Part shown: positions 1-64,000 of the stretch, piece by piece
Position numbering within the stretch: position 1 is the stretch's first letter
Layout: every line of letters starts with the position of its first letter
Origin: Firmicutes bacterium HGW-Firmicutes-9
GTDB lineage: Bacteria > Bacillota > Clostridia > Christensenellales > CAG-138
Direction of reading: 5' to 3'
Length of the DNA stretch: 64,000 bases
Assembly: GCA_002841395.1 (NCBI GenBank)
Contig: PGZM01000001.1
Span: 298,089 to 362,088, forward strand
Translations under genes and position numbers: made by a program
The notes under the pieces: generated by a model
The model's input: the letters and a program-made list of their open reading frames with translations, nothing else
The model's database searches: none
Told to the model about the DNA's origin: nothing

Positions 1-1
1 G

Positions 2-541
2 CTCTATAAGCGTGTGACGGGCTTGGTGCCGACTCTGTACAGCCATAGTATTACGGATCCGTTAACGGAGAACAATTTGATTCCGATACTGATGGACTGC
101 AGCAGCATTACGATCGCATCCGGCGAAAATATCAAAGCGGGTGTTCTATTGGAATCGGACGACAACACCTGGGCAAAGCCAGTCAGCACCTCGATGATCG
201 CCCGCTATGAAGCAGGCGATGCGACTGGACCGTTTGCGATCGGCGCTGTTGCGCAGAGCGGGGATTCCAAGATTGCGCTATTCAGCTCATCATCCTTTGT
301 ACTCTCGAATCCGGACGGAATCGAGCGTTCGGCAAACGAAGCCCTCATCATAAACACGGTCAATACGTTGGCGGAAAACACGAACAATCTGAATATTCCA
401 GCCAAGAGCATGATGCTTGGTTCAATGGAGTTTTCTAACAGCACGCAGCCCCTCATTCTGGAAATTCTGTTAATTGCGGTAATACCGATTGCGATCGTCG
501 CTACCGGCTTTACAATCTGGTTCAAAAGAAAGCGGATATAG
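2..541 (+). CDS. GldG-like ABC-transporter auxiliary protein, C-terminal fragment (5' end outside window)
   Basis: The frame is open from the window edge. It ends in one TM helix plus a basic tail (PLILEILLIAVIPIAIVATGFTIWFKRKRI). A DUF4340-like gene, the usual partner, follows 3 nt later. The family call is by recollection, not a search. Confidence 0.5.
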   Translation, partial: LYKRVTGLVPTLYSHSITDPLTENNLIPILMDCSSITIASGENIKAGVLLESDDNTWAKPVSTSMIARYEAGDATGPFAIGAVAQSGDSKIALFSSSSFVLSNPDGIERSANEALIINTVNTLAENTNNLNIPAKSMMLGSMEFSNSTQPLILEILLIAVIPIAIVATGFTIWFKRKRI

Positions 542-544
542 CGT

Positions 545-1879
545 ATGGGATCAAAGAAGACCTGGGTGCTGATCTCCCTTGGAATCATCCTGTTTCTATG
601 CATTGCAGGGGCGATTGTGTTTCTGTTGCGCGAGGAAGATACCGATTCAAAATATCGCGCCATCAGTGTGTACAAAGTATCGTATACGAAGGTAACCGGC
701 ATGAAGATCACTCAACAGGACTCGGTGATCGACATGGTGAAGACAAACGGCGTTTGGCAATTCCGCGATCAAGCGGGAGTCAGCGTTGATCAGGGATCGA
801 TGGAGTCCGCTCTGACGATGGTCTGTTATCTCTATGCGCAGGATAAACTCTATGATGAGATAGAGAACCTCTCAAACTACGGTCTGGATCCGGCGGTGAT
901 GCAGGTTGAGATTGAACTCGATGACGGAACAAACCAGACGGTTCGTTTCGGATCATTCACTTCTGCCCGCGACGGTGTTTTCATGACTCTCAGCGGTTCT
1001 GACGCGCTGTATGTTTATGATCTTGACAGTTACAGCATTCTTGAAAACGCAGCCAAAGCCATGAGAGATCTGACCATCGATATAGATGCGGACGAGCTGG
1101 ATACAATTGAAATCTTGCGCGCCAGCGGTGCCCGGATTCCGATTTTGATGACGAAGATACCGGAGAACCGGAGAGTCGGGCTGGAGAGCTGGATGTTGCA
1201 ATCCCCATTTACAGCGATTGCAAATGCGAAGGCGGTTTCCCTTGTGAAGAGCTTCTTCGCTTCGCCACGGTATTCGTCGTTTGTTGCGGACACGGTCTCC
1301 GACGATTATGGTCTCAACAGCGACTCGGCATACATCTACCTCAAGGAGTCCGGTGGAAAATCCGTCAAGATATGGATCGGGAATCGTCTTGACAGCGGCA
1401 GATACTATTGCATGCAAGAGGGCGGAAACGGAGTATATGAGCTTGCGAGCGGGTTTGAGGCATTGTTGGAAATAGAAACGGAGAATCTGTTCCCGATCGC
1501 AGTATTTCCGGTAAGCGCTGAGAATCCCGTGAATGTGACCATCAATCTGGGCAGCGAAACGTTCCAGCTTGACCAAAGCGCAGGCGGCGGATTCACGTTA
1601 AACGGAAAGACGCTGTCAGAGGATGTGGCGAATACGCTCTTTGCTTATCTTGCTGAGCTGCAATTCCGCGGCGTTGTGGAACAGGCGGCTATTACGGCGG
1701 AGCCGAACGCGACCATTGTATTGGAACAGAGCGGAAACGAGCTCGTTTATCGCTTCTACGGCTACCGAAACGACTACTACGCGGTTGAGTTCAATGGTTC
1801 CGGTTCGCTCAGCGGATATATCAAAGCGGATCACTTGGCAGTTCTTGCGGCTGCGTTCAACGAAGCTTCAAAGGGTTGA
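545..1879 (+). CDS. DUF4340-like membrane-anchored protein
   Basis: 444-aa ORF with an N-terminal TM (WVLISLGIILFLCIAGAIVFLL). It is tightly coupled to the upstream GldG-like gene. Confidence 0.5.
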   Translation: MGSKKTWVLISLGIILFLCIAGAIVFLLREEDTDSKYRAISVYKVSYTKVTGMKITQQDSVIDMVKTNGVWQFRDQAGVSVDQGSMESALTMVCYLYAQDKLYDEIENLSNYGLDPAVMQVEIELDDGTNQTVRFGSFTSARDGVFMTLSGSDALYVYDLDSYSILENAAKAMRDLTIDIDADELDTIEILRASGARIPILMTKIPENRRVGLESWMLQSPFTAIANAKAVSLVKSFFASPRYSSFVADTVSDDYGLNSDSAYIYLKESGGKSVKIWIGNRLDSGRYYCMQEGGNGVYELASGFEALLEIETENLFPIAVFPVSAENPVNVTINLGSETFQLDQSAGGGFTLNGKTLSEDVANTLFAYLAELQFRGVVEQAAITAEPNATIVLEQSGNELVYRFYGYRNDYYAVEFNGSGSLSGYIKADHLAVLAAAFNEASKG

Positions 1880-1995
1880 AGACATAAGATTTCAATGGTA
1901 ATTCAAATTTCGATCACAGGCTTGCTGCAGATATTCGGGATATGTATCAGTACAAGTGTGTGGCGGAAATGAAAATAAAAGGAGGATGTATAAGA

Positions 1996-3156
1996 ATGAA
2001 AAAGGTTCTGGTATTCCTGATGGTTGCTTTGATGATGCTTTCCGTGGCATGTGCAAAGCCCGCCGCCCCTGCCGCTGACTCCAATGCTGCGGCACCCGCA
2101 GAACCCGCTGCAACTACCGAAGCAGCGACGGAAACAACCGAAGCAGCTGCCCCCGTGGATGGTGCTATCACACTTGGTTCCGGCTATTCAATCATGACAA
2201 CCGTGAAGCTGCTGGGCATCGGCTGGTTCGACAGAACCGAGACTATGGTCAGAGAGTTTGCTGAGAACACCGGCAACAACACCTATCAGACTGGTCCGTC
2301 TGAAGTCGATGCGGCTGCCACCAACCAGCTCCTCGAAGACGCGATTGCAACTGGTGTCAACGCCATCTGCATTATCCCGTTCTCGCCGTCTTCCGCGGAT
2401 TCCGTTCTCGCGAAAGCCAGAGAACAGGGCATCGTCGTCATCAGCCACGAAGCAACCGACCAGGTTGAGTGCGACTACGATCTCGAAGCGTTCGATAACT
2501 TTGCATACGGTGCAATCCTGATGGATTACCTGGCAAAGGGCATGGGCGAACAGGGTGAGTATTACACCACGGTTGGCGGTCTGACAGCTACTTCCCAGAA
2601 TCAGTGGGAAGAAGGCGGATTCAATCAGCAGCAGGCAAAGTACCCGAATATGACGGCTGTTGAGAGAAAGATCGAGACCAACGACGCACAGGCCAAGTCC
2701 AAGTCGATCATGGCTGAAATGATCAACAAGTATCCCGAACTCAAGGGCTTCCAGGGCGCAACCTCGCAGGATGCTCCTGGCGCAGCAGAAGCCGTTTCCG
2801 AAGCCGGCCTGATCGGCAAGATCACCGTCGTCGGTACTTCCATGCCGTCAATCGCTTCAAAGCAGCTCGAAGAAGGTTCGCTGTTTGCGATGGCTCTCTG
2901 GGATCCGGGCCTCACCGTGTATGCAATGCAGACACTGGCGGTCATGATGCTTGATGGCAACGGCGCGCTCATCAACGAAAACCTCGACCTGTCCAAGGCT
3001 TCCGGCTATGAAGGCGGCCTCGCGGGTTATGAGAAGTTGTCGTTCACAGATGGCGCTGGCGATGGCAAGATCATCTTTGCAAACGCGACGTTGGTTATCG
3101 ACAGCGTTGAGAAGATGAACGAGTACAAAGATGCAAGCGGTAACTTCTACCTGTAA
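1996..3156 (+). CDS. Sugar ABC transporter substrate-binding lipoprotein (type I periplasmic-binding fold, RbsB/LsrB-like)
   Basis: ATG at 1996 is preceded by AAAGGAGGA. Signal peptide plus lipobox MKKVLVFLMVALMMLSVAC, followed by an Ala/Pro/Thr/Glu-rich linker. PBP-like segments VNAICIIPFS and GIVVISHEA. The track start at 1942 has no RBS. Confidence 0.8.
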   Translation: MKKVLVFLMVALMMLSVACAKPAAPAADSNAAAPAEPAATTEAATETTEAAAPVDGAITLGSGYSIMTTVKLLGIGWFDRTETMVREFAENTGNNTYQTGPSEVDAAATNQLLEDAIATGVNAICIIPFSPSSADSVLAKAREQGIVVISHEATDQVECDYDLEAFDNFAYGAILMDYLAKGMGEQGEYYTTVGGLTATSQNQWEEGGFNQQQAKYPNMTAVERKIETNDAQAKSKSIMAEMINKYPELKGFQGATSQDAPGAAEAVSEAGLIGKITVVGTSMPSIASKQLEEGSLFAMALWDPGLTVYAMQTLAVMMLDGNGALINENLDLSKASGYEGGLAGYEKLSFTDGAGDGKIIFANATLVIDSVEKMNEYKDASGNFYL

Positions 3157-3225
3157 GAACGAAATCCGAATCAATATCCCGAAAAGTTAAACTTGCGGCG
3201 AATGTCCAAATAGATGGAAATCTGT

Positions 3226-3249
3226 GGAGGTGATCGCAAGATCACCTCC
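3226..3249 (+). other. Strong GC hairpin in the SBP-ATPase intergenic region (possible mRNA stabiliser/partial terminator)
   Basis: ggaggtgatc-gcaa-gatcacctcc forms a perfect 10-bp stem with no T-run after it. This is a typical position for differential SBP expression. Confidence 0.35.
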
Positions 3250-3401
3250 CGCCGCGCGTCAGTAGAGGAACAAAAATGTACCATTCGTCCATTACAATGA
3301 TATAATCAAAGAAATCACATTTCTTTTTATCATTGTTGGTACGGCTCATCATAGGATATGGTACAAATCATTACAAATCTTGTACAAGGAAGGTTGCGAC
3401 T

Positions 3402-4889
3402 ATGTCGGATGTTATCCTTCGCGCGATCAATATCAACAAATCTTTTGCCGGAGTGCATGCTCTGACGGATGTAAACCTAACCATTCGCAAGGGTGAAGTC
3501 CGCTGCCTCATCGGCGAGAATGGCTGCGGGAAATCAACGCTAATTAAGGTTATCTCTGGAGTATATACTCCAGATTCAGGTGAGCTTGAAGTAGCAGGGC
3601 ATAAATTCGGAAAATTACAGCCGGATCAGGCAATGAGTATGGGAATTCAAGTAATCTATCAGGATTTCTCGATTTTTCCGAACCTGACGGTTGCGGATAA
3701 TATTGCCATGAATACATTTCGCGTCCAAAAGAAAAAGTTGATCAATTGGCGGACGATCCGCAGAAAAGCACAGGAAGCGCTGGATCACCTTGACGTAAAA
3801 ATTGATCTTGACGTCAAGGCGGAGGCTCTCTCGGTTGCAGATAAGCAAATCGTTGCGATTTGCCGAGCCATCATTCAGGATGCCAAGCTCATCATTATGG
3901 ATGAGCCGACAACAGCGTTGACGAAAAAGGAAGTTTCCTCGCTGCTGGACATTATTCGGCAGCTGAAAGAGGAAGGGATTTCCGTTATCTTCGTAACGCA
4001 TAAACTCGAGGAAGTTATCGGCGTTACTGATACAGTCACCATTCTACGAAACGGCGTTTGCGTGGTCGACGGCGAGGAAACCTCGAACTTTGATGCCAAC
4101 AAGCTCGCTTTCTACATGACGGGGCATGAAATCGTAGATGAGAAATTTGTGCCTGAGATTACAAATGGCAAAGAGCTTTTGAGGATAGAGAAACTTTCTC
4201 TCAAGGATGGATTCAACGACATTACGCTTACAGTCAATAGCGGAGACGTTCTTGGCGTCACCGGACTGCTTGGTTCGGGAAGAACGGAACTGGCGCAGTG
4301 CCTTTTCGGTCAATTCCCCGCAACCTCAGGCGAGATTTTTATTGAAGGAAAACCGGTAAAAATCCGGAGCGTAAAAGATGCGATTAGGAACGGTATCGGA
4401 TATGTGCCCGAAGATCGTTTGACAGAAGGCTTGTTTTTAAAGAAATCGATTGCAAGCAATATCTTCGTCAGCGTAATTGAGAAGTTCCGAAAAGCACTCG
4501 TTTTTTCCGATAATCGCTCGCTAAAGGCGACAGCCGATCGATGGGTCAAAGAGCTCTTGATCAAAACACCGGATTCGGAGAATATCATAACGACGCTTTC
4601 GGGCGGCAACCAACAGCGTGTCGTGCTTGCCAAATGGCTGGCTCGTAATCCCAAAATCCTGATTTTGAATGGACCGACCGTAGGCGTTGATATCGGGTCG
4701 AAGCTCGAGATTCATAAGGTTCTTCGTAAACTTGCGAATCAGGGTATCGCCATCATTATCATCTCGGATGACATACCGGAAGTGTTAACGAACTGCAACA
4801 AGGTTGTCATTATGAAGATGGGACGCATCGTCGGTGAGATGGATTCCAAAGTGGTTAAGCACGAGCAACTTGCGGGTATGCTTGCATAA
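3402..4889 (+). CDS. Sugar ABC transporter ATP-binding protein, tandem ABC domains (RbsA/MglA/LsrA type)
   Basis: ATG at 3402 follows AAGGAAGG. Walker A GENGCGKST in the first half, a degenerate second Walker A (GLLGSGRTE), and signature LSGGNQQRV. Confidence 0.9.
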   Translation: MSDVILRAININKSFAGVHALTDVNLTIRKGEVRCLIGENGCGKSTLIKVISGVYTPDSGELEVAGHKFGKLQPDQAMSMGIQVIYQDFSIFPNLTVADNIAMNTFRVQKKKLINWRTIRRKAQEALDHLDVKIDLDVKAEALSVADKQIVAICRAIIQDAKLIIMDEPTTALTKKEVSSLLDIIRQLKEEGISVIFVTHKLEEVIGVTDTVTILRNGVCVVDGEETSNFDANKLAFYMTGHEIVDEKFVPEITNGKELLRIEKLSLKDGFNDITLTVNSGDVLGVTGLLGSGRTELAQCLFGQFPATSGEIFIEGKPVKIRSVKDAIRNGIGYVPEDRLTEGLFLKKSIASNIFVSVIEKFRKALVFSDNRSLKATADRWVKELLIKTPDSENIITTLSGGNQQRVVLAKWLARNPKILILNGPTVGVDIGSKLEIHKVLRKLANQGIAIIIISDDIPEVLTNCNKVVIMKMGRIVGEMDSKVVKHEQLAGMLA

Positions 4890-4920
4890 TGTGGAAAATA
4901 CACAGAAAGGATCAAAATCA

Positions 4921-5955
4921 ATGATTGGAAAAAAGCTCAGCAGGATCGCAAAAACGAATGAGTTTTTTGTCTTGCTTGTTATTCTCGTTGTATTTTTTAC
5001 AGTCAGCGCAATCAGCCCGGTCTTTTTATCCGCATACAGTCTTGTTTCGGTCATAAAGACAGCAATAGAGCCGATTATCTATGCGGTTGGAGCATATCTC
5101 GTCATTCTTTCCGGCGGGATCGATCTTACCGTTGCGGGCATCGGTGCGTTTTCGATGTTCACGGCAACAAAGATTGTTTTCAGCATGAACTACGAAGGCT
5201 CCGCGCTATTGCCCTATCTGCTGGCAATTGGGTTCGGCGCTGCGCTGGGAATGATCAACGGGCTTCTGATTTCGCGGCTGAAGATTCAGCCTATGATCGC
5301 GACTCTCGGCATGAACAGTATAATCAACGGCGTAATGCTGTTTTTTATCGGTTCTCGTGAGATTTCTCAGGTTCCAATTGGGATTCAAACCGCCGGGAAG
5401 ACATATGTCATGACCGTATATAATGCAAACGGTGTAGCGGCGCCTCTTTCTACCACGATTTATATAACGATTGCAGTCGTATTCGTGGTGTATCTATTAC
5501 TAAGGTATACGATGCTTGGCGCGAACATTTTTGCAATAGGAGGTAATGTAGAGTCTGCCATGCGCGCAGGAATCGACGTGAAGAAAACACAGTTCATCGT
5601 ATATGTGCTCGCCGGCATGCTCTATGGTCTCGGCGGTATGGTGCACACGATTACCTACGTCAACAGCAACCCGATGGACCTACTGGGCCAGGAGATGATC
5701 ACGATTGCCGCGGTCATAATCGGCGGCGCTCGCATTACGGGTGGTCACGGAACGCTGACAGGTACGGTACTTGGCGTACTGTTGATACAGCTGATCGATA
5801 ACTGTCTGAACACGGTTGGTATTCCGAGCTTCTGGCAGAGACTCGTTGTCGGTCTCGTACTCTTGGTTGGTACAAGTTTAACATCTTATCAGGCGCTGAA
5901 AGAGAAGAGAAGGCTCCACGTAGAAATCTCGTCGGCACCTATTTCGATGCAGTAA
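4921..5955 (+). CDS. Sugar ABC transporter permease (RbsC/LsrC-like)
   Basis: ATG at 4921 follows AAAGGATCAAAATCA. Polytopic membrane protein with GGIDLTVAG and GGARITGGHGT motifs of the ribose-type permease family. Confidence 0.85.
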   Translation: MIGKKLSRIAKTNEFFVLLVILVVFFTVSAISPVFLSAYSLVSVIKTAIEPIIYAVGAYLVILSGGIDLTVAGIGAFSMFTATKIVFSMNYEGSALLPYLLAIGFGAALGMINGLLISRLKIQPMIATLGMNSIINGVMLFFIGSREISQVPIGIQTAGKTYVMTVYNANGVAAPLSTTIYITIAVVFVVYLLLRYTMLGANIFAIGGNVESAMRAGIDVKKTQFIVYVLAGMLYGLGGMVHTITYVNSNPMDLLGQEMITIAAVIIGGARITGGHGTLTGTVLGVLLIQLIDNCLNTVGIPSFWQRLVVGLVLLVGTSLTSYQALKEKRRLHVEISSAPISMQ

Positions 5956-5965
5956 GGAGTTGGAT

Positions 5966-7021
5966 ATGGAAATGAATCGGACAAAGAAGAGTTCCTGGTT
6001 ATACCATATCTTTTATGAGACAAAGCTCGGTTGGCTGTTTTCGCTAATGGTCATCGCTTATGTAGGTATGGGTTTCATGTCGTTTGCGCTGAAGGGGAAC
6101 TTCAAGTATTTCTCCCCGAACACGTTGCAGACGATGGCCGGGCAGATCCCGGAAGTCGGTATTCTGGCAATTGGCATTATTCTGCCAATGATCACCGGCG
6201 GCATCGATTTATCGATGGTTGGAAAGGCGAATCTTGCTGGCGTAGTTGCGGCAGCGTTTATGACATCCGTCATTACGGAAACCACGCCGGATAGCACGCA
6301 GATGCTCATTGCCATTGCAGCAATCTTGCTTGCGCTGGTCGTCGGTGCGCTCGCCGGTTTGATCAATGGCATAATCATCAGCAAATTCAACGCGCCGCCT
6401 TTGATTGTAACGCTTGGCAGCAATTACGCATTCATGGGCATTGCCGTGGTCATTACGCAAGGCAAGTCAATTGTCGGCTTACCGGCGGCATTTAACAGCC
6501 TAGGACAAGGATACACGTTAGGCATTATTCCAAACCAATTTGTGGTTCTTGCGATTGTGGCCACGGTGATTTGGTTTATGACATCCAAAACTCCTTACGG
6601 CACGAAACTGTTCATGACTGGTTCCAACATGGTTGCCGCGGAGTTCTCGGGCATTGATATCAAGAAACTTCTGCGCACGACTTACACAATCTCAGGCGTA
6701 CTTGCAGCGATCTCGGGTTGCATCCTCTTCGGCCGCTCGAATCAAGCGAATGCCGACTATGGTACGACATATACCCTGCAGGCGATCATGATCGCTGTGC
6801 TTGGCGGAACCAGCCCGGAAGGCGGCGAAGGCAACGTTTTAGGCGTGATCTTCGCGATGTTTACCATGCAGTTCCTGGCGACAGGCATGAACTTCTTCCA
6901 GGTAACAAACGTAACTTACCTCAAAGACATCGTTTGGGGCGGCGTGCTGCTGATCGTTATGGTCGTGAACTATGTTACCGCATTGCGTCGGACCAAGAAC
7001 GCTTTGAAAAAGTCTTTCTAA
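5966..7021 (+). CDS. Sugar ABC transporter permease, second subunit (RbsC/LsrD-like)
   Basis: ATG at 5966 lies 7 nt after AAGGAG (the track uses TTG at 5960). Motifs GGIDLSMVG and GGTSPEGGEGN; polytopic. Confidence 0.85.
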   Translation: MEMNRTKKSSWLYHIFYETKLGWLFSLMVIAYVGMGFMSFALKGNFKYFSPNTLQTMAGQIPEVGILAIGIILPMITGGIDLSMVGKANLAGVVAAAFMTSVITETTPDSTQMLIAIAAILLALVVGALAGLINGIIISKFNAPPLIVTLGSNYAFMGIAVVITQGKSIVGLPAAFNSLGQGYTLGIIPNQFVVLAIVATVIWFMTSKTPYGTKLFMTGSNMVAAEFSGIDIKKLLRTTYTISGVLAAISGCILFGRSNQANADYGTTYTLQAIMIAVLGGTSPEGGEGNVLGVIFAMFTMQFLATGMNFFQVTNVTYLKDIVWGGVLLIVMVVNYVTALRRTKNALKKSF

Positions 7022-7131
7022 TAAACCTATAGCGGAACTTGATTACTCGTAAGCAACGGGATACATCAATTTGGCATGAATAACTGTTGGATATAGAAAC
7101 TTAAAGGACAACAAATGAAAAGGAGCAAGGT

Positions 7132-7398
7132 ATGAAACAAGCATTGGGCATGGTCGAGACGAAAGGCCTGGTTGGGGCAATCGAAGCGGCAGATGCTATG
7201 GTGAAAGCGGCAAATGTAACGTTGCTCGGAAAAGAGAAGATTGGCAGCGGCCTCGTTACCGTCATGGTTCGGGGAGATGTAGGCGCCGTGAAAGCCGCAG
7301 TTGAAGCGGGTTCAGCGGCGGCAAAACGTGTGGGCGATGTCGTATCGATCCATGTAATTCCGAGCCCGCACGACGACGTGGAGAAAATACTGCCGTAA
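7132..7398 (+). CDS. BMC-H shell protein (PduA/EutM-type hexamer), paralog 1
   Basis: [57 protein letters not shown] is the canonical Pfam00936-type BMC domain. RBS AAAGGAGCAAGGT. Confidence 0.95.
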
Positions 7399-7425
7399 CG
7401 GAAGATGTCAGATAGGAGCTTGAAT

Positions 7426-8247
7426 ATGGATATCAATGAAATCATAAAAACGATCACGGAGCAGGTCATAGCCGAGATCAACAAGAGTGGTTGCTCCACA
7501 GCGCCGGAAGGCAAGACCAACTACGCAAGGTACATCGACCACACGCTGCTCAAGCCGGATGCAACGGAAGCGAAGATCAAGAAGGTGTGCGACGAAGCGA
7601 AGCAATACAACTTTGCGAGTGTCTGCGTGAATCCTTCCTACATTGCATTTGTGGCAAAAGAGCTCAAAGGAAGCCCCGTCAACCCCTGCGTTGTCATTGG
7701 GTTCCCGCTTGGTGCAACAACACCCGCGGTGAAGGCTTTTGAAACAAATGATGTCATCGAAAAAGGCGCAAAAGAGGTCGATATGGTGCTCAACATCGGC
7801 GCTGCAAAATCCGGTAACTGGGCGCTAGTGGAAGAGGACATCAAGGCGGTGGTGCATGCGTCACGCGGGCGCGCGCTGGTCAAGGTTATCCTTGAAACTT
7901 GCTTGCTGACGGATGAGGAAAAGGTAAAGGCCTGCACAATCAGCAAACTCGCCGGAGCGGACTTTGTGAAAACATCAACGGGCTTTTCCACCGGTGGCGC
8001 GACGGTAGAGGACGTGAAACTCATGCGCGCGACGGTCGGCCCGCAGATGGGCGTGAAAGCGTCCGGAGCAGTGCGCGACTATGAAACCGCGAAGAAGATG
8101 ATTGAGGCTGGAGCAACCCGTCTTGGCACGAGTTCAGGCGTTGACATCGTATCGGGGAAAACAGAGAATCACGAGTGCGTAAACTGCGGTAAGTGTACTG
8201 TAAACTGCCCGACGGGCAATGTCTCTGTGAACAAAGGCGTATATTAA
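7426..8247 (+). CDS. deoC: Deoxyribose-phosphate aldolase paralog 1 with N-terminal encapsulation-peptide-like helix and C-terminal CxxCxxCxxxCP tail
   Basis: DERA core motifs: [38 protein letters not shown] (Schiff-base Lys context) and [11 protein letters not shown]-terminal [21 protein letters not shown]-terminal [19 protein letters not shown] at 7426 has AGGAG 7 nt upstream; the alternative ATG at 7405 lacks an RBS. Confidence 0.9.
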
Positions 8248-8266
8248 AAATCGGAGGAGTAAGCAT

Positions 8267-8536
8267 ATGCAAGAAGCATTAGGAATGGTTGAAACAAAGG
8301 GACTTGTTGGCGCAATCGAAGCGGCTGACGCAATGGTCAAGGCGGCGAATGTCACGTTGATCGGTAAAGAGAATATCGGTTCCGGTCTGGTGACCGTAAT
8401 GGTTCGCGGTGATGTCGGCGCAGTAAAAGCATCTGTCGAGGCCGGCGCTGCAGCAGCCAAGCGTGTTGGCGAACTGTATTCGGTGCATGTCATTCCGCGC
8501 CCGCATGCGGATGTGGAAAACATCCTGCCCAAATAA
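8267..8536 (+). CDS. BMC-H shell protein, paralog 2
   Basis: [54 protein letters not shown]; RBS GGAGGAGTAAGCAT. Confidence 0.95.
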
Positions 8537-8580
8537 CGTAGATCGCGCAAGAGAACAAATATGAATTAGAGGTGCTGCAG

Positions 8581-9228
8581 ATGATGGAGTCGGAAGTCAA
8601 ACGTCAGGTGACGCTTCGTATGCTCAAAGAGTACGCGGCAAAATCGGTCTATTATGTTCCGGCAGCGGTATCAAACCGGCATATCCATTTGTCGCAGGAT
8701 GCGCTGGAAGCTCTTTTTGGCAAAGGATACACGCTCGAGCAATTTAAGCCGTTATCGCAGCCGAATCAGTACGCCTGCGAAGAGAAGTTAACATTTGTGG
8801 GTCCGAAGAACAAGATGGATGGCATTCGGATACTCGGACCTGTTCGTTCGGCTACGCAGATTGAGTTTTCCTTAACTGATGCATTCTACTTAGGAATTCC
8901 TCCGGTTGTACGCATGTCCGGCGATTTGAAAGATACTCCCGGCGGCAAACTGATCGGTCCAAACGGAGAGTATATGCTCACTAGTGGGGTTATTATTTCC
9001 CAGTGCCACCTGCATGCGTCCAAGGAGGAAGCAGCATGGTATGGACTGAAAGACGGAGATTCCGTTTGTGTTCGAAAGCGCGGTTTGCGGACTGTCTTGT
9101 TTGAGAATGTACTGGTACGCGCGGGAGATACGCATAGTCTGGAGCTTCATTTTGATACAGACGAAGCGAATTCGGCGTTGATTGAAAACAGCGATTTGTT
9201 AGAGGTCGTTCGGAGCTGGGAGATATGA
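8581..9228 (+). CDS. pduL: Phosphate acyltransferase PduL (BMC-associated phosphotransacylase)
   Basis: Two PduL repeat signatures: AVSNRHIHLSQDALEALFG and ISQCHLHASKEEAAWYGLKDGD. ATG at 8581 lies 6 nt after AGAGGTG (the track uses GTG at 8572). The N-terminal segment ESEVKRQVTLRMLKEYAAK is amphipathic. Confidence 0.9.
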   Translation: MMESEVKRQVTLRMLKEYAAKSVYYVPAAVSNRHIHLSQDALEALFGKGYTLEQFKPLSQPNQYACEEKLTFVGPKNKMDGIRILGPVRSATQIEFSLTDAFYLGIPPVVRMSGDLKDTPGGKLIGPNGEYMLTSGVIISQCHLHASKEEAAWYGLKDGDSVCVRKRGLRTVLFENVLVRAGDTHSLELHFDTDEANSALIENSDLLEVVRSWEI

Positions 9229-9911
9229 TTGACGAAGCGCAAATAAGGGAAATCATTCGCCGGGTAACAGAGCGCGTTCTGGATCGATTGATGGCGGAAG
9301 GACTCTTCCTGCCGGAGCAGAACGGGGCGCTTGTTCTCGTGTCGAATTTTATCCCTGAACCGGCGCTGCTTAACAAATATCTCAAAAGCCGTTTCACAAC
9401 CGGGGTAACTTGCGCTGCGCTTGAGCTATATACCAGACTGGATCCGGAGTTTGACGCAGTTTTCGCAGCTCGAGTGGATGAGCAGCAACGATTGTTCTCT
9501 ACGCTTAAATTCTATGAACACATCGTGCTCGCCATGCCGTCGATGCAACTGCTGAACAGGATAGCAATCGGCGATGACAGCGGATTTACGGAACAGCTGG
9601 TGCTGCGCGCAATTCTAATGCGAAAGAAAGTGACGGTGGTGCTGGACTACCAGCCGCCGAAGTTTAAGCGCGGCACCTTTTTTGAGGGCGTCGTGAACTC
9701 CATTACGGCGCTGAAGGACATGGGGGCGGAGATTGTTTCACTAACGCCTGTGCTCAGATCTGCTGATCTTGTCTGTGAGCTGGTGACGGAAGACACGATA
9801 CTACGGGCGTATTTATGCGGAGATCGAAGCATTCAATGCACAAAAGGGACCATTGTTACACCTTTGGCCAAAGATAAGGCAAACGAACTCGGCATTGCGA
9901 TCGAAGGATAG
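9225..9911 (+). CDS. BMC-associated protein of unknown function (flavoprotein/HFCD-like core suspected; EP-like N-terminus)
   Basis: ATGA overlap with the pduL stop. N-terminal MIDEAQIREIIRRVTERVLDRLMAEG. The core LAMPSMQLLNRIAIGDDSGFTEQLVLRAILMRKKVTVVLD resembles flavoprotein-family loops. C-terminal TIVTPLAKDKANELGIAIEG resembles a short module seen on BMC-linked adenosyltransferases. Function not assignable from sequence. Confidence 0.6.
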   Translation: MIDEAQIREIIRRVTERVLDRLMAEGLFLPEQNGALVLVSNFIPEPALLNKYLKSRFTTGVTCAALELYTRLDPEFDAVFAARVDEQQRLFSTLKFYEHIVLAMPSMQLLNRIAIGDDSGFTEQLVLRAILMRKKVTVVLDYQPPKFKRGTFFEGVVNSITALKDMGAEIVSLTPVLRSADLVCELVTEDTILRAYLCGDRSIQCTKGTIVTPLAKDKANELGIAIEG

Positions 9912-9920
9912 GAGAAAACC

Positions 9921-10226
9921 ATGATTCTAGCGCGTGTAAGAGGTAACGTTGTCAGCACAAATAAAGCGGAAAAACTGCTTGGATTAAAGTTGCTGATTGT
10001 CGTTCCAATCGATATTGAGACCTTTCAGGAGAAAGGGCAACCGCTCGTTGCCATCGACACGGTGGGGGCTGGCGAGAATGAGGTTGTCATGTGCGTTGGT
10101 GGCAGTTCATCGCGACAAACATCGATTACGGATGGAAAGCCTTCCGATCTGGCGATTATTGCGATCATCGACTCCGTCGAGCTGCGCGGGGATATCGTTT
10201 TTAGAAAATACGAGCAGAAGGAATGA
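9921..10226 (+). CDS. BMC-P vertex pentamer (EutN/CcmL/PduN family), paralog 1
   Basis: MILARVRGNVVSTNKAEKLLGLKLLIVVPID...AIDTVGAGENEVVMCVGGSSSR; RBS AGGAGAAAACC. Confidence 0.9.
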   Translation: MILARVRGNVVSTNKAEKLLGLKLLIVVPIDIETFQEKGQPLVAIDTVGAGENEVVMCVGGSSSRQTSITDGKPSDLAIIAIIDSVELRGDIVFRKYEQKE

Positions 10227-10322
10227 TCTGCGCGCTGTCGCATAACCGCAACCGACCTTCGGCCTGCATTTTGCATGCGATTTTGCAGGCGGCCGGAGTA
10301 GCAAGGACAGGGAGTGATTTAA

Positions 10323-11729
10323 ATGAGTTTATCGGATGAGCAAATTCGAATGATAATTGAGGATACGGTCAAGCAGATTTCCGGCATCGGCAGCGGCGTG
10401 AGCACTGCTCCGACCTGCTGGCTCTGCGACGACCCGGAAAGCGCGATCCAGGCCGCTAAAGCCTCGCAGGAACAGCTGATGAAGTTATCTCTTGAAGAGC
10501 GCGGCAGACTGATCGAATCCATGCGTATAGCCGCTCGCGAACAGGTCAACTACCTCTCTGAGCTTGCGCATAAGGAGACGGGATATGGCAAGGTCGCGGA
10601 CAAAATTAAGAAAAATCTTTTAGCGATTAATAAAACCCCTGGCATAGAGGACTTACCGACGAGCGCCATGAGCGGCGACTTCGGTCTTACCATTGTGGAA
10701 TGCGCTCCGTTTGGTGTTATCGGGTCGATCACACCTTCCACAAACCCGACATCCAGCGTGATCAACAATTCTATCAGCATGATCGCTGCTGGAAATGCGG
10801 TTGTTTACAACCCGCACCCCGCGGCGAAACAAGCGTCGATCGAGACGATGCGCATCCTAAACGAAGCCATCGTAAAGGCTGGGGGACCGCCGGCGCTGAT
10901 CTGCACGGTTAAGAACCCAACGCTGGAAACGGGCAAATATATCATGGAACATCCGGATATTCCGCTACTGTCCATTACTGGCGGCGAAGCGGTGGTGAAG
11001 GTTGCGATGAAGACGGGAAAGAAAGTTATCGCCGCGGGCCCAGGCAATCCGCCAGTCATCGTGGACGATTCGGCAGATATCAAAAAAGCCGCTCAGGATA
11101 TCGTAGACGGGGCGAGCTTTGATAACAACGTGCTCTGCATTGCTGAGAAGGAGGTTTTCGCCATTTCAGAAATTGCGGAACCGCTCATGCGCCATATGGA
11201 ACTGAACGGCGCGTATCGTCTGACGGGATCAGATGTAGAGAAGGTTGTCAAGACGGTCTTAATACACGAGAACGGTAAATACGTGGTCAATCGCAAGTTT
11301 GTTGGCCGCGATGCGACATATATCGCCAGCGAAAGCGGCGTGAACTACACGGGCAACCCAAGGTTGCTCATCGCCAGTGTGGAGGAAAACCACCCGTTTG
11401 TCACGGTCGAGATGCTAATGCCGGTGCTCGGTGTCGTTCAGGTGTACACGATTGAAGAAGCAATATCAAAGGCAATCAAGGCAGAGAACGGCTGCAAGCA
11501 CACGGCCATGATCCACTCTCAGAATGTAACGCATCTGACCATGGCGGCAAAAGCGATGAACACCACGATTTTCGTCAAGAACGCACCATCCTATGCGGGA
11601 CTCGGATTCAACGGCGAGGGGTTCACGACACTAACCATCGCGACCCCGACCGGCGAGGGACTGACGAGCGCGAGAACGTTTACCCGCTCGCGCAGGTGTG
11701 TTCTGTATGGCAACTTGAGGATCGTGTAA
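10323..11729 (+). CDS. CoA-acylating aldehyde dehydrogenase (PduP/EutE family) with N-terminal encapsulation peptide
   Basis: N-terminal MSLSDEQIRMIIEDTVKQISGIG. Catalytic Cys context FDNNVLCIAEKEV. Length of 468 aa is typical of BMC AldDH. Confidence 0.9.
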   Translation: MSLSDEQIRMIIEDTVKQISGIGSGVSTAPTCWLCDDPESAIQAAKASQEQLMKLSLEERGRLIESMRIAAREQVNYLSELAHKETGYGKVADKIKKNLLAINKTPGIEDLPTSAMSGDFGLTIVECAPFGVIGSITPSTNPTSSVINNSISMIAAGNAVVYNPHPAAKQASIETMRILNEAIVKAGGPPALICTVKNPTLETGKYIMEHPDIPLLSITGGEAVVKVAMKTGKKVIAAGPGNPPVIVDDSADIKKAAQDIVDGASFDNNVLCIAEKEVFAISEIAEPLMRHMELNGAYRLTGSDVEKVVKTVLIHENGKYVVNRKFVGRDATYIASESGVNYTGNPRLLIASVEENHPFVTVEMLMPVLGVVQVYTIEEAISKAIKAENGCKHTAMIHSQNVTHLTMAAKAMNTTIFVKNAPSYAGLGFNGEGFTTLTIATPTGEGLTSARTFTRSRRCVLYGNLRIV

Positions 11730-11744
11730 CACGGAGGATGAAGC

Positions 11745-13082
11745 ATGGGTGTTGTAGAACAAATCCGTGACGCAGGCGTCGTTGGTGCTGGCGGAGCGGG
11801 TTTCCCGACACATATCAAAGCAGGCGGCAAGGCGGAAATCGTTCTGGCAAATGGTGCCGAATGTGAGCCGCTGCTGCGCGTCGACCGCCTGATGATGCAG
11901 CATTATCCGCAGCAGGTTGTTCGCGGGCTCAAGGCGATCATGGAGTCAACCGGCGCAGGCAGTGGTGTCATCTGCCTGAAAAAGAAGTATCACGACGCGA
12001 TCGATGCGCTGGAACAGGCGATCTCCGGGGAACCGAATATCCGTCTGTTTGAGATGGAGAGCTATTATCCCGCAGGTGACGAGCAACAAATGGTCTACGA
12101 GGTCACGGGCAAGGTAGTGCCGACCGGCGGCATACCGCTGGATGTTGGTGCGGTGGTCTGCAACGTCAGTACATTGATCAATATCGCCAACGCGATGGAC
12201 GGTCAACCCGTGATCGACAAGGTAGTTACTGTAGGCGGCGAGGTGAAGCGGCCGGTCACGTTGAGAGTACCGATCGGCACCCCGATCCGGCTTCTGGTGG
12301 AAGCAGCGCAGGGGCCGAAAAGCCTTGATGGATACACGATCGTAATCGGCGGACCTGCGACGGGGAAACTCTGTAACGATTGGGACGAGCCGGTCACGAA
12401 AACGACCGGCGGAGTATTGGTGTTTCCGTCTGATCACCCGTTGATTCAGAAGAAAACGGACCAGAAGGAAGTGGACTGGAAGCTCGCCAAAGCGGTCTGC
12501 TGCCAATGCAACATTTGCACGCAGATTTGTCCGCGCAATAACCTCGGCCTCGGCGTAGAGCCGCACAAGGCGATGCGCGCTGCGTTTATGTCCAACGGGA
12601 AACTGCTCGGCGATTACAACGGAATCTTCTCCTGCTGCGACTGCGGGCTCTGCAGTTATTATGCCTGCAACTTCGGGCTCAGCCCGAGCCGCATGATGGC
12701 GCGCATGAAAGCGGGTCTGCGCCAGAATGGCGTAAAGCCGGAGAAGCGGATTCGCACCAGCGTATCCCAGAGCCTCGAGTGCACCAAGGTTCCGACCAAG
12801 CGGCTGATGTCTCGCATGGGGATTCTACAGTACGACACGGAAACACCGCTGGACGAGCAGGGCGTATCCGTTTCGATCGTACAAATTCCATTGAGCATGC
12901 ATATCGGTGCGCCGTCGATCTCGGTGGTCAAATACGGGGATCGGGTAGCAAAGGGCCAATTAATCGCAGAGATTCCGGAGAAGAGCTTGGGCGCGCGGAT
13001 TCACGCAAGCATCGGTGGAATCGTAACAAACATCACAAACAACATGATAGAGATATCAGCGCAGAAGCGGGATAAGGAGTAG
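11745..13082 (+). CDS. PduS-like NAD(H)-binding Fe-S flavoprotein (RnfC/SLBB-type)
   Basis: GVVGAGGAGFPTHIK (NADH/FMN-binding Complex1_51K-like). Two Cys clusters, CCQCNICTQICPRN and CCDCGLCSYYACNFG. C-terminal barrel-sandwich-like region. Confidence 0.85.
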   Translation: MGVVEQIRDAGVVGAGGAGFPTHIKAGGKAEIVLANGAECEPLLRVDRLMMQHYPQQVVRGLKAIMESTGAGSGVICLKKKYHDAIDALEQAISGEPNIRLFEMESYYPAGDEQQMVYEVTGKVVPTGGIPLDVGAVVCNVSTLINIANAMDGQPVIDKVVTVGGEVKRPVTLRVPIGTPIRLLVEAAQGPKSLDGYTIVIGGPATGKLCNDWDEPVTKTTGGVLVFPSDHPLIQKKTDQKEVDWKLAKAVCCQCNICTQICPRNNLGLGVEPHKAMRAAFMSNGKLLGDYNGIFSCCDCGLCSYYACNFGLSPSRMMARMKAGLRQNGVKPEKRIRTSVSQSLECTKVPTKRLMSRMGILQYDTETPLDEQGVSVSIVQIPLSMHIGAPSISVVKYGDRVAKGQLIAEIPEKSLGARIHASIGGIVTNITNNMIEISAQKRDKE

Positions 13083-13086
13083 GGTC

Positions 13087-13632
13087 TTGAACGCATTAGG
13101 CATGATTGAAACAAACAGCATTCCGGCGGGGATTGAAGCCGGGGATGCGATGCTCAAAGCGGCCGATGTCACGCTGGCAAGCGCTCAGCCGGTCTGCGCG
13201 GGCAAATATATCGTGATCGTCTCCGGCGGCGTTGCGGCGGTGGATGCTGCGGTAGCGGCGGGCGTTGCAACCGCGGCTGAGGTGCTGGTGGATAGCATCG
13301 TGATTCCAAATGTACACGAACAGGTGATTCAGGCCATCGGTGCTTGCTCGGAAGTGTTTTCAACCGGCGCGCTGGGACTGATCGAGACGTTTTCGCTCGC
13401 TTCCGCGGTGATTTGCGCTGATACGGCGGTCAAGGCCGCAAACGTGAATCTCATCGAGATTCGGCTCGGGCGCGGGCTTGGCGGCAAGTCGTTTATCACG
13501 ATGATCGGCGAGGTTTCCGCGGTGCGCTTTGCAGTAGAGTCGGCGGAAAAACTCGAGGAAACAAAAGGAATGGTCGCGCGGACGGTGGTCATCCCGTCAC
13601 CGCATCCAGATATTTTACAGACAATCTTTTAA
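13087..13632 (+). CDS. BMC-T tandem-domain shell protein, PduT-like
   Basis: Two BMC domains: ALGMIETNSIPAGIEAGDAMLKAADV and ALGLIETFSLASAVICADTAVKAANV. Cys37 (QPVCAGK) sits at the position of the PduT pore [4Fe-4S] ligand. TTG start at 13087 (alternative ATG at 13102). Confidence 0.85.
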   Translation: MNALGMIETNSIPAGIEAGDAMLKAADVTLASAQPVCAGKYIVIVSGGVAAVDAAVAAGVATAAEVLVDSIVIPNVHEQVIQAIGACSEVFSTGALGLIETFSLASAVICADTAVKAANVNLIEIRLGRGLGGKSFITMIGEVSAVRFAVESAEKLEETKGMVARTVVIPSPHPDILQTIF

Positions 13633-13659
13633 CCGTTACGCAGAGACAAGGAGAAGAAT

Positions 13660-13983
13660 ATGGAAAAACAAGCACTTGGTCTGGTGGAAACCAAAGGTCT
13701 TGTCGGCGCGATTGAAGCCGCTGACGCGATGGTAAAGGCAGCAAACGTTACGTTGATCGGTAAAGAGAACATTGGCTCAGGCTTGGTCACCGTGATGGTT
13801 CGCGGCGATGTCGGGGCGGTGAAGGCAGCCGTGGAAGCGGGTTCCGCGGCGGCAAAGCGTGTCGGCGAGCTCGTCAGCTCGCATGTGATCCCTCGTCCGC
13901 ACGACGAGGTGGAGGGAATCCTTCCGCAACAGGCTGCCACGACAGAGAAACCGCAGGCAAAAAAAGCGACTGTAAAGAAATAA
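13660..13983 (+). CDS. BMC-H shell protein, paralog 3, with Lys-rich C-terminal tail
   Basis: Canonical BMC-H core plus an extra tail, [18 protein letters not shown]. Confidence 0.95.
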
Positions 13984-14019
13984 GTTTGGTACTGGCGGAT
14001 CGAAAGGGGTGAACCCATC

Positions 14020-14286
14020 ATGTACACCGGAATAGTTGTCGGTTCGGTCGTATCGACAGCAAAGGACGAGAAGCTGCAAGGGATAAAGTTGCTCGTTGTA
14101 CAGATGATCGAAAACGGAAAACCAACCAAACTCATCGTTGCCGCGGACCAGACAAGACAGGCCGGACAGGATGATTTTGTGTACCTGATTGGCTCGAAAG
14201 AGGCCTCGCTCATCTTTCGGGGCGGATTGGTCCCTGCAGATGCGGCGATCGTTGGATTTGTAGATCAATATAACGAATATATTTAA
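14020..14286 (+). CDS. BMC-P vertex pentamer, paralog 2
   Basis: MYTGIVVGSVVSTAKDEKLQGIKLLVVQMIENGKPTKLIVAADQTRQAGQDDFVYL. Confidence 0.9.
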   Translation: MYTGIVVGSVVSTAKDEKLQGIKLLVVQMIENGKPTKLIVAADQTRQAGQDDFVYLIGSKEASLIFRGGLVPADAAIVGFVDQYNEYI

Positions 14287-14304
14287 TAGTAAGGAGAATG
14301 CACA

Positions 14305-14577
14305 ATGGAAAAGCAAGCATTGGGAATGGTGGAAACCAAGGGCCTCGTAGGCGCGATCGAAGCCGCAGACGCAATGGTAAAGGCTGCGAACGTCACGCTC
14401 ATCGGTAAGGAAAAGATCGGCTCGGGTCTCGTGACCGTGATGGTACGCGGGGATGTCGGTGCGGTGAAAGCATCTGTTGAGGCTGGCGCCGCTGCAGCAA
14501 AACGCGTTGGAGAGCTGTACTCTGTCCATGTGATTCCGCGCCCGCATGAAGATGTGGAAGGTATTCTACCGAAATAA
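14305..14577 (+). CDS. BMC-H shell protein, paralog 4
   Basis: [55 protein letters not shown]; RBS AAGGAGAATGCACA. Confidence 0.95.
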
Positions 14578-14640
14578 CTTGCATAGACGGGAACCAGTAC
14601 ATCGTTTTATGAACGAGAACAGGATCGGAGATGCCACAAA

Positions 14641-14931
14641 TTGAGGATTGCTAGAGTAGTTGGCAATGTAGTTTCAACAATCAAGGACAGAAAGTTTCAT
14701 GGGCACAAACTCATGATTGTTGAGTTTGTCGATTTGAACGGAAACCCGATCGAATCGCGCCAGATCGCCTTTGACGCTGCGAACGCGGGCGTAGGTGATC
14801 TTGTGCTGGTCAATGTGGATGGCGGTGCGACAAAGATGTTTTTCAACGACGATGAACTGATTGCCGACTGGACAATCTGCGGTGTTTTGGATCATTACTC
14901 AATCGATGGCGTAACGATACGCAAACCGTAA
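14641..14931 (+). CDS. BMC-P vertex pentamer, paralog 3
   Basis: TTG start. MRIARVVGNVVSTIKDRKFHGHKLMIVEFVDLNGNP...AFDAANAGVGDLVLVNVDGGA. Confidence 0.85.
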   Translation: MRIARVVGNVVSTIKDRKFHGHKLMIVEFVDLNGNPIESRQIAFDAANAGVGDLVLVNVDGGATKMFFNDDELIADWTICGVLDHYSIDGVTIRKP

Positions 14932-14950
14932 CAGACAGAGGTGAAGACAC

Positions 14951-15718
14951 TTGGATATTGAAGCGATCGTGGCGAAAGTCACGCAAGAGGTATATGCGCG
15001 CCTTGCGCCTGCCGAGCTGGCTGAAGGCGCAAAACCCGCACGGGCGAGAATGCTCACCGGCATGGAGCTGGCAGGCTCGTTGGAGCACTCGCTGCTAAAC
15101 CCGGACACATCCACTGATAAGATCAAGCAGGGCTGCGAGGAAGCGAAGAAATTTGGCTTTGTGAACGTCTGCGTTTCACCTTACTTTGTCAGTCTGGCAA
15201 AAGAGCGGCTGGGTGGATGCAACGTTGGTATCTGTGTGCCCGTTGGATTTCCGCACGGCGCGGCATCTACAAAGGCGAAGTGCGCGGAGATTCGAGAGGC
15301 GATTCTAAACGGAGCAACCGAGCTGGATGTATCGCTGCAGATCGTTGCGATCAAGTCCGGCGACTACGACGCGGTGGAAAAAGATTTGGCGGAGATGATC
15401 TCCGTCGCGGGCGGACGAGCGAAGGTCAAGGCAATCTATGAGCAGGGGCTTTTGACGGACGAAGAGAAGCTGAGGACGCTTGCGATTATTCAAAGAAGCT
15501 GTGCCGATTACGTGAAGATATCCAACGCATTGACCGGAGCGAAAGCGTGCATGAACGACGTCAAATTCGTGCGCTCTATCGTTGGCCTGGGGATAGGCAT
15601 TAAGATTGACGGCGGGATCAAGGACGCAAAGACCGCTTCCATCTTGCTGGGTTCGGGTGCAAATCGCCTCGGATGCAGCGCGTCGGTGCAGATTGTGACC
15701 ATACCGGCTGAACCGTAA
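14951..15718 (+). CDS. deoC: Deoxyribose-phosphate aldolase paralog 2 (divergent active-site context) with N-terminal encapsulation-peptide-like helix
   Basis: TTG start 7 nt after AGAGGTGA. N-terminal MDIEAIVAKVTQEVYARLAP. DERA-like LEHSLLNPDTS and VPVGFPHG. The Schiff-base region reads YVKISNALTGAKA and the second Lys region GIKIDGGIKD, both divergent from paralogs 1 and 3. Confidence 0.8.
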   Translation: MDIEAIVAKVTQEVYARLAPAELAEGAKPARARMLTGMELAGSLEHSLLNPDTSTDKIKQGCEEAKKFGFVNVCVSPYFVSLAKERLGGCNVGICVPVGFPHGAASTKAKCAEIREAILNGATELDVSLQIVAIKSGDYDAVEKDLAEMISVAGGRAKVKAIYEQGLLTDEEKLRTLAIIQRSCADYVKISNALTGAKACMNDVKFVRSIVGLGIGIKIDGGIKDAKTASILLGSGANRLGCSASVQIVTIPAEP

Positions 15719-15826
15719 GTAACGTTTTTAACGGTTGTCGCTGGATGCGTCGCCCTTTTTGGCGTTGCTTCTTAGGTGAATGCAGGCAGGAGTTTATTTG
15801 AGCGCTACCTACAGGAGAGTATTGCT

Positions 15827-16399
15827 ATGAAAATGGTCAAAGATAAGAAACTTGCCATCGGCGCGGATTTTGCCGGATATCCATTGAAGGAGGCGGTCGT
15901 TGCGCACCTGAAAAAGAAGGGGTGGGAGATCGAAGATGTCGGCGTAACGGATTTATCCGTAGACAGCGATGAGAATATGTTTCATCGGGTTGGGTTGCGC
16001 CTTGGAGCGAAGATATCGGAAGGCGAATATGAACGTGCGTTGGCATTCTGTGGGACTGGCATGGGGATTCACATCGCGGCATCAAAGTGTCCGCGCGTCC
16101 ATGCGGGCGTTGTGGAGAGTGTTCCAGCAGCATTGCGCGCCATCACAGGCAATGGCGTAAATGTACTGGCGATGGGTGCATTTTACGTTGCGCCAAAGAT
16201 GGGTTGCGACATTGCCGATGTATATCTGAACGCCTCTTTGGGCAGCGGGTATGAATGGTGGACGAACTTCTATGAGTTCCATAAGTTGGCGATCGATGAA
16301 CTTGATGCCTTCGACTACGAGACGTATAAAGCAAATGGATTTAAACTAAAATACCTTGGTAACTATCCAATCAAACTTGAAGTAAAACCCGAAGATTAA
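15827..16399 (+). CDS. RpiB/LacA/LacB-family sugar-phosphate isomerase with about 45-aa C-terminal extension
   Basis: ATG at 15827 follows AGGAGAG. Motifs LAIGADFAGYPLKE and AFCGTGMGIHIAASK (catalytic Cys context). Extra C-terminal segment WWTNFYEFHKLAIDELDAFDYETYKANGFKLKYL... Confidence 0.8.
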   Translation: MKMVKDKKLAIGADFAGYPLKEAVVAHLKKKGWEIEDVGVTDLSVDSDENMFHRVGLRLGAKISEGEYERALAFCGTGMGIHIAASKCPRVHAGVVESVPAALRAITGNGVNVLAMGAFYVAPKMGCDIADVYLNASLGSGYEWWTNFYEFHKLAIDELDAFDYETYKANGFKLKYLGNYPIKLEVKPED

Positions 16400-16407
16400 A
16401 AAACGAA

Positions 16408-16447
16408 CTGGATAGAACGAATCGATTCTATCCAGTTTTACTTTTTT
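16408..16447 (+). terminator. Intrinsic terminator closing the BMC operon
   Basis: ctggatagaa-cgaatcga-ttctatccag followed by ttttactttttt. Confidence 0.8.
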
Positions 16448-16579
16448 GCGGTAAAATGAATCTACGATATATCGCTATTCAAAACTCTGCCATTCACCAA
16501 TCAACTTGAATGTGATATCTGGATAGGGAGAACCTCGAAGAGGAATTACTCGCCCTTTGACTCGAGAAGGAGCCAAATA

Positions 16580-17626
16580 ATGTCTCGTATTCAAGAGATA
16601 GCTTCGAAAGCGAACGTATCAATCTCAACGGTTTCCAGGGTCTTCAATAATTCCGGCTATGTAGCGGAAGACAAGAGGACTGCTGTTCTTGATGCAGCAA
16701 AACAGCTGGGATACAAGATACCAAAGAAAACCAAGGGTGAATACGATAAGATGGTTAGCGATGTGGTCGGCATTGTGGTGCCGGATATCAACAACCCTTT
16801 CTTCAGCGAGTCCATAAAAGGCATGATGAAGGTTATGCGCGAGAACGATATTCATAGTTTAATTTGCGATACGGATGAAAGTCCTGAAATAGAAATTCGA
16901 TCGTTGCAAACTCTTCGTCGGCAAAAGGTGGGGGGACTTATCATTACACCGGTATCAAGCGCAGTGGAGTATAACGCAGAGTATCTTAGGGAATTCAACA
17001 ATCTCGGCATGCCTATTGTGTTGCTAGACCGCGACATTAAGTTTTCCGGTTTTGACGGTGTTTTTCTTGATAGTTTTCGCGGAACATTGGATGCTGTTCA
17101 GACACTGATTAATAACGGGCATACGGAGATTGCAATAATTGCAGGCCTGATCACATCAAAACCTGGTTTGGATCGCCTGGAAGGGTATCTGGAAGCGCTG
17201 CGACAGAACAATATCCCCATCAAGGAAGAGTATATCCTCTACGGCAACTTCAAACAGGACAAAGCATACGACTTAACATCGAAACTACTCGAAACAAAAA
17301 AAGAAGTCACCGCAATTTTCTCTTCGAACAACCTGATGTCCGTTGGCTGTTTTGAGGCGATTAACAATAAAGGATTAAAAATCCCGGATGACATTTCGCT
17401 TATCTCGTTTGACGATTTCTATTTCTTTGGCGCGGGCAATATCAACATCAGCGCTGTGTTACGCCCGACAATGCAGATGGGCGTTGAAGCTGCGATGCTT
17501 CTTGTTGACCAAATCAAGTCGAAGAGAAGACCGAAAGATCAAATGTCAAAGCGAATCATTCTCTCGCCACATCTCCTTTTGCGAGGTTCGGAGAAGTACC
17601 CGACCAATCGGTTGCCGAAACCGTAG
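16580..17626 (+). CDS. LacI-family transcriptional regulator
   Basis: HTH MSRIQEIASKANVSISTVSRVFNNSGYV followed by a periplasmic-binding-like effector domain. RBS GAAGGAG. Confidence 0.9.
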   Translation: MSRIQEIASKANVSISTVSRVFNNSGYVAEDKRTAVLDAAKQLGYKIPKKTKGEYDKMVSDVVGIVVPDINNPFFSESIKGMMKVMRENDIHSLICDTDESPEIEIRSLQTLRRQKVGGLIITPVSSAVEYNAEYLREFNNLGMPIVLLDRDIKFSGFDGVFLDSFRGTLDAVQTLINNGHTEIAIIAGLITSKPGLDRLEGYLEALRQNNIPIKEEYILYGNFKQDKAYDLTSKLLETKKEVTAIFSSNNLMSVGCFEAINNKGLKIPDDISLISFDDFYFFGAGNINISAVLRPTMQMGVEAAMLLVDQIKSKRRPKDQMSKRIILSPHLLLRGSEKYPTNRLPKP

Positions 17627-17960
17627 AGATTATTGTGAACTCACGGATTACAGAGCAGAACAAATAGAGATATTAAGAGAAGTCTGCTTGAAGCGAGTAT
17701 ATAACGAAGTTTGGACAGGGTCTGAACGTGCTTTCTGACAAGTTTATTCAGTGTCAGGTATGCTTGTGCGCTGTTTGGACGGAGCTCGTTGCAGTCTCTT
17801 CGCGAACGCTCTTTACACCTCCGATGAAAACAGAAGTAATAAACCGCGGTGTAATTCCCCATCATTTTATTTCTGTAGAATTTTCCGAAGAAAAGGCTTT
17901 GCACTTTCCAACTAGTAGGGTTGACCCGGTTCCGTGCAAAATCCAACTCTCAGGCAACGC

Positions 17961-17988
17961 AAAAACCGCCCGATTTGGGCGGTTTTTT
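17961..17988. terminator. Bidirectional hairpin terminator adjoining the displaced tRNA 3' fragment
   Basis: aaaaaccgccc-gattt-gggcggtttttt, with an A-run and a T-run on either side. Confidence 0.6.
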
Positions 17989-17990
17989 AC

Positions 17991-18010
17991 TGGTTGCGGG
18001 GTATGGACTT
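17991..18010 (-). repeat. Displaced copy of the tRNA-fMet 3' end (att-like scar)
   Basis: tggttgcggggTatggactt versus tggttgcggggGatggactt at 18204-18223 (19/20 identical, same orientation). Confidence 0.7.
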
Positions 18011-18203
18011 CTTTGCTCATATTAGACACGTTTGCTCGCACTTCGTGTTTCGCAAACAGGCTTTCTTCGCAAAGCTCGCCGCCAAAAAAGCCGATACAAC
18101 GGCGTTTTTGATGCCGCGAAACGACGGTGATCGCGGCTTCAAATCCATCTGAATGACGAGTGAAATAAACAAAGACCATCCAATTGGATGGTCTTTGTTT
18201 ATT

Positions 18204-18279
<76 letters not shown>

Positions 18280-18305
18280 TCAAGCGCCGTTCGGCGTGCA
18301 AAAAG

Positions 18306-18334
18306 TAATATATCACATACGATGCATTAAGTCA
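18306..18334 (-). promoter_or_regulatory. Putative sigma-70/SigA promoter of the tRNA gene
   Basis: On the minus strand, TTGACT-17 nt-TATATT lies about 27 nt upstream of the tRNA 5' end. Confidence 0.5.
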
Positions 18335-18630
18335 ACCCCGGATTCACCCGACGGGAGTAAACAGATGGATTTTGAACTAAATATGTTTTGCGATTTAAGT
18401 ATTGCGAAATGGTGCGTCGTCTGCAATAATATAAGAAGCATTTCTCTGTATTCCTGCGCACGGGGCATACTCCACTTCTTATTTCCCGTGACGCTTAAAA
18501 AGGAGGGATACCCATCCGCATGGCTTGCGGTGCAGCAGTGTGGAGACCTGCTGTAATGCGACCGTTCCTTGTGCGAACGGTTGCGAGTTGGGCGATGAGC
18601 GAACGCTGCGCCCGATGAAGCCAAGAAACT

Positions 18631-19749
<1,119 letters not shown>

Positions 19750-19767
19750 CTCAAACAGTGCCTCATA

Positions 19768-19797
19768 CGCTCCCGTTTACGCGGGAGCGTTTTTTTG
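19768..19797 (+). terminator. Intrinsic terminator after msmX
   Basis: cgctcccg-tttacg-cgggagcg followed by ttttttt. Confidence 0.8.
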
Positions 19798-19914
19798 CTC
19801 GAAAAGTCACAATATTTGAGCGCGCGCACGTCTACACAAAAGCGTAATCTTTTGCTAGAATAATGAAAGGATGTACTGCCAACGCACGGTGCGTTCCGGA
19901 AAGGAAGCGGAAAT

Positions 19915-20502
19915 ATGCAGATAGACGCGAGGGGCAAGGCCTGCCCGATGCCTGTGATCATGGCGAAAAAGGAGATTGACGGCGGCTGTCAGGAGCTGAC
20001 TGTATTGGTCGATAATAAAACCGCGGTGGAGAACCTCACGCGGCTTGGCAACTCCGCCGGCATGCATGTCACCACTGGGGAGAATTCCGAAGGGCTGTTC
20101 GTCCGCCTGACAGGCGAAGGAAAGTTCACCGAGGAACCAGTAATCGAATGCGCGACAACGAGCAGCGGTTACGCGGTTTTCATCGGCAAGGATATCGTCG
20201 GCGCGGGCGATCGCGAACTGAGCTATAACCTGATGAAGATGGCGCTCTATACACTGGCGCAGGGCGACAGCGTGCCTGCACACGTGCTGTTTATGAACGA
20301 TGGCGTGAAGCTGCCGGCGGGCGAGGAGCAGCAGGTGATCGACAGCCTGATGACGCTGATCGAGAAGGGTAGCAAGGTGCTGGTCTGCGGCACGTGCCTG
20401 AATTTCTACGGCATCGCGGACCGTCTCAAGGTCGGCATTGTCAGTAATATGTATGATATCCTCGGCGCGATGCAGCGCGCAGATAAGGTGATCTCGCTGT
20501 AA
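19915..20502 (+). CDS. yedF: YedF-type sulfurtransferase-like selenium metabolism protein (TusA/SirA domain + DsrE-like domain)
   Basis: N-terminal MQIDARGKACPMPVIMAKKEI (TusA CPxP motif) and a C-terminal DsrE-like segment VLVCGTCLNFYG. Confidence 0.75.
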   Translation: MQIDARGKACPMPVIMAKKEIDGGCQELTVLVDNKTAVENLTRLGNSAGMHVTTGENSEGLFVRLTGEGKFTEEPVIECATTSSGYAVFIGKDIVGAGDRELSYNLMKMALYTLAQGDSVPAHVLFMNDGVKLPAGEEQQVIDSLMTLIEKGSKVLVCGTCLNFYGIADRLKVGIVSNMYDILGAMQRADKVISL

Positions 20503-20766
20503 ATGGAACACTATTGGTTGTTCGCGTTTGATTCCCCGCATGCGGCGATCTCAGCGCAGCGGCTGCTCTCCGGCTGCGGCGTGGTTGTGATGCCGACGCT
20601 CAGGAGCATCACCGCGAGCTGCGGCATGTCCCTGCGCCTGCGGGATGAGACCATCGAAAAAGCTAAAGGAATTTTGCGCGCGTCGAGCATCGACCCCGCG
20701 CTTTATCGATTATATCGGGTAGAGCAGGAGGGAAAAGAGACTGTGTGTACGCCGATCGAATTCTGA
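20503..20766 (+). CDS. DUF3343-like small protein (usual YedF partner)
   Basis: Starts immediately after the yedF stop. 87 aa, with LFAFDSPHAAISAQRLL and ASCGMSLRL segments. Confidence 0.65.
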   Translation: MEHYWLFAFDSPHAAISAQRLLSGCGVVVMPTLRSITASCGMSLRLRDETIEKAKGILRASSIDPALYRLYRVEQEGKETVCTPIEF

Positions 20767-20777
20767 ATATACCTGAA

Positions 20778-20805
20778 GAAACCCGCCAAATCGGCGGGTT
20801 TTTTG
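20778..20805 (+). repeat. 28-bp direct repeat, left copy (also the yedF-operon terminator hairpin)
   Basis: gaaacccgccaaatcggcgggttttttg is identical to 22829-22856. It contains the hairpin acccgcc/ggcgggt plus T6. Confidence 0.9.
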
Positions 20806-20876
20806 CTAAGGCTCTCAGTTCTACTTTGATCTGAAGAGGTGCACTCAATTCTATACGAAAAATAGAAGTTAGGGAT

Positions 20877-22703
20877 TCAATGTATAATGGGATGAAAACC
20901 TGATGAATAAGGCAGGTCTTTATTTAAATACCGGTAAATCGACTTTTTAATAAGGTAACTAACGTTACGATATAATGGGTAAGACGTAGAAAACGCGTTC
21001 CATAGATATGTTTCAGTAACCATCTCGCAATTTGGGTAAAGTGCTTTTACGGAGTCAAAACCATTCCATGTCAGAATGACACCGTTTACATCAGAAAGTT
21101 GTGAAATTTTCAACTCATCTGAGGGCAAATCAATGCGAATGCACTTAGCTTCGAATGTCGGCTCAACATGAATGAGATACTCTTTACTAATTTCTAATAC
21201 AGGAGAAAACTTGCCGAATAGATTTTGACTGGTCTGTTTATACGCCTTTGGTAATTCGGAAAATAATCTTTGTAAGTTAAGCTGGAAGTCGGCAAGTACA
21301 AACCCAGTCTCATAACGGTTTATTCCGCAAGCACGTGCTACTTCTAGCTCTTTGAAAGATTCTTTGAAATTTTGAGGTGCCCAGATTCTGCTAACAGAAT
21401 TTACTTTTCGTTGTTCTAATTCTTCTATGGCCCCCTTAACTAGGTGGTATGCGAATTTCCCTTGAAGTATTAGTGAGATATTGCTCGGTCGTCTCTTGGC
21501 AGGACGAGTTCTGATAGACTCGAATAAACCTCTTCGATACACAGTGTCGAAACCGCTTTCCAGAGATTTAATAGGATCCATAATTATCGCGTCCACTTCT
21601 GGGTTATTATCTGTCGATGTTAGGTAAGGTGATGACTCAACTGCATATTCTATCAAAGAGCTCCACAGTTTGCTAACTTCTTCAACAGGTACAACATCTT
21701 TAAAATATACGTTCTCCTGATCTGCTCTGTTGTACGATTCACAACTACTTGCTACAGCATCGAGAAAATAGAAAGATAATTCTTCTAAAACTATTGTTGG
21801 CAAATATGCTGGATCAATGAAGGCCTTATCAAAATAATCATCGATAATCCTTAGCATGATGCCCTCAATAATTTCTCTTGTTGTTTTGTATTTTAGTTTA
21901 TAGTATGAAATTGTTTTGCATTCACTTGAATTCTCTTTAGAAAACTTCTTGATCAAAACTCCATTTTCGCCTCTTTGTACTTCGTAAATTCCTATGGTCG
22001 CAGATATATCAGAGTTTTTGATATATGCTATTCCAAATTTCCAGACATTAGGATAGAAATGATGTTTAATAAAAGCAAGTTCATTACTAAAGACATTGTT
22101 AAAGTTGTCGATAATATCCTGTAATTCCTCTACAGTTTTACTATCAAGTTCTTCTGATATGGTCAATGAGCTTTCTTTTTCACTGTAAATCTTTCGCCTA
22201 TGCCCTTCATAAATCTTATGAAGTTTAGCAAAGAACGATTCGTCAACAAGTCTATCTGACTCATTGAAGTAAATAGTCTTGTGATCTTCATCAGCAAGGT
22301 TAAGTCCCAATGCGAATTCTGGTGAGACGTGAATATAGAACACTATTTTTTTAGTTATATCGACTAGAAAGAGTATTGCGGGGTCACAGGATATTCCCTT
22401 AATAACAGAATTGAACACTTTGGTTTCACAAGAGTATTTATAGTCGCTTTTCTTTCCGCTTTGATTACGATTGCGATAGTCAGTGGACATGGTTTTTATT
22501 TGAACGTTAAATTTGCCAATAGGGATCATTTTTGTGTGCGAGTTCTCGCACAACTCAAAACAACCATCAAAATTGGGAGTTTTATCTCCCTCTGCAAAAT
22601 GAACCTTAATCTTTTTGCTTCTCTCTAGTATATCCCCAAGTATCCTGTTACCATCGCTTTCAGAGAACGCGTTTGTATCATAACCACCGATGTTCATATT
22701 CAC
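20877..22703 (-). CDS. Hypothetical 608-aa protein: N-terminal DUF4365/PD-(D/E)xK nuclease-like domain + about 450-aa uncharacterised region
   Basis: N-terminal pattern FDGCFEL...GKFNVQIKT...PAILFLVDITKKIVFYIHVS matches the remembered DUF4365 layout (D...QxK...hydrophobic strand). No P-loop, helicase or other motif was recognised in the rest. GTG at 22703; ATG at 22697 has a better RBS (TAGGTG). Confidence 0.8.
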   Translation of the reverse strand: MNMNIGGYDTNAFSESDGNRILGDILERSKKIKVHFAEGDKTPNFDGCFELCENSHTKMIPIGKFNVQIKTMSTDYRNRNQSGKKSDYKYSCETKVFNSVIKGISCDPAILFLVDITKKIVFYIHVSPEFALGLNLADEDHKTIYFNESDRLVDESFFAKLHKIYEGHRRKIYSEKESSLTISEELDSKTVEELQDIIDNFNNVFSNELAFIKHHFYPNVWKFGIAYIKNSDISATIGIYEVQRGENGVLIKKFSKENSSECKTISYYKLKYKTTREIIEGIMLRIIDDYFDKAFIDPAYLPTIVLEELSFYFLDAVASSCESYNRADQENVYFKDVVPVEEVSKLWSSLIEYAVESSPYLTSTDNNPEVDAIIMDPIKSLESGFDTVYRRGLFESIRTRPAKRRPSNISLILQGKFAYHLVKGAIEELEQRKVNSVSRIWAPQNFKESFKELEVARACGINRYETGFVLADFQLNLQRLFSELPKAYKQTSQNLFGKFSPVLEISKEYLIHVEPTFEAKCIRIDLPSDELKISQLSDVNGVILTWNGFDSVKALYPNCEMVTETYLWNAFSTSYPLYRNVSYLIKKSIYRYLNKDLPYSSGFHPIIH

Positions 22704-22727
22704 ACCTACTAAGTTGGTTTTCTATAA

Positions 22728-22755
22728 ATATTACACAGTTAAAATGAATTTACAA
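22728..22755 (-). promoter_or_regulatory. Putative promoter of the islet gene
   Basis: Minus strand TTGTAA-16 nt-TAATAT, about 25 nt upstream of the start. Confidence 0.4.
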
Positions 22756-22828
22756 GTTGATTATTAAATATCTAGATTTATATGTGCTTATAAAATGAAC
22801 GTAAAAGAAGAATTTTGAAAAAACAGAG

Positions 22829-22856
22829 GAAACCCGCCAAATCGGCGGGTTTTTTG
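22829..22856 (+). repeat. 28-bp direct repeat, right copy
   Basis: Identical to 20778-20805. Confidence 0.9.
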
Positions 22857-22929
22857 ATACATGGGGGTATACTCTTTTGTATATGGTAGTTACCTCGCGA
22901 AATACATGTAAATATTTTTGAGAGATACC

Positions 22930-22964
22930 TTGACAGGTGAGGTATATGTTGTTAAGATATACCT
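22930..22964 (+). promoter_or_regulatory. Putative padR promoter with overlapping inverted repeat (candidate PadR operator)
   Basis: TTGACA (22930-35)-17 nt-TAAGAT (22953-58). The inverted repeat aggtatat/atatacct (22940-47 / 22957-64) spans the -10. Confidence 0.5.
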
Positions 22965-22986
22965 GCAAACGGAAAGGAGGTGCGCC

Positions 22987-23334
22987 ATGTCCGTTGCATC
23001 GGAATTAATCCGTGGGAATACGGAAACGATCATCCTGGCGCAGTTGATGAAAGGCGATGGCTATGGTTACATGGTCAACAAAGCGATTTTAAACCTGACG
23101 GGGGGAAGGTTTGAGCTAAAGGAAGCAACGCTGTACACAGCGTTCCGGCGGCTCGAGGACGCGGGCTGTATCGTCTCGTACTGGGGGGACGAGACGACAG
23201 GCGCGCGACGCAGATACTACTCCATCACCGATCTGGGCAAAGAATCGTATCGGCTGCGTAAGAAGGAATGGGAGACTGCAGAAGCAGTGATTGACAAACT
23301 ATTGGCTGAAGGAGAAATAGGGGGATCCAAATGA
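22987..23334 (+). CDS. PadR-family transcriptional regulator
   Basis: ATG at 22987 follows AAAGGAGG. Winged-helix region GNTETIILAQLMKGDGYGYMV...LYTAFRRLEDAGCIVSYW. Confidence 0.9.
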   Translation: MSVASELIRGNTETIILAQLMKGDGYGYMVNKAILNLTGGRFELKEATLYTAFRRLEDAGCIVSYWGDETTGARRRYYSITDLGKESYRLRKKEWETAEAVIDKLLAEGEIGGSK

Positions 23335-23960
23335 ACGAGAAACTAAGACATTACATCGATGACCTTTTTGCAAACGCGCCGTCTACAGTGCGCGCGGTTG
23401 AACTCAAAGAGGAGTTATTTCAAAACCTCACCGATAAGTACAACGACCTCCTCGCGGAAGGAAAGAGCGAAGAGTCAGCGTTCAACATCGCAATTGCGAG
23501 CATCGGTGATGTGGACAGCCTGATTTCCGGCCTTACCGGAGAGAAGCGTCCCGAAAACGAAAAGAGCAAGAAGCGCTCCGCCATTCTCGTGGCAATTGCG
23601 ATTTCGCTCTACATTCTCTGCCCTGTGCCGGTCATTCTGTTGCAGAGTGAGATTGGCGTGATGGGACTGTTCCTCTTCGTCGCGATTGCAACCGCGCTGC
23701 TCATCTACAACGGCGTCACCCGCGAACGCTATGTCAAAGCGGATGACACCATGGTAGAAGAGTTTAAGGAGTGGAAACAGAACAACAAGCAGAAGAACAA
23801 AGCAGTAGATGCCATCATCGGCTCGTTCTGGCTCATCGCCGTGTGCGTTTACATCGTCGTGAGCTTTATGACGGGAGCCTGGCACATTACATGGATCATC
23901 TTCCTGATCGCGGCGGCGGTTGCCTCCATGATCAAAGGATTATTCATGCTCAAACAATAA
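23331..23960 (+). CDS. PadR-associated membrane protein (DUF1700/permease-prefix-like N-terminus + TM helices)
   Basis: ATGA overlap with padR. N-terminal LRHYIDDLFANAPSTVRAVELKEELFQNLTDKYNDLLAEGKSEESAF, then 4 TM segments. Confidence 0.7.
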   Translation: MNEKLRHYIDDLFANAPSTVRAVELKEELFQNLTDKYNDLLAEGKSEESAFNIAIASIGDVDSLISGLTGEKRPENEKSKKRSAILVAIAISLYILCPVPVILLQSEIGVMGLFLFVAIATALLIYNGVTRERYVKADDTMVEEFKEWKQNNKQKNKAVDAIIGSFWLIAVCVYIVVSFMTGAWHITWIIFLIAAAVASMIKGLFMLKQ

Positions 23961-23979
23961 CGGGGGAATCAAAAACACT

Positions 23980-24963
23980 ATGAAAGCAGCAGGCATTATT
24001 CGAATTATTGTCGGCCTCGTGATCGCGGTGCTGCTCACCGCAATCCTGGTCGCTCTCTTAACCGGTCACAACATCTTCTCGCGTTTCGGCGCGGAAGGCA
24101 ACTGGGTCAATCGATTCGTGAACGGTGTGACTTACTACTCCGGCGGCGTGGATGAGGATAGCGATCAGATCATCGTTTCCGAGCAGGCAAGCGTTCCCGC
24201 AGCCAACATCAACAAGATCAAGATCGACTGGGTCGCGGGCAGCGTCAATCTGCGCGTCGGCACATCGGACGAGATCGTCTTCTCGGAGTCTTCCTATCGC
24301 AACCTGACGGACCGTCAGAAGATGCGCTACACGGTCTCTGACAGCGGCACGCTCCAGATTCACTTCTGCGAGAACCTTGAGAACATCTTCGATTGGTTCA
24401 ATGTGGATGCGAACATGCCCGCAAAGACGCTGACACTGGAAGTTCCCGCATCGCTCATCGGCAAGCTGAGCGAGGTGGAAGTCGAAACCGTGTCCGCCAA
24501 AATCGACCTTTCGGGCGTGTATGGCGACAAAATCGATCTTTCGACCGTCTCCGGCGAGGTTCGCTGCGCGGATGTCGCGACAGAAGAGATCAAGATCGGT
24601 TCGACGAGCGGTTCCATCGTTTGCGAAAACGCAACGGCGACGACGCTTGATCTGAACAACGTCAGCGGCAGTATGTTTGCATCAGGCGAGTTCGTCCGCG
24701 TCGATGCGGAGTCCGTCTCCGGCACGATCAAGCTGGCATTCGCCAACGTTCCGGAACGTGTGAAAGCGGATGGCGTGAGCGGCAACTTTACCATCTCTCT
24801 GCCGGAAGGCGCAAGCTTCACCGCGAAGCTCGATACCGTCAGCGGCAACCTCAGCTGCGCGTTCCCGGGCACGCTCGGCAGCGACCTTGTGGTCGTCGGC
24901 GATGGTGATGCAACCTACCGCTTCAATACGGTCAGCGGCAGCGTAAGAATCGAAAAGAACTAA
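23980..24963 (+). CDS. DUF4097-like beta-repeat (putative adhesin-fold) membrane-anchored protein
   Basis: N-terminal TM, then repeated motifs: VSGEVRC, TSGSIVC, VSGSMFA, VSGTIKL, VSGNFTI, VSGNLSC, VSGSVRI. Confidence 0.7.
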   Translation: MKAAGIIRIIVGLVIAVLLTAILVALLTGHNIFSRFGAEGNWVNRFVNGVTYYSGGVDEDSDQIIVSEQASVPAANINKIKIDWVAGSVNLRVGTSDEIVFSESSYRNLTDRQKMRYTVSDSGTLQIHFCENLENIFDWFNVDANMPAKTLTLEVPASLIGKLSEVEVETVSAKIDLSGVYGDKIDLSTVSGEVRCADVATEEIKIGSTSGSIVCENATATTLDLNNVSGSMFASGEFVRVDAESVSGTIKLAFANVPERVKADGVSGNFTISLPEGASFTAKLDTVSGNLSCAFPGTLGSDLVVVGDGDATYRFNTVSGSVRIEKN

Positions 24964-24987
24964 ACAAAATAGAAGCACAACGTTTGC

Positions 24988-25018
24988 AGCCGGCGGTTCA
25001 ACCGCCGGCTTTATTATT
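24988..25018 (+). terminator. Intrinsic terminator after the PadR triad
   Basis: agccggcgg-ttcaa-ccgccggct followed by ttattatt. Confidence 0.7.
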
Positions 25019-25100
25019 ATGATTGTTTCTTGGCGTTGTCAGGAGGACGCTCAAAATGATATAATCAAGCAACATTTAGGCCGCGTTTGTTGAAAAACAG

Positions 25101-26276
25101 ATGCGTTTTGGAGGGCATATGACGATCTTTTGGAATGTTCTGGTTGTTTTAATCATGGCACTCGGACCAAGAGCGATGGTTCTTCTCTCCAAGCGATTTC
25201 GCATTCTCGGCATGCTCGGCCCCGTTTTCCTCTGTTATGCTTGCGGTATTCTTTTTAGCCTGATCATTCCGGAAAAGAAGATTGCGATGGATATCTCGGA
25301 GATTCTGGTGCCGATTGCCATCCCGCTGATCCTGTTTTCCGCCGACCTTTCGAGTGTTCGCAAGCTGGCAAAGCCCATGCTGAACTCCTTTATTCTGGTA
25401 GCGGTTTCCGTGTCTTTGGTCGCGTGCGCGACCTATTTGATCTTTCGAACGCTGATTCCGGAAGCGTATAAATACGCGGGCATGATCATCGGCCTGTACA
25501 CTGGCGGTACGCCGAACCTGATGGCAATCGGCGCCGCGCTTTCGGTCAGCGAATCGCACATCGTGCTGGCGAATGCATCCGATGTGATCGTCGGCGGAAC
25601 ATACTTCCTGCTGTTGATCTCCGTCATGCCGCGGCTCACGCGCCGGTTCCTCAAACCGTTTGTCAAAACCGAGACGGAATCGGACGAAGGATTCATCCAG
25701 AACCTGGAGAAGACTTACATCCCGGACAAAGAGCCGTTTTCGCTCAAACTGATCCTGCGGCATGTACCGATTGTGCTGCTGGGCATACTTTCGCTTGCTA
25801 TCGCGGCGGGGCTCGCGCTGTTGATCACCGGAAAGCTGGACGTCGTGATCATCATGCTTGTGGTCACAACCTGTGGCATCGGATTTTCGTTTATCAAGAA
25901 AGTTCGCGCAGCGCCCGGTTCTTATACCGTGGGGCAATATCTGATCCTGATGTTTTCGCTCGGCATCGGTATGTCGTTTAACTTCAGCGCGCTGAACAAA
26001 GAGGCGCTCTTGCTGCTAGCGATGTTTGCAACGGCGCAGTTCGGCGCGGTGCTTGTGCATTTGCTCCTGTCCAAAGCCTGTAAGATTGACGCAGACACAT
26101 CGTTGATCACGTCTACCGCGGGCGTATACGGTCCCGCGTTTATCGTTCCGGTCGCGGAAGCGCTGGATAATCGCGAGGTCGTGCTGCCCGGGTTGATCTG
26201 TGGAATTTTGGGATATGCCGCAGGAAACTATCTTGGAATCGGGATTGCCATTGCGCTGAAGTTTTTCGGCGGTTAA
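25101..26276 (+). CDS. Polytopic membrane protein (possible DUF819-type transporter)
   Basis: About 10-12 TM helices; IGLYTGGTPNLMAIGAAL. Alternative start ATG at 25119. The family call is tentative. Confidence 0.6.
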   Translation: MRFGGHMTIFWNVLVVLIMALGPRAMVLLSKRFRILGMLGPVFLCYACGILFSLIIPEKKIAMDISEILVPIAIPLILFSADLSSVRKLAKPMLNSFILVAVSVSLVACATYLIFRTLIPEAYKYAGMIIGLYTGGTPNLMAIGAALSVSESHIVLANASDVIVGGTYFLLLISVMPRLTRRFLKPFVKTETESDEGFIQNLEKTYIPDKEPFSLKLILRHVPIVLLGILSLAIAAGLALLITGKLDVVIIMLVVTTCGIGFSFIKKVRAAPGSYTVGQYLILMFSLGIGMSFNFSALNKEALLLLAMFATAQFGAVLVHLLLSKACKIDADTSLITSTAGVYGPAFIVPVAEALDNREVVLPGLICGILGYAAGNYLGIGIAIALKFFGG

Positions 26277-26337
26277 AATAGAGATGAGGATGAGACAAGT
26301 CTGAATCCCAGATCTGAAAATCGGAGGCGCAAACGAT

Positions 26338-27603
26338 ATGCTACCCATTCAAACAAAGCTCACAAGCGGTGAACTTGACGACGCGCTGCGGTATCTTTAC
26401 GGCGACGCGCTGGAGGCGCAAAAACAGAAATATCTGGCGCTTGTGAACGCGTTTGAGGGTGCGTTTGGCGAGAGCGACGAGGCGATGCTTTTCTCCGCAC
26501 CGGGTCGCAGCGAGATCGGCGGCAATCACACCGACCATCAGCTCGGACGCGTGCTCGCGGCGACGGTCACGGTGGACACCCGCGCGGTTGTTGCGCCCAG
26601 AGACGATAATGTGGTGCGGATTCATTCGCAGGGATATACGCCGCTTTGCGTCACGCTCGATCAACTTGCGCCGAACGCCGCGGAAGAGAACGCGAGCGAA
26701 GCGCTCGTGCGCGGCATCGCGGAGCGCTTCACGCAGACCGGCCGCAAGGTCGGCGGGTTTGATGCGGTTACCGCGTCGGATGTCCCGAAGGGTTCCGGGC
26801 TTTCTTCCAGCGCGGCATTCAGCATACTCGTGAGCACCATCTTCTCCGAGCTCTACAACAACGGCGAGATTTCGCCCGTCGAGCAGGCGCTGGCGAGCAA
26901 ATATGCCGAAAACAAGCATTTCGGCAAACCCAGCGGGTTGATGGATCAGGTTGCGTGTGCCGTCGGCGGCTTTGTGACAATCGATTTTGAGCAGCCGGAT
27001 GATCCGAAGATCGAGAGGATCGACTGCGATCTCGCCGCGCTGGGCTACGGCATCTGCATCGTTAACTGCGGCGGCAACCACGCGGATCTTACGCCGGAAT
27101 ACGCGGCGGTGACCAAAGAGATGGGCGAAGTGGCGCAGGTCTTTGGAAAAACCGTGCTGCGAGAGGTTGACGAGGCTACATTTTACGATTCACTGGGTCA
27201 GCTGCGCAAGACCGTCTCCGACCGCGCGATTCTGCGTGCAATGCACTTCTTTGGCGACAATGCGCGTGTGCCGCTGCAGGCCGAAGCGCTCAAGAGCCAC
27301 AACATTGAGACATTCCGCAGACTGATGAACGAGAGCGGACGATCGAGCTTTATGCTACTGCAAAACGTTTGCCCGACGGACGTGAACGAACGCGGGCTTG
27401 CGCTTGCGCTCGGGCTTTCGGAGCGCATGCTGAAGGGGCTTGGCGCATGGCGCGTGCACGGCGGCGGATTTGCGGGAACCATTCTCGCGCTGGTGCCGCT
27501 GGATATGATGGCGGACTATCAGGCGCAGATGGAGCGCGTGTTTGGCCCCGGCTGTTGCTATCGCTTTGCCGTTCGTCCTGTCGGCGGCGTCAAAATCGGA
27601 TAA
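26338..27603 (+). CDS. galK: Galactokinase (GHMP kinase)
   Basis: GRSEIGGNHTDHQLG galactokinase signature and GSGLSSSAAF GHMP ATP-binding motif. RBS GGAGG. Confidence 0.85.
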   Translation: MLPIQTKLTSGELDDALRYLYGDALEAQKQKYLALVNAFEGAFGESDEAMLFSAPGRSEIGGNHTDHQLGRVLAATVTVDTRAVVAPRDDNVVRIHSQGYTPLCVTLDQLAPNAAEENASEALVRGIAERFTQTGRKVGGFDAVTASDVPKGSGLSSSAAFSILVSTIFSELYNNGEISPVEQALASKYAENKHFGKPSGLMDQVACAVGGFVTIDFEQPDDPKIERIDCDLAALGYGICIVNCGGNHADLTPEYAAVTKEMGEVAQVFGKTVLREVDEATFYDSLGQLRKTVSDRAILRAMHFFGDNARVPLQAEALKSHNIETFRRLMNESGRSSFMLLQNVCPTDVNERGLALALGLSERMLKGLGAWRVHGGGFAGTILALVPLDMMADYQAQMERVFGPGCCYRFAVRPVGGVKIG

Positions 27604-27620
27604 TCATTATAGAAAAAACA

Positions 27621-27655
27621 AGCCGCTTCCGAACGAACTCGGGAGCGGCTTTTTG
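27621..27655. terminator. Bidirectional terminator between galK and the convergent AEC gene
   Basis: agccgcttcc...gggagcggct stem (10 bp including a G-U pair) followed by tttt, with an A-run upstream. Confidence 0.65.
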
Positions 27656-27677
27656 TCTGGCTGATCGTTTTTATTGA

Positions 27678-28607
27678 TTACAGCTTGAAGATCGCAATAC
27701 CGATAAAAATCAGCACCGTGACGATGGTCTGCAATGATAGCGACATGGAAACATCCGCACGCTCCTGCTCGTTGTTGGTAAAGACAGTCAGGATGTACGG
27801 CGCGGGCGTCATAAACAGGATGATGACCGCCCAGCGCATTTCGTCCGTCAGCGGGATAAATGCGCCGAATACGAGCAGCGCAACCGCGCAGAGCGCGGCG
27901 CACACCAGCGTGCGCACCAGCACGGAGATTGCGGCGGTGACGAAGTTTTTGCCGGAGAACTCGATGCCGTAACCCACGACTATGAGGATCACGCAGGAGA
28001 GCGGAGCCGCGACGAAATCGCAGAGCGACTTGATGAGATCGGTCACGCCGGAGGGAGCCAGCGCACGCGAAACGCCGAGCATGGCGAGCGCAGCGCCGAT
28101 GATCATCGCCCAGGGAATCGGATTGGTCAGGAGCGCTTGCAATGATTCTTTTTTCGTGCAGCCAATGCGTGAATAGAGAACGGCGATATAGCCGGAGAAG
28201 ATGAAGAGCACGTGCCCGAAGTCCAGCGTCGCCATGTTGCGCAGGTTTTCCGCGCCGAACAACAGCGCGTAGAGCGCGTAGCCGAGCATGCCGACTTCCC
28301 AGCCGGTGGTCATGTATCGAAACATCGGGCTGCGTTTTTCGAGCGGCTTTCCGATTAGAAAGCCAAGCCCCAAGCCCGCGAATCCGAGCACGAACATCGT
28401 GACTGCGTAGACGAGGATGCTCGCGGAGTACTCCGCCGTGAAGAACAGGCTAAAGAGCAGCGCAGGCAGCGCAAATTTCATCACGAACGCTTTCATGCCG
28501 TCTATGGCCTCAGGCGAGAGAATCTCGCGTTTGCGCGCGAAAAATCCGATGCCAAGCGAGACGACGAGCGGCAGCACGACCTTCAGAATCGGGATGACCG
28601 ATTGCAT
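27678..28607 (-). CDS. AEC (auxin efflux carrier) family transporter
   Basis: 309 aa, about 10 TM, with an N-terminus typical of the AEC family: MQSVIPILKVVLPLVVSLGIGFFARKREIL. Confidence 0.65.
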   Translation of the reverse strand: MQSVIPILKVVLPLVVSLGIGFFARKREILSPEAIDGMKAFVMKFALPALLFSLFFTAEYSASILVYAVTMFVLGFAGLGLGFLIGKPLEKRSPMFRYMTTGWEVGMLGYALYALLFGAENLRNMATLDFGHVLFIFSGYIAVLYSRIGCTKKESLQALLTNPIPWAMIIGAALAMLGVSRALAPSGVTDLIKSLCDFVAAPLSCVILIVVGYGIEFSGKNFVTAAISVLVRTLVCAALCAVALLVFGAFIPLTDEMRWAVIILFMTPAPYILTVFTNNEQERADVSMSLSLQTIVTVLIFIGIAIFKL

Positions 28608-28669
28608 AACAGTTCCCCTTTCGATTGCGCGTTAGTCAAACGCCCGCCGGAAGGCGGGCGCGGTATTCG

Positions 28670-29575
28670 TTAGTCTTGTTTTGCCAGTTTGGTAACGAGC
28701 GCGATGTGCTCCGGCGTGGTACCGCAGCAACCACCCAAGCCCCATACGCCGCCCTGTGCGAGCTTTTGCATCTCGCTGGCAAAGGCGTCAGGGCCGACAA
28801 GATAGACCGTCTGACCGTCCTGATACTCCGGCAGGCCTGCGTTTGGCTGCATGACGAGCGGCTTTGTTGCGCACGCGGTGAAGCGCGGCAGCAGCGCGAC
28901 CAGCTGTTCCGGCCCAACGCCGCAGTTGCAGCCGAGCGCATCCACACCCGCTTCTTCCAGCGCGGCGACGACGGTTTCGATGGTCTCTCCTGTCATCAAT
29001 CGTCCGGCGGGGCTGTAAGTCAACGTGCAAAGAACGGGAAGACCCGCGCCGTACTGTTTTGCGGCTTTCACGCATACAAGCGCTTCATCCAGCGCGCTCA
29101 TGGTTTCGATCAAAATGCAGTCCGCGCCTGCGGCGATGCCCGCTTCGATTGGCTCACGGAAAAATGCAAGCGCTTCTTCCTCCGTCAGATCGCCCAGCGG
29201 CTCCAGAAACTCGCCCAGCGGGCCGATATCGAGCGCGGCATAGGCTGTTTTGCCGGAGGCTGCAATCGCTTCTTTCACGAGCCGAACGCCTGCTGCGGCG
29301 AGCTCAGCGGGCTTGTGGGTGATTCGCTTAAGTCGCGGTGTCGTGCTGCCGAACGTATTTGACGTGATGACGTCCGCACCCGCTGCAAGATAAGCCGCGT
29401 GGACAGCGCGCACCGCGTCTGGGTTCGTGATGTTCCAAACATCCGGCGAGGCGCCGGCGGGCAACCCCGCAGACTGCAGCATGGTGCCCATGCCGCCGTC
29501 GATGATGAGATGTTTCTTTGAAAAAGCGTCGGAAAACTGCATGATTGTCACTCCTTGTTTGGTCGATTCTAACAC
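28670..29575 (-). CDS. Homocysteine S-methyltransferase family protein
   Basis: IIDGGMGTMLQ, VITSNTF, GCNCG and GGCCGTTPEHI (Zn-binding Cys motifs). Confidence 0.85.
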   Translation of the reverse strand: MLESTKQGVTIMQFSDAFSKKHLIIDGGMGTMLQSAGLPAGASPDVWNITNPDAVRAVHAAYLAAGADVITSNTFGSTTPRLKRITHKPAELAAAGVRLVKEAIAASGKTAYAALDIGPLGEFLEPLGDLTEEEALAFFREPIEAGIAAGADCILIETMSALDEALVCVKAAKQYGAGLPVLCTLTYSPAGRLMTGETIETVVAALEEAGVDALGCNCGVGPEQLVALLPRFTACATKPLVMQPNAGLPEYQDGQTVYLVGPDAFASEMQKLAQGGVWGLGGCCGTTPEHIALVTKLAKQD

Positions 29576-29614
29576 GATATCGCCTCTTACGCAACGACTA
29601 CCGCGCGTAAGGCA

Positions 29615-29648
29615 GAAAAAAGCGGCGGGAAAGCGTCTCTCCCGCCGC
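29615..29648 (-). terminator. Intrinsic terminator after the E2-like acyltransferase gene
   Basis: Minus strand: gcggcggga-gagacgctt-tcccgccgc followed by ttttttc. Confidence 0.7.
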
Positions 29649-29664
29649 GCGATGCTTTGCTCGC

Positions 29665-30501
29665 TTATTCAAACTTTGTGTTGACGACCTTTGGCGGGCC
29701 TTCCAATAGCTCCGGATTGGCGAGATATTGCTTGAATCTGTGGAACACCGCCGCAAAATATGCGCCGGAACCGATGCGCTCGTCCATGACGATGCCCATA
29801 GGCAGACACCGCTCAAACACGATTTCCTCGCCTTTTCGAATCGGCACTTCGCGCATATTGCCGAGGGTGACAAGGAGGCTTGTCGTACCGAATTCATAGA
29901 CGTGGTGGAAAATGTGGTTCGTGCGGATGCTTGCAAGGTTGCTGATGACCATGCTCGTGTGAAACGGGCTCGCTTTGATCAGGCTCTGCGGGAGCAGTCC
30001 GTGCAGATCCATCCACTTCAGCACGCCCGCGGCGACGCTCAGAAGCCCGGGAATTTTGAGCAGCTTCTTCATCAGATCGTCCGTGGCGTTGGTTTCGCCC
30101 GTACCGCGGTTCTCGCTGATGTAGCGATCCATGGTCTCATGCACGGCAAAGATGTCGTCTTCCATTTGGAAATACATCTTGCTCATGGTTTCGTCCAGCG
30201 AGCCGGGCTTTAGCACGACCATGCCGACGGAGAATTCGTTGCGCTGATAGATGCGCTTGTTGACGATGAAGCGATTGAGCAGCGGATATTCCGCAGCCGT
30301 GCGCAGATACGCCGCGAGCACGAGACCCAGATGCGAAAAGCGGTGGCCTTGCTTGCGCTTTTCGTTGAGATACTTTTGCATGGGCGCGATCGGAATATCG
30401 ATCTCGATCATGTTCATCGAGTCGTAGCGATACTTGAGGATATAGGGGATGATCGAATAAATAGGATCCGCGTCGGTGACGCGCCTTCCGTCTTTACGCA
30501 T
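29665..30501 (-). CDS. 2-oxoacid dehydrogenase E2/CAT-like acyltransferase-fold protein (catalytic motif divergent)
   Basis: 278 aa. The C-terminal segment VMDERIGSGAYFAAVFHRFKQYL aligns by eye with the DHRxxDG region of E2 catalytic domains, but with His replaced. No lipoyl domain. Confidence 0.5.
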   Translation of the reverse strand: MRKDGRRVTDADPIYSIIPYILKYRYDSMNMIEIDIPIAPMQKYLNEKRKQGHRFSHLGLVLAAYLRTAAEYPLLNRFIVNKRIYQRNEFSVGMVVLKPGSLDETMSKMYFQMEDDIFAVHETMDRYISENRGTGETNATDDLMKKLLKIPGLLSVAAGVLKWMDLHGLLPQSLIKASPFHTSMVISNLASIRTNHIFHHVYEFGTTSLLVTLGNMREVPIRKGEEIVFERCLPMGIVMDERIGSGAYFAAVFHRFKQYLANPELLEGPPKVVNTKFE

Positions 30502-30724
30502 GTCGATACCTGCCTAACTCTTTCAACTTTATCAACAAGAATACCACATTTGTCGGGTTTTTCGCAAGTATATACCCCTGATGTGATGGCTAACAGGAGA
30601 AGAAAACCACTTACTGCGTGGATGTATATCCAAATCGTGAACTATGGGCGAATTTTCTCGCGCAGGCAGGCCAACGCAAAAAGATTGTGCTATACTAAAT
30701 CGAAAGAAATGGAGGGTTAAAACT

Positions 30725-31147
30725 ATGAAAAAACAGATCAAATCGATCGTTGTTGTAACTCTGATTCTCGCGCTCAGCCTGAGTCTGATCGGCTGCGCAG
30801 GCGCGCCGCTGCCGGAAGGCTTTGACAAAGAAGAAGTCGGCACCGCTGCAGAAGAAATCGTAGGGCTGGCGACCGCGGGTGACTTTGATTCCATCATCGC
30901 CTCCATGCGCGACGACATGAAGAACGCAGTCACGGTGGATCAGCTGAAGGAAGCCTGGGGTCCCGTCTATCAGAAAGCGGGTGCATTCGTGAGCATTAGT
31001 AAGACCGCAATGACCGGCACGACGGACAAGACGACCGGTGAAGAATACGCGGTCGTGCAAGTGCTGGTCAAGCACGAGAGCGCGAGCCTCGTCTACACGA
31101 TTTCGTTTGACAAGGACATGATGCTCGTAGGCCTCTATCTGAAATAA
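30725..31147 (+). CDS. DUF3887-like lipoprotein
   Basis: ATG at 30725 follows GGAGGG. Signal peptide and lipobox MKKQIKSIVVVTLILALSLSLIGC. Confidence 0.65.
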   Translation: MKKQIKSIVVVTLILALSLSLIGCAGAPLPEGFDKEEVGTAAEEIVGLATAGDFDSIIASMRDDMKNAVTVDQLKEAWGPVYQKAGAFVSISKTAMTGTTDKTTGEEYAVVQVLVKHESASLVYTISFDKDMMLVGLYLK

Positions 31148-31349
31148 CAAAGTGTGACAACCAGCAATTTATGTGCGGGAGGTAATCTCGTACAAAACAC
31201 ATTGGCGAAGCGGAAGAGATTCTGCTTCGCCAACTTTCGCAAAAACGGGTCAACGCTCTGCTCAAATAGCAGTTTTGCGCATTCCTATAAATTATAGTAC
31301 ACTTCTTTTGAGAGATAATGATCAATTGAACACAAGGAGAACCAATGCC

Positions 31350-32630
31350 ATGCTGACACAGGAGACCATCGAAGCCTACTGTACTTTGCTGCACCGGGAG
31401 CTGATTCCGGCAACCGGGTGCACGGAGCCAATCGCGATTGCTTATGCCGCAGCGCTTCTACATAGAACACTCGGCGCGCTGCCGGAGCGGATGGAGATTG
31501 GCGTCAGTGGCAATATTTTAAAAAACGCTAAGAGCGTGGTCGTGCCTGGCACAGGCGGCAAGAAGGGCATCGCGGCTGCTGCCGCGGCGGGAGCAGTCGC
31601 AGGCGACAGCGAACGCCTGCTGGAAGTCATCGACGGCATTTCGGATGTGCAGCGGGAGGAGATAGAAACATATCTCCATACAGCAAAACTCACGGTCAGC
31701 TGCGTGGAAGACGGGCTGACGCTTGACATTCGCATCACGGGTTATAGCGCAAGCGATTCGGCCTATGTCCGCATCGCGGGCGCGCACACCAATGTCGTGC
31801 GGATCGAACGAAACGGCGAAACGCTGCTGGATGTACCCGTCGTGCAGGCGGGGCACGAGAGTGACGCGCCGGACGCCCTCAATACGGCGGATATCGTCGC
31901 GTTTGCGGATTCGATCGATCTCGATCTCGTCCGTGCGCCGCTGATGAGACAGCTTGCGCTCAATATGGCGATTTCGGAACACGGCATGACCCAGGGCTGC
32001 GGCGCAAACATCGGACGCGTGCTGCTCTGCGAAGGGACAGGCGATCTCGTCGCCCGTGCACGCGCATATGCCGCGGCGGGATCGGATGCCCGCATGAGCG
32101 GCGCAGAGCTGCCGGTGGTGATCGTGTCCGGCTCGGGCAATCAGGGCATCACCGCGAGCGTTCCGGTTGTGATATGGGCGCGTGAGCGCGGCTTTTCGGA
32201 GGATGCACTTTTGCGCGCGTTGATCGTCTCCGATCTTGTGACCATCCATCAAAAGACAGGCATCGGCAGGCTCTCTGCATTTTGCGGCGCGGTCTGCGCG
32301 GGCTGCGGCGCGGGCGCGGGCATCGCCTACCTCGAAGGCGGCGGCTACGACGGCGTGGCGCATACGGTCGTTAACGCGCTCGCCATCATCAGCGGCATGG
32401 TCTGTGACGGGGCAAAGGCAAGCTGCGCCGCAAAGATCGCTGTTGCGGTGGACGCGGGCATCCTCGGCTATCGCATGTATACGCAGAAAAAGGAATTTCT
32501 CAGCGGAGACGGCATCGTCGTCAAAGGCGTGGATAACACCATCCGCAACATCGGGCGCCTCGCGAAAGACGGCATGCGGGAAACCGAAACCGAGATTCTC
32601 TCCATGATGCTGGAGACGGAGACGAAATAA
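31350..32630 (+). CDS. UPF0597/YhaM-family protein (serine dehydratase alpha-like; L-cysteine desulfidase family)
   Basis: ATG at 31350 follows AAGGAGA. LIPATGCTEPIAIAYAAA, SGSGNQGITASVP and CDGAKASCA motifs. Confidence 0.75.
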   Translation: MLTQETIEAYCTLLHRELIPATGCTEPIAIAYAAALLHRTLGALPERMEIGVSGNILKNAKSVVVPGTGGKKGIAAAAAAGAVAGDSERLLEVIDGISDVQREEIETYLHTAKLTVSCVEDGLTLDIRITGYSASDSAYVRIAGAHTNVVRIERNGETLLDVPVVQAGHESDAPDALNTADIVAFADSIDLDLVRAPLMRQLALNMAISEHGMTQGCGANIGRVLLCEGTGDLVARARAYAAAGSDARMSGAELPVVIVSGSGNQGITASVPVVIWARERGFSEDALLRALIVSDLVTIHQKTGIGRLSAFCGAVCAGCGAGAGIAYLEGGGYDGVAHTVVNALAIISGMVCDGAKASCAAKIAVAVDAGILGYRMYTQKKEFLSGDGIVVKGVDNTIRNIGRLAKDGMRETETEILSMMLETETK

Positions 32631-32638
32631 TAACAAAC

Positions 32639-32662
32639 AAAACGCCCTGTCGGGCGTTTTTG
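32639..32662. terminator. Bidirectional terminator between convergent genes
   Basis: aacgccc-tgtc-gggcgtt followed by ttttt, with an A-rich run upstream. Confidence 0.7.
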
Positions 32663-32677
32663 CTTGTGTTAAGATTC

Positions 32678-33358
32678 TTACGGCCAGTAGACCTGTTCCA
32701 CAAGCGATACGCTGCCGTCGCTTTCTACATGAATATAATAGAAGTAGGTTTCCAATAACAGGGATGTGTTGAGCAGGTAGATCGAGCGGAACTGCGCAGG
32801 TGTTACGGAGACGGAGATCGAATCCGCAACCGGATCGCCGTTTGGTTTGTACATAAGCTTAAGCGAGACATCGTCGATATCGATCGCGCGCAGTTGTGGA
32901 TTGGTGTTTTTCTTCACGTACTCCGAATCAGCAAAGTCCTGCACCATAGCCTCCGCCGCTGCTTGCGTATAACCCTCGTGATCGACTAAGAAATTTACGG
33001 CATCGTTGCCGCGCAGCATATCAAAATAGTCAAACTTTGCAACTCCTGTCTCGGGGTCAAACGAGATCAAATCCGCATAGCTGGAGTACATGGTGGGTCC
33101 CTTTGGCGTTGGCGATGCCGTCGGTGTTGGGGATACGGTTGGTGTTGGCGTTAATGAAACAGTCGCAACGGGCGTATCGGTCGGAGCTGGGGTTGGCGGC
33201 TCAGGGGTAACGGTCGGTGTGTCCGCAGGCGGTTCGGTTGCTGAAAGCGTCGGAGCGATTGTGGTCTGCGGGATAGCGGGCGCGGCGCACGCGGCAAGCA
33301 ACAGCATGGCAAGCGCCACAGCAAGGATAGAAAGAATGTTCCGTTTGGTATGAATCAT
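32678..33358 (-). CDS. Hypothetical lipoprotein with Pro/Thr-rich linker
   Basis: ATG at 33358. Signal peptide and lipobox MIHTKRNILSILAVALAMLLLAAC. Linker PTVTPEPPTPAPTDTPVATVSLTPTPTVSPTPTASPTP. Confidence 0.7.
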   Translation of the reverse strand: MIHTKRNILSILAVALAMLLLAACAAPAIPQTTIAPTLSATEPPADTPTVTPEPPTPAPTDTPVATVSLTPTPTVSPTPTASPTPKGPTMYSSYADLISFDPETGVAKFDYFDMLRGNDAVNFLVDHEGYTQAAAEAMVQDFADSEYVKKNTNPQLRAIDIDDVSLKLMYKPNGDPVADSISVSVTPAQFRSIYLLNTSLLLETYFYYIHVESDGSVSLVEQVYWP

Positions 33359-33435
33359 ACGATTACCCTGCCTTTCCAAATGTACTGTACAAAGTTGGAA
33401 ACAAAAAAGGAGCCGCAGCTCCTTTTTGTTTTATA

Positions 33436-34557
33436 TCACTTCACAGTGACGAGTTCATATTTCCTAGTTCCAATGCCGAGCGCTTCCGCATGATCCAGCG
33501 TGAAGGTCCAGTCCGTGTTCGGCATGGAGTCCGTGAAGTGGTCGTGGTGGCTCTCGCATTTCTCTAGATTGTCGCTCAGCCAGCTGCCTGCCATAACTGG
33601 CATGCGATTGCAGGCGTCGGCACAGGCCTGATCGAGTGCGACGGGATCAAATGAGGCGAACATGCCGACATCTGGGATGATCGGCACATCGTTCTCGCCG
33701 TGGCAATCGCAAAGCGGCGAAACCTGGGTCACGATGTTGATGTGGAAGTGCGGGCGGTTTTGCAGTACTGCGAGAGAGTATTCCGCAATCTTCTCGCAGA
33801 GCGCAAGCTCGCTGCTACCGCCGTTGTTTTCAATTGCATCAAAGTTGCACGCGCCGATGCAGCGACCGCAACCGACGCAGAGATCGTGGTTGATGCTTGC
33901 AATCTTTTTCTCATCGTAGCTGATCGCGCCGTGTGCGCACTGCTTGATGCACTGGCGGCAGGCTTTGCACATGTCGCGGTCGACCGTGGGTTTTCCGTCG
34001 CAATGCTGTTCCATCTTGCCCGCGCGCGAGCCGCTGCCCATGCCGATGTTCTTCAGCGCGCCGCCAAAGCCGGTCGCCTCGTGGCCTTTGAAATGATTGA
34101 GCGAGACAAAGATGTCCGCGTCCATGATCGCCTGACCGATTTTCGCTTCTGTGACGTGCTTGGTGCCGGTCAGCGGCACGAGCTTTTCGTCAAGTCCCTT
34201 GAGGCCGTCTGCGATGATGACCTGACAGCCCGTGGAGGCGACGGAGAATCCGTTTTCCGCGGCGGCGTCGAGGTGCTCCAGCGCGTTTTTTCGGCGGCCG
34301 GGGTAGAGGGTGTTGCAGTCGGTCAAAAACGGTTTGCCGCCTTTGGCGCGGATGACGTCCACGACCGCGCGCGCAAAGTTCGGGCGCAGGAACGAGAGGT
34401 TGCCCGGCTCGCCGAAATGGATTTTGATGGCGACAAAGCGATCTTTAAAATCGATGGTCTCGATGCCCGCGCGCTTGATGAGCCGCTGGAGCTTCACCGT
34501 CAGCGGGCTGTCGAAGGTTGTTCTTAAATTGGTAAAATATACTTTGGAAGGCTGCAT
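33436..34557 (-). CDS. DUF362 domain protein with 2x[4Fe-4S] ferredoxin insert
   Basis: MQPSKVYFTNLRT start (ATG at 34557). CKACRQCIKQCAHGA and CVGCGRCIGACNFDA motifs. Confidence 0.75.
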   Translation of the reverse strand: MQPSKVYFTNLRTTFDSPLTVKLQRLIKRAGIETIDFKDRFVAIKIHFGEPGNLSFLRPNFARAVVDVIRAKGGKPFLTDCNTLYPGRRKNALEHLDAAAENGFSVASTGCQVIIADGLKGLDEKLVPLTGTKHVTEAKIGQAIMDADIFVSLNHFKGHEATGFGGALKNIGMGSGSRAGKMEQHCDGKPTVDRDMCKACRQCIKQCAHGAISYDEKKIASINHDLCVGCGRCIGACNFDAIENNGGSSELALCEKIAEYSLAVLQNRPHFHINIVTQVSPLCDCHGENDVPIIPDVGMFASFDPVALDQACADACNRMPVMAGSWLSDNLEKCESHHDHFTDSMPNTDWTFTLDHAEALGIGTRKYELVTVK

Positions 34558-34758
34558 TGAACTGTTATCTCCTCGAAGAAGGATTTTCACTCTTAGCGAA
34601 TACTAGAATGATAGCACGAATGTTCCGATAGAACAACCCGTTCAGGTATTGCGTTTTTCGTCGAGAAACGATATGATTCTTCGTTGAATAGTTTGATTTG
34701 CAGACAGTACAATTGGCTTAGGAGCTACTCTTGCGCTGGCTAGCGAGAAACGGAAACG

Positions 34759-35754
34759 GTGAAAAGAAGAGTCATGTCACACACACATCAAAAGGGGCAC
34801 GGGATTGGTGCCATCATGCTGCTCTCCGCGTCCCTCATCTGGGGCGTCGCATTCGTTGCGCAGAGCGCAGGCATGCAGTATGTCGGCCCTTATACGTTTA
34901 CCGCCACGCGGAGTGTGCTTGCCGCGCTTGGGCTGGGTATCCTGATCCTGATCCTCGATAAAACGGGCATGAAGTCAAAGAATACCGACAAAAAAGTGCT
35001 CTGGCGCGCGGGTATCATCCTCGGCGTCGTGATGACAATCGCCAGCAATCTCCAGCAGGTGGGGCTTTTGACTACGTCCGCGGGCAAGGCAGGGTTTATC
35101 ACCTCGCTTTATATCGTTCTTGTGCCGATGTTTGGGCTGTTTCTGAAACGCAGACCGCATCCGATGACCTGGATCAGTGTGTTGATCGCACTGGTCGGCT
35201 TGTATTTCCTCTCGATCCGCGGCGATTTCACGATGAGTCAGGGCGACCTGCTCGTGCTTGCTTCCGCGCTTGCGTTCACGGTGCAGATCCTGCTCGTCGA
35301 TCATTACTCGCCTAAGGTCGATATCATCCGTCTCAACTGCATTCAGTTCAGCGTGATGGCGATTCTCTCGGCTATACCGATGATGATATTGGAGCAGCCG
35401 AAGATGCCTGCCATCTCAGACGCGTGGCTGACCATCGTCTACGCGGGTCTTTTCTCCGGCTGCGGCGCGTATACGCTGCAAATGATGGGGCAACGGCGCG
35501 TGGAGCCTGCAACGGCGTCGCTGCTGCTCAGCCCTGAGAACGTGTTTTCCGCGCTCGCGGGCTGGGTGATTCTCGGCCAAACGCTGAGTTTGCGAGAGCT
35601 GTTCGGCTGCGCGCTTGTGTTTGCGGCGATCATTTCTTCTCAGCTGCCGTGGAGAAAGTGGTTTGGTAGCCGCGCGATTTCATCGGAAGCAATTCCGGTG
35701 CTGGCGGCTGAAATCGAGGCGGTGCAGGCGGAAGCTATACAGAGTGAAATCTGA
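34759..35754 (+). CDS. DMT/EamA-family transporter
   Basis: 10 TM. GAIMLLSASLIWGVAFVAQ and a second EamA repeat. Start uncertain (GTG at 34759 or ATG at 34774). Confidence 0.8.
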   Translation: MKRRVMSHTHQKGHGIGAIMLLSASLIWGVAFVAQSAGMQYVGPYTFTATRSVLAALGLGILILILDKTGMKSKNTDKKVLWRAGIILGVVMTIASNLQQVGLLTTSAGKAGFITSLYIVLVPMFGLFLKRRPHPMTWISVLIALVGLYFLSIRGDFTMSQGDLLVLASALAFTVQILLVDHYSPKVDIIRLNCIQFSVMAILSAIPMMILEQPKMPAISDAWLTIVYAGLFSGCGAYTLQMMGQRRVEPATASLLLSPENVFSALAGWVILGQTLSLRELFGCALVFAAIISSQLPWRKWFGSRAISSEAIPVLAAEIEAVQAEAIQSEI

Positions 35755-35780
35755 TCTGATAAGAATACAATCAGAAAGAA

Positions 35781-35806
35781 AGCAAGGTTATCGCCTTGCT
35801 TTTTTT
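35781..35806 (+). terminator. Intrinsic terminator after the DMT gene
   Basis: agcaagg-ttatcg-ccttgct followed by tttttt. Confidence 0.75.
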
Positions 35807-35829
35807 GTGGTTTTCCGTATGATGATACT

Positions 35830-36729
35830 ATGCAAAACGAAGATCGAGACACGCGAACAACAGAAGAATTGAATGATAAGCTCCTCGTCGTCTCCGTAGG
35901 TACGCACACGCGTCTCGGAGACGTGCTGGAGTTCGCATTGTCGGAGATTGACTTTGAGACGCAAAACGTTGAGGGCTTTTTACGCGTCAACCATATTAAT
36001 CGCCGCGTGCTCTTTGCTGTCAGCACGGATGCGACGGGCGAGAACGCGAAACTGCGTGAACTTGCGGCAAATATAAAAGCAAATGCGCTCGAACATTGCG
36101 TCTGCGCGGCGATTGCGGACGGCGCGACAGGCGGGGAAGCGCATCTGGACATGATTCGCCTACTGCGCGCGGCAAATGCCGCAGGCGCAAGCGTCATTCC
36201 TAAGCCACTACTGGAAAGCGGACGCGGGCTACGGCAGTTCGCGCACGGCAAAGAGACGCCGTTTGTGCAGTATCGCATGCAAGCGCGGGAGTTGATCGCG
36301 CGGCTCCATGGTGCGCAAACGGAAACAAACGAGAACCCGCGCGTGCGGCTCGTCACTGCGTTGGAGGGCGGCGTCGCGCATGACTGGCGTGAATATCTAT
36401 CCCGACTGATCGAATCCAAAGGCGGCGAGCTGCTGGATATCGGAGAAACAGACGAAACCATACTCCTCTGCGAAAACACGGAAGGCCTGCCGAACGACAA
36501 GACGTTGTTACTCCTAGCTGGTTCCGGTAGGTTGCGAATATTGCTTGCTTCACCCGCCACAGGCAGCGAACTCTACACCGCTTGCCTGATCAAACGTGCA
36601 TGTCTGCGCGGTAACTACATGATCCCGCCGCGTGCCATACTTGTGTTTGACGGCATGAGCGCTGTTGAGACGATGGCGAGCAAGGCGGAGATGGATCGAG
36701 TGAAGGCGCATCTTGAATACGGCGTGTAA
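35830..36729 (+). CDS. Hypothetical protein (299 aa)
   Basis: Balanced amino-acid composition, unlike the Ser/Arg/Ala-rich antisense ORF 35640-36560. Followed by a terminator. No clear RBS at 35830, and no recognisable family. Confidence 0.5.
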   Translation: MQNEDRDTRTTEELNDKLLVVSVGTHTRLGDVLEFALSEIDFETQNVEGFLRVNHINRRVLFAVSTDATGENAKLRELAANIKANALEHCVCAAIADGATGGEAHLDMIRLLRAANAAGASVIPKPLLESGRGLRQFAHGKETPFVQYRMQARELIARLHGAQTETNENPRVRLVTALEGGVAHDWREYLSRLIESKGGELLDIGETDETILLCENTEGLPNDKTLLLLAGSGRLRILLASPATGSELYTACLIKRACLRGNYMIPPRAILVFDGMSAVETMASKAEMDRVKAHLEYGV

Positions 36730-36765
36730 AGCCGACAAAACCCAACGAAGAAACGAATCAAACAA

Positions 36766-36797
36766 AAAGCGCATATCGGTCTCGATATGCGCTTTCA
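36766..36797. terminator. Bidirectional terminator
   Basis: aaagcgcatatcg-gtct-cgatatgcgcttt. Confidence 0.7.
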
Positions 36798-36809
36798 ATT
36801 GAATGGGCG

Positions 36810-36962
36810 TTATACATTGCGCTGCTTACGCTTGCGGAGCAGCAAGTAAATCACCACACCGATTATGGCAACCGCAGCCAGACCTACGAGAGGCCAATTG
36901 ACAGAGGAAGCGACAAAGATTGCGGTTGGTCCATCCGCTCCTCCAATGATACCGATATCCAT
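36810..36962 (-). CDS. Small (50-aa) membrane protein, below the ORF-track length cutoff
   Basis: Hand translation: MDIGIIGGADGPTAIFVASSVNWPLVGLAAVAIIGVVIYLLLRKRKQRNV*. AAGGAG lies 12 nt upstream. One TM helix plus a basic tail. Confidence 0.5.
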   Translation of the reverse strand: MDIGIIGGADGPTAIFVASSVNWPLVGLAAVAIIGVVIYLLLRKRKQRNV

Positions 36963-37036
36963 AAAATAAAGAGTCTCCTTACTTTTTGATCGGACATCAT
37001 TCTACAACAAATGCCGATATCATGCAAAAGAGCGGA

Positions 37037-37855
37037 TTATCGAACGTTGTCCAGAATTTCTTGATATCGCTTTGTCGCGAGTTCGCTTTTCTCGCCTTTT
37101 TTACAGAAGTCGAGCTTGGCGAGCTTTGCATGCGGGCGTTCGACGACGATCTGTCCGTCTTTTAACTTGGATTGCAGCACGGAAAGCGCATCCTGAAAGC
37201 GTGGGTCGCGCTTTGCCGCGTCGTAAAACGAGAGTACATAGACATAATAGAACAAGTTATAGTTCAAGAACGGGAACGACACTTGGTGAAACAATGTGCC
37301 GATGCCGTAGTGGCACGGCCCAAGCGGTGCACGCGTCACCCAGTGCGAGAGCAAAAACTCGACTGCACGGTTCAGCCGCTCGTCGTTGTTTAAGTATGTT
37401 GTATGGCGGAACACGTCCAGTGCGGTCAGTGTCGGTCCGGGATTCGATGCCTCGGTTTCCGGCCCATGCCCGAAAAAGAACTTGTTGCAGCGCCAACCGC
37501 CGTCTTCATACTGCGTGTCGAGCAAGTGTGAGAGCGTCGCCTCCAGCCGACTGTCCTGCGCAAAACCGAGCGCGCAGAGCGTCTTTGCCGCATGAATTGT
37601 TTGGCAGGGGAAGATGCTGCTCTTGGGAACAAGTGAAAACCTACCATCCGGACGCTGTGCCTGCCAGATCAGCGCGCTCGCGCCGTCCAGCATCGGGTGC
37701 GACAGATCCAAGCCAAGCTCCGTCAGCGTGTAGGAGGCCTCCAGTGTCGAGAAAGGCCCGCCTTTGATCAGGTTGCCGTCCGGCGTCGCCCAGAGGTCGC
37801 CGCCGTTGTCACGGCTTCTTTCAATAATATATTGTATATCTTTGGGATAATTCAT
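37037..37855 (-). CDS. Prenyltransferase/squalene-oxidase-repeat (alpha/alpha-toroid) protein
   Basis: Repeated aromatic/Gly motifs: NGGDLWATPDG, RPDGRFS, YEDGGWRC. Confidence 0.45.
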   Translation of the reverse strand: MNYPKDIQYIIERSRDNGGDLWATPDGNLIKGGPFSTLEASYTLTELGLDLSHPMLDGASALIWQAQRPDGRFSLVPKSSIFPCQTIHAAKTLCALGFAQDSRLEATLSHLLDTQYEDGGWRCNKFFFGHGPETEASNPGPTLTALDVFRHTTYLNNDERLNRAVEFLLSHWVTRAPLGPCHYGIGTLFHQVSFPFLNYNLFYYVYVLSFYDAAKRDPRFQDALSVLQSKLKDGQIVVERPHAKLAKLDFCKKGEKSELATKRYQEILDNVR

Positions 37856-37930
37856 GATATTTCGTTCCTTTCCTGAGGAAAGTGCTATAATAGAAGCAGT
37901 CCATCCGATATCGTCGGAACGCGTGCTTCA

Positions 37931-38428
37931 TCATGAAAGCTTTTTCTCGTAAAGATAGAACAACCCTTTGCGATAGACGATTTCACCTGCTTTTACGTAC
38001 CCGCGGGATTCGTACAGATGCAATGCCACGGGATTTTGCGAGAATGCATCGAGCCGAATTGCGTTAATGCCGCGCGTGAGCACCTCGGTTTCCAGTGCTT
38101 CCATCGCCGTTTGTGCAACGCGTTGCCCTTGAAAGTCCGGGTGGACGCAAAGACGGTGCAGCACCACAAAGCTTGGTTCATCGTAACGCCATGCGGCCGG
38201 TTCATAGTCCCCCGCGTGACATTCTTCCAGAACATATGCAACCGCAATTCGTTCGCCAATGCAACCTACATGCATTTGACCCCTGATGATATCTTCACGG
38301 ATGATGGATTCGGTGGGGTACTTTTCATCCCACTGAGGAATGCCAATCTTGTCCATCTGCCGCGTCGCGGCACGATAAAGCGACATAAGCTGCGGTAGAT
38401 CATACTCGGTTGCTGCTAAAAACTCCAT
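37931..38428 (-). CDS. GNAT-family N-acetyltransferase
   Basis: ATG at 38428 follows GGAGG. LCVHPDFQGQRVAQTAM acetyl-CoA-binding motif. Confidence 0.8.
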   Translation of the reverse strand: MEFLAATEYDLPQLMSLYRAATRQMDKIGIPQWDEKYPTESIIREDIIRGQMHVGCIGERIAVAYVLEECHAGDYEPAAWRYDEPSFVVLHRLCVHPDFQGQRVAQTAMEALETEVLTRGINAIRLDAFSQNPVALHLYESRGYVKAGEIVYRKGLFYLYEKKLS

Positions 38429-38979
38429 CAAAGCCTCCGCATTTGAAAGATACACTATTATACCGCGCGGTATGCGCAAAATCACCAAAAACTTTGCTAA
38501 TCTGTCGCATAGAAGTCACCGTATTTGCATGAATATACAACACCGAATTACGCGTTGCGTTGCCTGCGATTTTTCAAGTGCAGGAGACAGCACTTTCCAA
38601 AAAGGGCTTAAAACCTGGCTTTTTCATGTAAAAGGCAACAGCGGTGTGAATTTTTTGTTGACTTCATGCGTGCATATATGTTTATATATAATATAAACGC
38701 ATGGTCATATGATCAGGCAACTATATACGTTGAGATCGGGCGTATTTACGTACGCCCGAAATGATTGTACCAGACGGGATAAAGTCTTCTTTTTAGGCAC
38801 ATCGGTCCCAGTGCCTGCTGCGCAGGCATGAGCCGGATTACTGGCAAGACACGGTTCAAGATCTTTGAATTCTGACGAGTGCGTCAACTCAACGGCACGG
38901 ATGATTTGTTGCCAACAAACATCCGAACAACAAATTTGTGAGGTGCTTGCATGAAAAAGCAACACGGTGGTAGCGTCAA

Positions 38980-39894
38980 ATGCTGAAATATGGTATTAAG
39001 CGCGTATTCGCAGCTATTCTGGCCGTTATCATTCTGATCACCGCTACATTCTTCCTGATGCACATGGTGCCCGGCAGTCCGTTTCTTTCCGAGCGCATGA
39101 CCGACAAGGTCAAGGCGAATCTCGAAAAGAAGTATGGTCTCGACAAGCCGCTTACCACGCAATATCTGATCTATGTAGACAACCTTTTGCAAGGCGACAT
39201 GGGAACATCCTTGCAGAAAAAGGGTCGCTCTGTCGTCGGTATTATCGAAGAGAAATTTCCATACTCTGCAAAGCTCGGCGCGTTTGCAATCATACTTGCG
39301 CTCTCGGTCGGCATTCCATTGGGAGCGATCGCTGCAATCAATCATGAGAAATTGATCGATCGATTGGTCATGCTATTTACCACGATCTTTATATCTGTGC
39401 CTGGATTTGTATTTGGTACATTGCTGCTTGTCATATTCTGCGCGATATTAAAAATCGCGCCTGCAACATGGACCGATTCGCCAGCCAACTACGTGCTCCC
39501 CGTGATTTCGCTTTCGTTCTATCCGATCTGCTATATCACGAAGCTGACACGTTCTTCCATGTTGGAAACGCTTGGACAGGACTATATCAAAACCGCGCAC
39601 GCGAAAGGCCTTTCCGCCTTCAAGGTGCATTTCAAGCATGCGCTGAAGAACTCCGCCATCCCGGTTATCTCGTATGTTGGTCCGCTGACTGCGTTCCTTT
39701 TCTCGGGTACGTTTGCTGTGGAAAAACTCTTTAGCGTTCCTGGTCTGGGCCGGTTCTTCGTGGACAGTGTCTCCAACCGTGATTATCCGGTTATCATGGG
39801 TACAACAATCTTTCTTGGATGCTTGATGGTCATGATGAATCTCATCGTAGATTTCGTCTATGGCATGGTCGATCCCAGAATCAAGTTGCGATAA
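38980..39894 (+). CDS. oppB: Oligopeptide ABC transporter permease OppB
   Basis: MLKYGIKRVFAAILAVIILITATFFLMHMVPGSPF plus an EAA-loop region. Confidence 0.9.
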   Translation: MLKYGIKRVFAAILAVIILITATFFLMHMVPGSPFLSERMTDKVKANLEKKYGLDKPLTTQYLIYVDNLLQGDMGTSLQKKGRSVVGIIEEKFPYSAKLGAFAIILALSVGIPLGAIAAINHEKLIDRLVMLFTTIFISVPGFVFGTLLLVIFCAILKIAPATWTDSPANYVLPVISLSFYPICYITKLTRSSMLETLGQDYIKTAHAKGLSAFKVHFKHALKNSAIPVISYVGPLTAFLFSGTFAVEKLFSVPGLGRFFVDSVSNRDYPVIMGTTIFLGCLMVMMNLIVDFVYGMVDPRIKLR

Positions 39895-39905
39895 GAGAGG
39901 TTGAC

Positions 39906-40937
39906 ATGAAAAAGACAGAAACACAACCGAAGAAAGTCAGCCTACGGCTCAACCCCTTCAGCATGCACGTCAATCCAGATCTGTTTGTTCCCGCGTCGGA
40001 GGAAGAGAAGCAGGAGCTTGTCATCACCCGCGAAGGAACCTCGCTCTGGAAAGACGCGATGCGCCGGTTCCGCAAGAACAAGTTTGCAATGGTCGCCCTT
40101 GGCTTGATCATCCTGCTTGTGCTCTTTGCGTTTGTCGGTCCGCTGCTTTCGCAGTATGACTACGATCAATTCAACCCCGGTCACGAAGACCAGGCGCCAA
40201 ACTGGCAACATCCGTTCGGCACTGACCGATTCGGGCGGGATCTATTAGTTCGCAACATGTACGGTGCGCGCATATCGCTCTCGATCGGTATTATAGCGGC
40301 GGCACTCACGCTTGTGATTGGTTCGCTTTACGGTTCCATCAGCGGATTTACCGGCGGCAGAACCGACAACATCATGATGCGTGTCATCGACATCATCTAC
40401 TCGCTTCCGGATCTGTTGGTCGTAATCCTGTTATCCGCAACATTGAAAGTCCCGCTGGAGAAGATACTCGAATCCAGCGCTGCTTTCTCCGGCATTAGCG
40501 AGCTCGGACCCGCGTTCTTCTCGATGCTCATCGTGTTTGCACTCATGTATTGGGGCACGATGGCGCGTATCGTGCGCGGCGAAGTGCTGCGCATCAAGGA
40601 GCAAGAGTACGTGCTTGCTGCGCGTGCACTCGGTGCAAACAGCGGCAGAATCATCCGCCGCCACGTGCTGCCGAACTGCATCGGTCCCATCATCGTCACC
40701 ACCACGCTGCAGATTCCGTCCGCAATCTTCACCGAATCCTTCCTGAGCTTCATCGGCCTGGGCATTTCCGCGCCGCTTGCTTCGCTCGGTTCGATGGTTA
40801 CGGATGCCTTGCAGGGTGTGTATTCTTATCCCACGCGCGTTGTGTTCCCTTCGGTCATCATCGCGCTGATCATTCTCGCGTTCAATACGGTGGGCGATGC
40901 ACTGCGTGACGTGCTCGACCCCAGAATGAAGAAGTAG
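39906..40937 (+). CDS. oppC: Oligopeptide ABC transporter permease OppC
   Basis: ATG at 39906. OppC N-terminal extension followed by a binding-protein-dependent permease core. Confidence 0.9.
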   Translation: MKKTETQPKKVSLRLNPFSMHVNPDLFVPASEEEKQELVITREGTSLWKDAMRRFRKNKFAMVALGLIILLVLFAFVGPLLSQYDYDQFNPGHEDQAPNWQHPFGTDRFGRDLLVRNMYGARISLSIGIIAAALTLVIGSLYGSISGFTGGRTDNIMMRVIDIIYSLPDLLVVILLSATLKVPLEKILESSAAFSGISELGPAFFSMLIVFALMYWGTMARIVRGEVLRIKEQEYVLAARALGANSGRIIRRHVLPNCIGPIIVTTTLQIPSAIFTESFLSFIGLGISAPLASLGSMVTDALQGVYSYPTRVVFPSVIIALIILAFNTVGDALRDVLDPRMKK

Positions 40938-40947
40938 AGGTGCCGCT

Positions 40948-41934
40948 TTGGAAAACAAACGTTTATTAGACATAGAAGATTTGCGGGTTTCGTTTTTCAC
41001 GCCCGGCGGAGAAGTGCAGGCAGTTCGCGGCATCTCCTGGTTTTTAGAAGAAGGCGAAGCGCTAGGCATCGTCGGCGAATCCGGCAGCGGTAAGTCCGTT
41101 TCCGTTTACGCCGTCATGCGTTTGCTGCAACATCCCGGTCGTGTGGTCGGCGGTACCATCCGCTTTAACGGAACCGATATGTTAAGTCTTTCGGAAGATG
41201 ACATGCGGAAGATTCGCGGAAACGATATCGCGATGATCTTTCAGGACCCGATGACCTCGCTCAACCCGGTGTATACGGTCGGAAACCAGATCGGTGAACC
41301 GCTCAAGCTGCATCTCAACATGAAGGGCAAGCGCGCCCGCGCGCGTGCCGAAGAGTTGCTTGCGCTGGTTGGCATCCCGAATCCTGCGCGCAGACTCAAA
41401 CAGTATCCGTTTGAGTTTTCGGGCGGTATGCGTCAGCGTGCGATGATCGCAATGGCGCTTGCCTGCGAACCGAAACTGCTGATCGCGGACGAACCGACGA
41501 CCGCACTCGACGTTACGATTCAGGCGCAGATTCTGGAGATCATGAAGGATCTCAAGAACCGGCGTAATATGAGCATCGTGCTGATTACGCATGATCTCGG
41601 CATCGTGTCCGATATCTGCGACAAGATCATCATCATGTATGGCGGCGAGATCATGGAATATGGTCCAATCAACAGCCTCTATAAGAATCCGAGCCATCCT
41701 TACACCGAGGGGCTCATCAATTCTCTGCCTAAGATCGATCAGCCAGAGGGAACCCCGCTTACCCCGATTGAAGGCTCTCCGGTCGATTTGATGCATCCGC
41801 CGGCTGGCTGTCCGTTTGCGTCGCGCTGCGACAAGTGCATGAAGGTATGCTTAACGGAGAAGCCGCCGTATTTTGAGATGGAGCCAAACCATTATTCCGC
41901 TTGCTGGCTCCATTACGACCGGAAGGGAAATTGA
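40948..41934 (+). CDS. oppD: Oligopeptide ABC transporter ATPase OppD
   Basis: TTG start 5 nt after AGAGGTG. GESGSGKSV, FSGGMRQR, and a C-terminal oligopeptide-type Cys motif GCPFASRC. Confidence 0.9.
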   Translation: MENKRLLDIEDLRVSFFTPGGEVQAVRGISWFLEEGEALGIVGESGSGKSVSVYAVMRLLQHPGRVVGGTIRFNGTDMLSLSEDDMRKIRGNDIAMIFQDPMTSLNPVYTVGNQIGEPLKLHLNMKGKRARARAEELLALVGIPNPARRLKQYPFEFSGGMRQRAMIAMALACEPKLLIADEPTTALDVTIQAQILEIMKDLKNRRNMSIVLITHDLGIVSDICDKIIIMYGGEIMEYGPINSLYKNPSHPYTEGLINSLPKIDQPEGTPLTPIEGSPVDLMHPPAGCPFASRCDKCMKVCLTEKPPYFEMEPNHYSACWLHYDRKGN

Positions 41935-41937
41935 GCC

Positions 41938-42903
41938 ATGGAAAAGCTGCTCGAGATTAGTCACCTCAAGAAACACTTCATCATCAAAGGCGAGAAGGCC
42001 GGTCATAACCGCCTGCGCGCTGTTGAAGATGTCTCCTTTGACATCTATAAAGGCGAAACGCTGGGTCTCGTCGGTGAATCCGGAAGCGGTAAAACGACAG
42101 CCGGACGTACGCTCCTGCGACTCTACGAGCCGTCCGGCGGTTCGATCATCTATGATGGCAAAGACATCACAAAAGTTCCGATTCAACCGTATCGTCGCAA
42201 GATGCAATACATCTTTCAGGATCCATATGCCTCTCTCAACCCGCGTATGACGGTTGGCGATATCGTCGGAGAAGCGATCGATATTCACAAGCTTTGCAGC
42301 AGTAAGGCGGATCGTTCCGAGCGAATCGAACATCTGCTTGAGCAGGTTGGCTTAAACAGCGAACAGGCGACGCGTTATCCGCATGAGTTCTCCGGCGGTC
42401 AGCGTCAGAGAATCGGTATCGCCCGCGCGCTAGCGGTCGAACCGGAGTTCATTGTCTGCGACGAGCCGGTCTCCGCGCTGGATGTTTCCATTCAAGCGCA
42501 GATCATCAATATGCTCGAGAAGCTGCAGCAGGATATGGGACTTACGTATCTATTCATTGCGCATGATCTCGCGGTCGTCAAGCATATTTCACAGCGCATC
42601 GGCGTTATGTATCTTGGCCACATTGTCGAGCTTGCGGAGACGAAAGAACTCCACGCGCAACCGTTGCACCCCTATACGCGCGCGCTGCTTTCCGCCATCC
42701 CCGCGTTTGATCCGGAAGTCAACAAGGCTCGTAGACGTATAATTCTGGAAGGTGAAATTCCGAATCCCTTGACGCCTCCGAAGGGCTGCGTTTTTTCGAC
42801 GCGTTGCCCGTATGCAAAGGAAATCTGTCAGCAGGAAGTTCCTGCGCTGAAGGATTTGAGTTGCGGCCATCAGGTCGCCTGCCATTTCGCCGGCGAAATC
42901 TAA
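41938..42903 (+). CDS. oppF: Oligopeptide ABC transporter ATPase OppF
   Basis: GESGSGKTT, FSGGQRQR and GCVFSTRCPYA. Confidence 0.9.
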   Translation: MEKLLEISHLKKHFIIKGEKAGHNRLRAVEDVSFDIYKGETLGLVGESGSGKTTAGRTLLRLYEPSGGSIIYDGKDITKVPIQPYRRKMQYIFQDPYASLNPRMTVGDIVGEAIDIHKLCSSKADRSERIEHLLEQVGLNSEQATRYPHEFSGGQRQRIGIARALAVEPEFIVCDEPVSALDVSIQAQIINMLEKLQQDMGLTYLFIAHDLAVVKHISQRIGVMYLGHIVELAETKELHAQPLHPYTRALLSAIPAFDPEVNKARRRIILEGEIPNPLTPPKGCVFSTRCPYAKEICQQEVPALKDLSCGHQVACHFAGEI

Positions 42904-42907
42904 ACAA

Positions 42908-42936
42908 GTTCCCCATCAGGCACGGGCCTGTTAATA
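42908..42936 (+). repeat. 29-bp direct repeat copy 1 in the oppF-oppA spacer (contains a 5-bp hairpin)
   Basis: gttccccatcaggcacgggcctgttaata is identical to 43022-43050. Internal hairpin caggc-acgg-gcctg. Confidence 0.85.
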
Positions 42937-43021
42937 TCCATAATTCTATCCGAAATGAGAAGATCCCTGTTCCGTGCGAAGGCAATCAAAGCAGTTGCCG
43001 TTTCGCATAAGAACCAAAGAT

Positions 43022-43050
43022 GTTCCCCATCAGGCACGGGCCTGTTAATA
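43022..43050 (+). repeat. 29-bp direct repeat copy 2, ending 3 nt before the oppA RBS
   Basis: Identical to 42908-42936. Confidence 0.85.
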
Positions 43051-43068
43051 AACAAGGAGGAAGATGGA

Positions 43069-44787
43069 ATGAAAAAGACACTTACCCTAGTACTCACTCT
43101 TGTCATGATCGTGTCTCTGGCGTTTGGCATGTTCGCATGCAAGACGGCGGAACCTGCCGCACCGGCAGCACCGACAACTGAGGAAGCTGCGCCCGCCGAC
43201 GCGACGGAAGCGCCCGCTCCCGCAGAACCGACCAGCGCGACCGTTTGCGTTGGACCGGAACCCGCAACGCTCGACCCGAACATGAATGAAGCGGTCGACG
43301 GCATGATCTACATCACGCACCTGTATGAAGGTCTCTATCGCCCGAACACCGACGGCTCGTTCTCGCTCGGTCAGGCGAAAGATATCACGATTACGGATAA
43401 CGCTGATGGCACCGCGCATGTGGTCGCCAACCTGCGTGATGACATTTTCTGGAGCGACGGCAAACCCGTCACCGCCCAGGATTTCGTGTATTCTTGGGTT
43501 CGTCTGTGCGATCCGGCCACCGGCTCGTCCTACGGCTACATCGGCCAGGACTTCTTTGCCAATGGTCATGAAGTTGCTGATGGCACCATCACCCCGGATA
43601 TGCTGAGCGTCAAAGCGGTTGACGACAAGACTCTTGAGTTTGATATCGCCGCGAACGTTCCGTACACCAAGGACCTTCTGGCGTTCCCGAGCCTGATGCC
43701 GCTGCGTCAGGATATCGTGGAAGCGAATCCCGAAGGCTGGTCCGTTGAGCCTGAGACCCAGGTTGCCAACGGCCGTTACATCCTCTCTGAGTTTGCTCAC
43801 GAGAGCCAGATCGTTCTGACGAAGAACCCCGAGTATTGGGAAGCGGACACCACGCTGCTCGATACCCTCAACTGCATGCTCTCCGATGACGACAACGCCA
43901 TCCTGGCCGCGTTCAAATCCGGAGACCTCCAGCTGGCTGACTCCTTCCCGTCCGACGAGCTTGCCGCTCTGCGTGAAACCCCTGAGTACACGCAGTTTGG
44001 TCAGATCGGCCTGTACTACCTCGAGATCCAGCAGATCGACGGCGGCCTCGATGTCCTGAAAGACGTCAACGTCCGCAAGGCGCTCTCTCTGGCGATCGAC
44101 CGTGACTTTGTCAACCAGACCGTCTGGGCTGACTCCCGCATTCCCGCCTACTCGCTCGTTCCTTACGGCGTACCGGATGCCACCCCTGGCTCCGACTTCC
44201 GTAAGACCGCCGGCGAAACCGTTGGGGGCGATATCTCCACCGATTACGCAGCAAACGTAGCAAAAGCGAAGGAACTCCTCGCCGCAGCCGGCTATCCGGA
44301 TGGCGCGGGCTTCCCGAAACTCGAGTTCTCCATCAATGAGAACACCGGCCACCAGGCGGTTGCCGAAGCGATCATGCAGATGTGGAGCCAGAACCTCGGT
44401 ATCCAGGTGGAAATCGCCACCATGGATTGGCCGACGTTCCAGCAGTACCGCAAGACCTCTGACTGCGAAGTCGCACGTCAGGGTTGGATCGGTGACTACA
44501 CGGATCCCGCAACCTTCTTTGATCTCTTTGTGAGCACCGCCGGCACGAACGACGGTCACTACAACAACCCGGAATATGATGCACTGGTTATCGGCGCCCG
44601 CACGGAAATGGATCCTGCGAAGCGTATGGAAATGTACCATCAGGCCGAAGCCATCTTCATGAACGATATGCCGGTCGTCCCGATCGTGTTCTATGCTGAC
44701 GACGTTCTGTCGCAGACGAACTTCACGGGCTTTGGCGTAACGGGCACGGGCCTGAAGATGTTCTGGGGCGCAACTGTCGCCGAGTAA
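43069..44787 (+). CDS. oppA: Oligopeptide ABC transporter substrate-binding lipoprotein OppA
   Basis: ATG at 43069 follows AAGGAGG. Signal peptide and lipobox MKKTLTLVLTLVMIVSLAFGMFAC. Family-5 SBP length. Confidence 0.9.
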   Translation: MKKTLTLVLTLVMIVSLAFGMFACKTAEPAAPAAPTTEEAAPADATEAPAPAEPTSATVCVGPEPATLDPNMNEAVDGMIYITHLYEGLYRPNTDGSFSLGQAKDITITDNADGTAHVVANLRDDIFWSDGKPVTAQDFVYSWVRLCDPATGSSYGYIGQDFFANGHEVADGTITPDMLSVKAVDDKTLEFDIAANVPYTKDLLAFPSLMPLRQDIVEANPEGWSVEPETQVANGRYILSEFAHESQIVLTKNPEYWEADTTLLDTLNCMLSDDDNAILAAFKSGDLQLADSFPSDELAALRETPEYTQFGQIGLYYLEIQQIDGGLDVLKDVNVRKALSLAIDRDFVNQTVWADSRIPAYSLVPYGVPDATPGSDFRKTAGETVGGDISTDYAANVAKAKELLAAAGYPDGAGFPKLEFSINENTGHQAVAEAIMQMWSQNLGIQVEIATMDWPTFQQYRKTSDCEVARQGWIGDYTDPATFFDLFVSTAGTNDGHYNNPEYDALVIGARTEMDPAKRMEMYHQAEAIFMNDMPVVPIVFYADDVLSQTNFTGFGVTGTGLKMFWGATVAE

Positions 44788-44814
44788 GAACATACTTCCG
44801 TCAACCTAGCAACG

Positions 44815-44855
44815 ACAGCCCCGCAGACTTGTTCTGTGGGGCTGTTACTTTTTTA
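44815..44855 (+). terminator. Intrinsic terminator after oppA
   Basis: acagccccgcaga-cttgt-tctgtggggctgt followed by tactttttt. Confidence 0.8.
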
Positions 44856-44928
44856 CGCTGGAACACATGCGTAAGATTATGATATGATGGCGTTACTCGT
44901 AAATTCCAAAAAACAAGGAGCAGCAAAA

Positions 44929-45402
44929 ATGAAGTTTTCCGGTACATTGCTCGTGGTAAAAGATATCAACCGCGCAAGAAAGCTCTACGAAGGGTTGCTT
45001 GGCTGCGAGGTCGCCATGGATCAAGGCGTATACCTTGCTTACACAAACGGTGTCGCCCTGCAGGAAGAGAAGACATGGCTTTCGTTCATCGATCGCGATG
45101 AGGACGAGATCGTCTACGGCGCGAACAATATGGAACTCTATTTTGAGGAGCACGAGATCGAGTCGTTCTATATCCGTCTTCAAGTATTTGATATAGAGCT
45201 GATTCACGATTTGCATGAGCATAGCTGGGGGCAAAGAGCGGTGCGCTTCTATGACTTAGACGGGCACGTCATCGAAGTCGGCGAACACATGGGTGATGTT
45301 GCGCGTCGATTCCTTCACGAGGGAATGACGCATGAAGAAGCAGCGAAGCGCATGCAAGTGCCGCCTGAGCTGCTTGAGTCGTTTTTGAACGATAAAGAAT
45401 AA
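44929..45402 (+). CDS. VOC (glyoxalase/bleomycin-resistance) family protein
   Basis: ATG at 44929 follows AAGGAG. MKFSGTLLVVKDINRARKLYEGLLGCEV and WGQRAVRFYDLDGHVIEV. Confidence 0.65.
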   Translation: MKFSGTLLVVKDINRARKLYEGLLGCEVAMDQGVYLAYTNGVALQEEKTWLSFIDRDEDEIVYGANNMELYFEEHEIESFYIRLQVFDIELIHDLHEHSWGQRAVRFYDLDGHVIEVGEHMGDVARRFLHEGMTHEEAAKRMQVPPELLESFLNDKE

Positions 45403-45432
45403 AATATTGAAGACAAGTATTACGAAAAAAAC

Positions 45433-45455
45433 AAGGGCGCCGGTAGGCGCCCTTT
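45433..45455. terminator. Bidirectional terminator
   Basis: aagggcgcc-ggta-ggcgccctt flanked by an A-run and a T. Confidence 0.65.
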
Positions 45456-45470
45456 GTGATGTGATTTGTA

Positions 45471-47126
45471 TTACGGGGTGGGAGAGGTGCTCGTCGTTGG
45501 CGTTGTCGTTCCCGGAGAGAGCTCAGGCGTCGGCGTCATCTTGGTCTTGTTGTTCGCCTTGCCGACCGTTGCGGTCATCGCATCGGCACTGTACAGCAGC
45601 TTCAGCGTTTCCTGACCTGCTTTGCCGTCCATCGGGAGGCCGTGATACTCCTGGAAGGTCTGCACCGCTGAAACAGTCGTGCTGCCGTATAGACCGGTAG
45701 CAGCGCCGGTGAGATAGCCAAGCTCGATCAACCGGTTTTGCAGCTTGGTGACGTCCTCAACCAGCTTTGTAATGACCTTTGTCCGATCATCGCCGTCGCC
45801 GCGTGTAAGATAATAGGCCTTTGCCTGATCGCTCATCAGCAGTGTGTAAGTGCCGTTGCCGATGATGCCGTCCCAATCCTGAGAATCGGTGAAGTTCTTC
45901 ACCTGGAAGAGACGGATCGCTGTCTTTGTGGAAGGACCGAACTTATTTGTTACACCGCCTTCGGGCTCTTCCATATAACCAAGCTCGATGAGTCTCTTTT
46001 GAATATCCGGAATCAAGTCGCTAACGGTTCCGATGTTCACAATGTTTTCGGTCAAGGCCGGCAACGCGGGCGTGATGGAAACTTCCTCGGTTGGCGCCGG
46101 TGTGTTGGTCGGTGCAAGAGACGGTGTCGGGGTCGTATCCGTAAGCGAGAGCTGACCGTCATCAGGACGTTCCGTTCGTCCGCTGTTGGGTAGCAACACT
46201 GCCAACAGGATAATGGTGACAAGAACAACCGCGAAAAGACCGCCGAAGATGATTAGTGTCTTGGAAGGCAGCTGTGCAAGGTAAAGCCCGAGCGCATGCA
46301 TGAACTTGCCGAACTTCGTGCGTTTCTTTTTATGCCGCGGACGTTCATACTCATCGTCCTCCAAGTCATCCGCGTATCGGTCTCCACCATCGGGGTAACG
46401 CGTACGCGCGGTTCCGCGGGGCACATACTCTTCGCCGTCCATCATTCGCGTGCGGGATGTGCTGGAGCGCGGAGAAAACTCTTCAACGTCGTCCGGCATG
46501 CGCGTGCGTCCCGTCGCACTGCGCCCCGCATAATTGTAATCCGTCTCGTGCGGGATGCTGGTGCGTCCTGTTGCGCTGCGCGGTGCGTAACCGTAGCCAT
46601 CCTCGCCGGAGGGCATCTGTGTACGCCCGGTGCCGCGCTGGGAATAATCCGTCATCTGCAGACGCGTGGCATACGCGCTGTCAGGATTGTCATAATACTG
46701 TCCGGCAGGTCTGCGCGGCGCATATCCATCCGCAGGCTGCTGTGCATACGGATCAACCGGCTGCTGCGGCGCATAATAGCCCTGGTTGCCCTGGGCGGTT
46801 CCCTGCGGATAGTCGTATCCGTAGTTTTGGTCGATCGGACGCGGGGCATAGGGGTTCTCCGGATCCGGATAACCCTGCTGCACAGTATAACCCCGTTCGT
46901 CATAACCGGGATTTGCAGCGCCAAAATTGGGATCGTAAGGCGCATTGGGGTCGTACTGCTGCGAAGGTGTGCCTCCGTATACCGCCGGATCCTCAGGATA
47001 TCCTTGCGGCGCACCGGAACCCTGTCCGGCCGAGCGGGGGTCTTCGTCATATGGCGGATAACCGTAACCGCCGTCGTGCTGATCCATATGGTTCACGCTC
47101 CTCGTTTGGGAATCGGGTTTGATCAT
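45471..47126 (-). CDS. Membrane-anchored protein with two peptidoglycan-binding (PG_binding_1-like) domains and a disordered Pro/Tyr/Gly/Arg-rich N-terminus
   Basis: LIELGYMEEPEGGVTNKFGPSTKTAIRLFQ and LIELGYLTGAATGLYGSTTVSAVQTFQEYHGLPMDGKAGQETL. Central TM LIIFGGLFAVVLVTIILLAVLL. Confidence 0.8.
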   Translation of the reverse strand: MIKPDSQTRSVNHMDQHDGGYGYPPYDEDPRSAGQGSGAPQGYPEDPAVYGGTPSQQYDPNAPYDPNFGAANPGYDERGYTVQQGYPDPENPYAPRPIDQNYGYDYPQGTAQGNQGYYAPQQPVDPYAQQPADGYAPRRPAGQYYDNPDSAYATRLQMTDYSQRGTGRTQMPSGEDGYGYAPRSATGRTSIPHETDYNYAGRSATGRTRMPDDVEEFSPRSSTSRTRMMDGEEYVPRGTARTRYPDGGDRYADDLEDDEYERPRHKKKRTKFGKFMHALGLYLAQLPSKTLIIFGGLFAVVLVTIILLAVLLPNSGRTERPDDGQLSLTDTTPTPSLAPTNTPAPTEEVSITPALPALTENIVNIGTVSDLIPDIQKRLIELGYMEEPEGGVTNKFGPSTKTAIRLFQVKNFTDSQDWDGIIGNGTYTLLMSDQAKAYYLTRGDGDDRTKVITKLVEDVTKLQNRLIELGYLTGAATGLYGSTTVSAVQTFQEYHGLPMDGKAGQETLKLLYSADAMTATVGKANNKTKMTPTPELSPGTTTPTTSTSPTP

Positions 47127-47341
47127 AGTATAGTAGTGATTGAATGGCGAATAAATAAACGTAAGTCAAAGCATAAAAACAACGCATAGCGCTTTTTGCG
47201 ATACACAAAATAACCGCCATTCCAATGCAACTATAGTTTACCATAATATATAGGGTGCAATGATCGTTGTTATTGTGAAGAATCTATGGATAAATTGTTA
47301 ATCCTTTCACAAGTAACACGCGCAAAGTGGGGGATTTTTTA

Positions 47342-47382
47342 TAAAAAAGGAGTCGAAATGCCGTTTTCAAGCATCCGACTCC
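47342..47382 (-). terminator. Intrinsic terminator after deoC (minus strand)
   Basis: Minus strand: ggagtcg...cgactcc stem followed by ttttttat. Confidence 0.55.
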
Positions 47383-47429
47383 CGCTTTTCTTACGCAATT
47401 AAGTTGTAAATTGTGAACAAGGCTGAGGA

Positions 47430-48071
47430 TTATCCCATAATTGTCTTCGTAGAGCTGCATCCTATGCGCGTAGCGCCTGCTTCGATCATCGCAAGTGCTT
47501 GCTCTTTTGTACGGACGCCTCCGCTTGCCTTTACGCCCATGTCGGGACCGACCGTCTTTCTCATCAGGGCGATGTCTTCCACTGTTGCACCGCCAGTGGA
47601 GAAGCCAGTGGAGGTTTTTACGAATGCAGCGCCAGCCGCTTTCGCCGCAAGGCAGGCATTGACTTTTTGTTCGTCCGTCAACAGGCACGTCTCGATGATC
47701 ACCTTGACAATGGCGGGCTTTGCCGCGTTGACGACCGCCGCGATATCCACCTGTACGGCGGCCCAGTCTCCAGATTTTGCAGCGCCGATGTTCATCACCA
47801 TGTCAACTTCTTCTGCACCGTCACGTACTGCGAGAGCGGCTTCCACAGCTTTTGCGCCGCTTGCCATCGCGCCAAGCGGGAACCCGACAACGACACAGGT
47901 TTTCACGCCGCTGCCCGTAAGCTCGCGCGCAACGAGTGAAGTAAAGCTTGCGTTTACGCAAACGCTCGCGGTGTGATACTGCTTTGCCTCTGCGGTAACG
48001 GCGAGGATATCCGCGCTCGTTGCGTCAGCTTTGAGCAGCGTGTGATCCAGATATGTATTCAACGGATTCAT
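47430..48071 (-). CDS. deoC: Deoxyribose-phosphate aldolase (canonical, no encapsulation peptide)
   Basis: [38 protein letters not shown] and [10 protein letters not shown]. 213 aa. Confidence 0.9.
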
Positions 48072-48616
48072 GCAAAATACCTTTTGAGCAGTCCCTCAAA
48101 CCCTTTGCCGTGTCTTGCTTCGTCGCGCGCCATCTCATGCACTGTGTCATGAATCGCATCGAGATTAAGCTCCTTTGCGCGCTTGGCAAGCTGTGTTTTC
48201 CCGTCGCAAGCGCCAAACTCGGCTGCTGCGCGCAGTTCAAGATTCTTCTTTGTCGAGGTGGTGATCACTTCACCCAGCAGCTCTGCAAAGCGGGAGGCGT
48301 GATCCGCCTCTTCAAAGGCGTAGCGCTTGAAGGCCTCGGCTACTTCGGGGTATCCTTCGCGCTCGGCGACGCGCGCCATCGCAAGATACATACCAACTTC
48401 GGTGCATTCGCCAGAGAAATTCATGCGTAGGCCTTCCAAAACTTCTGTGTCAACGCCGGCCGCGATGCCGACCACATGCTCGGCCGCGTAGTGCTTGGCA
48501 TCCTGTGTGATTTCAACGAAGGAATCGCCGGGCGCTTTGCAAACCGGGCAAAAATCGGGAGGGGTTTCACCGGTGTGCACGTACCCGCAAACTGGGCAGC
48601 GGAATTGCTTCATCAT
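48068..48616 (-). CDS. Reverse rubrerythrin (N-terminal rubredoxin-like CxxC pairs + diiron ferritin-like domain)
   Basis: [25 protein letters not shown], then [20 protein letters not shown]...[13 protein letters not shown] at 48616 or 48613 follows AAAGGAG. 4-nt overlap with the deoC start. Confidence 0.8.
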
Positions 48617-48810
48617 TATAATTTGCTCCTTTCGGGGATCAAAAATACATAAATCGTGTGTTGTTACCATGATCGAAAACAGGTCAAGGCACAACACCAG
48701 TATAGCCGCGGGAATGTAAACATTCAATCACAAAAACGAAAAACACTACCAATAAGGGGCTAATTTTGCTATACTGCAAGGCGATGAACACTCAAAAATG
48801 GGAGACTGGA

Positions 48811-50262
48811 ATGAAACGACTTCTCAGCATATTGCTGGTTTTGACAATTCTTACCATTCCCGCGATTGCGCTTGCGGACTTTGACTACGACTCGATTCCG
48901 ACGCCGAACATGCTGGTTGTGGACGGTAACGATACGAGCGTTGTGTTCTATGAACGCAATGCGGATCAACGTGTGTTTCCCGCCAGCACGACCAAAATTA
49001 TGACCGCTCTGGTTGCCCTGGAGAATGGCAACCTTGACGACACACTCACGGTCGGCGACGAGGTGCTCGGTACGACGATCAAGTTTACGGAGCTTTCTTC
49101 TCTGATGGGGATCAAGCCCGGCGAAACGCTGACATTGCGGGATCTTGTTTATGGACTGATGCTGGTATCCGGAAACGATGCGGGCGAAGCGATTGCCAAA
49201 TATGTCGGCGGTTCTGTCGACGGGTTCGTTGCGTTGATGAACCAAAAGGCGCAACAAATCGGCATGAACGGCACGCATTACACCAATCCGCATGGCGTAC
49301 ACGACGACGATCACTACACTACCGCGCGCGATATGGCGAAGCTCATGGCATATGCGCTGTCCATAGACGAGTTTGTAAAGATCGCTGAAACCAGAACCTA
49401 TACCGTGCCAGCAAACAGCGTTCGTCCCACGGAGCTTGTGCTACTCAACACAGACCGCATGTTGAACGCCGTTCCCGGCGATCCGGTGAATACGGTATAT
49501 CCCTATGCCATCTGTGGCAAAACGGGCGACACACCCATGGCAGGAAAGTGCTTTGTGGTTGCAGCGGAAAAGGACGGCGCGCGCGTCATCATCACCATGT
49601 TCGGTGACAAGGCGGATCTCTATAACGGTGATACCATTACGACAAACCTCGCTCGTTTCGTGAATGCCGCCGCGATATTTGATCATGTGTTTGCTAACAA
49701 TTTTGCCACCGTGACAGCGGCGGAGCTCGGTCTGCAAAAGACGTTTTCAACCGGCGTGGTGAATGCCAATGCTGCGGATTTGCAGGACGGCCAACTGACC
49801 ATGAGCGCGCAGATCGAAAACTTGACCATCCGCACGTCGAATGATAAGGTGAACAACATCAAAGCAAATGCAGGCGCGATCACGGCAAACGTGGTGTTGA
49901 CCACCGATGCGCAAGCCCCGATTACCGCCGGACAGACGATGGGCGTTGTGGAGTATAAGCTCGGCGAAGACGTGATCTGCAAGGCGGATCTGATCGCAGA
50001 TTTTGCGGTGAGCGCGGCTTCCGGCGAGGTATCTTCACCGGATGAGACCGCGATTGTGACCGAGGGTCCGGACGGAACCGCGCTGATCGACAAAGGTCGC
50101 AAGGACTGGAGCGCGTCGGATACGCTGACGCTGACGTTTGTGCTATTGGCGATCCTGCTTGTTGCGTTGATTGTGACGTTCGTTCTTTCAGAACGCAAGC
50201 GCCGTTATGAGCGCAAACGCCGCGCAAGAGCAAAACAGCGCAGACAGCAGTATTACGAATAA
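48811..50262 (+). CDS. Serine-type D-Ala-D-Ala carboxypeptidase (PBP5/DacB-like) with C-terminal TM anchor
   Basis: ATG at 48811. SxxK motif PASTTKIMT and SxN motif VSGNDAGEA. C-terminal TM plus an Arg/Lys tail. Confidence 0.85.
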   Translation: MKRLLSILLVLTILTIPAIALADFDYDSIPTPNMLVVDGNDTSVVFYERNADQRVFPASTTKIMTALVALENGNLDDTLTVGDEVLGTTIKFTELSSLMGIKPGETLTLRDLVYGLMLVSGNDAGEAIAKYVGGSVDGFVALMNQKAQQIGMNGTHYTNPHGVHDDDHYTTARDMAKLMAYALSIDEFVKIAETRTYTVPANSVRPTELVLLNTDRMLNAVPGDPVNTVYPYAICGKTGDTPMAGKCFVVAAEKDGARVIITMFGDKADLYNGDTITTNLARFVNAAAIFDHVFANNFATVTAAELGLQKTFSTGVVNANAADLQDGQLTMSAQIENLTIRTSNDKVNNIKANAGAITANVVLTTDAQAPITAGQTMGVVEYKLGEDVICKADLIADFAVSAASGEVSSPDETAIVTEGPDGTALIDKGRKDWSASDTLTLTFVLLAILLVALIVTFVLSERKRRYERKRRARAKQRRQQYYE

Positions 50263-50277
50263 GATTTGGAAGAAACA

Positions 50278-50308
50278 AAAGCCGCTGCAATATTGCAGCG
50301 GCTTTTTT
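50278..50308. terminator. Bidirectional terminator
   Basis: aaagccgctgcaat/attgcagcggcttt palindrome followed by ttttt. Confidence 0.75.
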
Positions 50309-50326
50309 GATGTTGGGAGTGATTGG

Positions 50327-51136
50327 TCAGATACCAAGTGTCTGCTTTAGGAAGTGCGCAACGCAGCTCTGGTTGTTGTCGACGTCGAGCACGATGCGGG
50401 CGGCGGACTTTACTTCGTCAATCGCGTTGGCTGGCGCGGCGCCGATGTCGGCGAGCGCGACCATCTCCAGATCGTTGTTGAAGTCCCCGATGGCAAGGAT
50501 CGTCTTTGCGTCTTTGCAGCGCGATCTGGTGTCTCCCAGCGCGATACCCTTGTTCACACCGTTGGCAACAAACTCCAGATACCAGTCGCATGTGCGGAAT
50601 ACCGAGAAATGCTCGATGCCCTCCACCTGCATGACCGCCTCATAGATCGCGTCCAGATTCGGTGACGTATGCGCAATCAGTAGCTTGAGTGCGGGTTCGG
50701 GAATCTCTTCCAACGGAAGTTTGGTCACGGGAAACTTTTCCATAACGGAATAGGGATCGTCCCGCTGATCCGGGTTGGTTTCGTAAATTTCATGACCCGA
50801 AAAAACTTGAATGCAGGCATCCGCGCGGACGGAGAGCACGCATTTGACAATGCGCTCCATGATCTCGCGGTCGACGGTATGCGTCGCGAGATATTCCCCG
50901 CGGGAAAGATCGTAAAGCCCTGCGCCATTGAGCAGAATGCAAGGCGCGTTCACGGGAAGATCGCGCTCGATTGCGCCGATAATCTTTGGCGCGCGTCCTG
51001 TCGCGACGCCGAACCGGCCGCCCTCGCGGACAAAGGTTTCGATGGCAAGGCGGTTCGCTTCCGAGACGCGCTTGTCGTCGTCAAACAGCGTTCCATCCAG
51101 ATCAGAGTAGAGATAATAGCCTTCAAAGGCGCCCAT
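50327..51136 (-). CDS. Cof-type HAD-IIB phosphatase
   Basis: ATG at 51136 follows GGAGG. YSDLDGTLFDD (DxDGT nucleophile motif) and IGDFNNDLEM. Confidence 0.8.
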   Translation of the reverse strand: MGAFEGYYLYSDLDGTLFDDDKRVSEANRLAIETFVREGGRFGVATGRAPKIIGAIERDLPVNAPCILLNGAGLYDLSRGEYLATHTVDREIMERIVKCVLSVRADACIQVFSGHEIYETNPDQRDDPYSVMEKFPVTKLPLEEIPEPALKLLIAHTSPNLDAIYEAVMQVEGIEHFSVFRTCDWYLEFVANGVNKGIALGDTRSRCKDAKTILAIGDFNNDLEMVALADIGAAPANAIDEVKSAARIVLDVDNNQSCVAHFLKQTLGI

Positions 51137-51415
51137 GTAGCCTCCAATATGTGTCAAAGCTGCCCCCTTGAGGGCGGCACAATTGCGTCTATTCTAAACG
51201 AGACGTGCAGAAAACGCAACCGTTTCGTGCATTCAGGCGATTATTTTACCGGAATCGGATGGAATTCTGATGCTTCTATAAGATTGATGAAACCACGCGT
51301 GACTTGAAAAAAATCGGGTACGCGAGTATACTGAGGAACGTGACACCACATGCGGTTCAGTAGGCAACAGGCGTTGTGTCGAAGCCCAGAAACAATCGTT
51401 TCGGAGGATGTGTGC

Positions 51416-52363
51416 ATGAGCGAACGGATCAATCCCAGGGTCGTCGGCGTTGGCGCCGCCAACGTGGATGTGCACGGGCAGAGCCGCAAAGCCATCATCA
51501 TGCGGGATAGCAATCCCGGATATATGGCGACCTCGGTCGGCGGGGTGACGCGCAACATTCTCGAAAACCTCGCGCGGCAGGGTCTGCCCGTTGCGTTGCT
51601 TTCCGCCTCGGGAGACGATCTCTACGGCGAGAAGATTGTGCGGGACAGTACAGCAGCCGGCATCGACATGTCGCACGTACTGATCAAGTCTGGCGCGGCG
51701 TCATCGAGCTATATCGCGATTCTCGATGAACGCGGCGATATGCTGCTCGGCATGTCGGATATGCGCATCATCGAGGATCTACCGACTTCGTATCTCGACG
51801 CGAACGCAGACCTCTTGCAGAATGCAGAGGCGATCGTTTGCGACGCATGTTTGCCCGTACAGCTGCTTGATTATTTAATCTCGGTCACAGCGGGTAAAAC
51901 GCCCGTGCTGATCGATCCTGTTTCGACCGCTTATGCGCGGCAGATGGAGCCGATCGTTGGCAAGTTTTACGCGATCAAACCCAACGAGATGGAGTTGAGC
52001 ATCCTTTCAGGGCTGCCTGCGGAAACAGAGCCGCAGATCGAGCGCGCATGCGAAGCACTGCTAAACCGCGGGGTACAGCGCATCGCGGTCAGCCGCGGAG
52101 AAAAGGGCTGTTACTATGCTGACAGCATGGGAAACCGACTCTATCGTGCGCTGCGGCCCGTTTCGCAGATGGTGAACGCGACGGGAGCCGGAGACGCATT
52201 TATGGCGGGATTTACCCATGCGCTGGTGAATCGGCTTGCGGTAGAGGATATGCTTGACTACGCGCTGGCATCAGGGATTACCGCGATTCAAAGTATGACG
52301 ACGATCAACCCGGATATGAGCGATGCGCTCGTTCGGGAAAACCGGAATCGATATCGACTGTAA
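51416..52363 (+). CDS. psuK: PfkB-family carbohydrate kinase, probable pseudouridine kinase
   Basis: ATG at 51416 follows GGAGG. VGVGAANVDVHG and NATGAGDAFMAG (PfkB signature). Immediately upstream of psuG. Confidence 0.7.
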   Translation: MSERINPRVVGVGAANVDVHGQSRKAIIMRDSNPGYMATSVGGVTRNILENLARQGLPVALLSASGDDLYGEKIVRDSTAAGIDMSHVLIKSGAASSSYIAILDERGDMLLGMSDMRIIEDLPTSYLDANADLLQNAEAIVCDACLPVQLLDYLISVTAGKTPVLIDPVSTAYARQMEPIVGKFYAIKPNEMELSILSGLPAETEPQIERACEALLNRGVQRIAVSRGEKGCYYADSMGNRLYRALRPVSQMVNATGAGDAFMAGFTHALVNRLAVEDMLDYALASGITAIQSMTTINPDMSDALVRENRNRYRL

Positions 52364-52394
52364 GGACAGAAATTGCCCGAAAGGAGCGAACAGA

Positions 52395-53315
52395 ATGCAG
52401 ATGAAAGATTATTTGGATGTGTTACCGGAGATTCAGGAGGCGCTTGACCACAACAAACCCGTGGTCGCGCTCGAAAGCACGATTTTAAGCCATGGCATGC
52501 CGTATCCGGAAAACGTGGACTTCGCCGCGGAGGTGGAGAAGGTTGTGCGCGCAGAAGGCGCGATCCCCGCAACGACCGCGCTGATCAACGGCCGGATCAA
52601 GGTCGGCCTCAGCCCCGCGGAGCTGCAGACCATGTGCAAGGCGGAAAACGTCGGCAAGGTCAGCCGCAGAGACATGGCAACCTATCTTGCGATGAAGAAA
52701 AACGGCGCGACCACCGTTGCAACCACCATGATTTGCGCGGCGATGGCGGGCGTGAAGGTGTTTGCAACCGGCGGTATCGGCGGTGTGCATCGCGGCGGCG
52801 AGGTGACGATGGACGTCTCCGCCGACCTGCAGGAGCTCAAGCAAACGCCTGTTGCGGTGGTTTGCGCGGGCGCGAAGCAGATTCTCGACATCGGGCGTAC
52901 GCTGGAATACCTCGAGACCATGGGCGTGCCCGTGCTCGGCAACGGTACAAGCGATTTTCCCGCGTTCTATTGCCGCAAGAGCGGCTACGGCGTGGATTAC
53001 GCCGCCAAAGACGAGGCGGAGATTGCCTCCATCATCAAGACCAAGTGGGAGCTGAATCTGGAAGGCGGCGTGCTGATCGGCAATCCGATTCCGGAGCAGT
53101 ACGCGTTGGACTTCGATGAGATGGAAGCGGTCATCAACAAGGCGCTCGCCGAGGCGGACGAAAAGGGCGTGCGTGGAAAAGAAATCACGCCGTTCCTGCT
53201 TGCGAAGATCAAGGAAATCACAAAGGGCGTGTCCTTTGCCTCCAACGTACAGCTCGCCTATAACAACGCGCGCGTTGCGGCGAAGATTGCAAAAGAACTC
53301 TGCAAGCTCTCGTAA
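52395..53315 (+). CDS. psuG: Pseudouridine-5'-phosphate glycosidase
   Basis: ATG at 52395 follows AAGGAG. VVALESTILSHGMPYPEN and FATGGIGGVHRGGE. Confidence 0.9.
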   Translation: MQMKDYLDVLPEIQEALDHNKPVVALESTILSHGMPYPENVDFAAEVEKVVRAEGAIPATTALINGRIKVGLSPAELQTMCKAENVGKVSRRDMATYLAMKKNGATTVATTMICAAMAGVKVFATGGIGGVHRGGEVTMDVSADLQELKQTPVAVVCAGAKQILDIGRTLEYLETMGVPVLGNGTSDFPAFYCRKSGYGVDYAAKDEAEIASIIKTKWELNLEGGVLIGNPIPEQYALDFDEMEAVINKALAEADEKGVRGKEITPFLLAKIKEITKGVSFASNVQLAYNNARVAAKIAKELCKLS

Positions 53316-53341
53316 CAGATAACACAAAGGGCGTATCAAAC

Positions 53342-53375
53342 AAAACGGGTGCCGCAACTGCGGCACCCGTTTTTG
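53342..53375. terminator. Bidirectional terminator between psuG and lplA
   Basis: acgggtgccgc-aact-gcggcacccgt followed by tttt, with an A-run upstream. Confidence 0.8.
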
Positions 53376-53386
53376 AGTCACTTGCG

Positions 53387-54403
53387 TTATATAATGCAGG
53401 AGAATAACTCGTCCAGCGAGATTTGATAGAAGTAGTCCTGCGCCTGCAACCGACTTAGCGCTTCCCGGATCGTAGTCGGCTCATATCGACAACCGACGAG
53501 GGAAGACGTCAGCTGTTCCAACCCTTCCTTTGCGAAGAAATCGCCGTAGAAATGGATATCCTTGATGCAGCCGCCTTCAACGAAAACATGCGCCGTCAGC
53601 TTTCCGCCGGAGAAGCGGCCCTCCCGCATGACGTTGAACTGCGGGTCGTTGCCGAAGTTCCACGACCACTGATCAAACACAGCCTCGCGAATTTCGATGA
53701 TGCGGCGAATATCGCGCTCCGTGAGCGTATAGGTCTCCATATCCCGCAATAGATGCGAGAGCATGACGTCGCGGAATGCAAGACTCGTCATCTTCTCGGG
53801 CAGATAGTCGGCGATGTTGGTCACGCGCTGGCGAACCGACTGGATGCCTTTTGCGATGATCTTCTCGTCCGCAACGTTTAGCGCGCGAACGAGCGCGTCC
53901 AGATCGGTATCAAAGAGAAGCGATCCATGGTGCAGCACCACATCCCTGCGGATATACTGCGCGTTGCCGGAGAACTTCTTGCCTTCGATGGTCAGATCGT
54001 TTCTGCCGGAGAACTGCGCGTCCACGCCGAGGGAATGCAGCGCGTCCAGTATCGGCTTGGTAAAGTGCGAAAACTCGATTCTGTGCTCGCCAGGGTCGCG
54101 AATGATGAAGGAAAATTGCCATCCATTCGGATCCGTATAGATGGTGCCGCCGCCGGTGACGCGCCGGACGATGTTGACGTTGTGCTCACGCGCATACGCC
54201 ATGTTGATCTCAGCGAGCGTGTTTTGATAGCGCCCGATCATCAGCGTAGGCGTGGTTCTCCAAAATAGAAAATAGGAGGAACCAATGTCGAGTTCTTCCA
54301 TCGCGTATTTTTCGAGCGCAAAATTAAAATTTGCGTCTTCCGCGCTCCAGGCGGGAACATCTTGTGATAGCGTGCTGGGTTCGGGCGGCACAAGATAAAT
54401 CAT
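53387..54403 (-). CDS. lplA: Lipoate-protein ligase A
   Basis: [21 protein letters not shown] and a C-terminal LplA accessory domain. ATGA overlap with lipA. Confidence 0.85.
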
Positions 54404-55260
54404 GTTTTCTCCTCCATATGCGCCATCGCTTCCGCGGCATGATAGGAGCTTCTGACAAACGGGCCGCTCGCGACATAGCGGATGCCCTTTGCCAGCGCGA
54501 GCTCTTTGTATTCATCGAACTGTTCCGGCGTAATGAACGCTGCTACCGGCAGGTGATTTTTGCTCGGCTGGAGGTATTGTCCGATCGTGAGCATATCGCA
54601 ACCGATTTCAGCAAGATCGTCCATGAGCGAGAGCACATCCTCCCGCGTTTCACCGAGACCGACCATAAACCCGGTCTTGCTGTAAAGCCCCGCCTGCTTG
54701 ACGCACTGCAGCAGCTCCAGAGAACGCCGGTAGTTTGCCTGCGGGCGGACGACGGGGTAGAGGGCGGAGACGGTTTCGACATTGTGATTGATGATATCCG
54801 GCTTTGCATTGATCACACACTGAAGCGCGGCTTGATCGCCCTGAAAATCCGGAATCAGCACTTCAATCGTGCTTTGCGGTAATCGTTTACGCAACGCTGT
54901 TATCGTCCGCGCAAAATGCTCCGCGCCGCCGTCAGGCAGATCGTCGCGCGTCACGCTCGTGACCACGATGTGCTTTAATCCCAGCGTCTCAGCTGCTTCG
55001 GCAACGTGTTGCGGTTCGTCCGGATCAAGCGGAAACGGAGCGCCTTTTGCGACCGCGCAATAGCGGCAGCCGCGTGTGCAGACGTCGCCAAGTATCAGGA
55101 AAGTAGCCGTCTTACTCTTAAAACATTCGCTCCGGTTCGGGCAGTTCGCGTCCTCGCAGACCGTATGAAGCGAAAGCGAGCGCAAAAGAGCGGTCATCTT
55201 CCCTTCGGCGACCGGATCAAACTGCTTCTTGAGCCATTGCGGTTTTCGTGTGATCGACAT
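54400..55260 (-). CDS. lipA: Lipoyl synthase
   Basis: [12 protein letters not shown] and radical-SAM [13 protein letters not shown] at 55260 (the track extends to 55299). Confidence 0.9.
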
Positions 55261-55336
55261 AAACATTACTCCAGATGAAATTGTTTGCACTGCTAACAAT
55301 ATCGCAAAGAATCTGAAAAAGCAAGCAGAGCAACAA

Positions 55337-55385
55337 TCAAAAAACGGGTCTGAAACGGAGTGTAACCATCCGCCAGACCCGTTTT
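55337..55385 (-). terminator. Intrinsic terminator after the ZIP transporter gene
   Basis: Minus strand: aaaacgggtctg...cagacccgtttt stem followed by a T-run. Confidence 0.65.
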
Positions 55386-55398
55386 AATTCGCTTACGA

Positions 55399-56208
55399 TT
55401 ATCCTAATGCGACGTCGAGCACCATCATCACAAGAAAACCGCCCATCACGCCGAGCGTGCCGACATTGCTGTGCTCGCCCAGGTGCGCCTCAGGGATGAG
55501 TTCCTCCACGACTACATACATCATAGCGCCCGCAGCAAAGGCGAGCATCCAGGGCATGTACGGCGCGATTAACGCAGAAGCGAGCACCGTGAGCAGACCG
55601 AAGATGGGTTCCACGATGCCGCTGAGCATCCCGCTGACAAACGCTTTACTGACCGGCATGCCTTCCTGCCGCAGCGGCAGAGAGATCGCAGCGCCTTCCG
55701 GAAAATTCTGGATGCCGATGCCGAGCGCGAGCGCTATGGCAGGCGCAAACGCGAGGGGAGAGGCTGCGCCATGCTGCGCCGCGAGCGCGAACGCGAGGCC
55801 GACCGCCATACCTTCGGGGATATTATGGAGCGTGACCGCCATGACCAGCAGCGACGTGCGCTTCATATGCGTGCGGGGACCTTCCGCATTTTTGGAACCG
55901 GGGTGAAGATGCGGAATCAATGCGTCGAGGCCCATGAGGAACGCGATGCCAAGGATGAAGCCGAGCGCGGCGGGAATCCAGCCGATCTGACCCGCGGCAG
56001 TGGCTTCCTCAATGGCGGGAATTAAGAGGCTCCAAACCGAGGCCGCGATCATGACGCCCGCGGCAAAGCCCATGAAGATTTTTTGTACACCACCGCTCAT
56101 CTGTTTGCGGAAGAAAAACACCATCGCGGCGCCAAGCGTCGTCATCAAAAACGTAAAGCCGGTGCCAGCAGAAGCGTATAAAAGAGCTCGTCCCATACCG
56201 TTTACCAT
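55399..56208 (-). CDS. zupT: ZIP-family divalent metal transporter (ZupT-like)
   Basis: HNIPEGMAVG and QNFPEGAAIS metal-binding TM motifs. 269 aa, 8 TM. Confidence 0.85.
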   Translation of the reverse strand: MVNGMGRALLYASAGTGFTFLMTTLGAAMVFFFRKQMSGGVQKIFMGFAAGVMIAASVWSLLIPAIEEATAAGQIGWIPAALGFILGIAFLMGLDALIPHLHPGSKNAEGPRTHMKRTSLLVMAVTLHNIPEGMAVGLAFALAAQHGAASPLAFAPAIALALGIGIQNFPEGAAISLPLRQEGMPVSKAFVSGMLSGIVEPIFGLLTVLASALIAPYMPWMLAFAAGAMMYVVVEELIPEAHLGEHSNVGTLGVMGGFLVMMVLDVALG

Positions 56209-56306
56209 CCTTCATTGCAATTCAATCACTATCAGGATCAATTACTAAAATCGTAACGACTTTTCACTGGCGCGTCAAGTCCTTCTTAAAATAGTCGGAT
56301 TAAAAA

Positions 56307-56388
56307 AGAATTGCCCCCGTTTGCAACTGTCGCGCAACGCCGAGCCATCATCGGAACCGAGCAACGATCTGCAAATCGGGGGTCAATT
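56307..56388 (-). terminator. Long hairpin + T-run about 95 nt upstream of zupT (terminator or attenuator of an upstream leader/RNA)
   Basis: Minus strand: gaattgacccccgatttgca...44 nt...tgcaaacgggggcaattc followed by ttttttaa. Confidence 0.5.
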
Positions 56389-56695
56389 CAAGGAGAGAGG
56401 AAAAGAAGAAATACGATTGCGACGCCCTGGTGCCTGCCCGCATTGCCCAGATACGAGCCTGCAACCCGACACGCTGTTCTCCGTTTGTGCGCCGTGTTGT
56501 TAAGGCGATGGGACAAGCATCGCGAGAAAGCGAAACACGCGTTCTTGCCCCGCGCGCGGTTCCCCGTAGCAAACCCCAGAGACACGATCGTGCCGCATGC
56601 AGGCAGCTGGCGAACAGCGCAGAGTTGGCGCACTTACGAAGGGGATAAACTTGCGGTGCAGCCGCAAAACGCAACCGCACCGATAGATTGTTGAC

Positions 56696-58012
56696 TTAAC
56701 TTTCGAGGATGTACTGGTTCAGCACGGTTTCAAGGTATTCCTGCCGACCGGACGTGTTTGGCGTGACCCCGTGGATCAGCGCGTATGCCTCCAGTTCGGA
56801 GAAACCGACTCTGCCACCGATGATGTCCTTGCCGATGCCTTCGGCATAGCTTTCGTAGCGTTTTGCGATGAATTGCTCAAACACGCCGTCTTCGATGAGC
56901 TTTGCCGCCACGCGAAGACCTTTTGCAAACGTGTCCATGCCTGCGATATACGCGAGGAACAGGTCGTCCTCCTGGAAGGAACCGCGCCGCACTTTTGCGT
57001 CGAAGTTCAGCCCGCCGGTGGTGAATCCGCCCGCAAGCAGCACCTCATACATCGCAAGCGTGGTGTCATAGATGCTGGTGGGAAACTGATCCGTATCCCA
57101 GCCGAGCATTGGATCGCCGGTGTTTGCGTCCACGCTGCCGAATACGCCGTTGATGCGCGCCATGTTCAGCTCGTGCTGGAAGGTATGCGCGGCGAGGGTC
57201 GCATGGTTGGCCTCAATGTTCATCTTGAAGTACGGTTCCAGATGATACTTGCGCAGGAACGCAAGAACGGTTGCCGTATCAAAGTCATATTGATGTTTCG
57301 TCGGCTCCTTCGGTTTGGGTTCGATGAGGAACTGTCCGGTAAAGCCGATTTTCTTTGCGTAATCCACGGCCATCTGCAGCAGCCGCGCAAAATTGTCCAA
57401 CTCCAATGAGGTGTTGGTGTTCAGCAGGGTTTCATAGCCTTCGCGTCCGCCCCAGAAAACATAGTTTTCGCCGCCGAGCAGCTGGGTGACCTCAATCGCC
57501 TTCTTGATCTGCGCGGCAGCATACGCAAACACGCTCGCGTTGGGAGAGGTGGAGGCGCCGTGGACGAACTTCTCGTCGCTGAAGCAGTTGGACGTACCCC
57601 AGAGGCACTTGATGCCCGTGCGCGCCATTTCCTGACGGATTACCTCGACCACCTCGTCGAGCACACGGTTGGTCTCGAGCAGGTTGCCCTGCCGCGGCGC
57701 GATATCTGCATCGTGGAAGCAGAAGTAGCCGATCTGCGCCTTTTCCATAAACTCAAACGCAGCGTGTACGCGTGCCTTTGCGCGGGCGATATCGTCAGCG
57801 GTTTCATCCCACGGGCGGAAGATCGTTGGCCCACCGAAGGGATCGTTTCCGCGATGGGTGAAGGTATGCCACCAGCTCATTGCAAAGCGGAGGTGATCCT
57901 TCATTTGCTTTCCGGCAACGACCTCGCTGGGGTTATAATACTTAAACGACAAGGGATTTTTGCTCTTCGGCCCTTCGTATGCGATGGTGCCGATCTGCTC
58001 AAAATATGCCAT
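56696..58012 (-). CDS. xylA: Xylose isomerase
   Basis: [33 protein letters not shown], and metal-site motifs including [17 protein letters not shown]. Confidence 0.95.
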
Positions 58013-58068
58013 GATAGGACTCCTTTGGCCGGGGGGTCAGGTGTATCAGTGGAGATTACAGCAAGTGT

Positions 58069-59262
58069 TTACGCAACGGACTTGACTGCGCTGCGCTTGC
58101 TGACGACGTCGAAGATAACGGCGGCCAGTAGGACGAGACCCTTGACGACCTTCTGGAAGTTACTATCAACGCCGATGATGTTCATGCCGAGGTTGAGCAC
58201 GCCCATGAGCACCGCGCCGACGACCACGCCGCTGACCTTGCCGATGCCGCCATATGCGGATGCGCCGCCGATGAAGCAGGAGCCGATGGCATCGAGCTCA
58301 TAGTTGGTGCCCGCGGCAGGGTTTGCCGAGGTGAAGCGCGCCGCAACAACAAGAGCCGCCAGAGCGCTTAGGAAAGAGACGTTGACATACGCCGAGAAGT
58401 AGATGCGGTTGGTGTTGATGCCGGAGAGCTTCGTGGCCTTCTCGTTGCCGCCGAGAGCGTAGAAGTGGCGGCCAAACGTCGTCTTCGCGGTGATGTAGGT
58501 GTAAACAGCGACGATGCCGATGAGCCAGAGCAGGATGTACGGGATGCCCTTATACTGCGAGAGCTTGAACATCAGCAGCATGACGATGGCGCATAGCATA
58601 ACGATCTTAGCGTAGAGCGACGCGGGTTTTTCTGCGGCATAGCCTTTACGCTTTTTGTTCATATTGGTCAAAATGGTGGAAACGATGTAGATGACGCAGC
58701 AGATCACACCAAAGATGATGCTGGAGTACTTGATCGCGCCGCCGTCAAGCGCCGGAATATTCACGTAGTTGTTGAAAATGGCGAGATACTTATCCGAGAA
58801 GCCCGAGATGGTCAGGCCGCCGAGGATTGCCTGTGCAAGTCCGCGGAAGAGCAGCATGCCAGCGAGGGTAACGATGAACGGCGGGATACGCACATAGGCG
58901 ATCCAGAAGCCCTGCCAAACGCCGATGGCGACACCGCACAACAAGCAGATGACCATTACAAGGTAGATGTTCCAACCGAGGTTGACCATCAGTACGCCCG
59001 CAATCGCGCCGACGAGGCAGACCGTTGCGCCGACAGACAGGTCGATGTTACCGCCGGTGAGGATGCAAAGCAGCATGCCGACCGCAAGGATGACCACGTA
59101 GGAGTTCTGCATGATCAGGTTGTTGACGTTTTGCGGCAGGAACATGCGTCCTTCCGAGCGGAATACGAAGAACAGATAGACCAGAACAAGGGCGATGACC
59201 ATCGTGTTCTTCAGAAGAAATGATTTTGTTTTTTCCCAGAGGGCTGTGTTTTTGCTGCTCAT
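58069..59262 (-). CDS. xylH: Xylose ABC transporter permease
   Basis: 397 aa, polytopic. GGNIDLSVGA and GGASAYGGIGKV motifs. Position between xylG and xylA. Confidence 0.85.
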   Translation of the reverse strand: MSSKNTALWEKTKSFLLKNTMVIALVLVYLFFVFRSEGRMFLPQNVNNLIMQNSYVVILAVGMLLCILTGGNIDLSVGATVCLVGAIAGVLMVNLGWNIYLVMVICLLCGVAIGVWQGFWIAYVRIPPFIVTLAGMLLFRGLAQAILGGLTISGFSDKYLAIFNNYVNIPALDGGAIKYSSIIFGVICCVIYIVSTILTNMNKKRKGYAAEKPASLYAKIVMLCAIVMLLMFKLSQYKGIPYILLWLIGIVAVYTYITAKTTFGRHFYALGGNEKATKLSGINTNRIYFSAYVNVSFLSALAALVVAARFTSANPAAGTNYELDAIGSCFIGGASAYGGIGKVSGVVVGAVLMGVLNLGMNIIGVDSNFQKVVKGLVLLAAVIFDVVSKRSAVKSVA

Positions 59263-59265
59263 GAC

Positions 59266-60804
<1,539 letters not shown>

Positions 60805-60940
60805 AGTGTTCCTCCAAGATCGCGTGTTGAAATCAATTCCAGATGGAATTAATAGATTCGTAAGTTGTTTCGTAACGATTTCACTGCGCCAGAAACGAAA
60901 TAAGCGACGTACTGAAATCGCGGCGACGGGAGATTTGGGG

Positions 60941-60981
60941 AAAAAAATTCGAAGGGCGGGCGGGTGACCGCCCGCCCTTCG
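60941..60981 (-). terminator. Intra-operon GC hairpin + T-run between xylF and xylG (partial terminator/attenuator)
   Basis: Minus strand: cgaagggcgggcgg-tcac-ccgcccgcccttcg (14-bp stem) followed by aattttttt. Confidence 0.7.
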
Positions 60982-61008
60982 ACCGGTAGGACCGGAAGTT
61001 GGTTACGC

Positions 61009-62064
61009 TTAGCTAAGCTGGTCCGCGGTGTAATAACCGGAATCGATCAGCAGCTCTTTGTAGTTGTTGATGTCTGCAAACACCGGCGCGCAGAGGTAGG
61101 TCGGGATGATGCCCGTGCCGTTGTCATAGCTCTTGGTGTCGTTGACTTCGGGGGTCTTGCCCGCGAGCAGATCGCTGGCCATCTGGACGGTCTGCGCTGC
61201 GAGAGTACGGGTGTCCTTGAAGATGGACATCGACTGTTTGCCAGCGATGATGTCCTTGGTGTTGGCAACGTCGCAATCCTGACCGGTGACGATCGGGTAC
61301 TTGCCGGTGTAGGAGCTCGCCAGAGCGTTCGTTACGCCCTTCGCGGTGGAGTCGTTGGAGCAGAGGCAGGCATCCAGCTGGGTGCCGTCAGCATAGAAGG
61401 ACGCGAGGATGGCTTCCATGCGGGCCTGGGAGGTCTCGGTGCTCCACGCGGGGGTGGCGACTTCTTCGAACTTCATCTGGCCGGAAACAACCGTCAGAAC
61501 GCCGCTGTCGATGTACTTCTGGAGAACGTCGATTGCGCCCTGATAGAAGTAGAGAGCATTGTTGTCCGCCGGGTCGCCCGCGGTGATTTCGATGTTGTAC
61601 TTACCACCGTCGGCAAGCTTCAGAGAGGACTCAATGTACTGGCCCTGGATGGTGCCGACCATGTAGTTGTCAAACGTGCAGTAGTAGCTGACGGCGTCGG
61701 TGTCCATGATCAGGCGGTCATACGCGATGACGTAGATGCCCGCTTCCTTGGCGTTGCCGAGAACCTGGGTCAGCGTCTTGCCGTCGATGGCGGCGATGAC
61801 GAGAACCTTCACGCCCGCGGAGATCATGTTTTCGATCTGGCTGACCTGAGTGTTGACCTCGTTGTTGGCATACTGCAGATCAACTTTGTAACCAGCGGCT
61901 TCGAACTTTTCTTTCATGTTCGCGCCGTCCTGGTTCCAACGCTGCAGATCCTGTGTGGGCATCGAGATGCCGACGAACTTGTCGTTCTTGGCGCTGGTGC
62001 CTGCGCAAGCTGCCATTGAGAACAGCAATGCCACGACTAGGAGTACGGTGATGATTTTCTTCAT
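61009..62064 (-). CDS. xylF: D-xylose ABC transporter substrate-binding lipoprotein
   Basis: Signal peptide and lipobox MKKIITVLLVVALLFSMAAC. FVGISMPTQDLQRWNQDG and VKVLVIAAIDG. RBS AAGGAGGAG. Confidence 0.85.
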   Translation of the reverse strand: MKKIITVLLVVALLFSMAACAGTSAKNDKFVGISMPTQDLQRWNQDGANMKEKFEAAGYKVDLQYANNEVNTQVSQIENMISAGVKVLVIAAIDGKTLTQVLGNAKEAGIYVIAYDRLIMDTDAVSYYCTFDNYMVGTIQGQYIESSLKLADGGKYNIEITAGDPADNNALYFYQGAIDVLQKYIDSGVLTVVSGQMKFEEVATPAWSTETSQARMEAILASFYADGTQLDACLCSNDSTAKGVTNALASSYTGKYPIVTGQDCDVANTKDIIAGKQSMSIFKDTRTLAAQTVQMASDLLAGKTPEVNDTKSYDNGTGIIPTYLCAPVFADINNYKELLIDSGYYTADQLS

Positions 62065-62216
62065 GTGTACAATTCTCCTCCTTAAGATGTGATGTGTTTG
62101 ATGTGCCTACTTGGCTGTATCTACAAGCTATCACAATACTAGACAATCAGAAACAGGATATATCGGATAAATTCTGCTCAAAATTGGCTTATTTTTTACA
62201 AGCAAATTTAGCAGTA

Positions 62217-62230
62217 GCACAATATTGTGC
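62217..62230. promoter_or_regulatory. Perfect 14-bp palindrome about 150 bp upstream of xylF (candidate operator)
   Basis: gcacaat|attgtgc in the AT-rich xylF promoter region. Confidence 0.35.
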
Positions 62231-62290
62231 ATGCTGTTAAAAAATACGACAAAATAATCCTGTATTATAAAATCGTGCTAGTTTTTATAA

Positions 62291-62321
62291 CAAAAACGCC
62301 CGAACTGCTTGTTCGGGCGTT
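62291..62321 (-). terminator. Intrinsic terminator after the XylFII-like gene
   Basis: Minus strand: aacgcccgaac-aagca-gttcgggcgtt followed by tttttgtt. Confidence 0.75.
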
Positions 62322-62340
62322 TATTACGTTGAAACAACTG

Positions 62341-63387
62341 CTAATTGAGATTCAAATACACTTGTTCTCTGCGGTGAAAGCCGCCGTCGATGATCACTTC
62401 GTCGATGTTCCCGCGCGTTACCATGATGGGAGAGAGTTTTTTATAGGGCACATCGTAAACGCCGTCAAAGATCGTATCCGTGGTTTGCGGCATCTCGCCA
62501 AGCACCATCTTGACAACAATTTCCGCGGCTTCTTTTGCAAGCTTCTCCACGGGTTTATAGACGGTCATCAGCTGTGTACCTTCGACGATACGCTGGCAGG
62601 CGGCAAGATCTGCATCCTGACCGACCAGCTTTACGGAGCTTGCGAGGCGGTGCTCCGAGAGCGCAAGAAACGCCTGACTTGCGAGGTCGTCGTTGCCGCA
62701 GCGCACGCCGTCGAACTCGATACCGTCGGCAATCGCTTTGTTGACCACGTTGTAGGCAGTTTCGGCGAGCCAGTTCGGCGCATACTCCTGCGCGACGACG
62801 GTCAGCGTGCTGTTTGCAATCACCGCGTCAAAACCCTGGTCAGCCTGCGATACGTTTTGATCGGTGGGCGAGCCGCAAATGCTTAAAATCCGTCCGCCAC
62901 TGGGCAGGGAGTCGACCAGCGCTTCCGCCATCATTGTTCCGACCATCTCATTGTCAAACGAGATGTAGAGATCGCTGTTGGCGTTCATGATCAAGCGGTC
63001 ATAGGAGATCACATAGATGCCCGCATCCCGCGCTTTCTGGACGATATCCGAAAGTCCGTAGCAATCTACAGCGACCACCACGATGGCGTCCACGCCTTTT
63101 TTGATGAAGTATTCGATTTGCGAAACCTGCTCGCTGGAGCTGCCGTTGGCAATCTGTACGTTTACCTCAGCACCGAGCTCGCTGACGGTGGAGACAAACA
63201 CATCCCGGTCCCTCTGCCAGCGCTCGATTAAGAACGAGTCGAAGGACATGCCGATCAACGGCTTATCTTCGCCGCTCGGTTCGCTGCCTGTTTCCGGACT
63301 GCTTCCTGAACAACCGGGAGAAAACAGCGCAAAAAACAGCGCAAGCAGCAGGGGAATTGCGCGTTTCCAAACGCGGGCATACATCAT
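62341..63387 (-). CDS. XylF-paralogous sugar-binding lipoprotein (XylFII-like, probable sensor partner)
   Basis: Lipobox LFSPGC. LIGMSFDSFLIERWQRDRD and GVDAIVVVAVD are parallel to XylF motifs. Located next to an AraC-type regulator and upstream of xylFGH. Confidence 0.7.
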   Translation of the reverse strand: MMYARVWKRAIPLLLALFFALFSPGCSGSSPETGSEPSGEDKPLIGMSFDSFLIERWQRDRDVFVSTVSELGAEVNVQIANGSSSEQVSQIEYFIKKGVDAIVVVAVDCYGLSDIVQKARDAGIYVISYDRLIMNANSDLYISFDNEMVGTMMAEALVDSLPSGGRILSICGSPTDQNVSQADQGFDAVIANSTLTVVAQEYAPNWLAETAYNVVNKAIADGIEFDGVRCGNDDLASQAFLALSEHRLASSVKLVGQDADLAACQRIVEGTQLMTVYKPVEKLAKEAAEIVVKMVLGEMPQTTDTIFDGVYDVPYKKLSPIMVTRGNIDEVIIDGGFHRREQVYLNLN

Positions 63388-63430
63388 AATTGCGCCTCCG
63401 TTTCGTCTGTTGGCGTTGCATGTACGGGCC

Positions 63431-64000
63431 TTAGTGTCCGGCGGTTTGGAGCAGTTGCTCGCGGTACTCGGTTGGGGTGACGCCCTCGAATCGCTTGAAC
63501 AGCCGCGAGAAATAGTTCGGGTCGTTGTAGCCGATCTCGTTACAGATGGCTTTGATGTTCAGCCTGCCGTCCGCGAGCAGTTGCTTTGCGGTGTCTACGC
63601 GTTTTTGCGTCAGGTAGTTGATGAAGTTATCGCCCGTCTGTTCCTTGAAAAGCTTGCTGAAATAGTACGGACTGACGTGCACTTCCCGCGAGACTTCCTC
63701 TAGCGTGAGGTCGCGGTTAAAGTTGCGGTCGATGAAAAGGCGCGCTTTGGCGACGACGCGGTTTGCTTTTTCGTCCGCCTTTGTGGAGACGTTTCGTGCG
63801 CTTTCCGCGATTTTTCGCAAAAACCACACCTTCAGCTCCTCAAAGGTCTCGGTCGCGAGCACGGTCGGCAGATAATCGTCGCGATCGAGAAAGTGATACT
63901 TGAGCCCGCCGCCTTCGTGAAACGCGTTGTATTCCGCGCGCATCACAAACTCCAGCACCTTGAGGCGGATTGCCATGTCGTGCTCGGGGTAGCGCTCCAC
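63431..64000 (-). CDS. AraC-type HTH regulator, C-terminal part (5' end outside window; possibly a YesN-like response regulator)
   Basis: LTLEEVSREVHVSPYYFSKLFKEQTG...ICNEIGYNDPNYFSRLFKRFEGVTPTEYR (two AraC HTH units). The ORF runs off the window edge. Confidence 0.8.
   Translation of the reverse strand: MERYPEHDMAIRLKVLEFVMRAEYNAFHEGGGLKYHFLDRDDYLPTVLATETFEELKVWFLRKIAESARNVSTKADEKANRVVAKARLFIDRNFNRDLTLEEVSREVHVSPYYFSKLFKEQTGDNFINYLTQKRVDTAKQLLADGRLNIKAICNEIGYNDPNYFSRLFKRFEGVTPTEYREQLLQTAGH

Follow-up and report, generated by a model that had tools for sequence, protein, structure and literature searches.

Gene X of an SPU4-type microcompartment operon, a PduM-related protein and candidate core–shell adaptor

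The gene that starts within the stop codon of pduL in this operon, here called gene X, is, by profile comparison, a long-form relative of the microcompartment protein PduM. We consider it fairly probable that its product is a structural PduM-superfamily adaptor without enzymatic activity, which links core and shell in an SPU4-type bacterial microcompartment (BMC). X scores below the thresholds of PF15953, TIGR04493 and TIGR02536, hence the link to PduM rests on profile–profile comparison together with synteny. In the literature searched, we found no report of this link, of the loss of FMN motifs described below or of a truncation series that retains helix and module.

A conserved gene within an SPU4-type operon

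The window, that is, the whole 64,000-nucleotide stretch of DNA analysed, contains the operon and the gene X neighbourhood as follows.

7132..16399, + strand: SPU4-type microcompartment operon (Pfam scans, ORF map, paralogue sequences and the SPU4 description in Supplementary Data 2 of Sutter et al. 2021)
8572..9228, + strand: PduL-type phosphotransacylase (PTAC), the 5' neighbour of gene X (PF06130, E = 1e-66)
9225..9228, + strand: ATGA start/stop overlap of pduL and gene X (read from the sequence; 9 of 25 related loci share this -4 overlap)
9225..9911 including the stop codon, + strand: gene X, PduM-superfamily (eut_hyp-like) microcompartment protein (ORF, translation, homologues, hhalign to PduM)
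9921..10226, + strand: BMC-P pentamer (EutN/PduN-like), the 3' neighbour, 9 nt past the gene X stop (PF03319, E = 1e-26)

The gene order is BMC-H, DERA-1, BMC-H, PduL, X, BMC-P, AldDH, PduS-like, BMC-T, BMC-H, BMC-P, BMC-H, BMC-P, DERA-2 and RpiB, where DERA is DeoC and the PduS-like product is of the Fe–S flavoprotein type. Of the shell genes, a BMC-H occupies 7132-7398 and BMC-T 13087-13632. The operon is flanked upstream by a sugar ABC transporter and downstream by a LacI regulator. In gene content the operon matches the SPU4 subtype of sugar-phosphate-utilisation microcompartment (Sutter et al. 2021), with DeoC (PF01791), RpiB (PF02502), AldDH, PTAC, a BMC-P triplet and an eut_hyp-type protein, all in a member of the Firmicutes; EutN-like ORFs number three. 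The PF00121 isomerase (TPI) is also listed among SPU4 components, with its presence in every locus not stated (Sutter et al. 2021), and no such gene was seen within 7132-16399.

Gene X encodes 228 amino acids and begins with an ATG (9225-9227) that shares bases with the TGA of the PF06130 PduL/PTAC gene, as an earlier sequence-only reading had described; the peptide segments quoted there are all present in the translation. That this is a genuine gene, no chance ORF, is shown by 48 homologous clusters (33–98% identity, 22 invariant columns) and by 499 representatives, the majority 200–250 aa long and matched end to end, which a profile search of a library of 1.84 billion representative proteins gave at E<=1e-3. 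Pfam and NCBIfam scans bore out the statement that X has no P-loop, cupin or catalytic family. Its description as unassigned held in part, in that no Pfam or NCBIfam model is matched at its cut-off. The protein type, however, is already listed for SPU4 loci in the 2021 BMC catalogue, hence the component itself is known, though uncharacterised. The catalogue describes the eut_hyp-type protein of SPU4 loci as carrying an encapsulation peptide (EP) and as “related to pfam02441” (Sutter et al. 2021), and this description fits X. Gene X also corresponds to the eut_hyp description, a BMC-operon protein of ~200 aa with a C-terminal ITPxAxDxAxELGI module; our literature search of main texts returned no paper containing “TIGR02536”. 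The suggestion that X is locus-specific had to be given up, as it is part of a broad superfamily together with PduM and the TIGR02536 eut_hyp proteins.

A survey of 185,579 species genomes recovered 46 related loci. The order PduL-X-BMC-P(-BMC-P)-AldDH-PduS-BMC-T is kept in 27 of these, mostly from Christensenellaceae and other Bacillota MAGs, and the loci closest to the present operon come from Clostridia/Christensenellaceae MAGs. The distance from pduL stop to X start is at most 19 nt in all 25 related loci. Directly 5' of a BMC-P gene, typically 8–17 nt away, lies X or a 98-aa mini form of it in ~43 of the 46 loci. This adjacency spans SPU, Tissierella-type, RMM-like and archaeal loci; in the Tissierella-type loci X has three BMC-H genes on its 5' side and BMC-P on its 3' side, and three contigs binned as archaea have an X homologue in an SPU-like locus. 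The pduL-X-BMC-P order matches the pduL-pduM-pduN arrangement of the Salmonella pdu operon. In one representative protein, P0109, PduL is fused to X (PduL::X), and PduL together with its EP takes the place of the EP helix of X. Another candidate PduL-X fusion (locus L017) was rejected, since pduL there has its own stop.

Relationship to PduM and the conserved termini

An AlphaFold2 (AF2) model of X (pLDDT 81) consists of a helix, a weak linker, an alpha/beta body, a further linker and a small beta-alpha-beta-alpha-beta module. Together with conservation, this divides the gene into the following parts.

9225..9299, + strand: residues 1-25, N-terminal amphipathic helix, predicted encapsulation peptide (AF2, hydrophobic moment, PduM alignment)
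9300..9323, + strand: residues 26-33, linker of low conservation following the helix (pLDDT 58 for residues 21-30; variable, gapped columns)
9324..9740, + strand: residues 34-172, alpha/beta body with HFCD/UbiX-like fold and degenerate FMN motifs (Foldseek against the PDB, motif comparison, column statistics)
9741..9773, + strand: residues 173-183, linker modelled with low confidence, preceding the C-terminal module (pLDDT <50 at 178-181; variable columns)
9774..9908, + strand: residues 184-228, 45-aa module LVTE..V..A...G...I.....IVTPLAxDxAxELGI, predicted docking domain (column conservation, module HMM)

Gene X has no Pfam match to PF15953, and its NCBIfam matches are sub-threshold, both to PduM (TIGR04493, 14.3 bits against a cut-off of 50, over X 96-143) and to eut_hyp (TIGR02536, 16.6 bits against a 152.6-bit cut-off, covering the module only, X 185-224). 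These matches, and that to EutQ, are nonetheless not noise, because all 34 close homologues match TIGR02536 weakly (best E = 3e-7) and 17 of the 34 match the PduM model, as do 17 the EutQ N-terminus. Among more distant members, PF15953 was matched weakly by 13 of 134, and one relative (L038) aligns to TIGR02536 model positions 55-206 with E = 9e-11.

PduM sequences were collected from databases with a PduM probe sequence, which scored 247 bits on NF011957 and was used solely for this retrieval. A narrow profile of 34 X sequences matched the PduM alignment weakly (E = 1.7e-3, probability 15%); once broadened to 138 sequences (Neff 7.1) and compared with 15 PduMs, the profile gave an hhalign probability of 94.3% with E = 1e-7 over 160 columns, pairing X 2-228 with PduM 1-161. 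The observed score was 49.2, whereas 30 column-shuffled PduM profiles reached no more than 17.6 and the reversed profile 14.1. Helix (aligned alone to PduM 1-21, E = 8e-7), body (E = 1.4e-4) and C-terminal module (E = 3.7e-8) also match separately and in the same order. An equivalent of X residues ~35-85 is missing from PduM, whose model (pLDDT 91) has the same order of secondary-structure elements as X 99-228; that AF2 model gave no significant HFCD or other fold match.

The EP-like N-terminus noted from sequence agrees with several observations. AF2 places a helix at residues 4-24, the hydrophobic moment of 0.55 over residues 5-22 is similar to those of PduM and of the AldDH and DERA-1 N-termini from the same operon, and the segment it aligns with in PduM lies within residues 1-23, an experimentally proven signal sequence (PMC11463388). 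The helix is thus a putative encapsulation peptide.

The best-conserved columns of the 138-sequence alignment fall within the C-terminal module (L186 92%, E189 90%, T212 98%, A215 96%, D217 92%), and the seven columns L186, T188, E189, T212, P213, A215 and D217 are 86–98% conserved. This module matches positions 3-45 of the EutQ model (X 185-226), 112-153 of PduM and 163-202 of TIGR02536. In each locus a module HMM matched once, where the X homologue ends, and it also detected E. coli EutQ (2e-13, at residues 2-46 as annotated or 26-70 counted over the stop-to-stop ORF) and the C-terminus of a 515-aa class-III aminotransferase (3e-16) from L042, a Pseudomonadales RMM-like BMC locus. The same locus encodes, just upstream of BMC-P, a 98-aa ORF composed of amphipathic helix, linker and module only. 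Wherever the module occurs, a flexible linker separates it from the rest of the protein. It is a mobile, BMC-associated unit, and docking to the shell is its predicted function. The sequence-only reading had likened it to short domains of BMC-linked cobalamin adenosyltransferases; the carriers identified here are EutQ, PduM, eut_hyp-like proteins and an aminotransferase. Deletion of EutQ 1-100, a region which contains the module and is larger than it, abolishes binding of the shell hexamer EutM in vitro (Held et al. 2016, PMC4827028), and in pull-downs EutQ bound EutM, not EutN (PMC4827028). A module-profile search of the large protein library returned only 46–81-aa proteins and fragments and brought no domain architectures to light, and weak matches to Pfam E3_binding (PF02817, E = 0.008–0.2) were treated as resemblance only. 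With a full body in X, half of one in PduM and none in the 98-aa L042 protein, these proteins form a natural truncation series in which the body is dispensable and helix and module are constant.

An HFCD/UbiX-like body with degenerate FMN motifs

Searched against the PDB with Foldseek, the X model returned EpiD, UbiX, DmrB, PPC decarboxylase or AtHal3 as all of its top 28 matches (E = 3.2e-5 to 1.5e-3, target-normalised TM-scores 0.45–0.6), hence the earlier impression that the central segment resembles HFCD flavoproteins was right at the level of the fold. It did not carry over to the sequence, where the FMN motifs and catalytic His are not conserved and X has no Pfam match to PF02441. Only one of 134 relatives matched PF02441 at E<0.1 (E = 0.017) and none did so at threshold; the relative L030 reached 18.5 bits against a gathering score of 22.7. 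HMMER profiles of 34 and 134 sequences, run against PDB sequences, returned noise only and no HFCD chain. The hhalign comparison of X with a two-sequence alignment of E. coli Dfp and UbiX was likewise not significant (E = 0.12), and was used solely to register motifs.

In that register, the phosphate loop GVSGGIAAYK falls on LVSNFIPEPA of X, PATADL on P-SMQLL, which is one residue shorter and without the Asn/Asp, and PAMNQQMY on LDYQPPKF. Across the 138 sequences, neither the Gly/Ser-rich phosphate loop (G-S-G-G-I-A) after beta-1 nor the PASANT Asn, PxMNxxMW or the catalytic His is conserved. The family has motifs of its own in the body, namely P105, GDD116-118, LDY140-142 and PKFKRGTFFE, and the conserved P105, D118, D141 and G167 sit on the same loop crown. 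On these comparisons the body looks like a dead enzyme and X probably lacks flavin, though a ligand site of some kind may survive, given that P105, GDD and LDYxPPKFKRGTFFE sit on the FMN-binding loops of HFCD proteins. The sequence-only reading had offered X as a cofactor-handling or assembly factor; the assembly half of this proposal has gained, whereas the cofactor half is weakened by the unconserved FMN-binding motifs and catalytic His.

Candidate role and comparison with known systems

In Salmonella, deletion of pduM partly parts the core from the shell and gives enlarged or elongated compartments (PMC11463388; PMC9132943), and PduM localises with cargo, with no detectable association with shell assemblies (Yang et al., PMC9132943). 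The signal sequence of PduM, its localisation with cargo and the parting of core and shell on its loss are the reasons for reading X as a bivalent adaptor. X would be produced in low amounts from the tightly packed pduL-X-pentamer block, as a protein of three parts joined by flexible linkers. Acting as an encapsulation peptide, the N-terminal amphipathic helix would place X in the cargo core, while the body, HFCD/UbiX-derived and stripped of FMN-binding and catalytic residues, would be a scaffold or spacer, possibly oligomerising. The 45-aa module would be a tethered docking domain for shell proteins. Bound to core and shell at once, X could couple cargo to shell and affect compartment shape, as PduM does in Salmonella. 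The association of PduM with cargo but not detectably with shell fits an EP, and does not obviously fit a shell-docking module.

The fold of the body raises the alternative that X is a functional flavoprotein or cofactor-binding protein, holding FMN or a related nucleotide cofactor, which might serve redox balance with the PduS-like Fe–S flavoprotein and BMC-T or handle cofactors inside the compartment. We regard this as unlikely. The Foldseek matches to HFCD/UbiX proteins would suit it, as would the catalogue label “related to pfam02441”, the match of one Tissierella relative to Flavoprotein PF02441 (E = 1.6e-3), the placement of the subfamily’s conserved motifs on loops that form the HFCD FMN site and the PduS-like gene close downstream (X, BMC-P, AldDH, PduS-like). 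However, conservation across the 138 members is lacking for the phosphate loop, the PASANT Asn, PxMNxxMW and the catalytic His, PF02441 is not matched by X and is matched at E<0.1 by a single one of 134 members, and HMMER found no HFCD protein in the PDB. In PduM half of the body is gone and in the 98-aa L042 protein all of it, and both have nonetheless kept the genomic position.

Two further readings start from the neighbouring genes. The near-constant position of X or its mini form 5' of BMC-P, shared by pduM-pduN, would suit a dedicated partner of the BMC-P vertex protein, which might control how vertices are inserted, how the shell closes and how large the compartment grows; in this version of the adaptor model, module or body would bind BMC-P and not hexamers. 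The enlarged and elongated compartments of pduM deletants (PMC11463388, PMC9132943) and the low abundance of PduM, as expected of a vertex-associated factor, point the same way. Adjacency of genes is, however, no evidence of binding, and EutQ, which has the module, is not encoded beside eutN in E. coli and bound EutM instead of EutN, so we give this variant a low probability. From the other side, the overlap of the X start with the pduL stop, seen here as in 9 of 25 loci, the pduL-X order kept in 27 loci and the natural fusion P0109 could indicate an accessory subunit which stabilises, regulates or recruits the phosphotransacylase PduL, and no general core–shell adaptor. This we judge very improbable, since X homologues occur without an adjacent pduL in Tissierella-type, archaeal and RMM-like loci, the PduM phenotypes concern assembly and not PTAC activity, and the fusion is a single representative that may simply reuse the EP of PduL.

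The core–shell adaptor reading has a wider and more tentative extension, to which we would give somewhat less than an even chance. PduM, eut_hyp, X, the “~130-aa EutQ-like” protein of SPU6 and the 98-aa RMM-like protein might constitute one ancient adaptor superfamily of PDU, EUT2, SPU, RMM-like and archaeal loci, whose essentials would be the encapsulation helix and the 45-aa docking module. The module would then also be a portable targeting tag on EutQ and cargo enzymes, the body a repeatedly lost dead-enzyme spacer, and the pentamer-adjacent position may correspond to a vertex-linked role. The best-studied metabolosome does not assemble properly without PduM, yet according to a 2024 study neither a homologue outside Pdu compartments nor a mechanism is known for it (PMC11463388). 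Placing X, eut_hyp and PduM in one superfamily would provide a testable function for a component of hundreds of uncharacterised microcompartment loci, and would explain PduM as a truncated dead flavoprotein. The module is a candidate portable shell-docking tag that could serve cargo-loading engineering, and the placement also cautions against taking “flavoprotein” domains in such loci to be redox-active.

Among known systems, the HFCD/UbiX flavoproteins (EpiD, CoaC/Dfp, AtHal3, UbiX, DmrB; PF02441) share with X a Rossmann-like fold over 150–200 aligned Foldseek columns and the [KR]-[IV]-A-x-G scaffold motif after a conserved Pro; X differs in its additional EP helix and C-terminal module and shows no significant sequence match to them. 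In the N-terminal region of EutQ (~3-45) the 45-aa module recurs, again with a flexible linker behind it, but there it is N-terminal and joined to a cupin/acetate-kinase domain, whereas X has no cupin. The carboxysome proteins CcmN/CcmM, an analogy that Yang et al. (PMC9132943) drew for PduM, share with X, by analogy alone, the proposed logic of a low-copy multivalent protein that bridges cargo and shell, with no known relationship in sequence or fold. Closer are the eut_hyp proteins of Firmicute EUT2 operons and the eut_hyp-type proteins of SPU4 loci, which at ~205–250 aa combine an N-terminal EP with a flavoprotein-like body and carry the same module at the C-terminus, and whose gene follows the PTAC gene and precedes eutN; X is a distant sister family, outside the TIGR02536 equivalog. 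PduM (Salmonella/Klebsiella/Citrobacter; PF15953, TIGR04493) shows collinear three-part homology with X, comprising signal helix, body and C-terminal module, and its gene lies between PTAC (pduL) and pentamer (pduN) genes, as gene X does. X exceeds PduM by 65 residues and has retained the first beta-alpha-beta half of its alpha/beta domain, which is missing from PduM. It belongs to a sugar-phosphate and not a propanediol locus, and its model matches HFCD folds significantly where that of PduM does not.

Genes flanking and within the microcompartment operon

Sugar ABC transporter genes lie directly upstream of the SPU4-type bacterial microcompartment (BMC) operon and a LacI-family regulator gene lies directly downstream, an arrangement which suggests substrate-linked regulation of the operon.

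Window 1942-7021: genes that look, from their sequences, like a sugar ABC transporter with its binding protein, an ATPase and a pair of permeases
Window 7405-8247: DERA-1, first DeoC/DERA paralogue, with a C-terminal ferredoxin-type motif
Window 14951-15718: second DERA
Window 16580-17626: LacI-family regulator (PF00356 + PF00532)

The C-terminus of DERA-1 carries one 12-residue motif (residues 260-271) of the pattern CxxCxxCxxxCP, making this an aldolase with a putative Fe-S tail. The same tail is C-terminal on the orthologous DERA of 12 related loci, and is absent from the second DERA of the operon.

Domain combinations of the 228-aa PduM-like protein

Parts of the 228-aa protein (X) recur in other arrangements, including in L042, an RMM-like BMC locus from Pseudomonadales.

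L042:5221-5517 (-): 98-aa protein
L042:8600-10147 (+): class-III aminotransferase

The 98-aa protein consists solely of a helix resembling an encapsulation peptide, a linker and the C-terminal module of X, with a pentamer shell protein (BMC-P) gene just downstream; the same module terminates the aminotransferase. In P0109, a 412-aa protein from the representative search, PduL is fused within one polypeptide with the body and C-terminal module of X, whose N-terminal helix is lacking.

Repeated and archaeal loci

Three separate loci (L006, L007 and L020) in one Christensenellaceae genome (CAXXTQ010000001, 3.09-Mb) each contain a PduL-X-BMC-P-AldDH-PduS-BMC-T block. Because coordinate patterns of the conserved core (PduL to DeoC2) are identical in two of the three, a recent duplication is suggested for this pair.

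Homologues of X were also present in SPU-like loci on archaeal-binned contigs, from Undinarchaeota MAGs (L038, L041) and a Thermoplasmatota JASLWR01 MAG (L039). Archaeal SPU-like microcompartment loci were already reported in a 2025 preprint (PMC12747264), which also mentions Hodarchaeales ‘flavoprotein+DERA’ fusions, whose ‘flavoprotein’ part may be a candidate for the same degenerate domain as the X body.

Follow-up and report, generated by a model that had tools for sequence, protein, structure and literature searches.

The locus described here lies in the window (the whole 64-kb stretch of DNA analyzed, part of a 713-kb source contig) and is a metabolosome operon of the sugar-phosphate-utilisation (SPU) type from an uncultured Christensenellaceae bacterium. 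Homology and gene context suggest that NAD+ is regenerated inside this microcompartment by electron export (probability of roughly 0.7), with the PduS-like flavoprotein MNdh passing electrons to the adjoining PduT-like shell trimer BMC-T^SE. Of the readings considered, this one was found to be the best supported. The mechanism is not new. Electron export by way of PduS and PduT was already suggested by Parsons et al. in 2010 (PMC2982820), and Sutter et al. (PNAS, 2024) renamed PduS as MNdh and PduT as BMC-T^SE and proposed the export of electrons from NADH to the shell (PMC11626177). Dwyer et al. (2024) likewise regarded the PduS homologue as an alternative NAD+ recycler in SPU loci (PMC11585597). 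Since the mechanism was published in 2024 together with tests on homologues, the present locus is an ordinary further example, and the original prediction, that NADH is re-oxidised by passing electrons through the shell, corresponds to the published model and is probably correct without being novel.

[quoted passage not shown] The acylating aldehyde dehydrogenase (AldDH) would then convert acetaldehyde, CoA and NAD+ to acetyl-CoA and NADH, with CoA recycled by PduL. MNdh, and not an alcohol dehydrogenase (ADH), would regenerate NAD+: its FMN would be reduced by NADH, and from there single electrons would move on through its two [4Fe-4S] clusters. MNdh would be docked on the lumenal face of a BMC-T^SE trimer whose central pore would contain a [4Fe-4S] cluster ligated by Cys37 of all three subunits, and from this cluster electrons would pass to a cytoplasmic acceptor. 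With NAD+ regenerated by export instead of by ADH, acetaldehyde would be channelled entirely into acetyl-CoA and acetyl-phosphate, without ethanol as a by-product. By analogy to the homologues, we infer for the present locus that the proteins are active, that MNdh docks on the shell, which way the electrons flow and that they reach an acceptor; established directly were the identities of the genes, their motifs, the fold, their adjacency and the lack of ADH and B12 genes within the 64-kb window.

Table 1. Coordinates of the operon, its motifs and its neighbors (positions are those of the window).
Feature	Position	Strand	Evidence or detail
Sugar ABC transporter, upstream of shell genes	1942..7021	+	Pfam Peripla_BP_4, ABC_tran x2, BPD_transp_2 x2
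Transporter binding protein	1942-3156	+	
Transporter ATPase	3333-4889	+	
Transporter permeases	4834-5955, 5960-7021	+	
BMC-H shell hexamer protein	7132..7398	+	PF00936, 1.2e-29
DERA1, deoxyribose-phosphate aldolase	7405..8247	+	TIGR00126 deoC, 296 bits (cutoff 117)
DERA1 Cys tail	8176-8211		C258xxC261xxC264xxxC268P
BMC-H shell hexamer protein	8267..8536	+	PF00936, 2.5e-30
PduL-type phosphotransacylase (PTAC), CoA recycling	8572..9228	+	PF06130, 9.6e-67; NF011652, 231.8 bits
Conserved hypothetical, 228 aa, encapsulation-peptide-like N-terminus	9225..9911	+	weak TIGR02536 eut_hyp match only
BMC-P pentamer protein 1	9921..10226	+	PF03319, 1e-26
CoA-acylating AldDH, NADH producer, N-terminal encapsulation-peptide-like helix	10323..11729	+	PF00171; NF011927, 635.9 bits
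MNdh, PduS-family metabolosome NADH dehydrogenase	11745..13082	+	Pfam domains, RnfC match, Cys spacing as in PduS
MNdh NADH/FMN motif	11784-11810		GAGGAGFPT, residues 14-22
MNdh 4Fe-4S motif 1	12498-12533		C252xxC255xxC258xxxC262P
MNdh 4Fe-4S motif 2	12633-12668		C297xxC300xxC303xxxxC308
BMC-T^SE, PduT-family tandem shell trimer	13087..13632	+	two PF00936 domains, PduT/3NWG alignment, AF2
BMC-T^SE Cys37 codon	13195-13197		QPVCAGK
BMC-H, Lys/Ala-rich C-terminal tail	13660..13983	+	PF00936, 2.6e-31
BMC-P pentamer protein 2	14020..14286	+	PF03319, 4.7e-18
BMC-H shell hexamer protein	14305..14577	+	PF00936, 2.1e-30
BMC-P pentamer protein 3	14641..14931	+	PF03319, 2.3e-22
DERA2, divergent DeoC-family aldolase, encapsulation-peptide-like N-terminus, no Cys tail	14951..15718	+	TIGR00126, 183.5 bits; weak Pfam DeoC
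RpiB/LacAB-family sugar-phosphate isomerase	15776..16399	+	PF02502, 1.5e-27; RpiB 3HE8 alignment; start at 15827 chosen by one gene caller
Terminator-like 13-bp hairpin, probable operon end, matched on both strands	16405..16438	.	
LacI-family regulator	16580..17626	+	

The flavoprotein and its shell partner

The mndh gene begins 15 nt after the end of the AldDH gene, has an ATG start preceded at 6 nt by the ribosome-binding site GGAGGA, encodes 445 residues and is separated by a 4-nt gap from the BMC-T^SE gene, in the order that had been predicted. The domain order of the protein is that of MNdh: PF01512 (residues 7-148; 4.8e-47), SLBB (PF10531; 160-192), a 4Fe-4S dicluster region (Fer4_17; 252-312) and a permuted C-terminal RnfC_N (PF13375; 378-436). 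The best solved relative is RnfC of the Rnf complexes (7zc6_C, 9e-61). The alignment spans the NADH/FMN and Fe-S regions, pairs GAGGAGFPT with GMGGATFPT of RnfC and places the RnfC N-terminal domain on MNdh residues 364-431. The NADH/FMN site and dicluster domain are shared, whereas the barrel-sandwich domain is N-terminal in RnfC and C-terminal here, and RnfC is partnered by a membrane complex, MNdh by a shell protein. The glycine-rich site and two Cys clusters named in the original prediction were located, and the Cys motifs recur in 14 related loci. Their spacing is identical to that of Citrobacter PduS (C264/267/270/274 and C309/312/315/320), and the additional conserved N-terminal cysteine, C40, has its counterpart in C54 of PduS (PMC2982820). 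From the position of its glycine-rich motif (residues 14-19, against 28-33 in PduS), the protein appears to be about 14 residues shorter than PduS at the N-terminus. By analogy, MNdh is predicted to bind FMN and two [4Fe-4S] clusters and to oxidise NADH.

The BMC-T^SE gene (TTG start, 181 residues, ribosome-binding site AAGGAG 7 nt upstream) encodes two PF00936 domains (8.5e-46). One gene caller selected an ATG at 13102. The TTG start was preferred because PduT and 3NWG align from residue 1-2 and homologues begin MNALGM, and with this start the numbering of Cys37 is correct. Matches to 3NWG (3e-52) and to PduT of the Pdu compartment (3PAC, 6e-42) are free of gaps around QPVCAGK and KTICPGK. 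By this alignment Cys37 is the equivalent of PduT Cys38, a ligand of the pore cluster (KTICPGK in 3PAC, KPVCPGK in 3NWG), as had been proposed, and it is invariant among 40 aligned homologues. The AF2 monomer (pLDDT of 92.7) places Cys37 in a hairpin between strands 29-36 and 40-47 and superimposes with TM-scores of 0.94 to 3PAC and 0.93 to 3N79 (range of 0.92-0.94 with 3NWG included). Judged by this model, the protein is a single-layer tandem BMC-T with the PduT fold. A [4Fe-4S] cluster held by three Cys37 in the trimer pore is putative, by analogy to PduT.

Three small deviations were noted at the locus: the CAGK pore motif, a C-terminal CxxCxxCxxxCP tail on DERA1 and the external electron acceptor. 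For the pore, a CP(G/S)K motif was described as universally conserved beside MNdh (PMC11626177). The protein examined here reads CAGK, with Ala in place of Pro after the pore cysteine; ligand cysteine, glycine and lysine are unchanged. CAGK is the motif in all 120 of the closest database homologues, in 12 of the 13 related loci and also in the Synergistales locus L019. Among 150 diverse representatives, CPGK occurred in 78, CPGR in 12, CAGK in 8 and CSGK in 6. Since CAGK proteins adjoin MNdh in every locus seen, the proline is treated here as a frequent and not a defining residue of the aligned motif. The exchange nevertheless leaves cluster binding in the CAGK clade putative and, to this extent, counts against the electron-export reading.

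Operon content and relation to known loci

The operon was assigned to the SPU type based on its two copies of a DeoC-family aldolase (PF01791), both above the TIGR00126 cutoff and with encapsulation-peptide-like N-termini, together with an RpiB-family gene (PF02502), AldDH (PF00171) and three BMC-P genes (PF03319). SPU1, SPU4 and SPU7 loci (Sutter 2021; Dwyer 2024) similarly encode an encapsulation-peptide DERA, an RpiB-family protein, AldDH, PTAC, a PduS homologue and three BMC-P proteins, with no double-layer BMC-T. By contrast to these loci, two DERA paralogues are present here, one of them Cys-tailed, and a triosephosphate isomerase gene is absent (one is present in the Synergistales relative L019). 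The RpiB homologue is also the reverse of the SPU isomerases of Dwyer et al., in that the catalytic Cys is retained and the His is missing in the 3HE8 alignment. The 228-residue protein encoded between PTAC and BMC-P keeps its position in most related loci that extend so far. Pfam searches with eight orthologues at E-values up to 10 returned nothing, sequence and profile searches detected no relatives in the PDB, and none of its only 48 homologue clusters carries a Pfam domain. A degenerate flavoprotein fold, which had been suspected for this protein, found no support in the Pfam, PDB and homologue-cluster results.

The core of AldDH, MNdh and BMC-T is found again in 14 related genome loci and a Synergistales locus; on contigs of sufficient length it is flanked by the genes for PTAC, the 228-residue protein, BMC-P and BMC-H. 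One related genome of 3.09 Mb (CAXXTQ010000001) carries three copies of this core module.

The closest biochemical precedent is the pair from a Clostridium botulinum GRM1 locus. The purified complex contains FMN and Fe-S clusters, the proteins oxidised NADH without B12, the shell-protein cluster was reduced by NADH as detected by EPR, and voltammetry lent the model further support (PMC11626177). The present pair shares with it the four-domain flavoprotein with circularly permuted RnfC_N, the adjoining single-layer BMC-T of tandem type and its pore cysteine, and a co-occurring AldDH. It differs in the pore motif (CAGK versus CP(G/S)K), the Christensenellaceae host and the SPU-type aldolase compartment, and is known here from its genes. 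Potentials of -147, -217 and -349 mV were reported for the Fe-S clusters of the C. botulinum complex (PMC11626177). These values count against the export reading insofar as they leave open the question of the sink in a strictly fermentative anaerobe. No ferredoxin, flavodoxin or other obvious electron acceptor was detected by Pfam in the operon.

Routes of NAD+ regeneration and other roles for MNdh

Pfam scans were run on the main ORFs of 150 residues or more in the window. Among these, no member of the ADH families PF00465, PF00107 and PF08240 was found, nor any of the diol dehydratase, ethanolamine lyase or adenosyltransferase families, and a six-frame search of the window for the iron-ADH signature GGGSxxD was likewise negative. 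A hidden ADH within the window was rejected on these results, and the original observation that the stretch encodes neither an ADH nor a cobalamin enzyme in need of a corrin reductase held within its 64 kb. In this respect the locus differs from Pdu loci of Salmonella and Citrobacter, where homologous PduS and PduT accompany the PduQ ADH and a B12-dependent diol dehydratase, and falls into the class of MNdh/BMC-T^SE loci that have neither an ADH nor B12 enzymes. Sutter et al. listed 361 loci without ADH, with SPU types among those carrying MNdh (PMC11626177).

The absence of an ADH covers 64 kb of genome, and MNdh and BMC-T^SE could be accessory if most NAD+ recycling fell to an ADH encoded elsewhere or to NAD(H) slowly exchanging through the shell. 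Such a division of labor has parallels, as 1,725 published loci carry both the ADH and MNdh systems and some carry neither (PMC11626177). The relatives were also examined for ADH. No iron-type ADH was seen in the visible flanks of the 14 related loci and the Synergistales locus. In the flanks of 11 related loci, 73 ORFs were scanned; among their 25 commonest families, the dehydrogenases were zinc-type medium-chain (3 ORFs), short-chain and Gfo/Idh/MocA; a single iron-ADH among the less common families is argued against by the GGGSxxD motif search. Two zinc-type medium-chain dehydrogenase genes do lie within or beside the operon in close relatives (L006, L017 and L021), as an accessory role would allow, although their best NCBIfam matches were to galactitol-1-phosphate, threonine and inosose dehydrogenase models, all below the curated cutoffs. 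The readable N-termini in L006 and L017 begin at the catalytic domain with no encapsulation-peptide-like extension, and these enzymes therefore look, from their sequences, like cytosolic sugar-feeding enzymes. Passage of NAD(H) is further disfavored by Pfam analysis of the operon, which encodes no double-layer gated BMC-T able to provide it. With no ADH in the window either, an accessory role is considered unlikely.

Two other roles for the flavoprotein were weighed. PduS was originally assigned as a corrin reductase that reactivates the B12 cofactor, and the Citrobacter protein is able, in vitro, to reduce cob(III)alamin as well as cob(II)alamin (PMC2982820). This role was rejected for the present locus and is highly improbable, since no B12-dependent signature enzyme, adenosyltransferase or reactivase turned up among the scanned ORFs of the window. 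Class I aldolases serve as signature enzymes here, and according to Sutter et al. the B12 role of PduS is indirect at most (PMC11626177). Electrons might instead travel into the compartment, or be used in the lumen for redox work besides bulk NAD+ recycling, such as holding Fe-S centres there, for instance one in the DERA1 tail, in the reduced state, oxygen scavenging or operation in the reductive direction. The conserved ferredoxin-type Cys motif on DERA1 is compatible with such tasks, and oxygen was the in vitro acceptor for the homologous complex (PMC11626177). By contrast, the stoichiometry of AldDH demands a sink for NADH, both EPR and voltammetry, done on the homologue, favor transfer from NADH to FMN, Fe-S and the shell cluster (PMC11626177), and the metal site of the DERA1 tail is itself putative, with the tail at low confidence in the AF2 model. 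An inward or purely lumenal function thus appears very unlikely, and export by MNdh through BMC-T^SE is retained as the preferred reading.

The DERA1 tail and significance of the locus

The AF2 model of DERA1 consists of a TIM barrel, an encapsulation-peptide-like helix at residues 10-27 and the low-confidence tail. The CxxCxxCxxxCP segment sits shortly before the last residue, Tyr280, and was found in 106 of 120 homologues; Tyr280 is invariant. The counterpart of this residue in E. coli DERA is the catalytic tyrosine of the tail. We found no description of the Cys tail in the literature. In this clade of Christensenellaceae and Synergistales, the compartment may be better equipped for redox chemistry in its lumen than the published MNdh/BMC-T^SE model provides for, a suggestion that is speculative and rather improbable. 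If the tail were to bind Fe-S, aldolase activity and hence acetaldehyde production could be gated by lumenal redox conditions, with the cluster perhaps formed between two subunits in the manner of a split ferredoxin. Alternatively, the tail could be an additional electron relay to the CAGK-type shell tile. In either role, if true, the tail would link the supply of aldehyde with the ability of the compartment to export electrons.

The locus leaves current understanding unchanged and sharpens a question of the MNdh model, namely which molecule takes the electrons outside the shell. With its ADH-free window, CAGK pore variant and a host that is likely a strict anaerobe, it is a useful test case. 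It adds an uncultured member of the Christensenellaceae to the several hundred BMC loci that apparently rely on electron export alone for NAD+, and it illustrates how the core gene module is re-used with differing sugar-processing genes.

Gene content of the microcompartment operon

Annotation of open reading frames (ORFs) and Pfam domains revealed a single, tightly packed gene block on the + strand of the window (1942-17626), whose gene set is that of a sugar-phosphate utilisation (SPU) microcompartment. The operon encodes no double-layer gated BMC-T, and the locus fits the description of SPU1/4/7, with a phosphotransacylase (PTAC), a PduS homologue and a BMC-P triplet but without a double-layer BMC-T (PMC11585597).

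Features of the SPU operon (BMC-H, -P and -T, shell hexamer, pentamer and trimer proteins; AldDH, CoA-acylating aldehyde dehydrogenase)
Feature	Position	Strand
Sugar ABC transporter	1942-7021	+
BMC-H	7132-7398	+
DERA1, deoxyribose-phosphate aldolase	7405-8247	+
DERA1 C-terminal tail	8155-8247	+
Cys motif of DERA1 tail	8176-8211	+
BMC-H	8267-8536	+
PduL-type phosphotransacylase	8572-9228	+
228-aa protein, no family match	9225-9911	+
BMC-P	9921-10226	+
AldDH	10323-11729	+
MNdh (PduS-like flavoprotein)	11745-13082	+
BMC-T (PduT-like)	13087-13632	+
Pore motif of BMC-T	13195-13206	+
BMC-H, BMC-P, BMC-H, BMC-P, in that order	13660-14931	+
Second DeoC-family aldolase, divergent	14951-15718	+
RpiB-family isomerase	15776-16399	+
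Terminator-like hairpin, 13 bp	16405-16438	
LacI regulator	16580-17626	+

The conserved hypothetical protein of 228 aa has an encapsulation-peptide-like N-terminus and was encoded between PduL and BMC-P in most of the related loci that reach this point. Its homologues formed 48 clusters in total; no Pfam or PDB relative was found, and a weak match of its C-terminus to TIGR02536 (eut_hyp) was the only family match. DERA1 was found to end in ~30 extra residues (251-280). These carry a CxxCxxCxxxCP motif of ferredoxin type (C258xxC261xxC264xxxC268P) and, after it, a terminal Tyr that is invariant. The exact motif was present in 106 of 120 DERA1 homologues, with a spacing variant in most others. 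Homologues with the tail were encoded in BMC loci, apart from one whose gene neighbours a solitary PduL gene, and three tail-less homologues were without visible BMC context. The tail was of low confidence in the AF2 model, and no mention of it was found in an SPU study (Dwyer et al. 2024, PMC11585597).

The RpiB-family protein was found to retain the catalytic Cys (FCGTG) and to have Gly at the active-site His position of RpiB, the reverse of the Asp/His pattern of SPU RPIs (Dwyer et al., PMC11585597). It has a ~50-aa C-terminal extension and no long N-terminal linker. Just past the operon, small TusA/DsrE-like and Se/S-carrier-like genes were detected 3' of a MalK-type ATPase (19915-20766). 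Elsewhere in the window, the gene of a PfkB-family kinase and an indigoidine-synthase-A-like gene (pseudouridine-5'-phosphate glycosidase family) overlap (51350-53315). This pairing presumably points to pseudouridine catabolism, which, if true, would be another nucleoside-salvage function in the region.

MNdh and the shell trimer

The original prediction of an AldDH gene followed directly by genes for a PduS-like protein and a tandem BMC-T was confirmed. The PduS-like protein (MNdh, 445 aa) was found by Pfam to have the PduS architecture of PF01512, SLBB, 4Fe-4S dicluster and C-terminal RnfC_N domains. Its best relative of solved structure was RnfC (7zc6_C, 9e-61), the N-terminal domain of which aligned with MNdh residues 364-431, the circular permutation typical of PduS. 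The predicted GAGGAGFPT site and two Cys clusters were located at residues 14-22, 252-262 (C252xxC255xxC258xxxC262P) and 297-308 (C297xxC300xxC303xxxxC308). MNdh shares with Citrobacter PduS the unusual four-residue spacer of the second Cys motif and, as C40, an extra conserved Cys (Parsons et al., PMC2982820).

The BMC-T (181 aa, two BMC domains by Pfam) matched 3NWG at 3e-52 and PduT 3PAC at 6e-42, and its AF2 model (pLDDT 92.7) had TM-scores of 0.94 on 3PAC and 0.93 on 3N79. Cys37, predicted to occupy the position of the PduT pore ligand, did align gap-free with the pore-motif Cys of PduT, and was modelled in a hairpin between strands 29-36 and 40-47. This numbering is correct, since the TTG start at 13087 is backed by homologues and by AAGGAG, 7 nt upstream of it. 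The pore motif of residues 37-40 is CAGK, by contrast to the CP(G/S)K reported as universal for MNdh-associated BMC-T (Sutter et al. 2024, PMC11626177). CAGK was detected in all 120 closest database homologues, in 12 of 13 related loci and in a Synergistales locus; among 150 diverse representatives, CPGK (78), CPGR (12), CAGK (8) and CSGK (6) were found, with Cys absent in about one quarter. Because the ligand Cys is retained, CAGK is regarded as a variant of the Christensenellaceae and Synergistales clade.

Related loci

The closest genome relatives were Christensenella and Christensenellaceae MAGs (87-93% identity). An AldDH-MNdh-BMC-T core was common to 14 genome loci (MNdh identity 51-93%), and the flanking PTAC, 228-aa protein, BMC-P and BMC-H were also shared on the longer contigs. 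The Synergistales locus had the same module plus triosephosphate isomerase. Three paralogous PTAC-to-BMC-P core modules (L005, L006 and L007) were found in one Christensenellaceae MAG (CAXXTQ010000001.1, 3.09 Mb), with flanking sugar-metabolism genes that differ from copy to copy. Loci L010 (17789-20154) and L014 (14357-16755) had the shell/AldDH/MNdh module without DERA, with genes for methylthioribose kinase and methylthioribose-1-phosphate isomerase following it instead; these gene sets hint at a compartment that may handle salvage aldehydes of 5-deoxyribose or methylthioribose.

Recycling of NAD+

AldDH generates one NADH per acetaldehyde, and ordinary shell pores are too narrow for NAD(H). 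As predicted, scans of the principal ORFs (150 aa or longer) of the whole 64-kb window revealed neither alcohol dehydrogenase (ADH) families nor a B12-dependent enzyme, adenosyltransferase or reactivase, and the iron-ADH signature was absent from all six frames. The operon encodes a CoA recycler (PduL) but no ADH. Since MNdh is the sole candidate NADH sink of the operon and its gene sits between AldDH and the shell tile with the pore cysteine, electron export from NADH is the best explanation: electrons would pass from NADH to the FMN of MNdh, travel through its two [4Fe-4S] clusters, reach the [4Fe-4S] in the pore of the trimeric shell protein and finally reduce an acceptor in the cytoplasm. 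Gene-level facts of the locus were observed directly; MNdh-shell docking, flow direction and the acceptor at this locus are what we infer. The host is likely a strict anaerobe.

Flanks of the related loci encoded dehydrogenases of zinc-type medium-chain, short-chain and Gfo-type families, with polyol or sugar dehydrogenases as nearest models; no iron-type ADH was seen in these flanks. A pair of zinc-type medium-chain dehydrogenases, absent from the window, was encoded inside or beside the operon, next to DERA1, in L017 (5126-7100), L006 (14785-16914) and L021 (10903-13048); the nearest models were galactitol-1-phosphate and threonine dehydrogenase, with scores below cutoffs. Since the readable N-termini of these enzymes (L006, L017) were without an encapsulation-peptide-like extension, MNdh is weakly favoured as the putative main NAD+ recycler in the clade.

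Passage of electrons out of the compartment by PduS-PduT was suggested already by Parsons et al. 2010 (PMC2982820), and it is electron export that Sutter et al. 2024 (PMC11626177) argue for; they coined the names MNdh and BMC-T^SE (the PduT-family partner). Their survey of 2,172 PduS-containing loci had a BMC-T gene adjacent in 97%, and they noted 361 loci without ADH and many B12-independent locus types with MNdh, SPU included. Cofactor content, redox potentials, NADH-dependent reduction of the shell-protein cluster (by EPR) and NADH oxidase activity (kcat ~20 per second, O2 as acceptor) were reported for C. botulinum homologues only (PMC11626177). According to Dwyer et al. 2024 (PMC11585597), SPU6 is the only SPU subtype that lacks a PduS homologue, and this homologue can perform NAD+ recycling as MNdh. 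The prediction that NADH may be re-oxidised by passing electrons through the shell is supported by gene context and by this already published model, which has experimental backing for homologues; the locus is a further example.
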